Positions 1-64,000 of a stretch of DNA of 64,000 nt are shown in pieces. The DNA lies in NCBI RefSeq assembly GCF_036365525.1, contig NC_090408.1:35084269-35148268 (forward strand), given 5' to 3'. The first letter of the stretch is position 1; every line of letters starts with the position of its first letter. The translations under genes were made by a program, and so were the position numbers. The notes under the pieces are model-generated. The model did not search any database and was not told the DNA's origin. It worked only from the letters and a program-made list of their open reading frames with translations. Source of the DNA: Heterodontus francisci. Lineage: Eukaryota.

Positions 1-5
1 TGTAC

Positions 6-87
6 CTGTGATCTGCTTGGGTCTTTGTTTCATCACTAGAACTGGAGGTGTCAGTTTGATACCTTGTACATTTGGTGGATTAATTTG
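6..87 (-). CDS. WDR93: WDR93 coding exon 6 (last one visible; gene continues left of the window)
   Basis: Acceptor ttccattttag and donor G|gtaca. Encodes QINPPNVQGIKLTPPVLVMKQRPKQIT(G), resembling human WDR93 [21 protein letters not shown] as recalled. Phase 0 start matches the upstream exon. Confidence 0.85.
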
Positions 88-199
88 CTAAAATGGAAAT
101 ATACACATCATAATTTCATTTAAAAATCATTCTCTGTTTTAATAACCAACAAATTAATTTTTGATAGCTGAATCAGACAAAGTAAATTACATTTGTCTA

Positions 200-1358
200 T
201 TTACATAGGGATCGATAGCTCAATTCCAGAGCTGAGCTGAGAGTGACTACCCTTGACATCAAGGCAGCATTTGGCTGAGTGTGGTACCAAGGAGCCCTAG
301 CAAATTTGAAGTCTGTGGGAATCAGGGAGAACTCTCCATTGGTTGGAGTCATAGCTAGCACAAAGGAAGATGGTTGTGGTTGTTGGAGGTGCATCACCTC
401 AGCCCCAGGATATCACAGCAGGTGTTCCTCAGGATAGTGTCCTAGGCCCAACCATCTTCAGCTGCTTCATCAATGACCTCCCTCTAACATCAGGTCAGAA
501 GTGGGGTTGTTTGCTGATGAATTCACAGTGTTCAGTACTATTTGCATCTCTTCAGAGACCTGGACAACATTCAGGCTTGGGCTGATAAGTGGCAAGAAAA
601 ATTGGTGCCACACAAGTGCCAGGCAATGACCATCTCCAACAAGAGAGAATCTAACCATCTCCCCTTGACATTCAAAGGCATTACCAGTGCTAAATTCCCC
701 ACCATCATCATCCTGGGGGTTACCATTAACCCGAAACTCAACTGGACTACCCATATAAATACTGTTGCTACAAGAGCAGGTCAGAGGCTGGGAATTCTGC
801 AGTGAGTAACCCACCTTGTGACTCCCCCAAAGCCTGTCCATCATCTACAAGGCACAAGTCAGGAGTGTGATGGAATACTCTCCACTTGCAGCTCCAACAA
901 AACTCAAGAAGCTCGACACTATCCAAGACAAAGCAGCCTGCTTGATTGGCACCCCATCCACCAACTTAAACATTCACTCCCTCCACCATTAGCACATTAG
1001 CAACAGTGTGTACCATCTACAAGATGCAATGCAGCAACTTGCCAAGGTTCATTTGACAGCACCTTCCAAAAATGCTGTCCACCTTGAAGAACAAGGACAG
1101 CAGATGTTCGAAACACCATCATCTGTAGGTTCCCCTCATAAACCATCCTGTCTTTGAACTATATCGCCATTCCTTCACTGTCACTAGGTCAAAATCTTGG
1201 AAAAGCCTCTCTAACAGCACCTTGGGTGTACCTACACCATATGGACTGCAGCGGTTCAAGAAGGCAGCTCACCACGACCTTCTCAAGGGCAATTAGTGAT
1301 GGGTAATAAATGCTGGCCTTGCCAGCGATTCTCATATCCCAAGAATGAAATAAAAAAA
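200..1358 (+). mobile_element. CR1-group LINE 3' fragment, degenerate RT
   Basis: AGVPQDSVLGPTIFSCFINDLP and DLDNIQAWADKWQ in broken frames. The 3' tail gggcaattag...atgctggccttgccagcga...aaataaaaaaa recurs at about 18180-18348. Confidence 0.85.
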
Positions 1359-2037
1359 TGAAAGTGCCCCTATTTTGAGAGTACCCATTATATTCTATAT
1401 GTTACAGTTTGTATAACATACCAATAAATCACAACTAAACAGTATTAAAAGAAATACATAAAAATAAAAAGTAACCTAGTTATTTTCAGTTGCTTTTTCT
1501 GGCCATGAGACAACCTGGAGAGTCTGTTAAGATAATGAGCCAAATAGTTGACAATCTAGAGAGACTTGAAAACAACTGGCCTCTAACTGACTTCAGGAAT
1601 ACGTCCCCTAATAGTGTGTCTCTGGAATGGCATTTAAAAGAGACAAGCCAGGCTAGCAGCTGAACACTGCACCCTGTGATCCAGGCTCTGGCATATCAGC
1701 GAGCAATACCGAAAGAAATCCGTTTTTACATATAAAGTAATGAATAATGGGATCTTCTAGCAGGTATAAATACAGTAGGAAGATACTTTTGAATGAATCT
1801 AATAATTCCAAACTATCCACAAGTTATGTTTCAATTTGACTCAGTTGGTAGCACTCTTGATTCACCCTTGAAGATTGTGGGTTCAAAACCCATAATCAGG
1901 TGTTAGTGTTCAGGCCCTAAATTACAGTGCAGTATTGAGGAAGTGCTGTGTTGTTGAATGCGCTGCTCTTGGGATGAGATGTTAAACCAAAGTTCAGTCT
2001 GCTTGTTTAGATGGATGTTAAAGATCCCAAATCCCAC

Positions 2038-2445
2038 AGAATAGAATCATAGAAAGTTTATGGCAGAGAAAGAGGCCACTAGGCCCATCGTGTCGGCGCC
2101 GGTCGAAAAACAAGACACCCAGCCTAATCCCACTTTCCAGCATTTGGTCCATAGCCCTGCAGGTTACGGCACTTGAGATGCATATCCAGACACCTTTTAA
2201 ATGAGTTGAGGTTTTCTGCCTCTACTACTCTGTCAGGCAGTGAGTTCCAGACCCCCACCACCCTCAGGGTAAAAAGATTTTTCCTCATCTCCCCTCTAAG
2301 CCTGTTACCAATCACTTTAAATCTATGCCTCCTAGTCACTGATCTCTCTGCTAAGGTAAATAGGCCCTTCACATTCACTCTATCCAGGCCCCTCACAATT
2401 TTGTACATTTCAAACAAATATCTCCTCAGCCTTCTCTGTTCCATT
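2038..2445 (-). mobile_element. CR1 LINE 3' end
   Basis: EQRRLRRYLFEMYKI...VWNSLPDRVVEA plus a CR1 3' tail with a ttctatga-type microsatellite. Confidence 0.88.
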
Positions 2446-2754
2446 GAGCTGACAAAACATCCTCTCTGATGAATGCATCAGCAACATTTGCAGCAACAAA
2501 TAGGAGTACACTGGTAATAAGAAAGGTTTAATAGTCTCCTCCATCCTAACTCCAGTAACATCAAACACCTTAAAGCCCATTCCTGTTATGAAACTGCTTT
2601 TAATATAAATGATTTGTAATTTTGTGCACCAGAATATTGCTTCTAGGGAGTCTTACCTACTGTCTATTTCATACTGAATGGTGGAGCAGTCTCGAAGGGC
2701 CAAATGGCCTACTTCTGCTCCTATTTCTTGTGTTCATTTGTTGCACTTGTAATA

Positions 2755-3275
2755 AGAACATAAGAAATAGGAGCGGGAGTAGGCCATTCAGCCCCTCAAG
2801 ACTGCCCTGCCATTCAATAAGATCATGGCTGATCTGTCCCAGGCCTCAACTCCTCTTTCGGGCCTGCTCCGCATAACCCTTGACTCCCCGAGATTTCAAA
2901 AATCTAACTTCTCCTGAAATTCATTTAGTGACCTAGCCTCCACAACTCTTTGAAGTAGAGAATTCCAGAGATTCACCACCCTCTGAGAGAAGAAATTCCT
3001 TCGCATCTCAGTTTTAAATGTGTGACCCCTTATTCTGTAACTATGTCCTCTAGTTCGAGATTCCCCCACCAGTGGAAACATATTTTCAACATCTAATCTG
3101 TCAAGCCCACTTAGAATCTTATATGCTTTAATAAGATCACCTCTCATTCTTCTAAACTCCAATGAATAAAGGCCTAACCTGTTTAGACGTTCTTGATAAG
3201 CCAACCCCTTCATCCCAGGAACCAGCCTAGTGAATCTTTTTTGAACTGCCTCAAATGCTAGTATATCCTTCCTTA
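2755..3275 (-). mobile_element. CR1 LINE 3' end
   Basis: YQERLNRLGLYSLEFRRMRGDLI...FFSQRVVNLWNSL. Confidence 0.88.
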
Positions 3276-5854
3276 AGATTATATCCTACATATAATCCTA
3301 CATTCTGGATACACCACCATTCAAATTAAGGTCCATTCTTCTGGGGAGGGCGGCCTTCCCGTGCCTGGTTAGTAAAAATGATAGGGGTGGCCAAGAACAC
3401 AAGGCAAATTCCCCTTCCTCCCCACCCTGTCCACACAGATCCGGCCAGCAATGGGAAATAAAACAGGCCCTTATGTATCATGGCAATAAATGTTTGCCTT
3501 TGGCCTGGAATCAGCACCATTCCGTGATCAAAGCCACCCAGAAAACCTTCCTCCCTTGAGATGTTTTGGAGCCACAAACCGATCTATACGTTGGTTGTTT
3601 ACGCCGATGGAGTAAAACAAATGAGGGTAATGTCCCAGCTGGCTAGAATGCTGAATTTAATCTTTTACAACAGCCCATTTTTGCCTCGAAATCACAATGT
3701 GGGAAACTATTATTTGCCCATGCCTTTTAAATAGGTTAATAGCTTCAAGTAGCAGATAGAAGGCTTTCAGATAAACACATTAAACATATGCACATTAGTA
3801 TCCCGTGGTGCAATTTCAAGGTCTTTGACACTGAATTCTGCTTGATAGGAAGTTATGCTTAATAAAGGTTATATATATGATTGACAATTACCGAAATTAA
3901 TCGTCCTTCCCCTCATTCTGAAATTCTCAGAATTGCAGCACTAATGGCGCTGAATAATTGCTTGGCTAGTTACTGACATTATTCCTGTGTCACAGTGATT
4001 TTAGCTGATAGGCAGATACCACTGTTCTACATTAATTGGCATAGTGGGAGTCAAAGTGATAAAAATGAGAAAAATATATCACTATGTTCCGATTGTGTGT
4101 TGTTGGGAGTTCCTTTACATCAGGAGCACATAATCTTAACATTCACACAACCTTGTGCAATAATTAAATGTGCACTTCACCAACTCATTAAAATCACACT
4201 GATAAGTCTTTCACTATCAGAATTCAGTTCCAATGAAAGGTCTCAGCTGAAACATTCACCTCTCCTTTTTCAGAAATGTTGATTGACCTGCTGTGTATTT
4301 CTAGCACTGCAGTTTTATTTCAAATTTCCAACATTTGTGCTTTTTCTTTCTACGAAGTATTTTCTGCATTTAATTCATATTATGCAAAATTATTCACTGT
4401 ATGGAAAAATATGTAGTTTTTTTGGGGCAATCTAAAAGCATTCTATTTTCTGCCTGCTAATCCCTACAGATACACCTGTAGCCAAAAGTACAGGTGGCAT
4501 GGTCCTATGCCTAATTCCTCAGTTCTTTGTAACCTTGGCACCTTGGTCAATCCTGAATAGCTTCTCACCCCACATTCAGTGAACCACCAAGGCTGCATTT
4601 TTGGTACCTTCACACTATGCATATTTGAACCCTCACTTCTGCCAAAGTTCACCACCTCACCAGATGATTCCTTTCCTGCTTTCCTTGCCCGTCTCTCCTT
4701 GACCATCCTTCTAAGCCTAGTTAATCTATAACTCTGCAGCCACTGTCTTCTCTCATATAGTCCAGCGCCCCATTACAGCTATCCTTGCCATATGGCATAG
4801 GGTTCCTGTCCCCTACACATAAACTTTAAGATGCTAGTCTTTATTTTAAAATATCTCTGGTCTCTTTCCACCTTATCTAAGTGATCTGTTCCAGCTTTAT
4901 GTCACAACACCACCCTCCATTCTTAGAACTCTGCATTACCACTCCATCAAGAAGTCGCTCCTTTAGTCACTACATTCCAGCTCTTTGAAACTTTCTCCCC
5001 GAACCATTGCATTTTGTTTGCATTCCTCCTCCCTTCAAAAACCTCTTAAATATCTTTCTTTCCATTTATTCTTTTAGGGTCCCCATAAAGTCTCTGTAAT
5101 TATGCCTTCATTGCCTGTTTTGCATACTCTTATCCTTTTTGCATGTCCTCTAATATGTTTTCTCTACATGAGGAATCCTACACAAATGAAACTTGTACAA
5201 TTGGCCAGCTGAAAAATACTTAACACCAATTTTTCCCTTCTAATTTCCCTCCTCCTATGAATATTCCCACACCAATGTGGCTGAGACTGGTAATTTAGCA
5301 ACATGATTGATCAAGCATGTGGCTTCCATTGCCATGCACCAATGCACCAGTGCTGCCATCTGCACAACTTTAAACATGGATTTACTCAATCTGGCAATAA
5401 TTTTTCTAAACCTAAATTAAGTTTCTGAAATAAAAACAGAAAATGCAAACATTCCAATGATCGACTGAGTAAAGCCAACACCTGCTGCAGTAAAGAAAGA
5501 ATTTGCATTTACAAAGTACCTATTAAATCTTCAGGATATCCCAAAGAGCTTAACAGACAATTAATTATTTTTGAAGTGTTGTTTTTTTTCGCTGATGTGG
5601 ACACAGCAAGATGTTTTAAATAGCAATGAGATGCCTGACCAGTTAACATGCTTTTGGTGGTGTCAGTTGAGAGATAAATGTTAGCCAAGGCACTGGAACT
5701 CCTTTGCTCTTCCCTCATAATGCTTGGGATCTTTTACATCCAGCTGAGTGGACAGATGGGGGCCTAAGTTTAATGTCTCATTTGAAAGGTGGTACTTCCA
5801 ACAATGCAGTACTCCTGTACTATGATACTATGTATCAACCTACATTATCCTCGA

Positions 5855-6905
5855 ATCATAGACTGATACAGCACAGAATGAGGCCATTCAGCCCACTGTG
5901 CATGTGCTGGCTCTTTGATACAGCTATCCAATTAATCCCACTCCCCTCTTCTATCCCCATTACCCTGTGAATGTATCCAACCCTCTTCTGATGTTACCAT
6001 TGGCACTGCTTCTACCATTCTTTCAGGAAGTGCATTCCAGATCACAACAACTCTGTATAAAACAAGTCACCTCCAGTTCATTTGCTAATCACTTTAAATC
6101 TGTGTCATAGAATGGTAACAACAAAGGAGGCCATTTGGCCCATTGTGGCCATGCCAACCCAGCTTGTCCCACTCCCCTGCCTTTTCCCTATAGCCCTGAA
6201 AATGTTTTCTCTTTGGATAATTATACAATTCCCTTTGAAAGCCACTATTGAATCTGCCTCCACCACACTCTCAGGCAGTGAATTCCAGATCCTAACCACT
6301 GCCACATAAAAAGTTTCTCTTCATATCGCCTCTGGTTCTTATGCCAATCACTTTAAATAGGTGTCCTCTGGTTCTCAATCCTTCCACCAATGGAAACAAT
6401 TTCTCCCTATCTTCTCTGTCCAGACCCCACCTCTATCAATTCTCCTCCTAACCTTCGCTTCTCTAAGGAGAACAACCCCTGCTTCTCCAATCTATCCTCG
6501 TAACTGAAGTCCCTCATCACTGAACCATCCTCTCCAATGCCTTCACATCCTTCCTAAAGTGTAATGACCAGAATTGGACACAATACTCCAGTTGAAGCAG
6601 AACCAGTGTTTTATAAAGGTTCACTATCCCTGGATCTCTGGTTACTGACCCTTCTGCAACTGGAAATAGTTTTGCCTTATTTACTCTACCAAAGCCGTTC
6701 ATGTTTTTGAACACTATCAAATCTCCTCTTAACTTTCTCTACTCTAAGGAGAAAAACCCCAGCTTCACCAGTCTCTCCACAAAAGTCTCTCACCCCAGGC
6801 ACATTCTAGTAATTCTCTTTTGCACCCTCTTGAAGATTATTCCTTGACGATCTTGACATCATTCCTTCAGTGTGGTGCCCAGAACTGGACACAATACTCC
6901 AGCTT
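5855..6905 (-). mobile_element. Cluster of stacked CR1 3' fragments
   Basis: Repeated IWNSLPESVVEA, LEYCVQFWS and CR1 tail motifs. Confidence 0.75.
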
Positions 6906-6944
6906 ATGGGCTCAACTCCTGGAGCGAGGCTTGAATGGTATCAG

Positions 6945-7515
6945 CTGAGGCTCAGTGAGGGTGCACTTGCCTCTGAACACAAGAGCACAAGAAATAGGAG
7001 CAGGAGTAGATCATATGGCCTGTCGAGCCTGCTCCGCCACTCGATACGATTGTAGCTAATCTTAGGCCTGAACTCCAGTTTCCCGCCCGCTCACCATATC
7101 CTGAGTAAAAACCATGTGGGCACAAGTCGCACTCCAGAGACTTGAGTGCAAAATCTAGGCTGACATTTCAGCACAGTACTGGGGGAGTGCTGCAGCATTG
7201 GATGTGCCATCTTTCAGCTGAGATGTGAAACAAAGGTCCAGTCTGTCCTCTCAGATGGGCATTAAGATCACTTGGCACTATTTTGAAGTGCACTGGGTCC
7301 TCCCAATTGCCTTAATTTATCCCAATTTATCCCTTAACCAACATCACCAAAACAGATTGTTTGGACATTATCAAATTGCTGTTTGTGGGACCTTGCTGTG
7401 CAAATTGGCCACAGTGGCTCCTATATTTCAACAGTGATTACACTTCAAAAAGTACTTCATTGGCTGTGAAGCACTTTGGGACATGAAAGGCAATATATAT
7501 GCAAGTTCTTTCTTT
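6945..7515 (+). mobile_element. SacSINE1-like DeuSINE interrupted by a CR1 tail (about 6980-7100)
   Basis: tRNA-like head, central ...gctgtttgtgggaccttgctgtgcaaattggc... domain, and 3' tail ...caagttctttc. Confidence 0.7.
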
Positions 7516-8111
7516 TTTTGATTCAAAGGTGATAGTCCTATCACAGAGCCATTATTGGCACTTGCACTAAGCCACACAGGCTAGAAGTTTCTAGACACGA
7601 ATTTGTTAACTGATCTCAACTAGGGCAGCAATTGAGACAATGAAAGTAAGTATACCCTAATGGGTAAGATTCTTAAGATAGAGAAGCAGAGAAATCTCAG
7701 AGTGCAGGTGCATAAATTGTTAAACATGTATGAGCAGGTAGGAAATGCCATGAAAAAGGCAAATGGGATGTTGGAATTTATATTGGAAAATGAAGAATGC
7801 CCATGTGAGTGAGGTACTGAAGGATTACTAGCTCCCATGGAACTAGACCCCAGCAAGAGTCCGTGCCTCAGAAGAGGGAAAAAGACCCACAAAATCCTGG
7901 AACTGCACAGCAGGTCTGAAAAGAGAAGAAATAGGTTAACTTTGAGTCAGCAGATGAAGAGTTTGAACCTGAAACGTTAACCTTTTTCCTTTCAAATGCA
8001 GATCAACATGCCATATATATCCAGAATTTATTTTAGATCTAAATTAGGTTTTCATTGGTCAGCAGCCTAAAAAAATAAACAATGGCATGTCTTTGTCATC
8101 ATATCACATAC

Positions 8112-8215
8112 TCCATCTTGCTCATTAAGTGTCATTAGCTTTTCAAACTGATCCAGCTCTTGTGCCCAATTGTCTTTCAGCAGTCGATATACCTCCAGCC
8201 AGGACTCGCCTTTAC
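8112..8215 (-). CDS. WDR93: WDR93 coding exon 5
   Basis: Acceptor ttttctcctttag and donor gtatgt. Encodes (G)KGESWLEVYRLLKDNWAQELDQFEKLMTLNEQDG, cf. human [20 protein letters not shown]. Phase 1 in, phase 0 out. Confidence 0.87.
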
Positions 8216-9136
8216 CTAAAGGAGAAAATAAAAATTTAAACTGTGAAATAAACCAGAAGGTAATAAACTAAAACCAGCAAAGCAATAAAGTTAAACCACC
8301 CATGACAAAGGGAGTGCTACATTGTCAGAGGTACAGTTTCTCAGATGAGATGTTAAACTCAGGTCCTAGCTGCCTGTTCAAGAGGATGCCAATGATCCCA
8401 CGGCACTACTCAAGGAGAATTTAGGAAACAGTAAATATGCTATGCCTGTCGCCTTGCAGGAAAACTTAAGGGAAAGTACATTTTATGGAATTATTACATA
8501 CTTTACAGTGCAATAATATGAGATATTCATTAACACCTGTTGTTCTTGTTTTGTATATTGAACTTTCCAATGGGTAATTTGATAAAAGTAGTCATAACCG
8601 AACCATACAAAACAAGAAGTCCCGGGTTACATTTCTATTTTGTGCTAAGTTGGTGTGGGAGTAGCAGTATTACAATTTGCCTCAGTGCTACTAGGTTAGG
8701 AAGGAAATATGAAAAAATACACACACCCCAACTGAGATCAGTTAACTCAGCACATAGAGGAGAGATTGAACCAGAAACCCTTGGCCTGTATGGATCTGTT
8801 AAACAGAGAATTTATCAACAAGCTAACTGGTTGTTCCAAAAACTAACAGTTAAAAGCAAACTATTCAATGGCGACGCACGTATCAATAAACCAGCCTTTA
8901 TCGATAGATGCTACCATCCATTAAAATAATCTTAAGACAAAATCTTAAGTTAAAATTAATATAAATCTGTTTGTCTATTTATGTACCAAAGGTGAATTCC
9001 TTATTGAATGTGAAGTGTTACGGAAAGGTGAGAGATCTTAGGGATGGTTCCTCCTTTTTCACCTCTCGACAGACCGAAGACGGCATGGATTTCTTTTTAA
9101 AGAAAATGTTTTTTAAACCCCCGAGTGCTTTCACGG

Positions 9137-11008
9137 GAACATGGGAAATAGGAGCAGGAGCAGGTCATTCAACCCCATGGGCCTGCTCCGCCATTCAACG
9201 AGATCATGGCTGATCATCTACCTCAACGCCATTTTCCCACACTATATGCATATCCCTTGATATCTTTAATATCTAGAAATCTATTGCTCTCTGTCTTGAA
9301 CATACTCAATGAGTGAGCCTCCACAGCCCTCTGGGGTAGAGAATCCCAAAGATTCACCATCCTATGAGTGAAGAAATTCCTCCTCACCTCAATCCTAAAT
9401 GGCCTATCTCTTACTCTGAGACTACCCCCGGTTCTAGATCCCCCAGCTAGGGGAAACATCCTTCCTGCATCAACCCTGTTGAGCCCTGTAAGAATTTTGT
9501 ATGCTTCAATGAGATCACCTCTCATTCTTCTAAACTCTAGAGAATACAGGCCCAGTCTCCTCAATCTCTCTTCATAGGACAATCCTGCTATCCCAGGGAT
9601 CAGTCTGGTGAACCTTTGTTGCACTCTCTCTATAGCAAGTATATCTTTCCTTAGGTAAGGAGACCAAAACTGTACACAATATTCTGGGTGTGGTCTCACC
9701 AAGGGTCTATACAATTGCAGCAAGCCATCTTTATTCCTGTACTCAAATCCTCCTGCAATAAAGGCCAACATACCATTTGCCTTCCTAATTGCTTGCTGCA
9801 TGTTAGCTTTCAGTGATTTCTGAACAAGGACACCCCGGTCCCTTTGGGCAGCAACACTTCCCTTTCTCTTACCATTTAAGAAATATTCTGTATTTTTATT
9901 TTTCCACATTATATTCCATGTACCATGTTCTTGCCCACTCACTTAGCCTGTCTAAATCCTCCTGAAGCCTCTTTGAATCCTCCTCACAACTCACATTCCT
10001 TAGTTTTGTGTCATCAGCAAACTTGGAAATATTACATTTGGTCCCCACATCCAGATTATTGATATAGATTGTGAAGAACTGGGGCCCAAGCACTGATCCT
10101 TGCGGTATCCCAATAGTCACAGCCTGCCAATCTGAGAATGACCTGTTTATTCCTACTCTGTTTTTTGTCCGTTAACCAATTCTCAATCCATGACAGTATA
10201 TTATCCCGAATCCCATGTGCACTAATTTTGCTTACTGATGTTTTGTGTGGGACCTTATCGAAAGCCTTTTGAAAATCCAAATGAACACTGGTTCCCCCTT
10301 ATCTATTCTGCTAGTTACATCCCCAAAAAACTCTAACAGGTCTGTAAACATAATTTCCTTTTCATAAATCCAACCATTATTTTCCAAGTGTCCAGTTATT
10401 ACATCCTTTATAATAGATTCTAGCATTTTCCCGACTACTGATGTCAGGCTAACAGGTCTGTGGTTCCCTGTTTTCTCTCCCTCCTTTCTTAAATAGCGGG
10501 GTTACATTTTCTACCTTCCAAACTTCAGGAACAGCTCCAGAATCTAGAGAATTTTGGAACATGATCATCAATGCATCCACCATCTCCACAGCCAGCTCTT
10601 TCAACACTCTGGGATGTAGATCATCTGGTCCAGGGGATTTATCAACTTTCAGTCCCATTAAATTCTCCAGTATTACTTTTTTACTAAGACTGAATTCTTT
10701 CAGTTCCTCATTCTCACTAGGCTATTGGTTCTCTAGTATTTCTGGGAGGTTTTTGTATCTTCCTCCATGAAGACAGACACAAGTATTTGTTCAGTTTCTC
10801 TGCCATTTCCTTCTTCCCCATTATAAATTCCCTTGTCTCTGTAGGTAACATGCCCACATTTGTCTTTGCTAATCTTTTCTTTTTTTTACATTTTTATAGA
10901 AGCTTTTACAGCCCATTTTATATTTCTTGCTAGTTTACTTTCATCTTCATTTTCTCTTTCTTTATCAGTTTCGTGTTCCTTTGCTGAATTCTAAAATACT
11001 CCCAATCC
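9137..11008 (-). mobile_element. 5'-truncated CR1 LINE (RT domain, frameshifted)
   Basis: [43 protein letters not shown] and the C-terminal FFTHRMVNLW. Confidence 0.92.
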
Positions 11009-13860
11009 TTTTTTTATCAAGAACAGACAAATGACAGGTTTTCTCATACATTTAAAAGAAAGATAAATGTTTATTATACAACATCTGAAATATTCGCAAC
11101 AGTCATCCAGATAACTACACACACTCATGAAAAGATAGAGATTATAAAAGATAACATGCATTAGGCCTGATGATTGCTCTGTTAAACTTGCTTTTCCCTT
11201 GTTCACTGAAGAAAGACTTGGGAGGGTGAGAAAGATGACATGCTGCTGCAAATGGTTCTTGTTATACTCTAGCCAAAGAGGTATACAAAGCATAATTTGA
11301 AAGTCTGCCAATGACACAAAACTCAGAAATGTAGTAAACAGTGAGGAGGACAGTAACAGACATCAGGAGGACATAGACAGGCTTGTGAAATGGGCAGACA
11401 CATGACAGTAAAAGTTAATGCAGAGAAGCATCCTTTACCACAGAAAGAATTGTTTGTATTTTAATGACTTCTCCAAGATTTGTCCAGACATGAATATTAG
11501 GTCAGAGTTCTTGTAGTTCGATGTGCATTGGCAGGAAAGGAAAAGTCACCTGACCTCTCCACTCTTAATTTTGTTTTTACTTCACAAGTTCATTTTATAG
11601 TTCATAAGTTTGGATTGCGTGGGCATGACAGAAGAAAAAGAAACATTGCAATGACATAGCATCTCTCAGTGACATCTTGGCATAGGCTCCATGGGCCAAA
11701 TGGCCTCCTTCTGTGCTGTATCATTCTATGATCTCAAAGCACTTCGTAAACAATGAAATACTTTCCTGATGGGCAGTCATTGGGCCAGAAATTGCAGCAA
11801 TTTTGGGTTTCGTGTCAACGGCATTAATTGGATTTTTCTGCTCACTGCTGACATCGTATATTTACACTGAAAATTGCTAAAATGTCCATCGGATAACAGC
11901 GCAGTGAAGCCAGTGTCATATCTGGGACCTCATGAAAGCTGCCCCATGTGAACACCTCCCCTCCACCCGCCCACCACCCCCCTGAGGTGGGAGTGCTTGA
12001 TGCTGACATGCGAAAACTGGAAAATCGGTTTATTCCCTAGTACTCACTCCTCTCATTAAGCAAAAAACTATGAGATGAAATGTATAAACAGGAAAAAAAG
12101 AATCTTTAAAAACCTTTAGCTCAAGAATTGTTTTGCAAAATTAATTTAATACACTGAGCATTTTCCTCCCATGTAGTTCTTTGGTCCCTATAATTTGGTG
12201 AGTTTTATACAGTGCAATTTATGTCAGCCCACACTCGCTTTAGATTGCTGGCCCTTTCTGCACTCTGACAGTTTTCACGTATTGATGCATTTGCTCTACG
12301 CTATAGCTGATCTGGGAGAGCTTAATGCGGATAGTGGATGTTAAACGTGCAGAGGTATTCCATTCCCTTATGCTTAAGAACATAAGAAATAGGAGCAGGA
12401 GTAGGCCATTCAGCCCTTCGAGCTCACTCTGCCATTCAATGAGATCATGGCTGATCTTCTACTTCAAGACCATTTTCCTGCACCATCCCTGTATCCCTTG
12501 ATATTTTTAATATGTAGAAATCCATCAATCTCAGTCTTGCATGTTCTTTGCACTCAGTGGAGGGTTAAATTCAACGTCAGTGGGATTACAAAACAAACAG
12601 TAGTGGATCGACCTGCCTGATGTTCCTTTCCATTGAAGTCAATAAAAAGAAAATTGATTCACTACCGCCTGTTTTATGACCCCACTGAAGTTAAATTTCA
12701 TATCAACAACTCTTAACTCTCTATGAAGTCTGAGTCTGCACAAAACTTGAATACTGCTCCCATATCTACATTCACGGACAAGACACATAAAAAAGTTTGT
12801 CATCTGATGCACAATCCTAATACCATCCTTCTTACAATTGCACCCATCTTTTTCTATTTTTATCAGACAATTGCTGTAACATGCAAAATTCTAGGCATTG
12901 ACTCTCACCATCAGCTACATGAGCTTTCCTCTAAAGATTAGTATCCTATCTAGATCTGGTAAATCAAGAAGTAAGGTGGAAAGAGGGTGGGATCATAACT
13001 TAAATTGGCTTTGCTGCTGCTGATGAAAGTTCAAAAATCTTAATTTTCATAATTAATGTTTAAACCCAGAGAGGTATTTGGTATCTAGTCACTTGGTCCA
13101 ATCAACACCCTCAGCTCCTCTCTCGAAGATCACTCATTTTGCCTCTACTCTCTAGAAGTTGATTCCTAAACTCCTTTGCCTTCCTTCCTACCTTTCTCCC
13201 TTAAGTTCCTTAAAATCTACCTCCTTGCCTGTGTCTTTGATTCTCGCTCACCTTAATCCTTCCCGACTCTTCCTCAGTATCCTTCTTTCCCTCTTATAAA
13301 TCACGCAGAGATGTAAAGAATGCTACATAAATGCAACTTGTCTTCTACTTCAGAAAAAAACTGTCATTTTATAAATTGCCAGGCAGCCTGCTCAGAAACC
13401 AGACAGCTAGCTCAGAAAGCAGGCAGCCCTGTTCAATAGCAGCCAGTGAGCGACCAGACCGCATTCTTGTGGTTAATCTGATCATAAAGACAATGTTGTG
13501 AGAAGGTTAATGCTGATAATCCAGTCCTGGAGGTCAGTAATACAATCACTCACTGGAAATCAACATGTAAAAATTGAACAAAAGTTCAAGCTGAATAATT
13601 GGAGCCCATTTCAGTGCAGTTATTCTATTTATATAGCTATCTGTCCCTGGTGCTCTGAGAGGCATATGCTACACTTATCAGAATTACCATCTCATTTCAT
13701 GGCATAATTGATGAGAAAAGAAAATACATTTTGCAGAACAATAAAGATTTGTTCACGATTTTCAATGTTCTGTGACAGTAATAATGTTGAAGACATTATA
13801 TTTCACTTTGACTGATGACGTGCATACTGGACTGGATTTCTTGACTATATGCATCACTTG

Positions 13861-14901
13861 TGTTATGACCGAGGCGGGAGGAGTGCACTGTTTATTCTAG
13901 TTCCATTTCTCCATGGGTCACAACATATATATACATTTTTTCCCCACTTACTGATACAGTCAATCATTGTCTCTATTTTTATCCCAGAATAAAACACACC
14001 AACCAGGTTTCTTTAATAAATAACAAAATTATCAGTTTATTACAAAACAAGTCTTAACCCAGTAATGAAGTAAGGCATTAATACACAGATTGAAATATTA
14101 AAGTTCCCTTTTTACCTTAGCCCTCACATTCACACACATACACCGGTTAACTGGAAAAATAAAGGGAATTTTGTTTTTAGAGCTCTATTACAGATAAAAA
14201 ATACTTGGGCTGAATACTTGCTCATTCTTGAAGAAAACAGCGAAGATATGGAAAGATGTCGTTTGTTTTGGTTTGGCGTCCCAAATACATATAGATTGCC
14301 GTCTCTGGGATCTTCCTAGAACAGTTCTTTTCAGGTGGTGTGGAGAATTAATTTAGCAGGCTTTTCTTCAAAGACAGGAGACGAGATGAGTTGACACAGT
14401 GGACTTCTCAAGGTCTTTTAGAGAGGTGCTGGAAAGCTGAGCTGGGTTGTGTCTTCTCTTCCTTGGGAATGCTCTTCTCTCCTTGGAAGTTCTCTCCCTT
14501 TTTATACAGTTCAACCCCAAGTCAAAACAATTCAAAAGCGAAACACAATAGGAGGTCAACCTTTTGACCTCCATCAATCCTGACCTGTCACTTCTTTGTA
14601 AACAACCTCTCCAGGTGTCCAAAGTTCTCTGTTGTTTATTGAGCTGGAAGTCAGGTGGTTTCCCAGAAAGGCTCGTTGTTGTTGCTGGAAGTCAGATGAT
14701 TTCCCAGAAAGGCTTGTCTTCCTCACAAGACCTCTCAATGCCCCTTTCAAAAAAACATTGTTAGGGACTGTTCTTCAAAGTCAAGTGGCCTTTATATGAA
14801 CCCCTTTTGAAAACCCCAACATTTTAACATTTCTTCAATCTTTCAAAAATGAATCCTCAAAAAAATATATATTTAACAAAACAGCAACACTTTTCACAAC
14901 A
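13861..14901 (-). mobile_element. Solo LTR-like element (Gypsy-type)
   Basis: TGTTATGA...TCACAACA termini and non-coding. No TSD recognisable. Confidence 0.6.
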
Positions 14902-16204
14902 AAATTCAACAACCAGGCCTCCAGTTCAGAGCTCATTTAAAAAAGTATAAACTAGAACTTTCAGAATTGTAAGATTTCATCTGAAATACAGTGTGTTCAT
15001 AGGAGGGATAACATTGCCCTGGAGAAGGTGCAAAAGACAAGGCATTTAAATCATAAAGCAAAGCTAAAAAAAATTTGGCCTTACTTTATTTGGAAAAGAG
15101 ATTTTATGATGACCTATGTGACGTTTCCAACATTATTAAGGGAATTTGCAAAATGGGATTTGGGCAAATTGTTTATGACAGGGTTGAAGGATTCAGGTGC
15201 AGATAAGGGCAACAGGAATGATCGTACGTGTGCAGGAGGGGTGAATGAGTTATGATCATAGGTTATAAATGTTCCATCCCGAACACTGGGGAAGAGAGGG
15301 GGAAGCTCACTGAAATATATAAAAATAATAAATAGGTTAGATAAGATAAACACTGAATATTACTTTAAAATAAATCAGGATAACTGGATCAAAAGTCACA
15401 TAATATAAAATAGTGAAAAAATATATTTAGGTTGAATACCAGAGGAATTTCTTTCCAAAAAGAATGTTTGGAATAATCTGTCAGGCTGAAGAGACATTAA
15501 GGGAGCTCAAACCCAGTTGGATGGTAGTTAGGGAGAATAGAGGATGAGTTTTGGTGGTCGAATAGCCTATCCTTGACCTTGACTTTTCTAATCTTCTTAT
15601 GTCTGCCTCAGTCATATTCAACTTCAGTCTGGAAGAAGGAAATGGTTACCCTTTTAACTCTTAGAAATATGAAGAACCAGGCAACTCGGGTATGTTACAC
15701 AGGAACATAGGAATAGGAGTAGGCCATTCAGTCCCTCGAGCCTGTTCCACCATTCAATCACATCATAGCTCATCTGTACGTCAATTCCATTTATTTGCTT
15801 TTGATCCATATCCTTTGATGCCTTTACAACAAAAATCTATCAATCTTAGTCTTGAATATTTCAGTTGACCTAGCATTCTGAGCCTTTTGTGGAAAGAGAG
15901 TTCCAGATTTCCAATACCCTTGGTGTGAAAACGTGTTTCCTGATTTCACTGCTAAATGCCCTAGCTCTAATTTTAGGATTGTGCCCCCTTGTTATTGTAT
16001 GAGGTACAAAGTACAAAAAGAGTGAACTTGCATTTATATAGCACGTTATCATGTTTCTGAAAATACCTAAAGGACTGCAAATTAGTGAATTATTTTGAAG
16101 TGTCATCAATATTCTTTATGCAGCCACAAAGAGCAATGACTTGAATAATCAGAAAAAGGAACAGAAACATTTCAGAACATTCAAGAATTTACAGAATGCT
16201 TTAC

Positions 16205-16283
16205 CTTCAAGAGTTAGACCAGCATAATCTCCATCTTCTGATAATTCAAATTTACAACAAGTGATTTTTTCACTTCCACTGTC
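16205..16283 (-). CDS. WDR93: WDR93 coding exon 4
   Basis: Acceptor cttttttcag and donor gtaaag. 79 nt encoding DSGSEKITCCKFELSEDGDYAGLTLE(G), cf. human [21 protein letters not shown]. Confidence 0.9.
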
Positions 16284-16650
16284 CTGAAAAAAGATAAAAT
16301 CTATTTTGTTTCATGAAAACAGAATAACAATTTATCTTGTTCAGATTTATTTGTTATATATTTCATTACATTAAAACATTTAAACAATAACAAACTACCA
16401 GGAAACACGGGATAGGGCGATCACTTCAAAAGTTAGACCTCATGTCGTTTAACTAGCCTGTCATCCTCAAATGTTTGATCCAATGCACACACCATCCCAT
16501 TTTGCTTTCCTTTTGCTGAACATTTTATGCCAATGAAGGTGAGTTAACTTGAAAATGAGGAATAAGAAGCTATTATTTTGGACAGACCAGGGAAGCCATC
16601 TTTCTTTGTGGTGCACGGAGGGGCCCACAGCATTATAATTACTTTGGAGG

Positions 16651-16956
16651 TAGGGTTGCCAATTTGGGTGGACCACATTATGGAAATTGTCACCACATGT
16701 CCTCCCACTTCAAAACTCCCATCATTGGTTGCCCGCCACGTCTATTCTTACGGCAATTGGTCAATAATGGTGCCCGCAATATCAACAATCCCCTGAATTG
16801 CATGGTTTACTGGTTAGAATGCCCAGGTATAAGGGCTGCATTGGATTATGGGCACGTGCCACCTTGGTGCCTTGTGAGTTCAGGTGGAGCAAAACAGGAG
16901 AAGAAAATACCCCTATGGTTTTCTCCCAGGATAATCTGGGAGAGTTGGCAACCCTA
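16651..16956. mobile_element. hAT-like MITE
   Basis: Terminal inverted repeats TAGGGTTGCCAA / TTGGCAACCCTA. TSD not preserved. Confidence 0.6.
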
Positions 16957-17822
16957 CCCTTTTATCAGCAGATCAGCTGCTACCTGACAGGAAAGCCACA
17001 GTAGTGCAGGTCCTCTTGACCTAGCAGGATCCTGATTTGCAAAGATTCATGAGACTTCTGCTTGCTTTAGGCAAGCGTCTCATCTTCTTGCAAAACGCTG
17101 CAGGTCAAAATGGTAAAAAGGGCAAAGTAACCTGCTCAATTTTAACTAGCTATCTGCCTGACTTCCACCATGTTGATGGAGTTAAAAGAGATCCCAGAGT
17201 AAAGCTCTCTCTATTCCACTACACTAATGTGACATAACTACTCCATCCCACCCACACACCCTCCTCAGGACATCACAAAACCATGGTTCTTCTTTCCCTA
17301 ATAGCCTCCACACCTGGCAATCCAAACTAACACACAATATAATATATGGTCAGAGGAATGATTACAGATGCGAGTTGCACTCATTTGAGCAAAAGCAACA
17401 CCCAAAATCAACCCCAGGCTGCAGAACACCAATTATTGGTATGCAATTATTTTCCTCTTGTTCCATCAATTTTCATTCTATCCCCACTCCTCTCCTGAAG
17501 GTGTTGATTACTTCCTGTGGTGCAGTTCCATAGGTGCACTGTGATTTCTTGCCACTTTTCATCAGGAAGTAGAGTGGGGAAGGACATCACAGTTGGCCAT
17601 ATATGCACACACGCATACATACTTCCAGCAAGGGCCATAGGAGGGCACCTCCTAATGCAGGGTTACTGAGGCCAATTGAAATGGCCAAGCTGCTGCCTCT
17701 GCTGGATTCAGCTGACTCAGCAAATATCAATAATCAAACCTGGAACCTTCCTGATGTCTATGGCTTATTAAAAATTTGTTTTGTTAATTTTAATCCCATA
17801 GGTCACATGATAGATGACTTAC

Positions 17823-17887
17823 AAATGCATTAAAAACTTTTACCAAGGAAAAGATTTCATCATAAGAAAAAAGAAGGCGTGCGATAC
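17823..17887 (-). CDS. WDR93: WDR93 coding exon 3
   Basis: Acceptor cttttgtattttag and donor gtaagt. 65 nt encoding (G)IARLLFSYDEIFSLVKVFNAF. Phases fit both neighbouring exons. Confidence 0.88.
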
Positions 17888-18529
17888 CTAAAATACAAAA
17901 GGAGAGAAAAATGGGATTAAGACATAAAATACATTTGAACCCATTCTTGAAGAGAAAAGGATTTGTATGATGGGGGTGAAGTGCTATAATAATGTATTAC
18001 AAGTACATGTGTGTAAAGGACATGGAATAAAAAGAAAAACTGTGCATGCTGTAAATCTGCACTGAAAAAGAAAATGCAGGTAATGTGCAGCAGGTCAGCC
18101 ATATTTGACAGGAAAAAAAGATACATATTCAAATATATTTCATTCAAAATATTCCACCTTTATTACAATAATTACAGTTCATTCACTGACAGTGGGTCAA
18201 AATCCTGGAACTCCCTCCCTAACAGCTGTGGGTCTACCTACACCACATGGACCATAGCGATTCAAGAAGGCTTCTCGAGTAATTAGGGATGGGCAATAAA
18301 AGGCGGGCTTGTCAGTGACGTGCACATCCCATGAATGAATATAAAAAAGTTATATTCTTATTCGATGGTTCATTTCATTTTAAATTGCTATTTTAGCGAA
18401 CTGGGGACCTTTGCATAAACTCGTGCAGTAAGAATGACAAAGGAAACAGAGGCCCTCAAGAAATCAGAGCCTTGGGAGAAATTTAGGGGAACAAAAACTA
18501 TTGAATAATAAATGTTTTCAGGTAAATAC

Positions 18530-18731
18530 CCATATCATCCAGAGCAGCGAGCAGATAAAGCTTGCCTCCAGCGTGCCTTACTTGAAGTGCAACAACCTCA
18601 ATTCCTTCCATGTTCCAAACAGATGTAACAGTTTGATCCTCCATGTTCAGAACTGCCACGCCTTCAGACAGACCAGCAAAGATATAATTTTCATCCACAG
18701 AATTTGCAAAACAGTTTAAATTGGCAGGAAG
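18530..18731 (-). CDS. WDR93: WDR93 coding exon 2
   Basis: Acceptor tttttgaacag and donor gtattt. Encodes LPANLNCFANSVDENYIFAGLSEGVAV...LLAALDDM(G). Overlaps ORF 18498..18698. Confidence 0.9.
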
Positions 18732-19594
18732 CTGTTCAAAAAGTAAAGAAGATAGAGATTAGATAATCTAACAATGACCAAGACTAGCAATGAACCCTTA
18801 ATTTCTGGCCAAAGATTTTTATCATTACAAGAAAGTTTACTCTTAGCATAAACCAGCAGCCGGACTCAATGTTACAGCGTGAACTACAACCTGCCCTTCT
18901 CTCCAGAAATGACATCTCTTCACAACTGACAAATCTAAAGATAATTCACCATGTTTATTTAATCAGCCAGGAATACATGAAAAGGTCAGAAAAGTCCAAC
19001 TTGTCCAACAAGACTGTTCCATACAGAGATGGTGCAGCCCACCATGCACTTTCAATCCCCGCCACACCCCTACACCACAATCTCTCCGGACGAGCCTAAA
19101 AAACAGAAGGCAAACCTCTGGGAAATTCCTCTGCCACCCCAAAGACAATCATGCAAGTGTCAGGCGACTGCAATAAGTCCCATCAACAATTACAGCGATG
19201 CCTTATCTACCTCACACATGACAAACAGACATTCAGATGAGGTACTGTAAGGCTGCTGGTGCCCATGGCACTGTAGCCCAGCAACAGCCAATGCATTTAA
19301 GAAGGAAAGGAGAAAATTGTTTAAAAAGAGACAAAAATTAAAAGTCAAATCGGGGAGCAAACAGGAAAGTGGGATTAGGTGGCTGATGTGGAAGGGAAAA
19401 AAACAAGCCAAATGGCTTATTTTCATGTTGTAACATGCTATGATTCTATGAATCAACTACAGAATTTATGAACTTTGCATTTCTAGCAGATGTACCCACA
19501 GCCAACACCTAGACAATTGACTACAGAAGATATGACCAAATGCATGCAGAATTGGTCAGTGAAATTTTCTGGATTACAGTACACACTCGCACAC

Positions 19595-19846
19595 CTGAAT
19601 TTCCTCTGATGATTCACGAGAAGGTGGTTTTATCTTTAATTTTTCGGCCTCTCTTTCTGCTTCTCTTCCTTCAATGCTTTCCCAAGCACTGTCGAGGATG
19701 CGTCCAATTAATTTATCAATCATTCTGAAAGGCTGGGGCAACTCATCGAGCCTTTGATCCGGATCCTTCAGATAATAATCATCTTCATTCCAATTATGTT
19801 CGGAAGGAGTTGGAACTTCTTGATATTTCTTAATATAGCCTGGCAT
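19595..19846 (-). CDS. WDR93: WDR93 first coding exon (ATG at 19846; exon acceptor boundary at 19884)
   Basis: Encodes MPGYIKKYQEVPTPSE...DPDQRLDELPQPFRMIDKLI...SAWESI, containing the WDR93 N-terminal LPQP(Y/F)RMI.KL motif. Donor CAG|gtgtgc. Head-to-head with PEX11A as in other vertebrates. Confidence 0.92.
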
Positions 19847-21297
19847 ATTCTTTAATATCCACGGCCTCACAGTACTTCAACAATCTGAAACATGACCAGA
19901 ACTATTTTAGTTGTTCTTCCAAGAAAATATGTCAGTCTTTCTTCCCTTTTTCCATCCAAGAATCAAATCCTGCATTTTTACACTCTGAGTTCAGAACTCA
20001 CTCCCACCATTTCAAACTCTAACTCTTTTTTCCCAGTAGCTCAAAATTGCAGAAGTCCCTAACTCTTACAGTTCTCCTTCTCTTCTACATTAAAGTAGGC
20101 TTCTCAAAAACAAGCTTTATGCATTGATCTTCTCTGGGATCTGGATTCAGTTCAGTGTAAGCAGATAGAATGAAAGTTTCTTCTGTCTGCTGGCTATATG
20201 ACTCTTAGGTGAAGTGACTTTGGACAATTTCAATGCAGTTCTTAGTGGTGATGAGTCCACAGTTTATGCCAAATTGACAATTTCACTCAGAGAGGTCACA
20301 AAATGGTTAGTGTGGAAAGTGGAAAAGTGTCAGACTAGCGATGTTGCGAGTGTTCATTTGAATTTAGAATTGATGCATATTGTTTGGCCAAGTTAAATGG
20401 AGCTTTACTCTTCAGCTAATTATGTTGTTCCTGATGTGGCAATGCATGATACTGATACTGAGTCTGTGCAATAGAAAGTGCACTGTTCCTGTGAACTGGA
20501 GTCCCTTGCCTTGATGGGTACAAAATTCACAAGAAAAATATTTGCCCACTTGATTTACTTTTCCTCTCCTACTCTCCAACTATGATGTTGCTTGTCACTA
20601 TGAGGGTAGACTCTTCACTTTGGCTTCCAATACAAAAAGGACATCTTAAGAGTCAACTGAGTTTGATGCAGTCAGTTTCTGCTTCTCATACAAGCAAAAG
20701 TAATTGAATAAAAATGCTGTCAGCTGGTAATATTCAGAAGGAAGCATTTAGACACACATTATTTAATGACATTTACCAAAAAAAATTATTCAAAGTGCTA
20801 CTGTTTTAGGTTATAGAACAAATCAAACTGCTTTGCAATGTTGCTAATACTTTTACCTTAGCCTTAAATCAAAAATAAGCAATGTTCAATCATAATAAAC
20901 AAATTTAGTTTGCAGGAAATGCAGTGCTTGTGCCAAACAACTGTTGGATTAGCAGTAGACCACAGGAAACTGATTTGCAATGATCTGTACCAAACCCCAT
21001 ATGAATTGCTCAGTCACTAATTATTCTTTCAAAAAAAGAAACCCACACAAGCAGAAGAACATATATGCAAACATGATTAGACTTCCAAAATTCCATTTCT
21101 CAGCAAAACTTAATGGTAAATAGACTAAACAGTTAAAAATTGGTATACGTTGTGCCCCTTTTTCGGGCATAAAATGGAACAATGCTGATAAATTTAGCAA
21201 TGAGATAGCCTGCACCTAAATCTGTGTCTTTGGTTCGTGTCACTGATGTCAGACACATTTTTTTAGGCATTGCACCTTGCAAATATTAATTAACCCC

Positions 21298-21970
21298 TGT
21301 TACTACCAGGGGAGGACAGGGTCTAGGGGTCCCCTCTCAGCCTATTCCTGGTTTGCCCACCACAGGGTTTAATTTTTAAAAACACCATGTTTTTACCTTC
21401 CCCTCAGTGAATCCTTGCTCACTGCTCGCTAACTGTAATGGTCAAGAAATCAACAAGACAGGTTTTCTTAGATTTAAACTAGAAAGGTGTAAGTTTATTA
21501 GCCTTAAAACTCTAATTCAGTTAAACTACTAAAAATACGTGACGTGACCACGCTAGCATGCATGCTCAATAAACACACACGCAAATAGAGACAGAGGAGG
21601 AGAAAGAATTAAAGAGGAGAGGTTTGAAGTAATATGGAATTCAGTTACTCATTTTGGGATTTGATGTAAAGCCTTTGATTGTAGTTAAGTCTTGCAGTTC
21701 TTGTTGGGGCCCGGTGCACACTTTCACTTATTTAGCTGGTTTCAGAAGGCTGCATGAGTCTTCTCTCTTGAAGCTGGAGTTACTTCTGTGGGTCCCTGGA
21801 ACTTTACGCGAGGGAGAGGGGGTAAGATAGAGAGAGAGAGAGAGAGAGGGGTGCTCTCTTCTTCAATTTCAGTTGCAGTCTGTTCTCCAACTGTGTGGCA
21901 CAATTTTAAAAAACTCCAAGTTGGCCAGCAGGTTAGTCATGTGACTAGCTCATTTGAAACAACCTGCAAA
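21298..21970 (-). mobile_element. Partial solo LTR, same family as 45280-46238
   Basis: Starts TGTTACTACCAGG and shares blocks (gctagcatgcat, ggttagtcatgtgac) with the other LTR copies. Contains a (GA)n tract. Confidence 0.75.
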
Positions 21971-22614
21971 CATGTTAAAAAATACTCTTATGGGACCAGG
22001 AGGAACAGGAATGCTCCCTTGACTCCACAGTCCTTGTGATAAGACCAAAGAATGAACCTGGAGTCCTCCTTATCTCTATGGATCATCATCTCCACATTAG
22101 ATGCTGCATCTATCCATTAAGCCATCTGGAAAAGTTTAGGATATTGTTCCAGATGCAGACTCGATAGGCCAAATGGTCTCCTTCTGTGCTGTACGATTCT
22201 GATTCTATGATATAGCGAGGGAGAGGATCTCAAGAATATATGCCAGTTCCTTCAACTAACTGAAATAGAAACACTAGATTAAAAGTCTGTTTTTTTTTTT
22301 TAAATGTTAATTTTATCTTAGTTTGCTGGTGGAACTATCACACTTGTAAACCCATTTTTATCTTGGCATCACTCTTAGCATTGGTATATGGAAGATAATG
22401 AAGTTCACACTGATCTTCCAAGGTTCCATATCAAGGCAAGTGTAGATTTGGAAACTTTCTGGCTTTGCCATATCTTTTGGTCACCTCACACATCATTCAT
22501 CGAAAATCTTCAGCTAGCGGTGCAGTAAAAGGTGGCAATGCTACTCCTGAATTACATATAAGGAGTGCTACGTCCTGTCAAGAACAAATGGTGCAGGAAG
22601 AAGACTGAGAAGTT

Positions 22615-23335
22615 GATGTGGGATCTGGGTGTCCTAGTGCATTAACTACAAAAGATCAGTATGCAGGTACAGCACATAATTAGGAAAGCTAATAGAATGT
22701 TATCATTTATCGCGAGGGGAATTGAATACAAAAGTAGTGAGGTTATGCTTCAGCTGTACAGGGCATTGGTGCAACCACATCTGGAGTACTGTGTACAGTA
22801 CTGATCTCCTTATTTAAGGAAGGATGTAAATGCACTGGAGGCAGAACAGAGAAGGTTTATTAGACTAATACCTGAAATGGGTGGGCTGTCTTATGAGGAA
22901 AGATTGGACAGGCTAGGCTTGCATCCGCAGGAATTTAGAAGAGTAAGAGGCGACTTGATTGAAACATATAAGATCCTGAGGGGTCTTGACAGGTTAGATG
23001 TGGAAAGGATGCTTCCCCTTGTAGGAGAATCTCAAACTAGGGATCACTGTTTAAAAATAAGGGGTCGCCCATTTAAGACAGAGATGAGGAAATATTTTTT
23101 CTCTCACAGGGTCGTGAGTCTTTGGAATTCTCTTCCTCAAAAGGCAGTGGAAGCAGAGTCTTTGAATATTTTTAAGGCAGAGGTAGATAGATTCTTGATA
23201 AGCAAGGGGGCGGAAGTTTATCTGGGGTAGGTGGAAATGTAGAGTAATCAGTTCAGCCATGAACTTAATGAATGGCGGAGCTGGCATGAAGGGCCGAGTG
23301 GCCTACTCCTGCTCCTAATTCATATGTTTGTATGC
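22615..23335 (+). mobile_element. CR1 LINE 3' fragment
   Basis: GLSYEERLDRLGL...RGDLIETYKIL...FFSHRVVSLWNSLP plus the CR1 tail. Confidence 0.9.
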
Positions 23336-23739
23336 CATGTTAGATCATTTCCCTTTGTTGCTAATGAAAATTGGCTCTGTGAACCTTAATAAGAAAGAGT
23401 TTTAGTACTCAGTTTACATATTCCAATGCATTTAAGGGGAAGCTAGGTAGTACATGACTGAGAAACGAATGGAAGGTTTGATAGGGTTGATAGGGTGAGA
23501 TGAGGTAGGGATGGGAAGAGGGTCATGTGGGGAATAAAAACTAGCAGAGATGGACTGTTTCTGTACTGTAAATTCTATGCAATATGTAAATTCTAGATAC
23601 CCTGCTGCAAAACTGGACAAGCATCTCATTCCTTCCATGGTCTCCTTCCCCAGTGGGAATAAACATCGTATCAACCAACATCCTGAAAAGTAAAAACACT
23701 TACAACTTTCCAAAAGTCAAAGCTATGCAACTACAGATT

Positions 23740-24230
23740 CAGAAACTTGGGCCGTTTGGCTGCTGCTTCGCCCTTGACGGCATCGGATGGTGAGGAAATC
23801 AAGATTTTAAAACACTTGAGGAAAAGATCTGGGAGAAACTTGCGCAGAAAATAAAACAAGTAAACGCATGCCGTCCTCCACGAGCTGGTTATGATTTTCC
23901 CCTCCGAGAAAAGACAGAAATTGTGTAATTCTTCCACTGAGGGTCCAGTCTGTTGATGCTGCTGGGCCGCCGGTTGCTAGGAGACCGGGACCGGAAGTAC
24001 CGTCCGTCCTTTTAAAGCGTCCGCTGAGTGTTTTTTCCCCGAGTGAGGGGAAAGGGGAGGAAGAAGTTTTTTAAACTATTAATTTACAGGTTTTATTTTA
24101 CTAACTATATTTTTTTAGATTATATTCTAACTCATTTTTAAATTGGAGAAAACTCCCGCGTGCACCGTTCTATGTTATAATTTGAAATTTATGGGGGATA
24201 AAGTTCCCTGTTGCTATGGAGACCTCAAGG
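23740..24230. promoter_or_regulatory. CpG-rich bidirectional promoter WDR93/PEX11A with RFX X-boxes and an ETS/GABP site
   Basis: Local CpG enrichment. X-boxes GTTGCTAGGAGAC (23973-23985) and GTTGCTATGGAGAC (24210-24223), and CCGGAAGT (23991-23998). A candidate WDR93 non-coding exon-1 donor gtaagt lies at 23703-23698 (-). Confidence 0.75.
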
Positions 24231-24583
24231 GGATTTAGGCTTCAGGAGTGAGAAGATCTCCAGGCCTCACTGAAAAAAATAACAAAAAAAAAGAACAAAA
24301 CTAGTTTAACTTACTAATTTAAACAACACCATGTGAATACAGCCTGGGGCAACAATACTGTAAAGGATTGTTACTATATAGGCAATATGTTATGTATTGG
24401 TCTTTTAATTTCTCAATGTTTTCCTCTTTATTTCCTCCCCCCTGTTTTGCACTGAGTAGCTCTGGCTGCCGTGGGGAAGTTACTGAGTCGAGGCATTCCC
24501 TCTGGGTTCAAAGGTTCTCTTTCACAATCCAAGCTGCAGTTCCAAGCAGAGCTTTGCTCCAATTCTGCCTCCAATTCCTCTCC

Positions 24584-24639
24584 ATGGACTCTTTTGTGAA
24601 ATTCACTTCCCTCAGCCAAGGCAGGGACAGAATCTTCAG
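24584..24639 (+). CDS. PEX11A: PEX11A exon 1 (peroxisomal biogenesis factor 11 alpha)
   Basis: ATG in context tccATGg. Encodes MDSFVKFTSLSQGRDRIFR (PEX11 GRDR.FR motif). 56 nt, donor AG|gtcggt. Confidence 0.95.
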
Positions 24640-27600
24640 GTCGGTTTTCTGTAACGAAATCTTTACACTGCCTTTCAACCTCAATCTGACAGGTTCACAA
24701 TTTTGATAGTGCATACGCTGCATTTTCATTTAGTTTTTCTTTGCCTAGTTGCATGCCTAGCTTTATTTTTTGAAAATTATGTTTAATGTTTTGATCTTGC
24801 TTATAATCGGTAGAGTTTTCTACATTGTAACCGAAAGCAAACATTTCCTCATGTCTTTGCAAGCTGTGAGCGGCAGTGTGCAAATTTGATGTTTAAAGTA
24901 TTTCAATTTCCTGTTTAGTTTCATTATCTCAAAGGGTCAAATTATCCTCTTGCTAAATCATGATTTATTAAATCGTGCTTTCAGTTGTTTAAAGTTTTGT
25001 GATTTAGTGTTGTAGTTCCAAGACATTTTAGTCGCATTGATCAAGGCTTATGCTAATACAAGCCTGTGTCTGAATATCAATGCTACTTGAATCCAGTTAG
25101 ATTTTGAAGGAAACTGAAATATTTAGAGTATCTGAATGAGATACTAGACATGTATTTCTGGGTAGTTAGTGCATTTACATTGCAAGCTCATCGTCGATAC
25201 TAAAGGGTTTATGGTTTGCACTGACACCAGACTGGCAGTGTAAACCCAGTCAGGGTTACAAACTGGATTCAAGTAAAGTGGAGAGTGTAGTTGCTCATTA
25301 GCATCCACTGAACTATCAGTACTTATCTTACCTCAACTTGAATTTTAGTGAATAGAAAGCTGGGAACTCTCCTTTACGCTTGCTAAACATTTACATTTCT
25401 AACTGTTGGAAGAGGTTTCATACATGGTGTATGCAGGAATGTACAGGCCTTTCTCCTCTATCGGATCATTAAAACCTCCAAACAGGTGAGAAGCATATAA
25501 CTGCAGCCTCAGTGTGCCAGACCTGTCTAATCACATTCATTTAGAATGGGACTTGCCCAAACTGATTTTTAATATCAGTCTCCAGCATACCACTCCCTCC
25601 AATTTACCTGCTTCCTCCCAGAACCTCTTCCCCAATGTTTCACCTACTCCTTTTGACCCAACTTCTGAGCAAGCCATTACTGGTCAAGACTACATTTTCT
25701 GATGCAGAATGAAAGTTGCTGGAAGATTATCCTGCCTAAAGTAGCAATGCATGACAGTTTACACCTCTAACTCCCTTCTCATCTACATATATATTTCACA
25801 CATACTGCAAACTGAGGCTCTAACTCTAGGAGTAGTAATTAAAATATTTTCACTCTCCTGTGGGAAATCAAGAGCAAATGTAGACCACAAGTAAAGTGTG
25901 ATTAAAGGGCAGTGGATAATAGAATCTAATGCAGCCTCTATTTAAATGATCTTTAAACATTAGGACATCATGTATACTTGTTTTATATTTTAAAAAATCT
26001 TACATCAACTTCCATTATAATTTCCTTTCAGTATTTATATTGGAAACTGTCTATATAGACCTGTGTGTTGTAATTGCAACCCTCCCAGCCCCCAGGTGGA
26101 GGTGCTACAGTGTCATCACTGACAGGAGGGTGTTGTTACAACATGTCAAGTTTATACAGTATTTTCCATTGTAGATATGGATGCAAGAATTTACAATGGG
26201 ATTCTTAAGGTGCAGAATGTATAATTGTGTAAAATGGGGACTGAAATGTGACTACACACATGGGTCCAATTATTCCCTACTCTCTCATTCCACGTCAGCT
26301 GAAAGCTACATTTGCTCTTGACTCCTTGTGTGCAATGGCAAAGGAGATTGACTGATATTACTCATCATGACCAAGTAGCAAAACCTTTAGTGATTTGAGA
26401 AGCAGATTTGATTGGAAATGTGACTTTGTCTATAATCCAGGCTGAGGAGCTGGGAGATATATAAATGTGGCAGTGCAGTGACACATTGGTGGCAAACTAA
26501 ATTGCAGTGCAATGTTTTATTGTGGCATTTCCCATTGTAAATGTGACATAGGCATTTATATCAGAAAAAGTTGATGTGAACTGTGCCCGTGCATTGTGTG
26601 TGTGTGATATTTACATTCCATTTTCCCAGTTGCTAATAAAAGTATTGGTAATGATTAGTACAACCTTTTTTTAAAAAAATTGCTTTTATTCACCATTACT
26701 CAAATGCATACAATATATGGATGCCCTTCACCTTTCTAACTGAGGCTAGCTGTGAGCTATTTTGATAGGTAGCCTAAAGAATCGATGACCTGGATGGGGT
26801 TGAAGGAGGAAATATTTTGCAGTAATTGGGAAGCAAATCACGAGATACAACATGACCTTCTTTAACTTGTGAAGTGTGGAAATTCATAGAATTTGTCACT
26901 TGATGCTGCTCTTCATTTACTACTTTACCTAGGCATTATATCATGAGCATGAATCTGAGTTGATGGGTTTGCATATCTTTATATTCTCACTGATTGCTAT
27001 GGAAGATCCCCTCTGCTTTCAGTTTTGATACAGGTCTACTGGCATACCAGAAGAGCAAGTTAAATCTCCTGTTTCATTGGTTTTGTTTTTGGGAGTGTCA
27101 TTGCAAATGATTTCCAGTGCAGTTCTGTTGAAGCCTACAATAGTATTATCGATATACAGATGTTGTATGTGACCAGAGAACCATAGGAGTTTACAGCACA
27201 GGAGGAGTCATTTTGGCTGATATCTGTGTCATCTTGCTACAGCAATCCAAAAACTAATCCCACTAATAGTCCTGTATCTGCCTCAGCTTCAATATCTAGC
27301 AACTCCTCCCACCCCCTTACAAGATTCAGTAATGTCTGCTTCAGTTTCTCCCTGTGGCAAGTCTAGATAAAGACTTTTCTCCTAACCTGTCTTCTCGCTC
27401 TCTCTTTAAAAACTGTTTTAAATTGGTGACTTTGCAAAAGTACAGAAATTACAAAACTAATTAATTTCTGCTGAACTTTAATTGATCTGCCTACACAGTT
27501 CATACAAAAACCTCTCCATAGATCCTGCAGCACTTGTGAAGACAGACCAGTTGCTTACTATCATTTCACCCCTCTTGGAACTGGTTTTCAGTCCAGCCCC

Positions 27601-27823
27601 GGCTGATTCGGTGAAAATCTTTTCTCTCTGCTATTGTAGGGGTGCAATCTGAAATCAATAGTAAACATCTGATGCATCTTTTATTAGTTTAGAAGACTTA
27701 TCATGTTGTATTTTTTTGATCCAACACACTTAAGGATTGCGCATTCGCCGTAAACATTAAACGCCCATTTCTTCGTGTAGCAGGAAATAAGCTCTGTGCT
27801 TCTTGCATTTTGTTTTCTTTCAG

Positions 27824-27939
27824 AACCACTCAGTATGCATGCATGTTACTTAATTATCTAATTCACAAGAATGGTAGCAACGAGGAGCTGGTTTCAAAGC
27901 TGAAACAACTGGAGTCTAACATGAGCGCAGGACGCAAGT
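27824..27939 (+). CDS. PEX11A: PEX11A exon 2
   Basis: Acceptor ttttctttcag and donor gtaagt. 116 nt encoding TTQYACMLLNYL...KLKQLESNMSAGRK. Confidence 0.95.
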
Positions 27940-28349
27940 GTAAGTACACAACCAACTCTGGAGGGAGGAGAAAGCAGCACACCACATCCCTGTTTGGTGA
28001 TCAGTGGAGTGAAGTTGCACTGAGATTTGTAAATGCACATTGCCATGTTCATGTAAAATTCTTCTATGTGCTATTTCAATGCACTAATTAATCACTCCAA
28101 AGTGAATAGATTAATTTGTTATAAACACTGTTGAGAGCAATTTCACCCCATAGATTTCCAGTTCCTGCATCAAAATTAGTAGATTTCCTGTTGTGTTGCT
28201 CCTGGGTAGCGTGTGGCTGCAGTACATTTGTGATGTTTAGCTGCTAACCTGGGCTGTCTCTTTAAAAAAGAACTAGTATAACACTTTCCACGTCCTCAGG
28301 ATGTTCCAAAATGCTTTGCATCCAATGGATTACTTTTGAAGTGCAGTCA

Positions 28350-31300
28350 ACAAAGAACAACGAACAGTACAGCACAGGAACAGGCCACTCGGCCCTCCAA
28401 GCCTGCGCCGATCTTGATGCCTGTCTAAACTAAACCCTTCTGCACTTCCGGGGTCCGTATCCCTCTATTCCCATCCTATTCATGTATTTGTCAAGATGCC
28501 TCTTTAAACGTCGCTATTGTACCTGCTTCCACCACCACCCCCGGCAGCAAGTTCCAGGCACTCCCCACCCTCTGTGTAAAGAACTTGCCTCGCACATCCC
28601 CTCTAAACTTTGCCCCTCGCACCTTAAACCTATGTCCCCTAGTAACTGACTCTTCCACCCTGGGAAAAAGCTTCTGACTATCCACTCTGTCAATGCCACT
28701 CATAACTTTGTAAACCTCTATCATGTCGTCCCTTCACCTCTGTTGCTCCAGTGAAAACAATCCGAATTTATCCAACCCCTCCTCATAGCTAATACCCTCC
28801 AGACCAGGCAACATCCTGGTAAACCTCTTCTGTACCCTCTCCAAAGCCTCCACATCCTCTGGTAGTGTGGCGACCAGAATTGTACGCAATATTCCAAGTG
28901 TGGCCTAACTAAAGTTCTGTACAGCTACAGCATAACTTGCCAATTTTTATACTGTATGCCCCGACCGATGAAGGCAAGCATGTCATATGCCTTCTTGACT
29001 ACCTTATCCACCTGCGTTGCCACCTGCAATGATCTGTGGACCTGTATGCCCAGATCTCTCTGCCTGTCAATACACCTAAGGGTTCTGCCATTTACTGTAT
29101 ACTTCCCACCTGCATTACACCTTCCAACATGCATTACCTCACATTTGTCCGTATTAAACTCCATCTGCCATTTCTCCGCCCAAGTCTCCAACTGATCTAT
29201 CTGCTGCTGTATCCTCTGACAATCCTCATCATTATCCGCAACTCCACCAACCTTTGTGTCGTCTGCAAACTTACTAATCAGACCAGCTACATTTTCCTCC
29301 AAATCATTTATATATACTACAAACAGCAAAGGTCCCAGCACTGATCCCTGCGGAACGCCATTAGTCACAGCCCTCCATTCAGAAAAGCACCCTTCCACTG
29401 TCTTCTATGACCGAGCCAGTTCTGTATCCATCTTGCCAGCTCACCTCTGATCCCTTGTGACTTCACCTTTTTGTACCAGTCTGCCATGAGGGACCTTGTC
29501 AAAGGCTTCACTGAAGTCCATGTAGACAACCTCCACTGCCCTTCCTTCATCAATCATCTTCGTCACTTCCTCAAAAAACTCGATCAAGTTAGTGAGACAC
29601 GACCTCCACTTCACAAAACCATGCTGCCTCTCGCTAATAAATTCATTTGTTTCCAAGTGGGAGTAAATCCTGTCCCGAAGAATCCTCTCCAATGATTTCC
29701 CTACCACTGACGTAAGGCTGACCGGCCTGTAATTTCCTGGATTATCCTTGCTACCCTTCTTAAACAAAGGAACAACATTGGCTATTCTCTAGTCCTCTGG
29801 GACCTCACCTGTAGCCAATGAGGATACAAAGATTTCTGTCAAGGCCCCAGCAGTTTCCTCCATTGCCTCCCTCAGTATTCTGGGGTAGATCCCATCAGTA
29901 CCTCGCCCATTTCCTCTAGCTCCATGCATAGATTCCCTCCTCTGTCCTTGAGTGGGCCAACCCTTTCCCTGGCTACTCTCTTGCTCTTTATATATGTATA
30001 AAAAGCCTTGGGATGCTCCTTAATCCTGTTTGCCAATGACTTTTCATGACCCCTTTTAGCCCTCCTGACTCCTTGCTTAAGTTCCTTCCTACTTTCTTTA
30101 CATTACTTCATCTGTTCCTAGCCTTCTAGCCCTTACGAATGCTTCCTTTTTCTTTTCGACTAGGCTCACAATATCCCTCGTTATCCAAGGTTCCCGAAAC
30201 TTGCCAGACTTATCCTTCATCCTCACAGGAACATGCCGGTCCTGGATTCTAATCAACTGACATTTGAAAGACTCCCACATGTCAGATGTTGATTTACCCT
30301 CAAACAGCCGCCCCCAATCTAAATTCTTCAGTTCCTGCCTAATGTTATAATTAGCCTTCCCCCAATTTAACACCTTCACCCCGAGGACTACTCTTATCCT
30401 TATCCACAAGTACCTTAAAACTTATGGAATTATGGTCATTGTTCCCGAAATACTCCCCTACTGAAACTTCGACCACCTGGCCGGGCTCATTCCCCAATAC
30501 CAGGTCCAGTACGGCCCCTTCCCTAGTTGGACTATCTACATATTGTTTCAAGAAGCCCTCCTGGATGCTCCTTACAAATTCTGCTCCATCCAAGCCCCTA
30601 GCATTAAGTGAGTCCCAGTCAATATAGGGGAAGTTAAAATCACCCACCACAACAATGCTGTTGCTTTTCCATCTTTCCAAAATCTGTCTACATATCTGCT
30701 CCTCTACCTCCCGCTGGCTGTTGGGAGGCCTGTAGTAAATCCCCAACATTGTGACTGCACCCTTCCTATTCCTGAGCTCTACCCATATTGCCTCGCTGCA
30801 CGACCCCTCCGAGGTGTCCTCCTGCAGTACAGCTGTGATATTCTCCTTAACAAGTAATGCAACTCCCCCACCCCTTTTACATCCCCCTCTATCCCGCCTG
30901 AGGCATCTAAATCCCGGAACGTTCAGCTGCAAATCCTATCCTTTCCTCAACCAAGTCTCTGTAATAGCAACAACATCATCGTTCCAAGTTCTAATCCAAG
31001 CTCTAAGTTCATCTGCCTTACCTGTTATACTTCTCACATTGAAACAAATGCACTTCAGACCACCAGTTCCGCTGTGCTCAGCAACATCTCCCTGCCTGCT
31101 CTTCCTCTCCGTCTTACTGGCCTTATTCACTAGTTTCCCCCTCAGTTATTTCACCTGCTGACCTACTGCTCTGGTTCCCACCCCCCTTCCACACTAGTTT
31201 AAACCCTCCCGAGTGACACTAGCAAACCTCGCAGCCGGGATATTTGTGCCCCTCCAGTTTAGATGCAACCTGTCCTTCTTGTACAGGCCCCACCTATCTC

Positions 31301-32480
31301 GGAAGAGATCCCAATGATCCAGATTTCTGAAACCCTCCCTCCTACACCAGATGTTTAGCCACGTGTTTAGCTGCCCTATCTTTGTATTTCTAGCCTCACT
31401 GGCACATGGCACAGGGAGTAATCCTGAGATTACAACGCTAGAGGTCCTGTTTTTTAACTTACTACCCAACTCCCTGAACTCCCTCTGCAGGACCTCGTCA
31501 CTCTTCCTGCCTATGCTGTTAGTACCAATGTGTACCACAACCCTCCCCCTTCAGAAAGCCCTCTGCCCATTCAGAGACATCCTTGACCCTGGCACCAGGG
31601 AGGCAACATACCATCCTGGAGTCTCTCTCACGTCCACAGAAGTGCCTATCTGTGCCCCTGACTATAGAGTCCCCTATAACTATTGCTCTTCTGAGCTTTG
31701 TCCCTCCCTGCTGAACAACAGAGCCAGCCGTGGTGCCACTGCTCTGGCTGCTGCTGTTTGTTATCCACCCCCACCCCCAACAGTGTCCAAAACGGTATAC
31801 TTGTTAGAGGGGGATTCCTGCACTGACTGCCTGCCCCTTCTAGCGGTCACCCATCTATCTGCCTACACCTTAGGTGTAACCATGTCTCTCAAACTCCTGT
31901 CTATGATGCTTTCCGCCACCTGCATGCTCCTAAGTGCATTCAATTGCTGCTCAAATCGATCAATGGAGTCTGTGAGGAGCTGCAATTGGGTACACTTCCT
32001 GCAGATGTAGTTGTCCGGAACACTGGAAGCATCACGGACCTCCCACATCTCACAGGTGAAGTACTTTACCCATCTAACTGACGTTTCTAGCACTAATTAA
32101 TAAATTAATTTAAAATAAATGCTTATTGATCCTTACTAATTAAGCTACAATTAACTATATGGTCCCTAGCGCTAGATTTCTACTATAAATATTAAATGCC
32201 AAATACAGTAATCTCCTTCCTTTGGTTCAGTTACTCCTCTACTTATTAATTAATTAGTTAATTAGGGTTTTAATCAATTTTAATCAATGTTTTATTTTCA
32301 AATTCAGCGCAGGTTCCCTACCAGCCAATCAGGTCACAGTTTTCCTGTGACATCACTTTTTCAGTTTTTTTTCTCTCTTTTTTTTCTCACCGCTCCGGAA
32401 CTCCGTCTTCCAAGTCTTCTCCCAACCAATCACCTTGCAGCTCCCCTTTGACGTCACTGTTGGCTTTTTTTTTCAAAACT
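28350..32480 (-). mobile_element. Near full-length CR1 LINE (5'UTR, ORF1 zinc-finger/coiled-coil + SGNH esterase, ORF2 APE endonuclease + RT), mutated
   Basis: ORF1: CEMWE...YICRKC and VHIGTN...SGLLPV...DRLHLN. ORF2: CFNVRSI...[38 protein letters not shown]. Lies antisense in PEX11A intron 2. Confidence 0.95.
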
Positions 32481-33845
32481 CCTTGTTTATAGACAGATGC
32501 AATAGCCAATTGGGGACAGGAAGATCCCACAAACTGCATATAAATTGGATAATTTGTTTGGTTGAGGGAGGAATTTTCTTCAGATAGTGTCATGGGATCT
32601 TTTTTCATTCACCTGAGAAGTGGTTTAATGTCACACATGAAAGATAGATAATGCAGCAGTTCGACGCGAGTGTCAACCTAGATGATGGGGTAGAGTTTCC
32701 GCTTTGGGTGTAACTGGGAAATTGTGCCTGAAATACAATGGTTAGTATACGCTTTAAGTTTCCCCTAAAATTGAATTGCATAATTACAAATGTAAATCTT
32801 CCATTCAAGCAGAGTAATTGAATCTAATTATTTCTTTTTTTTTTTGTTTACAAAGTGTTCCTTGATGTATTTAAGGGTGGTAACCTGACGCAGTTTTGTT
32901 AATACACCTGAAAATGGGTTTCTCACCAAAATTGTTTTAGTAAGGTTGTCCAGCCCTCTGCCTATGAGTATTCTGATTTAAAAACACAGACAATGATGTA
33001 TATCAATACTGGGCCATTATTGGTGTACGTTAGTCAGTTTCTTGGTGAAAATGAGTGCAATTTAAAAAGCCTTCCTGAACCAGCACAATTGGCAGAATCT
33101 TGCAATTTCAACTTGTGCCTGATTCAGGCAAGTTGAAACTTGAACCATTGGAAAAGATCATGGAAAGCAGGAGTGCAAGTGGCTTTGGATGTAACACTCT
33201 TGCATTCTAAATAACTTGGTTTTTTTTTGCACTGGTTTGGCCCATTCTGCCCAGATGGTGTTGGAATCTGTGCGCAAAACTAGCAGAAACTTCCTGCTGA
33301 TGTGTTTCAGTCTATTATGGGGCTTGAAGCCATAACCTTCTGGCTTGGAGGTGAGATTCAAGGTGAGAGCCAGTTGCACATTAAGGCATTAACACATTAA
33401 TGCTCTAAATAGATTACTGTGGGTAATTGTAGCTATTAGTAACTCTGAGGTCATTTAAAAGGCTCTTGTAAATTTGAAGCTTCAGGTCAATACCTGGCTC
33501 TTTTTTTTTTTGTTTGACCTGACTTAAGGCTGGACAATTGAAGTTGCACTTGGAATACACTACTGCAAGTTGATTACAATGGCAAATCCAGAAGGAAGGA
33601 GGTGTTGGAAAGGCACAGGGGGCATGTGGGTGGTGAGAGTCACAAAAAAGTGGTCGGAGATGGCCTTGTCAGTGATCCAAACCATCAGATTAGAGAAGCC
33701 ACGAGCAAGATCGAAGGCGGCGGCTATGAGTTTGGGGTAGGAGAATTTATAGGGAGGAAACAGTTCGGGGAGAACAGTCGGGCAGTGAACTTGAAGGAGA
33801 GGAAGCATGGGGAACTGAGGTAGAGATTGAAATCACTAAGGATGA

Positions 33846-34266
33846 AAAGAAAGAAAGACTTGCATGTATACAGTGTCTTTCATAGCCAATGAAATGCTCT
33901 GAAGTGTAGTCTTTGAAAACTCAGCAGCTATTTTGTACACAGCAAGCTCCCACAAATGGCAATGTGTTAATGATCAGATAATCTGTTTTAGTGATGTTGA
34001 TTACGGGATGAATATTGGTCAGGATACCAAGGATAACTCCCCTGCTTTTCTTCGAGAGTGCCATGGGATCTTTTCTGTCCACCTGAGAAAGCAGATCGGG
34101 CCACGATCTCATCCAAAAGGCGGCACCTCTGACACTGTATCGCTCCCTCAGTACAGCACTGGAGCGTCAGCAAAGATTTTTGTACTCAAGTCTCTCGAGT
34201 GGGACTTGAATCCACAACCTTCTGACTCAGAGGTGAGATTACTACCAACTGAGCTACTGCTGACAC
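33846..34266 (-). mobile_element. SacSINE1-like DeuSINE (other copies at about 1835-2030, 5490-5830, 36185-36515, 50525-50940, 61180-61440)
   Basis: On the minus strand, a tRNA head gtagctcagttggtag...ggattcaagtccc, a Deu-type core and a tail ending caagtctttctttc. Confidence 0.8.
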
Positions 34267-34753
34267 GAAGAGTCGCTCATTGTGCAGGCTGAGGGAGGAA
34301 AGGATGGTGGATATCTTGAGAAGAAAGTCAAGGTGAGGAACAGTCGGACTGGGGAACAGTAGACAATGAATGTTTCCAAGGAGAGGCAAGAAGGATGGCA
34401 CAGGGTGAGGCGCTCAAAGAAATAGCAAGCGAGACCAAGGTGTGGTGTGGTTAAAAGAGCCACATCACAGCAATTTGGGGGAGCCAGATGATGGAAAGCA
34501 TAGCCAGCTAGGGAGGCTTCAGTAAGGAAGAAAGTATTGTACCCATGAGCTTTGAAAAAAGGATGGGGTAGCTGCTTAGATGGTAAACAAAGTTTCCCTT
34601 AAGCTGCACGGTTGCATAGCAATCCAATATGTCCCCGTGCAGACCACGCACAAGTCGTCACCTTTAAGTTACCATGTGTGCGCAGTTGCAGAAAGAAATT
34701 TAAAAAGGCCACAGTGACTGCACTTCAAATGTAATCCATTGATTCTAAAGTAT

Positions 34754-35581
34754 TGTCATGCAGGTCCCCACCTGCCAAGAATGAAGCACACGTTATTTCC
34801 CCACATGAACATTAAAACTTAAAATTGCTACTGGGAAGAAAAGAGGCCCTATCATGAGGAATTGCCAGGCCCCTTGCAGGAAAGACCTTTTTTGCATGCT
34901 GGGAGATAATGTTGGAACAAAGGACCCAGTCCCTGCTTCTCCAATACACAAGACCTAGTCAGGCCAGTTTAGTCACATGACTAACTGGCTGTTTGAATTT
35001 GAACTTGCTACAGAGTATTTGAAAGGGAGAAAGCTGTTTGCTCCTGGACTGAAAAGATCTCTCTTCTGTCTGCTCCCATCTCATTCTCTCGGAACTGAAG
35101 ACCTATTGAAGACACATGAACCCCAAGAGAGTAAAGTCTCCTACAGTGAACAAGGTTTAAGAAGAATACTGGGCCCCAACGAAAAGCCAGACTACCTACA
35201 ATCAAGGACTACAGCCAGTTCAAAGCACAGTAAAAACTCCTCTTCAGAGATTGCCTCAAATCTTTTTACTTTATTTTTCTTCTCTTTTCTGTCTCCAATT
35301 TGCATGTGCGAATTGCGTACGCATGCTACCCTAGGACACGGCGTGTACCCATAGGTGTTAACTGAATTACAGTTTAAGTTTTTTTAATAAATTTCACTCT
35401 TTTAAACCCAAGAAAACCTGGTGTGCTCATTTCTTTGCCTTTATAATTGGAAAGCGGTTAACACTGATTCACCAAGGGGGAGCTCAAAACACAGTGTGTT
35501 TAAAAACATAAACCCTGTTACAGTAAGACCAGGTGAAGGCTAAAAGGGACCCCGAGACATCTTTCTCACCTGGTCGTAACA
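34754..35581 (+). mobile_element. Solo LTR (Gypsy-type) with 4-bp TSD GTAT
   Basis: TGTCATG...CGTAACA, flanked by gtat at 34750-53 and 35582-85. Internal AATAAA near 35386. Confidence 0.88.
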
Positions 35582-36981
35582 GTATGAAGGACTTCAACAA
35601 ATTGCTTGTGTACTCCAAAACAAAATTAGAGGATACATTAGTGGTAAGTGTCAGATGCCTTGAATGGTCATTTCAAGGGAGGCATGAAGGATTGCCAAGG
35701 GCTTTTTGAAGAAAGCCTTAAGCCTGGGCTAATAGCAGGAATAGGTGGGCAGAGGTGCAATGATAGGGAATTAAAAATATCTGAGGGAAGAATTTGAAAG
35801 GTTGAATGGCTTGATATTAGGGGAGGAGGGGCCAAGAGAATAAAATACTATATTTTCAACATTGCTTCTTATGCTATTCAATGTTCATTGATCCAACGTC
35901 ATACTGTGCATTATGATCATCAGTGTCTAATTTTCCCTATCTTACTGAAAAGTAAAATTATTTGTGAAGGGACTCCTTATGTGTTCATCTGAGAGAAATA
36001 AATTGCCTGAGCAGAGCTCCAACAGAGCCTGTGGGATCCAGTACAAACAGAGTTCAAGTGAAGTCTTATCAATATGTCAGCAACTGTTTGCACTGCACAA
36101 GTGCTAGGGAACTACATCTGTCTAGGTCTATGTTTATTTTGTTTTTGTTCTCTGCTGCATGTACAAGCTTTATCTAGTGATTAAAAAAAGAACTTATACT
36201 TAAAAATGCCTAATCATGTCCTTCATACTTTAGAAAAAATGGATTACTTGTGAAGTGCAGTCACTGTGGCAGAAATGTGCACCAGCAAGACCCCACAAAT
36301 AGCAAGTGAATGACTGACTAATCAGTGCACCTGAACAGGTGAAAAGGGCCTCAGTTTAAATCTCATCCAAAGGATGGCATCTTTGATAATGTAGCACTTT
36401 CTCATTACTGCACTTGAGTACTTACCCAGTTTATGTGCTCAAGTCTGCAATGAGGCTTGAACCCCCAACTTTTATGTTTCAGAGGCAGCAATGCTACCAA
36501 CTGAATCAAGTTGATCTGTTTTATGTGTATACCGAAAGGAATCCATAGCTTTTTCACTGGTGAGAAAATTCTATATTTAATTCTTATAATAAAAATATTG
36601 CTTGGAGGATTTGCAATGTGATGTAAAAATTACTATCAAATGTGAAAGATTATGATTGTGGACATAGAACAGTATTCATAAGGCAAGATTTTATTCCATG
36701 GATGCTGTTATTGATATGAGTTGTATGAACTGTGTTTCAGCCTGATCAACACTGACTAATTCTCTTTTTTTAAATTTAGATGTGGCTAGTACTATACGAT
36801 GAGGAGTAATAATGTATGGTTCCCAGGATAGAAGAGACTTAGCCTCTGAAAGCTCACCCAAAGAAAAATCCAGCCTATATTTAAATTGCTATTGCCTCAC
36901 TGAGAATCATTTCATCATGTTTCAAACATTGTCAACTGGTAAAGGTTAGCACTGTATTAAATCCCCTCTGCTTTATTTCAG

Positions 36982-37559
36982 TATTCCGGTTAGGTAACAC
37001 TGTGGATGCAGTTCAGACAGCCAGAAGGAATGTTCAGCTTTCGGACCCAGTGCTTCGGTTTTGTCTCACAGTCATTCCTCTCAGTCGGGCTCTGTACTTC
37101 ATCTGTGATAATATTCTCTGGATGGGAGCAGTGGGACTTAGTGATATCGACAAGGAGAAATGGAACAAGCGGTGCAACCGCTACTACTACTTCTCATTGA
37201 TTATTAGCCTGAGCAGAGATGTTTATGAGGTTGTCCAGCTCCTGAAAGAAGAAGCACAGGCCAAGAAGGGACAACAGTGCAAATCCATAAATGACCTGGA
37301 AAACAATCCTGTGCAGAGAGATTTTGTCTGGACATTGAGAGTCAAGACTGAAGCTTTATTTATGCTGCTTTTTCAAAACCTTAAAAGCAATCCTCCTGTA
37401 TTACTAGACATTGTTAAAAACCTCTGTGACCTTGCCCTTCCTTTAGACAAGCTAGGCATTTGCAAAACCAATCCTGGAGTGGTGGGTCTCTGTGGTCTTG
37501 TTTCCTCCATTCTCTCAATTCTAACTTTGACACACCCAGTACTGAAACTGAGACCTTGA
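36982..37559 (+). CDS. PEX11A: PEX11A exon 3 (to stop); spliced CDS 750 nt, 249 aa
   Basis: Acceptor ctttatttcag. Encodes (L)FRLGNTVDAVQ...PPVLLDIVKNLCDL..PLDKLGI...GLCGLVSS...HPVLKLRP*. The alpha paralogue is assigned from WDR93/PLIN1 synteny. Confidence 0.95.
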
Positions 37560-37578
37560 ACAAACCATGTGCTCTCTG

Positions 37579-37640
37579 AATAAAAATCATATTCCTTCTC
37601 TGATAAAACATATCAGAGAATGTCTGGCAATGGAAATAAA
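37579..37640 (+). terminator. Proximal polyadenylation signals of PEX11A (a distal candidate lies at 40369-40374)
   Basis: AATAAA at 37579-37584 and 37635-37640. The distal AATAAA at 40369 is followed by a GT/T-rich tract. Which site is used cannot be determined from sequence. Confidence 0.4.
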
Positions 37641-39269
37641 GTAATTTCTAAATCTAACCTGTGGCTTCTGAAAGCAGGATACATAATGGTGTATTTTAAC
37701 ATTTTGCTCTAAACACAAGAACTGTCCCTTCAGTTATTTTCATGCTGTATCTTTGAGAGCAAAAGGTTAAGGCAATGAGTTCCAACGTGTACTGTTGCTT
37801 ATGAACTTGGACCCTATTTTTTATTGAAATCTGCCATCCTACAAACAGATCAATTATGATCTGGTGCTATGCTGGGGTCAGTTTGGCAGCATGCCATTTG
37901 GATACTAAAGCAGACCAAAAGCACGTCCACTTGGATTTAGGTCCTGACCAGCACACTGAGATCATACCATACAAATAAATATCTGCCTCTCTTAACTCCA
38001 GTTTCCTAACACCAGTTGCTTTATTCATGCTGAATATGGTTCCCCTTTTTTTTTTTTTGAATACCTATCTCGAAGATATAAATAGTGAAAGATTATTTCC
38101 ACTGGCTGGATATGTGGTAACAAGAGGTTGTATAGAAAAAGGGGGGGGGGGGGGGAGAAATTTTTGAATCTCTAGAATATGGAAAGCTTTAGCACAAGTT
38201 ATTCAGGCTGAGACTGACATCGTTTAAAGGGTTTGGAATGGGTATCTGAAATGTAAAAGAATATGAGCTCCAATTCAGTGCTAGCACTGGCACAGGTACA
38301 ATGGGACAAGTGGACTCCTGTGGTGGTATTTCCATATTTTCTCAGGTGGTCTGAATAAATGAATTCATCAAATTGTCAATTATTTCAAAGATTTCAAAAT
38401 CTGCCTGTAATTTTACCCTTGCTGAAAAGAGTATTTTTTAACTTCTCCATATGTTTTAGTGCCTAAATGCACTATTTGATTTGGTATTGAGCTTTTTAGA
38501 CCAAAAGATCACATTCAATCTCTCAGTTTGTACTTGCAAGCCAATATACAGTCAAGTCCTGTTAACTCTACCATTTTTATGCAAAAAAGTGAAGCAATTA
38601 CTTATTCTATGTTGATTAATTTGAATTAGGCTACTTTTGAAGTAAAAGGAGTGCACTGTACCTTTTTTGAGTTTAGCTAGATCTTTTGTGGTCCCTCCAT
38701 GGTTATATAGTCGGCTAAAACTTGTATAGTCAGCAAGTGAAGAGTGGCCACTTGGTGATAGAAAACATTAGATAAAGTGCTTGTGATGAAGTTCAGACCT
38801 TCACAGCATTTCTTTGCCCTTGAATAACTTCAGATACTATATGATTTTAAAAACTACTTTGAGTTTTATGTGACATCCAAATAATAGAGGATGTGGTGCT
38901 TTGTAATTTACTGTAATTTATTATGGAAGATTTCAAAACAAACTGAATAATTCAGGGTAAATTTGAGTATTTTTTTTTTTACCACGTTTCCTCTCTGACT
39001 CTGACTCTGAAGCCTGACAACAATTAGTTGTAGCCTCTGACTCATGATTATTCTTGGCTATCTCCCTGGGTTATGCAGACAAGAGTTGAGACCCAAGATG
39101 AACCACTCTCTCAAGAACAGTCCACAAACTTGTGTGGATCCCAGAAGGAAAGTGTTTTGACTCGGAATTTTATCAATGTTTGTCAGGTTTGTTCCATTAA
39201 AATTTTCCATGCAAAGAAAAGGGGAAATTTTTGAACTGCTTTTTTTAAGTTTCTGTCTTAATCTTGTTT

Positions 39270-39600
39270 TTGCTTTTGGATGGCAGTTCATTATTCTGCC
39301 ATTCACATCTTTTTGTTTCTATACTTGTCCCATTAATACTCCCTTTGTCTTTGCCCCACCAACTCTTCTGTCATTTAATATCTTCCATCTTCTACCCTAT
39401 CTCAGACCTTCTGTTGTGTTCTTTTATTCACCCTCCCTCATCTGACCTACTTAAAACCTATCACATTTCTAACTTTTCCCAGCTCTGATGAAAGATCATT
39501 AACCTGAAATGTTAACTTTCTTTCTCTCTCCATGGATGCTGCCAGAACCGCTGAGTATTTTCTGTTTTTATTTCAGATTTCCAGCATCCGCAGTATTTTG
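39270..39600 (+). mobile_element. Penelope-like element terminal repeat with a minimal hammerhead motif
   Basis: CTGATGA (39485-91), stem, GAAA (39506-09), then tgttaact. Followed by the ...gatgctgccag...ctgagtattt...tttcagatttccagcatc block shared with the other copies. Confidence 0.7.
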
Positions 39601-40468
39601 CGGAGTATAATAGTACAATTACTATTATGCTTTTCTCCGAGGGGAGTAAATGTTACTTGCAGCCAGAACTTAGCTCTGCATTCGAGTCAGGATTCATTGA
39701 CTAGGATTCTCTATTGCTTTTAGAGTCTTGGTGCTACACAAATGCAGAAAAGTGTCATGCTACAACCTGTCTGCAACGTGATCCATTTGTAAAGAAATAA
39801 TATAATTTTGCAGTCAATTATAATATTTTAATTTTTGACCTCTTAATGAGTTGTATAAATTTCCTGGGCTTTCCTCACTGCTTTCTATGAAGAATGGTTA
39901 AATCTTTATGAAAATGCAACTATTTTCGAGTTGGACATTTTATTTTGGAGCTCTTTAAGAAGTGTTGCATCTGAGGTTAGAATTTTCAAACACCAATGCT
40001 TACTCAATAATCTTTGTTCACTGAAAAATAAGTCTATGCAAACAGATGTCAAATGTTTTAAACATTCGATTAAAGACATCAAAGGAAATGTTGTGACGGG
40101 AAGCTCCTAGCATGGAAGCTTGCTTGCAAAGAACATGGGCCGGAGGTCGATGGCATTAAAACACGGGTCTAATTCTGCAACCCATTTTCTCATCTAGTGA
40201 TACTGAACATTAAGATTTTTCCCTCCCAAATTTTCCTTGCAAAGCAGTATTTGAAAAATGAACTATTTCTGTATCCTAAATTAGGAAACTAATTTTCAAT
40301 GACTGTTGCAAACCGATGCTGCTGTACTCAAAGAAACTGACTAATTCCACTGTTATTTCATGTGTTCTAATAAATTAATATATTAATTACAAAGTTGTTT
40401 TATTTTGCATTTCTATTCAAATTCATTCAATCATATTGCAGTTAGATATTTTAAAACCCGCCAGCATT

Positions 40469-40800
40469 GGGCAGTGCAGTGGTTAGCACCGGAGCCTCAC
40501 CGCTCCAGCGACCCGGGTTTGATTCTGGGTACTGCCTGTGTGGAGTTTGCAAGTTCTCCCTCTGTCTGCGTGGATTTTCGCCGGGTGCTCCGGTTTCCTC
40601 CCACATCCAAAGACTTGCAGGTTGATGGGTAAATTGGCCATTCTAAATTGCCCCTAGTATAGGTAGGTGGTAGGGGAATTGAGGGAAGATGGGGATGGGG
40701 TAGGAATATGGGATTTATGTAGGATTAGTATAAATGGGTGGTTGATGGTCGGCACAGACTCGGTGGGCTGAAGGGCCTGTTTCAGTGCTGTATCTCTGAA
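40469..40800 (+). mobile_element. HE1-like V-SINE
   Basis: tRNA head, V-domain gtgtggagtttgca...gggtgctccggtttcctccca, and CR1-derived tail gggctgaagggcctgtttcagtgctgtat. Confidence 0.85.
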
Positions 40801-40860
40801 TTAGTTTACTCCTTGTTCTCTGCTTTCACTCTGCCATCAGTCGTTGTTCTTCTAGATTGT

Positions 40861-41631
40861 GGGCTGAATTTTACCGGCCTCTTGACGCTGTGGGGGCCGG
40901 TAAAATGCAGTGGGGAGAGGCCTGCGATGTCGCAAAGGGCCCACCGCATATTACTGGTGGTAGGGGGACCTCTGTGCTGCACCACCTCCCCCCCCCCCCC
41001 CCCCCAGCTGCCTGGTGGTGGGCCCTTCGTCTTCATATTCAAATTGACAATAGAGATGTAATTTAACTTAACCGCAGGCGGCGGCCGACCCACGCCAATT
41101 TTATGACCGCCGGTGGTACTGTGCACGCCTTCGGAACTTCATACGGAGTTCTGAGGCGAGAACTTGGTAGGAAGGAGGGGAGGATTAAAAATTTCGAGGG
41201 GTGGGGGGAGGTTAACAATCTTTACTGGCTAATGGGATAGTGGGAAGGGGCTGAGGGTCAAAGGAAACAATTTTTTTGGGGGGTTGGGGGATGTTTGGAA
41301 TACCATTAAAGGTTTATTATGGGGGAAGAGTGCGATTAATGTATAACCTACCCATTGGGAGGGGTGGGAGAAGTGATTTATTTAAAATGACATTTTATTG
41401 TTACATCCCAGAGATCGGGACCTTTAAATTTTAAAATGCTACTGTAGGGCTTAAAGCCCTTTAAAAATAGCAGCTGCGCCTGCGTGGTGGCGCCAGACGC
41501 TGTTACCGGGGATGCGGAGGCTACTCCGCCCCCTCTATTTAAATGAGCCACCGGGCGTAATATCGCACGGGATGCTCGCCGCTTTTCGAGTCCACCGCTG
41601 CGAACTGCGGAGCGCTCGTAAAATTCAGCCC
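40861..41631. mobile_element. GC-rich MITE (PIF/Harbinger-like termini)
   Basis: Perfect 14-bp TIR GGGCTGAATTTTAC / GTAAAATTCAGCCC. No coding capacity. Confidence 0.8.
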
Positions 41632-42004
41632 AATATGTCCTGCCTCCCAAAATTCCTCTTTGGTTTCAAAGCCTTCTTGAAATCCTTCTCTCGGGCCTCA
41701 ACACACACTTGTTTTCCTTACTCTGTTTGGTACCTGGTTTTCCTCCTTTTATGGTACCCTGAACAAATTGATTTTTTTTGTAAAAAAACAATATAGCAGC
41801 GAAACAGCTGTATTAAGAGGCCAGAATGAAAGACGCTGCCAGTGCGTAGAGTGTAGAAGCGAAGATGATATAAAGTAGTAGATGACTTCAAACTTGGCTT
41901 TTAAAAACCTGCAAGTTTGATGAGGAAGAGGAAACTAAGGAGTTTTACAGTTTTATGGGGAAAAAAAGATCGTGCAGGAAACTGATAAATCATCTAAGCA
42001 CAGT

Positions 42005-43613
42005 TCTTCTTTCTTCTTCTTCTTTTGGGCCTCCTTATCTCGAGAGACAATGGATACGCGCCTGGAGGTGGTCAGTGGTTTGTGAAGCAGCGCCTGGAGT
42101 GGCTATAAAGGCCAATTCTGGAGTGACAGGCTCTTCCACAGGTGCTGCAGAGAAATTTGTTTGTTGGGGCTGTTGCACAGTTGGCTCTCCCCTTGCGCCT
42201 CTGTCTTTTTTCCTGCCAACTACTAAGTCTCTTCGACTCGCCACAATTTAGCCCTGTCTTTATGGCTGCCCGCCAGCTCTGGCGAATGCTGGCAACTGAC
42301 TCCCACGACTTGTGATCAATGTCACACGATTTCATGTCGCGTTTGCAGACGTCTTTATAACGGAGACATGGACGGCCGGTGGGTCTGATACCAGTGGCGA
42401 GCTCGCTGTACAATGTGTCTTTGGGGATCCTGCCATCTTCCATGCGGCTCACATGGCCAAGCCATCTCAAGCGCCGCTGACTCAGTAGTGTGTATAAGCT
42501 GGGGATGTTGGCCGCTTCAAGGACTTCTGTGTTGGAGATATAGTCCTGCCACCTGATGCCAAGTATTCTCCGAAGGCAGCGAAGATGGAATGAATTGAGA
42601 CGTCGCTCTTGGCTGGCATACGTTGTCCAGGCCTCGCTGCCGTAGAGCAAGGTACTGAGGACACAGGCCTGATACACTCGGACTTTTGTGTTCCGTGTCA
42701 GTGCGCCATTTTCCCACACTCTCTTGGCCAGTCTGAACATAGCAGTGGAAGCCTTACCCATGCGCTTGTTGATTTCTGCATCTAGAGACAGGTTACTGGT
42801 GATAGTTGAGCCTAGGTAGGTGAACTCTTGAACCACTTCCAGAGCGTGGTCGCCAATATTGATGGATGGAGCATTTCTGACATCCTGCCCCATGATGTTC
42901 GTTTTCTTGAGGCTGATGGTTAGGCCAAATTCATTGCAGGCAGACGCAAACCTGTCGATGAGACTCTGCAGGCATTCTTCAGTGTGAGATGTTAAAGCAG
43001 CATCGTCAGCAAAGAGGAGTTCTCTGATGAGGACTTTCCGTACTTTGGACTTCGCTCTTAGACGGGCAAGGTTGAACAACCTGCCCCCTGATCTTGGAGC
43101 AGTACCCCAGGACATGCGCGATGCCAACATCATCACCCTCTATAAAAACAAAGGTGACCGCGGTGACTGCAACAACTACCGTGGAATCTCCCTGCTCAGC
43201 ATAGTGGGGAAAGTCTTTGCTCGAGTCGCTCTGAACAGGCTCCAGAAGCTGGCCGAGCGCGTCTACCCTGAGGCACAGTGTGGCTTTCGTGCAGAGAGAT
43301 CGACTATTGACATGCTGTTCTCCCTTCGTCAGATACAGGAGAAATGCCGTGAACAACAGATGCCCCTCTACATTGCTTTCATTGATCTCACCAAAGCCTT
43401 TGACCTCGTCAGCAGACGTGGTCTCTTCAGACTACTAGAAAAGATCGGATGTCCACCAAAGCTACTAAGTATCATCACCTCATTCCATGACAATATGAAA
43501 GGCACAATTCAACATGGTGGCTCCTCATCAGAGCCCTTTCCTATCCTGAGTGGTGTGAAACAGGGCTGTGTTCACGCACCCACACTTTTTGGGATTTTCT
43601 TCTCCCTGCTGCT
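42005..43613 (-). mobile_element. Young RTE-clade LINE, 5'-truncated with a 5' inversion
   Basis: The minus arm carries LLFADDAAL and a C-terminal CxxC..HxxxC, with a (GAA)n tail. The inverted plus arm (about 43096-43613) carries NYRGISLLS, QCGFR, FIDLTKAFD and GVKQGC. 10-bp TSD TAAGCACAGT at 41995-42004 and 43614-43623. Confidence 0.95.
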
Positions 43614-45279
43614 TAAGCACAGTAGGGTGCATGAATGAGGAAAAGCTTTGAGGACAGGGTATTCGGAGCTTAGCACAGCGATGAATATATGTGACAGTTG
43701 TATTAACTGTTGGAAAAATAGTGGACTTAACAAATATTTTTAATCACAAATTTTAATAGCACTGTTAGTTTTCTGAAGCTGAAGTTCTGTCCATTGATTG
43801 AAAATAAAATCATGTCATCTTCGAGCACTTTATCACATTTCTTGTTCACATATAATAAATTATCTTCAAGCCCAGTGCTTATGGAAACAAGCCTGGCAGA
43901 CATTCATTGTTAAGTGGACAGCTGTTTTAATTTGGGCTGCTTTATGATACTTTTCTCCTTTTTATTCTTGTTTATTGTAAAATCATCCTCAATATGCAAG
44001 CACATTAAATGAACTTTAAGCTGGGCCTTGTATGGAACATATTTAGCATAGTCTGCATCTGTGTGCAGTGTACCCTTTTATGCTTGAAGTATGCACAAGA
44101 AATAGTACAAAATTCCACCATGTGTTCCTGAACGCACAATGGAAATTAGCATAGTGACAGATCACTTGAAAACTGAATTAACTATAAGATCAGAACAAAA
44201 GGTGCAAATCAGATAAATCACCGAAGTACATGTTTCAAACCTATAAAAGCTCTAAATTCTTAGTGATTCTTGTGGATCCATCTGTCTTTGCTAAATTACA
44301 CGCGAGGCACTTCTCGTGGAGTCGTTCCTTGTTCCTGAGACTTGGCTGTACACTGAAGCAATCCTTAACAACTGTCACATTTCCAATCAGGTTGCCCTGC
44401 CTCTGGAGCTCAAAATCTCCTGTCAAAAACAAACATCAAAAATTAAAACAACAATACAATGACCAGGGATGGCTTGGAACCCATCTTAATTGACAGTAAG
44501 ACCAGTTTCTGCTTTAAATAGGATTTGCCAATTCAGAAGCAATATGCACCCAGCAGGGTTTTGAAAGACAAAGACTATTTTGATGATTCGTCTATGGGGA
44601 ACAGCAATAGAATCTCCCTCATTAATCAAGTTTCTCTGAAGCTGTAAATCCTCATTCAATAGGATGGTAAATAAGCTGCTAGTCAATTTTTGTTGCAAGT
44701 TGCCTCAATGTGTAATGATCTGAGTACTGTATACTGTCAGATTCTGGATCTAGGCTATGTCATGTACAGGTTATAACTCTGCTAATCCTAATGCTACACA
44801 CAGTAGACAGCTCTCATATTTGACCATCAGTCCTTGATCATGACAAACATATGACAACATAATTGGCAGATGAATATGTCAATTCAGGTCATAACAAGGA
44901 CTTTGAAGCTACATTTTGGCATTTAGTAGAGGACAGCCACATATGTTGAAAGAATATGTTGACAAGGATTATTTGTTTTGTCTTAAGAGAATAAACATTC
45001 ACAATACATAGTTTGTACTTTGGTGGTGAGGGCAATATACAGCGCTTCTGATCTCAGCTGTTCTACTTGGAGATGGGAAATAAAGGGGTTTTTACAGGTG
45101 CAAAGATGGCCAACATCTACCCACATGTGTATGAACTTACTGTGTGCAGCATAGCTGCTGTATTTTTTTATATTAATATCAGTCACTGTTTCAAACTATT
45201 ATCTCTGAAATGTCTTGACATACATGATCAGGTGCAAGTCCTTCTTTCAGTGATCAATGTGTAACGTCTTTAAAGACAT

Positions 45280-46238
45280 TGTTATGACCAGGTGAGGAAG
45301 GGGGCGCCCCTATCCTGGGTTGGCCGTAACGGGGCTTATCTTTTAAAATGCAGTGTTTTAAGCTTCCCCTCAGGAGTCCTTGCTCACTGCTCTCTAATTG
45401 TAATTGCAAAGGAGTCAATTAGACAGGCTTTCTCAGGTTTAAACAAGAAAGGTGTAAGTTTATTAACCCTAACATTCTAACTCAGTTAAAGTTACAAAAA
45501 ATAGGAGACAAAACCATGCTAGCATGCATATGCGATAAACACACACACAAATAGATACAAAGGAGGAGAAAGAATTAAGGGGGGGAATGTTTGGAGTAGT
45601 AAATGGAATTCAGTTACTAAATGGATGTAAAGACCTTGATTGGAGTTAGGTCTTGCAGTTCTTGTTGGGGCTCAGTGCATACTTTCAAACTTGTTTCGCT
45701 GGTACCAGAAGGCTGTAGGGGTCTTCTGTCTTGAGGCTTAAGTTGCTTCCCTGGGTCCCTGGAATTTTGCTAGAGAGAGGGAGAGAGCAGTGCTTTTTTC
45801 TTGAAGTTCAATTGCAGTCTGCCCCAAATCTTTCTGTGAGGCACAATTCCATCAATTCCCAGATTGGCCAGTAGGTTAGTCATGTGACCAGCTCTTTGTT
45901 TTAAACAGCATCACCTGCAAGGGTTGTTGATTCTCCAAAGCTTACTAGATACACTCGGTGTTTAGTGTAGGGGGGGTGGAGTGCTGGCTCTTACACAGAC
46001 AATGGCTCTCAATGTCTTTTGATCATCACTATTGATGAAACTCATTTCTCTAATTGAATCAGGGAGTGCTCTCATTGTCTCTCTATGCAACTGTCTCTCA
46101 GAATGCAAATATGCAGCCATGTTTCAGCTGTTCAGCTCTGTGGTCTTTTTAAACAGTTTAATGCCTAGTAAAAGTTCGAATAGTGTTCCATATGATGAAA
46201 TTAATATGTTTCAATTTGGCAGGTGTGGTTTTATCACA
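45280..46238 (-). mobile_element. Solo LTR (Gypsy-type) with 4-bp TSD ACAT
   Basis: TGTTATGACCAGG...TATCACA, flanked by acat at 45276-79 and 46239-42. Confidence 0.85.
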
Positions 46239-46684
46239 ACATTAACCACCACAAAGTGTGTCTGCAAAAGAATCCTTTACAAAAGTCAATGCTTCGACTT
46301 CTTGATTTGGAATCTTTGTGGTGATGTGATATTTCTATATTTCCTCTCTGGTCTCCCAACCCCACAAGCTATCTGTGCCCTGAGGGGGCAGCGAAGTGAC
46401 CTTCGCAAAGGCCTCCCCAATGCCAAACACAATGATCTGTGCAAATCTAATTTCTCTTCATCTTAATACAAAACACCCAGTGCCATTTTGGCTTATGTAT
46501 ATGATGACAAGCTGTCATGACAAGCTCTCCTGTCCTGTGACTTGCCTTCCACCATTACTGTGACTACAAGTGCCTCATCCAATTCGTTTCTTGGGCTCCT
46601 GCATGGCATAGAAAATTTGTACATTGAATCCATGCACAATTGGGAACTAATTAGCAATTGTTGAGGGAAACAGTGGCATATTGG

Positions 46685-46969
46685 TAATAAAAATCTGGAA
46701 TTGAAAGCTAGCTTCAGTAATGGTGCCATGAAACTGTCATCGATTGTCGTAAAAACCCATCTAGTTCACTAATGTCCTTTAGGGTAGGAAATCTGCTGTC
46801 TTTACCTGGTCTGGCCTACATATGACTCTAGACCTACTACAATGTGGTTGACTCTTAACTGCCCTCTGAAATGCCTAGCAAGCCACTCAGTTGATAATGG
46901 TAATTAGGAATGGGCAACAAATGCTGGCCTTGCCAACGACACCCACATTCCATGCAAGAATAAAAAAAA
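46685..46969 (+). mobile_element. SINE (MetaSINE-like core) with a LINE-derived 3' tail
   Basis: Core aaaaacccatctagttcactaatgtcctttaggg. The tail is nearly identical to the LINE tail at about 1288-1358. Confidence 0.6.
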
Positions 46970-48048
46970 TTTTTCCTGTCCTCTCATTTTCCTGGTCATA
47001 TATTCAAATCTAATCCAGTGGGGAAAGAGAGGAAAAACTGCATGTGACAATTACCCATTGAATCTGACTGCACCTCAGTCTTGCTCGCTGGTGTAGAAAG
47101 CAAGTCGATGCCTTCTCTTTGGTGAATGAAAAGCAATCAGTTTTTACATGATAGCCTGGTCTCTGTCACCTAATTCTAGTGTCAGTTATAATATGACGAT
47201 AATAAAGGAGAATGCATTCCCGTCATAGGATTTTTCCATTATGCATGTTATTTGCTTTGTAATTCATTATTAATAAGTTCCGTAACCTTTTGAACCATGA
47301 AACAGTTACAAAGAGTGTTTTCGTTTAATTTCTGTCTGTTGACTCATATTTATATTTAAACAGTGATGTCAATGACCTCTTCGAATTATTTACTCAGAAT
47401 GTGAGGGAGTTCAACTCATGTCAGCAAAGATCTAATCATTAGTTCAGGATGCTTCAGTGATTGAGTTATTTGAACTGTATACAGTAACACAGATACCTCA
47501 TGCTATTGGGCGAGTACATACTAAAGCCATCATCCATTCTCAAAGTCTCTGATTGTGTAATAACCTTCATAGGACTTCCAGGCGTTAGTGAATTCTCATG
47601 ATTACATATTTTTAATACTTTCACTAAGCATAAATTACTTAGGTTGATTAATGACTCAAACTGTTTTCCATATTGAAATATTATTCCCAACATTTTGCTA
47701 AAACCAATCACAACTTCTTACGAACTTGCAGATGACAATGACCTGTTAGGTGTCTGCTGCTCTTGCAATTATCAGGATACCCATATGATTGAAATTGGAT
47801 GTGGATATCATGCTCCAATCTTGCTCTGAGCTGGAAATACTCAGCAGGTCTGGCAGCATCTGTGGAGAGAGAAACAGAGTTAATGCTTCAGGCCTGTGAT
47901 CTTTCATCTGCAGCATGTTGCTATTGTATTAGTAGCTCTGAGCAGGGTGGCAAGAATGTGCACAAGAAGGAGCCTGGAGATGATGATGCTGTCTCTGATT
48001 TTCCTTTATCCTTGGCTTTGCCTTCCACTTTTCCACACCATGGTAACT

Positions 48049-48942
48049 GGTACAAAAGCAAACCACCGTGGATACTGGAAATCTGAAATAGAACCAAAAA
48101 TGCTGGAAATACTCAGCAGGTCAAGCAGCATCTGTGGAGAGAGAAACAGAATTAACGGGCTGGATTTTCGAAGGTCAATGGGGTCGGGACCGGAAGCAGA
48201 TGGGCCCAGAATGTTGTGCTGCTGGTCAGTATGCCAGTTTGCTGGTAGCATCCTGCCCCGAGACATTTTCAAGAAGGCAAGGTTGGAGGTGGGTGGAACC
48301 AGTTGAGGAAGTTAAGGGGCCTATGAAGGCCCTCTCCCACGCCAACTGGAATTTTCCAGTCAGCAGGCTGAAACACGGCCAGTGAGAGGAAGTGACCTTC
48401 AGGCAGGAGATGGGGTTGGGGAGGCGGGGGCAGCAATTCATCCCTCTAGGGACAGCCCAACCCCCTCCCCTGCAACTGCCCTGGCCGTCTAGCAGCTATG
48501 GCCATTTTTAAATCAATTTTTTTTTACCTGGTCTTCAGAGGACACCTCCATTGTGAGGTGCCCTCTCTGTAGGCACCGGATATTCCCGCTTCAGGGAGTG
48601 GGGCTGCCAGTGTGTCACTGCTGAAGGGCCTCCTATTGGCCTTCCAGCTTCGGAAGCCTGTCCGCCATCCTTAATTGGATGGTGAATGCACTCTCTGGCC
48701 ATTAATTGACCAATTCTGCAAAAATTGTGTTGGGTGACTATTCCCAACATGGTGCGGGGGTTGATACCTGCATTTGATCCCACATCAGGGTCCTGCCCCA
48801 AACGGAGATGCCAGTCCAATGTTCAGTCTGTGACCTTTCATCAGAATTGGTGAAAGGGCACAGACCTGAAACGTTAACTCTGTTTCTCTCGCCACAGATG
48901 CTGCCAGACCTGCTGAGTATTTCCAGATTTTCTGTTTTTATT
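48049..48942. mobile_element. Palindromic Penelope-type terminal-repeat element with a nested MITE (48157-48817)
   Basis: Inverted arms ctggaaatactcagcagg...ctgtggagagagaaacag and ctgtttctctc...cctgctgagtatttccag. Flanking direct repeat CCATGGTAACT at 48038-48 and 48943-53. The MITE has GGGCTGG...CCAGTCC ends and an AAC/AAT 3-bp TSD. Confidence 0.8.
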
Positions 48943-49155
48943 CCATGGTAACTAACCTAGTCCGGAACTTGCCCAGGCACAACAGATGCAACCTGTTCCC
49001 TGCCCTCCAACTGCTTGTTGTACAGTGTCTTGTGATCCCAATATACTGCATAGATCACATCAGAGCTCAACCTTTCTACATAAAACCACAATAAACTATT
49101 GATCACACTTCTGGCAAACAGTTCATCCAACAAGAATAAGAGTTGCTGGGGCTGT

Positions 49156-49275
49156 CCAATGGGTGTGGAGGGGTGGCCTCTGCATTCTATTTAACTTCCA
49201 GATGGAGCTAAACTCAGGAGTTTCCAGATCCTGTGCACAGTTTGATTGTTACTCATAGGGAAGAACCTGTCTACT
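49156..49275 (+). promoter_or_regulatory. PLIN1: Putative PLIN1 core promoter and non-coding exon 1
   Basis: CCAAT (49156-60), GGGTGTGG/GGGTGG CACCC boxes (49161-76), TATTTAA (49188-94), then a consensus donor gtgagt at 49276. The next exon has an acceptor 9 nt before the ATG, so a non-coding first exon is expected. Confidence 0.6.
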
Positions 49276-50009
49276 GTGAGTATCTGGGGCTGTGGCCCTT
49301 TTTACAACAAAGCTGCTGTGCACAAACCTCTTGGGTTCAGCCCTTAAGCCCCAGTATTTAGTGGAGTAACATTTAAGTGCAGCTGAGTATTTTATCAAGT
49401 TGTAATTTGTTTGAAAGTGCTGTGCAAGTTAATAAGAGTGTCACAACTTCTATTGGAAAGCGAGTTGGGCTTTAGTGAAGAATCTGATTTAATTTTGCGG
49501 GACTGGACAGCTCTCCCTCCAGACCAAATCCACTAAAACCTGTCCTGATTGACAGCCTCACCTGGGCTGCTGCATTAAAGGACTCAAGTTCCCAAACGGT
49601 TTAATCAATCGAGGTTTGCCTTTGGGTCGAACTTTTTATTGCTTAACTTTTACTGATGCCTGCAAGCTTACAAACAGTTTTAAAAAAAAATTGTTTTGTG
49701 TTTGTTTTGACTTTAACTCTTGTTACGTGGCACTTTATTGAAATCAGAAGATCTCAAAGAATAAGACATGTAGAAGCGAAAAGAGAAGGCACTCACGGAG
49801 TGTAGACCAGTTGGCTTGAATGATCTGTTTTGGTGCTGTTAATTTTGTTTTTTTAAAATAGAATCTATAAGCAGCACAAAACTTTGAATCTGCTGGGCTA
49901 TCATGGTTAAGTATGTTGAAGCATTTCTTTTGAATTCTAGCTTATGTCCTGCATAACATTCCTTTATTTAGCTTACTGCCTTTCAATTTTAAGTGTGTTT
50001 AGCTCCTTC

Positions 50010-50253
50010 TGTCATGTGTTCTTTGTGATGTTAAGCAACAACATTGAAGTACCTGAATTCTTTGAAGATCTCTAACAGGTTTATTAACAGCTAAACTAGT
50101 ATATACAATACAGAGATATATACAGAACCTTTGCCTAGGATGTTACAGTTGCAGGGTCACTATGGCTTCTAGTCACATGACTACGTCCTTGTACTTCGCT
50201 TATTAGCATACTGCATCTTAAAGGGACATCACTCTTGAGGCGATCAGACAACA
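50010..50253 (-). mobile_element. Short solo LTR, same family as 63358-63605
   Basis: TG...CA termini. Its reverse complement aligns by eye with 63358-63605 (gagtgatgtccctttaagat, agtcatgtgac, aataaacctgtt). Confidence 0.75.
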
Positions 50254-50507
50254 TCCTCTTGCCCATCTTCTGTTTGAATTTGGTTCCATGATGTCAATAT
50301 CTATCTTTACTTGCTGTGTATCTCCATTCCAATATATGATTAGTGCTAATGCACTTAAACTTAATTATTAATGCTAAAATCCTATTGGAATTTTCTTGCT
50401 TGTATGTTTCTCCTATCTTTGATCATTTACTCATCTGCTTACTGAAGTTCTAGCCCCTTCCTTCCAACTTTATTTTAAATAAATCCCAATTATGCTTCTT
50501 GCAACAA

Positions 50508-50522
50508 AGCGCCATCTAGTGA
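50508..50522 (-). promoter_or_regulatory. CTCF-like motif in PLIN1 intron 1
   Basis: The reverse complement TCACTAGATGGCGCT closely matches the CTCF core CCACTAGATGGCGCT. Confidence 0.45.
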
Positions 50523-51594
50523 AAGAAGTTATATTCATATAGTGCCTTCTGGCATATTTCTGGACGCTTCAACGTACTTCATAACTGATGATTCTTTTTT
50601 GAAATGCAGTCAATATAATGTGGGTAAATATAGCCAGTTTGCATGTGGCAAGATCCCATAAACCACAATAAGATGAATGAACCCGTTGATCTACTTCTTT
50701 CAGTGGTAGCAGTGAGGATGGAATAACTCCTGGCTCTTCAATTGGTGTCATGGGATCTTTTATATACACCATAACAAATAGACAAGGCCTCAGTTTAATG
50801 TCTCTTACATAGGCTAGCGCTTCCAGCAGTTCAGCACCCCCTCAGTGTTACTCTGTAAGGGTTAGCCTAGATATGTGTTCAAGTCCTGAGGTGGGGTTTC
50901 TTACTAAGGTGAGAATGCCACCATTTGAGCCAAGCTGGCACTAAGCCTTGCAGCACCTTTTACAGAAAGGATATCTACACAGGAAGAACTCTTTACTGTG
51001 CCCATTCCCTTTTGTACTCTGTTTTTAGTAACGATTCATTGAAATTTGTTAACTTGTTCATTCTTTCTCTAGCTGATGGATAAAACCATGTTTGCTCGTG
51101 CATTCTGCTCTAAGCTTATTGACATTTTTTCTGCTCGTGCTTGCTCTGTTCCCACCTGTAATACCATTACTAGCTGACCCCTCTTGCTCTCCCATCTTCC
51201 CGATTTAAGACAGATTCATGAGCAACAGCCCTTAGTAATATAAAGAACAACTAATTCTTACTGTTAGCTTTGCACAACTTGTTATCCACATATCATCTCT
51301 CTTGGTGTTCCCATTTACAATGGATTCCCCAGTTATATCCCACTTTTTCTCCACCTGTATTTCACCCTTGGGTACTAGCCTTCATTTGCTTTATCTGCTT
51401 CTTCATTTTAGGTATCAGCTCTGCAAAATCTTTACTTCCTCTACCTAGCAATCCTACACTATAATCGCGCTACTATAGTATTGCCTTCTGAAGATGCAAT
51501 GTATTAATATTTCCAGTAAAACTTTTTGCTTCTGAAGTTAGTGACCGGGCATAGACTGACATGCTTGTGCACTTAATATTTACAGATTGCTACA

Positions 51595-51633
51595 ATGTCA
51601 GGAGATGGGCAGAACAGTTACATCAGAAGTAAG
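51595..51633 (+). CDS. PLIN1: PLIN1 first coding exon (acceptor boundary at 51586)
   Basis: tttacag|attgctacaATG. Encodes MSGDGQNSYIRSK. Donor AAG|gtagga is phase 0 and matches the next exon. Confidence 0.78.
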
Positions 51634-51893
51634 GTAGGAAAGAATGCAAAGCAAGCTCCAATGCCAATGGTGGAACGGAAAGAACAGACTATTGGATCAG
51701 CACTGGCTCTTAACCAGGGAGCTTGTTTATGCCACCTTAATGGCTTGCAGTGCCATGAGAGTGACATATGTATAGTAAATGGATTACCAAGCAACAGTTC
51801 AACTTGACTTTGTGTAGCATTGACAGGTGTTGAAGTGCTAATGGCAATTGATTTGCATATCCAAATATAATTTGTATTTCATGACATTTATAG

Positions 51894-52092
51894 GAGAGCT
51901 TCATAAAGAGGTTTAGCAGCCTACTGGCAGTGAGTTCCACTTATGACATCTTCTACAATGTTTATAAAAACACCAAGGACAAATATCCTGTAGTTGCATC
52001 AGTTTGGGAGGTTTCTGAAGGAGGAATAAAAAGAACAACAGCTCTAGTTCTGAAAAGCATGCAGCCAGTTCTTCGGAAACTTCAACCTCAAA
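51894..52092 (+). CDS. PLIN1: PLIN1 coding exon 2 (PAT domain)
   Basis: Acceptor catttatag and donor gtaaga. Encodes ESFIKRFSSLLAVSSTYD...TKDKYPVVASVWEVSEGG...SMQPVLRKLQPQ, a perilipin PAT domain. Confidence 0.9.
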
Positions 52093-52374
52093 GTAAGAAG
52101 ATATTAGATGTGGTGCTAACCTTGTGTTCAGTGTGTAACTCTCCCTAAACTGTACTGTCTTGCTTTTTATCTCAGTCTCCCACATTGCTGCTCAGCTTCA
52201 GAATGTTGTCAGCCTTTGAGTTCTTCAGACATAAATATTGGTGCATTTTCTGTTCTGTTGACTTAGACAGAACTGAACTATCTGCCTATGACGGGCATCA
52301 CTAGATGACAAGGCCAGTCAAACTGTGATTAAGTCCAGCAATAGCTAACTGAAATGAAACATTACTGAGACTTA

Positions 52375-53296
52375 TGTCAGGCACGCGCCCCGCCCCCCCC
52401 CCACCTCCCCCCCCCCCCGAACACCTGCCAAGAATGAGGAAAATCAATTTTTCCACATGAGCATTGATTTTAAACAGTTGTTGGTAAAGAAAGAACTTGC
52501 TTTAAAAAAACAATTGGAGACTTTGGCTGGAGAGAGACATTACCATATCAACAAACAGTACATAAAAAGACAAAGGAGCTATTCCCTGCTCCAATTTAAT
52601 CCACAATGGACTTTTGATTACCAGATGTTGAAGCATTCCAGGTTCACTACTAAGTAGGCCGACTACACCAACAGACATGGTCAGGCCAGTTTAGTCACAT
52701 GACTAACTGTTGGAGTTTTTTGAATTTGAACTTTCAACAACAAATTTGAAATCAGGAAAATCTCTTGGACTGGAAAAGACCTCTCTCCTGTCTACTCTCA
52801 TCTCGTTCTCACCAGCTCCAGAAACCATTGAAGACATATGAACCCCAAGAGAGAAATGTCTCCTACAGTGAACAAGGTTTAAGAAGAATACTGGGCCCCA
52901 ACAAAAAGCAAGAATTACCTAGAAAAGGACTACAGTGAGCTCAAAGAACAGTAAAAACCCCTCTTCAGAGATTGCCTCAAACCTCTCCATTTTATTTTTC
53001 TTCTCTTTTCTGTCCCTATTTGCATGTGTGTATTGCGTGTGTATGCTAGCGTGGGTGTGTCGTATATCCATAGGTGTTAACCATATTAGAGTTTAAGTTT
53101 AAGGTTTAATAAATTTCACTTCTCTTCTTTAAACCTACAAAAGCCTGTTTATGCTCATTTTTTTGCCTTATAATTGGAACGAGGATTCACCAAAGGGGAG
53201 TTCAAAACACACCATGTTTAAAATTAAACCCTGTTACAATAAGACCAGGTGAAGACAATAAAAGACCCTTAGATCCTTTCTCACCTGGTAGTAACA
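52375..53296 (+). mobile_element. Solo LTR (Gypsy-type) with 4-bp TSD CTTA
   Basis: TGTCAGG...GTAACA, flanked by ctta at 52371-74 and 53297-300. Strongly similar to 34754-35581. Confidence 0.88.
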
Positions 53297-55101
53297 CTTA
53301 CAAAAGCAAGAATGCAGTACCTGGTTGATTAATGACATGCCAGTCCTTTTTTTGAGTATTATTTTTCTTAGTCTAATAAGGTTATTTAGGGTCAGGATGT
53401 CTACATAATTTGGCTTCAGTGTGTTGTTTGTGCCCTATTAAAACAGTATAGTTTAAAGCTGGATCACCCACATTACATTAACTTATATTGGTGCTATTTT
53501 ATGAGGAAAATGTCTGTTTTAAATGAAATTTGCATTTACCATAATGTGCTCTTTAAGGATTGCATTTACTGTTTTTCAAAATCTTTCCAAATATTAAAGA
53601 ACAATTTTTTTCTTCATGAGATCAGAAACTCTTTATTTGGAATAAGATGCCTTTATTCTTTAAAAAAAAATGTTTTCTAAATATTACAAGGTTTCAGAAG
53701 AATACCAAATGTCAAATGAATAGGAGCTTCAAAATTATCAAGCGGTCAATCCCTTCCTCATCCCCAGATAGGAGAAACCTGAGAGAAAACTATCTGTCCA
53801 ATGTCACTTCTGGAGAGTGAGACCAATGCAGAAGTAGTCATTCGTACTGGGTTTTGATTGTTCCATCAGACTTTCCACCTTCCTATAATTTCTAGGCCTG
53901 CAATGGGTTTCATTGTTTTGAGGCAGGGAAAAATAATTTAATTTAGAATAGAACATACCGGGACTTGGCTTCAACCTAACTAGGATTTAGAGAATAAAGT
54001 GTCTGTACCATCATAGGAAAATGGCTAACAAACTCTGTGTAGGGAATTGTAGGTATTTGCTGCAACTCATTGGAACATAAACACACTGTTGTTCTGTCAA
54101 CATCTGTAATTGAATCAGTGCCCTTTTTTGTTCTTGATATATAGTGCCTTTCATGACCGCAGGATGTCCCAAAGTGCTTTACAGCCAATTAAGTACTTTT
54201 TTGAAGTGTAGTCACTGTTGTACTGCATTATGTGGGCAACACTGGCAAGGCTGGCCTTTATTGGTTGCCCTGTGGCTGTGGTGATGTTTCTTCTCCTTGA
54301 ACCTCTGTCGTCCTTCTGTGCAGGTGCTCCCACAATGTTATAGAGAGGTGTTGAGGTTTCTGGTACTGCAGCCACACTTCTCTAAAATAGAGCAGCACCT
54401 GAAAGTGCCAAATGCAACTTCAAAAGTCAAAGATTTTCTAAATGATTCCAACCTGTGCACCTTTTCTGATCAGTGCATAAACTTTGAAAGCTGTATCCAA
54501 GCCGAGTATACTGAAATCTAGTGGCAGGAAATCAGGAAAATGGTACTGAGGAAAATCATTGCCTACTTCGCTTGGCTCTGCAGCCCCTTTGGCTAGAAAG
54601 AGCACTACAGCTGCTGTGGTGTTCAATTGTGCATCCATCTCTCCTCCAAGTCAATAGTTCTTGCTGTACTGCTAAAAGGTTTTCTGTTTAATATTAATCC
54701 TGTGTAATGTTTTTATGTTTGTTGTTAATATTATGGGATCACACAAATGTTTATTCCTCCGTTGTTCATCTCGAGTTGCCTGTTGGGAGGGATTGGCAGC
54801 ATTGAAATATTTTAACATCTGAATGGAGGAAACCACACATCATTTAGTTTGAATCAAAGTAAGTATTCCATTCGAGAATGTAGAAAAGTAGCCCAAGAAG
54901 AAGTTCTCTTCCTGACAACCTTCCTAAAGATTAGTTCTTGGCTTTCAGCTTTTTCAACTTTAGATGAATTCAACTTTTATGTTACAAGGCCCATATGCTA
55001 TTGGTAAATTTACCAGTCTTACTTTCCTCCTTCCTTTTTAGAACCCTCACTTTCCCTTCTCCTCCATCACCTGAGATCAAAGTAGACAAATTCTTCAAAC
55101 T

Positions 55102-55258
55102 AAAATAAAATATTGCAGATGCTGGAAATCTGAAATAAAAACAAGAAATGCTGGAAATACTCAGCAGGTCTAGCACTGACCTGAAACATTAATTGCTTCT
55201 CTCTCCACAGATGCTGCCAGACCTGCTGAGTATTTCCAGTATTTCTTGTTTTTATATT
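55102..55258. mobile_element. Palindromic Penelope-type repeat, internally deleted
   Basis: Inverted arms, and a 14-bp flanking direct repeat AAATTCTTCAAACT at 55088-101 and 55259-272. Confidence 0.8.
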
Positions 55259-55396
55259 AAATTCTTCAAACTGTTTGTTTTTTTCCTTTGTGTTAATTAC
55301 TATTATAAAAACTCAGCTCCCTCATCCTGACTTGTTCAAGATAGAATTCCTCCATCAGCACATTTTAAAAGAAATATCATATATTTCTGAAAATTC

Positions 55397-56302
55397 TGTT
55401 ACGACCAGGTGAGCAATGTATCTAGGGCTGTCTTGCTATCTTCACCTGGTCTTATTATAACAGGGTTTAAGTTTAAACACACAGTGTTTTGAGCTCCCCC
55501 TTTGTGTGAACCCTTGTTCACTGTTTCCAATTATAAGGCAAAGAACTGAGCACAAGCAGGCTTTCTTTGGTTTAAAGCAGAAAGATGAAATTTATTAAAC
55601 CTTAAACTTAAGCTCTGATACAGTTCATGCTTACGGATATCGACGCGCTCATGCTAGCATGCACACGTGATATAAACATGCAAAATAGGGACAGAAAAGA
55701 ACAGAAGAAAAGATAAGTAGAACAGTTTGAGGCAATATCCTGTTACTGTTTCTCAAGCTCGCTGTAGTCCTTGTTTGAAGTTATAGTCTTATGTTTCGTT
55801 GGAGCCCAGTAATCTTCTTAAAACTTTGTTCACGTGGCAAACCTTTCTCTCTTTGAGTTTCACGTGTCTTCAATGGTTTCAGTTCCCTGAAAGATGAGCA
55901 GACAGGCAGGAGAGGAGATGTTCTCAGTCCCAGGAGGAGGTCTTTACTCATGAGCACCTGGCTTTGTCTCAGTTCAAATTCTATTGATGGGAGTTCAAAT
56001 TCAAAAAAGACTCCCTGGTTGCCCCGCAGGTTAGTTATGTGACTAGTTCCTTACATGGAACAGTCTTTTCAACATCCTTTGTTGGAGGTTCAAATCCAAA
56101 AGCTCCAGCCAGCTAGACATGTGACTAGAACCGGTTTGACCACTTCTGTGTATTGGAGAAGCCCCTGCTGGATCCCCATTGTTTCAACATTGTCTGTTAC
56201 CATGGAAATGTCTTTCCGGTCAGGGCTTGCAATTTTAGGTTTTAATGTTCATGTGGCAAAATAATGCATGCCTCAGTCTTGGCAGGTGGGGTTTGCCTGA
56301 CA
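55397..56302 (-). mobile_element. Solo LTR (Gypsy-type), inverted relative to 52375-53296
   Basis: TGTTACGACCAGG...GCCTGACA, the reverse complement of the family ends. The flanks attc and aaga do not match. Confidence 0.85.
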
Positions 56303-56496
56303 AAGAAGTACGTGATTTAATCATCCACAAAAACTTCCAAGTCCAAGTGTGTTGCTGTAAGTTGCAGAATGAGAGCTTACTATGCCAGTATTTGAGATGA
56401 GGCAGTAAGCATTACCCGGAATATATTTAGTGTTCTAAGAACTTTGGTATATTGCTGTTACACTCATGTGATGACCAGGAATATTATGGCTTACAG

Positions 56497-56579
56497 TTGC
56501 AGTTGCCAATGATTATGCTTGTAAAGGACTTGACCACCTTGAGGAGAAATTTCCTGTACTTCATGAGGACGCCACAAAA
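56497..56579 (+). CDS. PLIN1: PLIN1 coding exon 3
   Basis: Acceptor ttacag and donor gtgagt. 83 nt encoding (I)AVANDYACKGLDHLEEKFPVLHEDATK. GLDHLEEK matches PLIN1. Confidence 0.92.
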
Positions 56580-57388
56580 GTGAGTGTCTGGTTTTCGTTA
56601 TCACAGGTTTCGAAATAAAACGGTTGCTAAGGAGTTAAAGCTTTCCATTGTTGTACAATAGCTTTATTAAAGTTTAAGCCTTCCTTTTTTTTGTGCTCTT
56701 CGTTAGGATCACAGTACACTTGAAAGGCAGTGCATATGCTGACATTGAGAAGAGTTTGACTTCATACTCAATAGAGGAACATACACTTAGATCAAATGAA
56801 TCCATAATATAACCAAGTCAGTCAGAAGAAAGACTGCATCTTTTCTACACTTAAGAACATAGCCTGTTGCAAAAGGAAGATTGCAAGAATACAGAGACAT
56901 CAAAGGCATTGACCATTGGCGGGGGCAGGGGGTGCGGCATTGGAGAAGGTATTTGGCAAGCATTAATACAAGGGATCACATTTAGGATTAGGGAGAAAGG
57001 GTCCAAGGTAGAATAATAAACAAATAGCGGGAATACAGAATTGGCTTTTCAGCCTCTGTAAAGGATTTTGGGTTTAGCCCTTTTCTCCCCTTTCTCTCTA
57101 GACACTGGATTTCTTCGGCATTTTCTGCTAGTTTCAATCTCCAGCATTTGCGCTTTCTTTTTCTAGAACAGAGTGGGTTTGATTGAGCTTTTTCTTGTTC
57201 CAGTTTCCCTTGTGCTTTATTTGGATTTAGCTTGAGGTGAGGAGAGCAGAAGGGCTGTCAGGAGTTTAGAAACTTGTATTTTAAGTCGGGCTAGAGCCAG
57301 GTTCATTGAAATTGTTTTTCATTCATCCAATCAAGGCATTAACTTGGAATTACAAATGGTAATAACATCTGTATTGATGTCTTTGTAG

Positions 57389-57650
57389 ATTGCATCTGAT
57401 ATGAAAGAAATGGCAGTTACGAAAATGAAAAGCATACGAGACAAAGTCACCAGTCCCATCCTTCATGTTTCTGACAAAGCAATAAATGTGGTAACCTGCA
57501 GAATTGAGAAAACTAAAGTCTTAATTGATGAGAGTGTGACTTCTGTCCTAACTAGTGGAATTGGAAGATTAATAACTGATGGAGTAGATGCAGCTTTGCT
57601 GAGATCTGAGCAGTTGGTTGACTCTTATCTGCCAAATGAAGATGGAAATG
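57389..57650 (+). CDS. PLIN1: PLIN1 coding exon 4 (11-mer repeat region); later exons not identified in the window
   Basis: Acceptor ctttgtag and donor gtaaga. Encodes IASDMKEMAVTKMKSIRDKVTSPILHVSDKA...GRLITDGVDAALLRSEQLVDSYLP, cf. human IASELKD...PIASTSDK...GRLASGGADLAL..EKVVEYLLP. Confidence 0.9.
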
Positions 57651-60600
57651 GTAAGAATCTTCTATATTCAGCTTTTCACAAAAGAGACTAATTTGCTCAC
57701 CATTTCCTGATCTCAAGATTACATGAATAACTCGCACCTGGAAGCTAATTCCGTAGTGATATTCAAAAGGGAATCCGATAAATACTTGAAGAGAAAAAAA
57801 CTTACGGGGCTTTGGACAATGAGCAGGGAAGTGATATTAATTGGATAGCTCTACCAAAGAGATGGCACAGGCACGTTGGGCTGAATGGCCTCCTTCTGTT
57901 CTGTATCATTCTCTGATTCTGTGGACCTTGGCTGTTAGAAGGCTGACCAGAATGGCGGGAATTTTTTCTTTTTCTCCATGTCTACTGGAAACATGGAATT
58001 ATCTGTTCTATACGGAACACATGCAGGATGGCATCTTGGAAGTTGAGGAAATTTATGGGTATGAAGCAGTTGCTACCGTTTATCACTTCTAATCCTCAAT
58101 CCATGTGTTTCTCTGAAAGGTTATGTGCCATGTAATGTAAAAAAGAAAAGGAAATAACCTAAAATACTAAGATTTTTAAATTGGGTAGAGGACCAGAGGG
58201 ACCTTTGGTATTCATATACATGAGTCACTAAAGGTTGCAGCACAAGCAGATAAAGCTTTTATATTTTTAAAGTTTGTTTTTGGACTACCGGTGTAGGATA
58301 CAAAAGGAAGAAAGTCATGTTGAGCTTGTCCAAGACCAAACTTGGGCCAGTATTGGGCAACATATTATAGAAAGATTATTTTTAAAAATGGAAAATGTGC
58401 AGTGTAGATTCACGAGGGATGAATGTTTGCAGTTCGAGATGCTGGAGAATTGTTTTCAGTGGAGCTGAGGAGCTGAAAGGGAACTTGTTTGAGGTCTTGA
58501 GAATTTTAAGGATTACAATAAGGAAAATTGTGAACATTTCCACTGGTCAGCAATAAGGGTCAGATTTAAGATGAAATGTGCAAAGAATTAAGGGGCTGCT
58601 TGGAAAAATATTATTTTGTAAGAGTGCATTTAGAATGTAGCTGTTGTTGCAGAGGTCCATAAATTCTTTCTAAAAGCAAATTAGCTTCTTAACTGAAAGG
58701 AAATATTAATGGGTATGGGGTGGAAGCAGGAGAGGAATTGTATCAGGTGGGTGAGGGAGGGGATCACTAGTGTGTACTTGATGGGCTGAATGGCCTGTTT
58801 CTGTGGTGTAACATTCTATGATGCTCAATAGACACTATAAATGAGGTGGTTTGCTTTGTATGAAATCCCAGCATACTGCAACTTTTGCCTTGAAATGGTG
58901 ATATGCTTTGGGATCTGAAACTACCCAGAACTTACAAATATATTTTGGTTTTAGTAATCTTCACACTTCAAATGCACTTTTTTTTGCCCATATATTTAAC
59001 CATGTCGATAGTATACATTATCCCAATGGATGCTAAACTATAGTGCAGGTTGTTCATAACGGACCATCATTTGTAAAACAATTTAAATGTTGATATGTGT
59101 GTGTATATATAGATCTGTCCAAAGTATCCTAGAGATTGCATGTGGAATGTTATCCTTCAAAAGAGATAATGGAAAGGATTTGATGAAGGACAAAAATCAT
59201 CTTTTAGGTCTTAGGTCATCGAATCCATTTTTTTCTTCCATTTATTTTTTTTATTCATTCTTTTAAAAGGGAAAAATACTGATGTGGTTTTATCCAAAAT
59301 TGGAGTACATCTAACCACCAATTGAGTTAAGCTTGAGGAATAATGTTATAGACTGCCACTCATATGGTAAATATTGTCTCATTTTTTTTGAAGAGTTTAA
59401 AAGGAATTTGATGCTGCCTTAGGTTTTGATAGAGGCGGGAGGTGTTGAGGTAGAATAATGGTTGGGTCATGCTGAATAACATTGGTGTGATCTTTCCTCA
59501 TATGTTACATGTAGTTTTTCACATCAATCCATGCCTCTTGAACCTTATCCTCAAACCATGGGAGAAAAAAAAACAAATCCCTTGACCTTCCACTAGAGGG
59601 TTCTGTCTTCTAGGAATCACATCCTATCCGTACTGACTAATTGATTTTTTTTTGTTCATCTAAACACAAATGCCACAACTGATCTATCGCTATTGGCTCT
59701 TTCATTACATGTGGGCAAAATAAATATTCAGTATTCACAAATTTCCCTTTGCATATCTTGTCCTGTAGCATTTAAAGTATGCAGTTAGGATCTGGAACGC
59801 TTTGCCTGAGAGTGTGGTGGAGGCAGGTTTCACTCATGGCTTTCAAAAGGGAATGGCATAATGACCAGAACAGAGAAAAGTTGCAGGGCTATGGGGAAAG
59901 GACTTGAGAATGGGGCTAGCTAAAGTGCTCTTGCAGAGAGCTGGCATGGGCTGATTGGCCTCCTCCTTTGCTGTAACCATTCTATGTTTCTAGTATGCTA
60001 TAGTAAGTGTAGTATGTAAATTGAGTGCATTTCCAGTCAAAGACCCCCACTGGGCGATTTGCATTGGGACAACCGTGGCTCAAATGCGCTGACCACCTTT
60101 TTCAATCGTTTTCTTTTAATCAGAAAAAGTATAAACACCAGAAATCTCTGCACTGTGCAGAAATGCATGTCACTCACCACAGTTCAGCTTTACTCTGGAT
60201 ACTGCCGTGATGTGTCTCCTGTGCTTAGTGAGACAGATTCAGAATTGAGGCAGGGAGGTGGAGGCTCAACAGAATCTAAATCACTAGTACAATGCCACCT
60301 TTAGGACATTTTCGACATTGCTGAGACTGTTTGAGGTTGTAGGTTCAAGTCACATAGGATCAGGAGAAGACATTTCAGCCGCCTAGTCTGTTCCACCATT
60401 CAATTAGATCACGGCCGGTCTATATCTTAACCCCACCTGCCCACCTTGGTTCCACTACCCTTACCTAACAAACATCTAATTTTTGAAATTTTCAGTTGAC
60501 CCGCCCCCAGTCTCAACAGCTTTTTGGGGATCGGGGGAGAGAGTTCCAAATTTTCACTACCCTTTGTGTGAAGCCGTGCTTCCTGACATCAATCCTGAAT

Positions 60601-60837
60601 GGTCTAACTCTAATTTTTAGATTATGTCCCCTTGTTCTAGATTCCACCCCCGCCCACCAGAGGAAATAGTTTCTCTTTAAGATGATTCGAGGATTTGATA
60701 GAGTAGATAAGCATCTCAATTATTTGACCTCTTAATCTATATATACTCAAGACAATATACGACAGGTCCATGCAACCTGCCCTCATAATTTAAGCCTTTT
60801 GAGCAAATCTGACCTTTCAGTGTAGTAATAAGGAACT

Positions 60838-61178
60838 TTATTTCCAAAAATATACTTCATAAAAATGCATAAGTACATTACATAACAGTTCAAATTTGAA
60901 ATTACATAAAGTGCAATAAAGATCAGTTTCTTTCAATACAGTACATGAGGTGCCTCACTACACTTACCATTACAGGTTATATTTACAATGTACATTTACA
61001 TTTCATGTCAAGCATTCTCTGGTGCATACAGCCCGGGGGTTTACATCTTTTCCAGGCCCTCAGTGTACTATGGCTGGAGGGCCTTAGACAGTGGCTTTTC
61101 TCCGCTGAGCCTTTGTGGCAGCTGCCCCAAGTTTTAGTGTGCCCCTCCGCATGTGGTCCTGGACCTTGGAGTGTGCCA
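60838..61178 (-). mobile_element. Tx1/L1-like LINE 3' end inserted into a SINE
   Basis: Minus-strand ORF end AHSKVQDHMRRGTLKLGAAATKAQRRKATV* followed by an AT-rich 3'UTR. 15-bp TSD TAGTA(A/G)TAAGGAACT at 60823-37 and 61179-93. Confidence 0.7.
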
Positions 61179-63357
61179 TAGTAGTAAGGAACTGCTGCAT
61201 TGCTGGAGGTGCTATCCTTTGTATGTGACATTAAACCAAGGCTCTGTCCCTCTGATCAGGTGGACATGAGATCACACCATCGAAGAACAGGAGTTGTTCC
61301 AATGCTCTACCCAACATTCCTCCTTCAGCCCACATCACTAAAATTAGATCATCCAATCATTCATTTTGCTGTTTTTGGGATATTGCTTTGTGCTATTTGT
61401 CTACTGTGATTTGCTCAAAAGCAATCAATGAGTTGCAAAGCATGGTGAGAATGTAGTGAGGGACCGCTTCGTAAACAATCATTGTTTTATTTTCTGAAAT
61501 GAAACAATACCGGAGACAAGCTCTAATGCAATGAGAAATAATGCTTGGTATTTCAACATTGTTAAACGTCTAGTGCATTGAGGCAGGATAGACAATTTGT
61601 GCAAATGAAACACAGACATGTTTATCAGGCATTTCTCTTTAATGTGATGGAAGAAAAAATGCCTCCGAAAAGTCACTGTCGCCCTCAATACTGTTTCATG
61701 TGTCAGTCACACCCTCTTGAAGGTGATCCTTGAGGCCTGAGTACAGTTAATATCTCAATATAAATGGGGAACGCCCTGTGAGTTTAAATTTTACAAGCTG
61801 CATTCGAACCATACAGTCTGTTCAGTACAACCTGGAAGGGCTATCCATCCTGCACAACTGACAGTGTGAACAGCAGTAAAATATTGGCATCGCTCTCAGC
61901 TAAACCAAAATAGAGAACACTAACTGCAGCAACACTGAAATGTGGTTGATTTGCAAGCTTACAAACCAGTGAAGTTCAGACTAGCTTATAGAATGATCCT
62001 TGATAGCTGTGACTTAAAAGATGGGCTTTATACTGCCTCATTTGTCGCCGTGCAAATTATGTCCTCCTTAAGATCCTATGTCAGCTGATTTGAAAGAAAA
62101 ATGTTTACCGTGCTCTTGTCTTAAACCTGGCTAACGGGTCAAGGTAGATGGTGTGCAAAAGTAACTAGCTGAAGAGGAAGTAAGGCAGATCAGGATTTGG
62201 TGATTCAATAAGACAGAGCTTTAATTTCCCCCCTCCCCCACCCCTAAAGTTTGTAGATTGTATGAGGAGGGAAACTGAGGGAGGGGAAAGATTACAGTTT
62301 TGAGGCCCTGGGAAAGCTTGTGTTCATGTAGGGAACAGCCTAGTAAATCCAGGCTTAATTGCAGAGAAGAGGAAGAGTGTTGAATACTGTATTGGCTGCT
62401 TGGAAGGTACAATGAGGCTGCTCCCGGAATGGTACTAATCAGAATAAAACCATTGATTTCACTTTTTAAGAACTAAAGGACGTGTACTTGGATTGTTTGA
62501 TTGAATGATATCAGAAGATTATGGTGCATTTCACATCCTCAGATTGTCCCAAAGTCCTTCACAGCCAATGAGCCTGCAGCAGAGTGGAGATAGAGACTTG
62601 CACAGCACCACAGCACTCCTGCATCCTACCCACATTTCAGCTGTACTAATAGATAGGTGCATTTGCATCCTTCCACATTCTCCAATCCAGGCTGCTTCTC
62701 AGAATCTGCTCGGGGGCAGCTCAAGACGTGGTGACCCAAATAGAAAGAGGGAAGCAGAAAGAATACAAACCAGGCATCAGACAGATTGTTTCCCAAGCAG
62801 AATGTTGCACACAGCAAAGTCAAAATGATTGCAGTTAGGAGAGGACAATTAGTGAAAATATAGATAATCCGTAGATACCAAATACGGATGTCATCTTTGC
62901 ATAAATGTTTGCATAAATATCAGATTCCAGTAGGTTTTAGAATCAAAATGCTTAAAAACACAAATTAACAATTCAGTCTACCAAATCTTTAAAGGGATTT
63001 TATGGACTTTGATTTAACAGTTTGTGCAGAGAATTCCACCCTCCGTGTAAAGTAGATTTTCTAAGGTGTTCCTTTCTGAAGTTTATTTTGTTGTATTTTT
63101 TCCAGGTGTTTGCTCAGTCATTTAAAGGTTATAAATAATCCATCAAATTGGCAATTGTGATGTCTTACAGTGATACACGACTATATTCAATACAATGGTT
63201 TTTAGAGCTGATGTAAAGCACAAGGGCACAAAAACTGCTAGAAAAGTAACTGAATTCACAGCAGCTGTCATTATTAGTGCATTTAATTGCAAAAAAAGTT
63301 AAATTGTGGCATGGAAGAGAGATGTCATGGGTATTACCACAAATTGCTGGACAATTT

Positions 63358-63605
63358 TGTTGTATGATTGCCTTTAAGAGTGATGTCCCTTTAAGATCTT
63401 AGTATGCTAATGAGCTAAGTACAGGATGCAGTCATGTGACGACAATCTAGAGTCACTCCTCAACTGTAACACCTAGAGGAAAGTTCTGTAAATAGTTTGC
63501 TCTGTACAGTATATCATTGAGCTGTAATAAACCTGTTTGAGATCTTCAATGAATTGCACTCCACACATCTCATTTATGTTGCATCGGACAACATAACGCA
63601 TTACA
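63358..63605 (+). mobile_element. Short solo LTR
   Basis: TGTTGTATG...ATTACA with an internal AATAAA. Near-TSD aattt/agttt. Confidence 0.75.
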
Positions 63606-64000
63606 AGTTTGACCTTATAAAAACTGGAGCGTGCCAACTAATTGTTAGATTTGGCAGTAAATATGAATGAATCTTGCTGCAGCCATTTAATGCTGGTATT
63701 TCTGCCATGGATCTCAATCTTGGAGGTTCAGAACAGGAACAACTGAAACTATGGAGTCTCATTCCTGCAGGTGGTAAGTTCTTCTGAGAGGTTTATTAAA
63801 TTTTAAATTGTTTTTCTCTTTACCTTTCTTTTTTTCTCTCCTGCTCAATCCAATTTTGCTTTCCCTCTCTTTCTCTTTTTTCTGTATCTAATTTGACTCT
63901 AATTCACCCTATTACCTTCTCTGATCGCTTTGTCTCTTTCTCTATTCTTAAGTTTCATTGGTTAAGGAGATAGACGATTGGACCTGACATTCAGGAGGTC

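Follow-up and report, generated by a model that had tools for sequence, protein, structure and literature searches.

At positions 48049-48942 of the 64-kb window (by which we mean the whole stretch of DNA analysed) lies an 894-bp insertion, centred on 48821-48880 and carrying an exact 11-bp repeat at both of its borders. It is very probably an old mirror-image insertion, likely of the 5′-truncated 3′ end (pseudo-LTR, or pLTR, plus tail) of a hammerhead-bearing Penelope-like element (PLE), and is likely inert. The features of this insertion and the other copies of its family in the window are collected in Table 1.

Anatomy of the insertion

As a control for the 11-bp target-site duplication, matches of 11 bp or longer were found in 0.17% of 3000 random window pairs. 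When the 661-bp secondary insert is removed and the joined minus arm is aligned with the plus arm, the two head-to-head arms are identical at 84 of 96 columns. A sequence-only reading of this DNA had confined the feature to 48821-48880, which is too small an extent: the minus arm resumes at 48049-48156 on the far side of the 661-bp insert, and the unit is the whole of 48049-48942.

Table 1. Parts of the insertion at 48049-48942 and further family copies in the window
Feature	Position	Strand	Remarks
Target-site duplication, left	48038-48048		exact 11-bp repeat of 48943-48953
38-nt tail, minus arm only	48049-48086	-	plus arm 48847-48942 has no tail
Main arm, downstream of predicted cut (helix I 3′ strand onward)	48087-48156	-	blastn 86% to plus arm
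661-bp secondary insert	48157-48817		imperfect terminal inverted repeats; 3-bp duplication AAC/AAT
Main-arm hammerhead core stub	48818-48848	-	CUGAUGA intact at 48844-48838
Inversion centre	48845-48846		inside CAG-AA-CUG mini-palindrome of family sequence
Inverted-arm hammerhead motif	48847-48879	+	C3>U, A6>G, helix II 10.4 U>G
Remainder of inverted arm, tail-less end	48880-48942	+	from arm comparison
Target-site duplication, right	48943-48953		exact 11-bp repeat of 48038-48048
Second inverted insertion; centre and most of plus arm deleted	47832-47934		tail 47905-47934
Third inverted insertion; centre deleted	55102-55258		32-nt tail on minus arm; in perilipin intron
Direct (non-inverted) copy with tail	39330-39602	+	pyrimidine-rich upstream sequence; left boundary approximate; no clear duplication
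Old copy, core CCAAUGA; short inverted stub upstream	4205-4340	+	boundaries approximate
Old inverted pair, strongly decayed	7886-8040		nhmmer 7948-8038 (+), 7892-7942 (-); boundaries approximate
Old fragment of downstream part, no core	18056-18107	-	nhmmer E 0.005

The 661-bp insert is likely a non-autonomous DNA transposon. Its AAC/AAT duplication corresponds to the GUU triplet on the minus strand, and the minus arm is split exactly there. Reads from other copies of the family cross this site without the insert (joint 47870>48826; 10 reads with eight starts), and some of its sequence is also repetitive in the DNA reads. It is one of two MITE-like elements in the window, the other at 40861-41631, with similar inverted ends starting GGGCTG; the 3-bp duplication of the element at 48157-48817 would presumably suit PIF/Harbinger.

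Each arm retains only part of a hammerhead. In the minus core stub, helix II is one base short, GAAA lacks one A, and the 5′ strand of helix I reads AAUU. The plus-arm motif keeps GAAA-CG-UU-AACU intact; the letters upstream of it, given by the sequence-only reading as (A)GUU or similar, are in fact AGAA, leaving it without a helix I 5′ strand. Since the centre of the inversion is the AA of CAG-AA-CUG, only the minus arm ever had that strand. The palindrome at 48818-48881 is real, with a predicted fold of -30.2 kcal/mol (z = -6.5) that none of 200 shuffles equals in stability, and at the locus either strand folds as one long hairpin (z = -6.5 and -4.3). The back-to-back motifs noticed in it lie, however, on opposite strands, so a single transcript would hold one core only, locked within the long hairpin, and the pair cannot constitute a dimer. 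Judging from their sequence, the motifs at this locus are likely inert: neither strand carries both cores, neither core is whole, and RNA reading through the locus would form a hairpin.

The genomic setting bears on whether the pair could be, or once have been, a working device at this locus, either as a dimer or by cleaving perilipin or PEX11 transcripts. Pfam searches placed WDR93 exons on the minus strand (18501-18758 and 8070-8267), a PEX11 exon at 36885-37559 (+), and perilipin exons at 51894-52145, 56481-56582, and 57389-57691 (+). The DNA is thus vertebrate, and its repeats look like those of a cartilaginous fish. The gene order over 8070-62000 is thus WDR93 (-), PEX11 (+), perilipin (+), which we take to match the human PLIN1-PEX11A-WDR93 cluster. 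Because it sits between two plus-strand exons, that of PEX11 and the first one detected for perilipin, the insertion may be transcribed. Such a device is nonetheless extremely improbable given the opposite strands and hairpin, the C3>U and A6>G changes and missing helix I of the plus arm, the 661-bp interruption and shortened GAAA of the minus arm, and the differences between the arms at 12 of 96 columns, as in decay.

Copies in the window and motif searches

A profile built from eight window pieces gave 10 matches at seven loci, two of the matches lying outside the seeds. All seven copies listed by the sequence-only reading are present where it placed them. Duplications were found at three of the seven loci tested (11, 14, and 9 bp), and the other four show no clear target-site duplication. 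The insertion at 55102-55258 is flanked by 14 bp (55088-55101 and 55259-55272), a length reached by none of 3000 random pairs. That at 47832-47934 is flanked by 9 bp (47823-47831 and 47935-47943); this duplication is less secure, as 2.8% of random pairs share a match of that length. Here the tail is on the plus side and connects with the minus arm via a brief stretch of shared sequence, and the "CAGAUGA" read at 47875-47910 as a substituted core turns out to be the point where a deletion has fused it to the opposite arm's tail, with no substitution.

In two of the three inverted insertions, the tail-less arms stop at the same T-rich point. The direct copy at 39330-39602 has a core (39485-39517) with three of five helix II pairs and ACGU changed to AUGU, and its upstream sequence agrees with the loose ends of reads. 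Across copies, 5′ ends and inversion points differ and 3′ ends agree; no tandem direct units of the family occur among the window copies. A 19-nt match to the T-rich end of the family at 5426-5444 (-; E = 0.01) is perhaps an eighth, very short copy.

Other repeats are present as well. One further dispersed repeat occurs in both orientations (34766-35585, 52841-53279, 55393-56291, 21373-21535, and 45374-45500). A LINE reverse-transcriptase fragment at 42072-43638 consists of two opposite pieces (RVT_1 on the minus strand at 42072-43139 and on the plus strand at 42988-43635), an inverted 5′ truncation. Two LINE/SINE 3′ ends lie tail to tail at 2669-2836, forming a hairpin that is the source of sub-threshold Rfam microRNA matches.

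Descriptors of the minimal hammerhead with an exact core, both strict (helix II of 5 bp, helix I of 4 bp, palindromic CG, and GUU) and with relaxed helices, gave no matches in the 64-kb window. Nor did Rfam report any hammerhead family at E ≤ 10, either in the window or in 48700-49000, so that the check suggested with the sequence-only reading came back empty for the window; hairpin-driven microRNA matches and weak snoRNA matches, all below the gathering score, were rejected as chance. Allowing one core mismatch in the relaxed descriptor gave 13 matches, which include no family copy and compare with an expectation of 11.2 over 30 shuffles, and we regard these as noise. When single copies were folded, none of six motifs adopted a hammerhead fold or was more stable than its own shuffles. 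The segment GAAAC-N-UU-AAC, a pattern derived from the copies themselves, has seven matches in the window, one of which (at 965) is not a family copy, versus 0.42 expected; none of 100 shuffles reaches seven. The statement of the sequence-only reading that every copy is damaged stands, although the damage comprises indels, an insertion, and junctions in addition to the substitutions named there.

The family in DNA reads

We examined 11,989,820 raw DNA records of run X22, a capture library with the same species label. Of these, 54,947 (0.46%) were placed on 47780-48990 at 80% likeness, which supports a very abundant repeat family, in agreement with the abundance first proposed; read counts from a capture library give no copy number. 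Read depth is ∼18,000-20,000 within the arm but falls to 0-1 in the flanks.

Majority letters, taken from the read rows listed, are C at 48847 (330 of 515), A at 48850 (381 of 522), T at 48858 (14489 of 15114), G at 48855, which is position 10.1 (9831 of 14449), and T at 48862 (12904 of 17479); position 11.1 is absent among those rows. Rebuilt with these letters, the motif passes the strict descriptor, which has no match in 20 Mb of simulated sequence. It has a helix II of five pairs, with G-U or A-U at 10.1-11.1 after one unpaired base, CG in place of helix III, a GUU triplet, and a helix I of four pairs (AGUU/AACU); predicted pair probabilities in helix II are 0.98-0.99. By the definition of the PLE pLTR hammerhead in PMC4209133, the sequence supports a complete minimal type I hammerhead at the family level, as the sequence-only reading had held. 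Its consensus fits the window copies, but the reads favor G at 10.1, and the larger read class apparently has CCGAAGA. For two majority motifs, the lowest-energy fold (-23.6 kcal/mol) is more stable than the dimer hammerhead (-8.7 kcal/mol), in models that ignore core contacts.

Immediately upstream of the core, roughly 12,300 reads diverge from the locus into direct pLTR-like sequence. They include one class of 5202 ending in CUGA and another of 7098 whose consensus ends in CCGAA (agreement 0.71); from this one consensus line, the larger class appears to carry U4C. The copy at 4226 reads CCAAUGA, as expected from CpG decay of CCG. U4C occurs naturally in viroids, where it reduces hammerhead activity in vitro (PMC3088659).

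The middle of the palindrome is crossed by 515 (3.6%) of 14449 core-covering reads, with at least 161 read starts. In two other organisms, B and C, the repaired C is found there in 44 and 52 contigs, respectively; together these indicate that the centre recurs. Other inversion centres are present among the joints listed (15 of about 1000). No listed piece from organisms B and C bridges the flanks as an empty site would. The 3′ end of the family is marked by 6577 reads with low-agreement loose ends before 48054. In organisms B and C, the consensus of loose ends (446 and 761 contigs, respectively) gives AGUC/GACU with an agreement of only 0.45-0.47; these low-agreement, unphased consensus lines read as a sister form with A-U for G-C at 10.2-11.2, a two-sided change in helix II. 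The variation at 10.1 is one-sided, G or A opposite U.

Probable relationship to Penelope-like elements and proposed origin

PLE ends carry an adjacent inverted 5′-truncated copy and a one-sided tail of 30-40 bp (10.1101/2021.04.23.441226), with duplications of 8-10 bp and head-to-head palindromes that have been ascribed to self-priming (PMC3846280). Both features are present in the window: an inverted 5′-truncated copy at 48049-48942, 55102-55258, and 47832-47934, and one-sided tails of 38 and 32 nt, within the PLE range. Minimal hammerheads occur in metazoan PLE pLTRs, with thousands of dispersed copies per genome, opposite-strand pairs among them, and low activity even as dimers (PMC4209133); the link between hammerheads and Penelope has been reviewed (PMC6155905), and Penelope is listed for the whale shark (PMC8455134). 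On the basis of layout and motif, the family likely belongs to the PLEs and, by analogy, likely works like a PLE pLTR.

The majority motif agrees with the published minimal-hammerhead consensus (U-rich, CUGANGAH, G-helix II, GAAA, palindrome, UH; PMC4209133) in CUGANGA, the single unpaired base, helix II, GAAA, the palindromic 15.2-16.2 positions, and UH, as well as in its 4-bp helix I, U-rich upstream sequence, mostly dispersed truncated copies, and opposite-strand pairs. The variants G10.1-U11.1, A10.1-U11.1, and CG-U-U of this family are present among the rows of that source. The family differs in its 5-bp helix II and in a main form with G-U or A-U at 10.1-11.1, where G-C is commonest in PMC4209133, and in the apparent U4C read class, since no row compared from Fig. 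S3 of that paper has C4; the species rows compared from that figure include no cartilaginous fish.

The head-to-head inverted copy at the 5′ end, the 30- to 40-bp tail at one end, and the duplication of ∼8-14 bp are all shared with the inverted-pLTR insertions of EN-containing PLEs (Adineta Pen2a, PMC3846280; general scheme in 10.1101/2021.04.23.441226). In contrast to these, only ∼135 nt of the element's 3′ end is inserted here, and the arms enclose no ORF. In Anolis, Poseidon PAc likewise has its pLTR hammerhead slightly more than 100 nt upstream of the insertion end, and its tail is explained as falling between two reverse-transcription start sites (PMC11167929). The PAc ribozyme has been assayed and cuts only with protein, being dispensable for insertion in vitro (PMC11167929), whereas the present family is known from sequence alone.

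The claim of Penelope type holds for the insertion layout but finds no reverse-transcriptase (RT) or GIY-YIG ORF beside the window copies. Pfam was run on 150 element-sense frames out of 166 selected and on 111 frames of the plus strand, the minus strand in the rest of the window being covered for frames of 90 codons or more, and gave no GIY-YIG and no RT beside any copy; an ORF is not expected there, because truncated copies should lack one. A sub-threshold Cpta_toxin match and a ZZ match were dismissed as chance, and the RT at 42072-43635 and an endonuclease at 30351-30935, which we take to be LINE-like pieces, lie away from the copies. A 40-codon pLTR frame compared with longer proteins gave six candidates, none at E ≤ 0.01, which is weak evidence. 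DNA pattern scans of viral, metagenome, and prokaryote genome contigs returned no loci. A search of titles and abstract openings found no published description of the family; the supplements of 10.64898/2026.07.22.740005 may contain one.

That source describes PLEs together with non-LTR retrozymes derived from PLE pLTRs in one chondrichthyan, and so provides a precedent for regarding the family as a short palindromic derivative or a non-autonomous retrozyme, amplified as a unit in itself by PLE proteins acting in trans. The two share a type I hammerhead in pLTR-related, non-coding dispersed copies; only short pieces with no ORF were found in the window, and the palindrome centre recurs in reads and in contigs of two other organisms. 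Retrozymes, however, consist by definition of tandem units in which every hammerhead is intact, and the window contains none. Further, the ∼12,300 reads that run upstream in direct orientation far outnumber the 515 that run through the palindrome, and variable 5′ ends and inversion points with constant 3′ ends are as in a truncated longer element. We therefore consider a non-autonomous unit, as the sequence-only reading had it, to be unlikely, and the copies to resemble 5′-truncated pieces with a common 3′ end.

On the plus strand at 48872-48900, the predicted cut falls inside a branch-point-like UUAAC; next come a pyrimidine tract and CAG/AUG, and the series as a whole resembles a 3′ splice-site motif. 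The CAG/AUG at 48895-48900 may, by its sequence, be the pLTR intron end and ORF start; the frame from it stays open through the tail in the arm at 55102-55175. With this motif just downstream, no Rfam hammerhead match, and a larger read class that seems to be U4C, the hammerhead likeness might be incidental, with the conserved stretch serving the repeat as a 3′ splice site or another cis-acting signal and helix II being a chance hairpin. Such a coincidence is very unlikely: the strict motif is absent from 20 Mb of simulated sequence, all parts stand in the published order, and helix II is kept across subfamilies. Moreover, a splice site and a hammerhead can overlap, as in D. virilis Penelope, whose intron end maps to helix I (PMC4209133).

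For a PLE end, the insertion could have arisen as follows. A GIY-YIG endonuclease would nick the target, and target-primed reverse transcription of a PLE transcript would start at the tail end and halt just past the hammerhead core. The inverted copy would then come from folding of the new strand onto itself at the CAG-AA-CUG mini-palindrome or, alternatively, from a second priming event, either way giving an arm without tail and without the 5′ strand of helix I. Repair would duplicate 11 bp of the target, and the 661-bp DNA transposon would insert later. Since other inversion centres exist, fold-back at one site would not be the sole route. In the parent element, the motif may cleave transcripts of tandem pLTRs after GUU, either as a dimer or aided by an element protein, as is reported for other PLEs.

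We also put forward, tentatively and as a doubtful possibility, that the most amplified subfamily carries a U4C-crippled hammerhead with helices I and II still paired, and that recurrent insertions fold back at the mini-palindrome at the 5′ edge of the core; the motif would then be less a cutter than a structural element at which reverse transcription stalls and from which the inverted pLTR is seeded. If true, this would constitute a natural, genome-scale test of the need for PLE hammerhead catalysis in amplification.

As found, the locus is a fossil and an ordinary example of a described kind, and the results extend the 2014 PLE hammerhead result to another abundant vertebrate repeat family. 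With its very many copies, several subfamilies, and apparent U4C majority class, the family could inform the open role of PLE hammerheads; it raises the question of whether conservation in the most amplified subfamilies extends to catalytic positions or is confined to structural ones.
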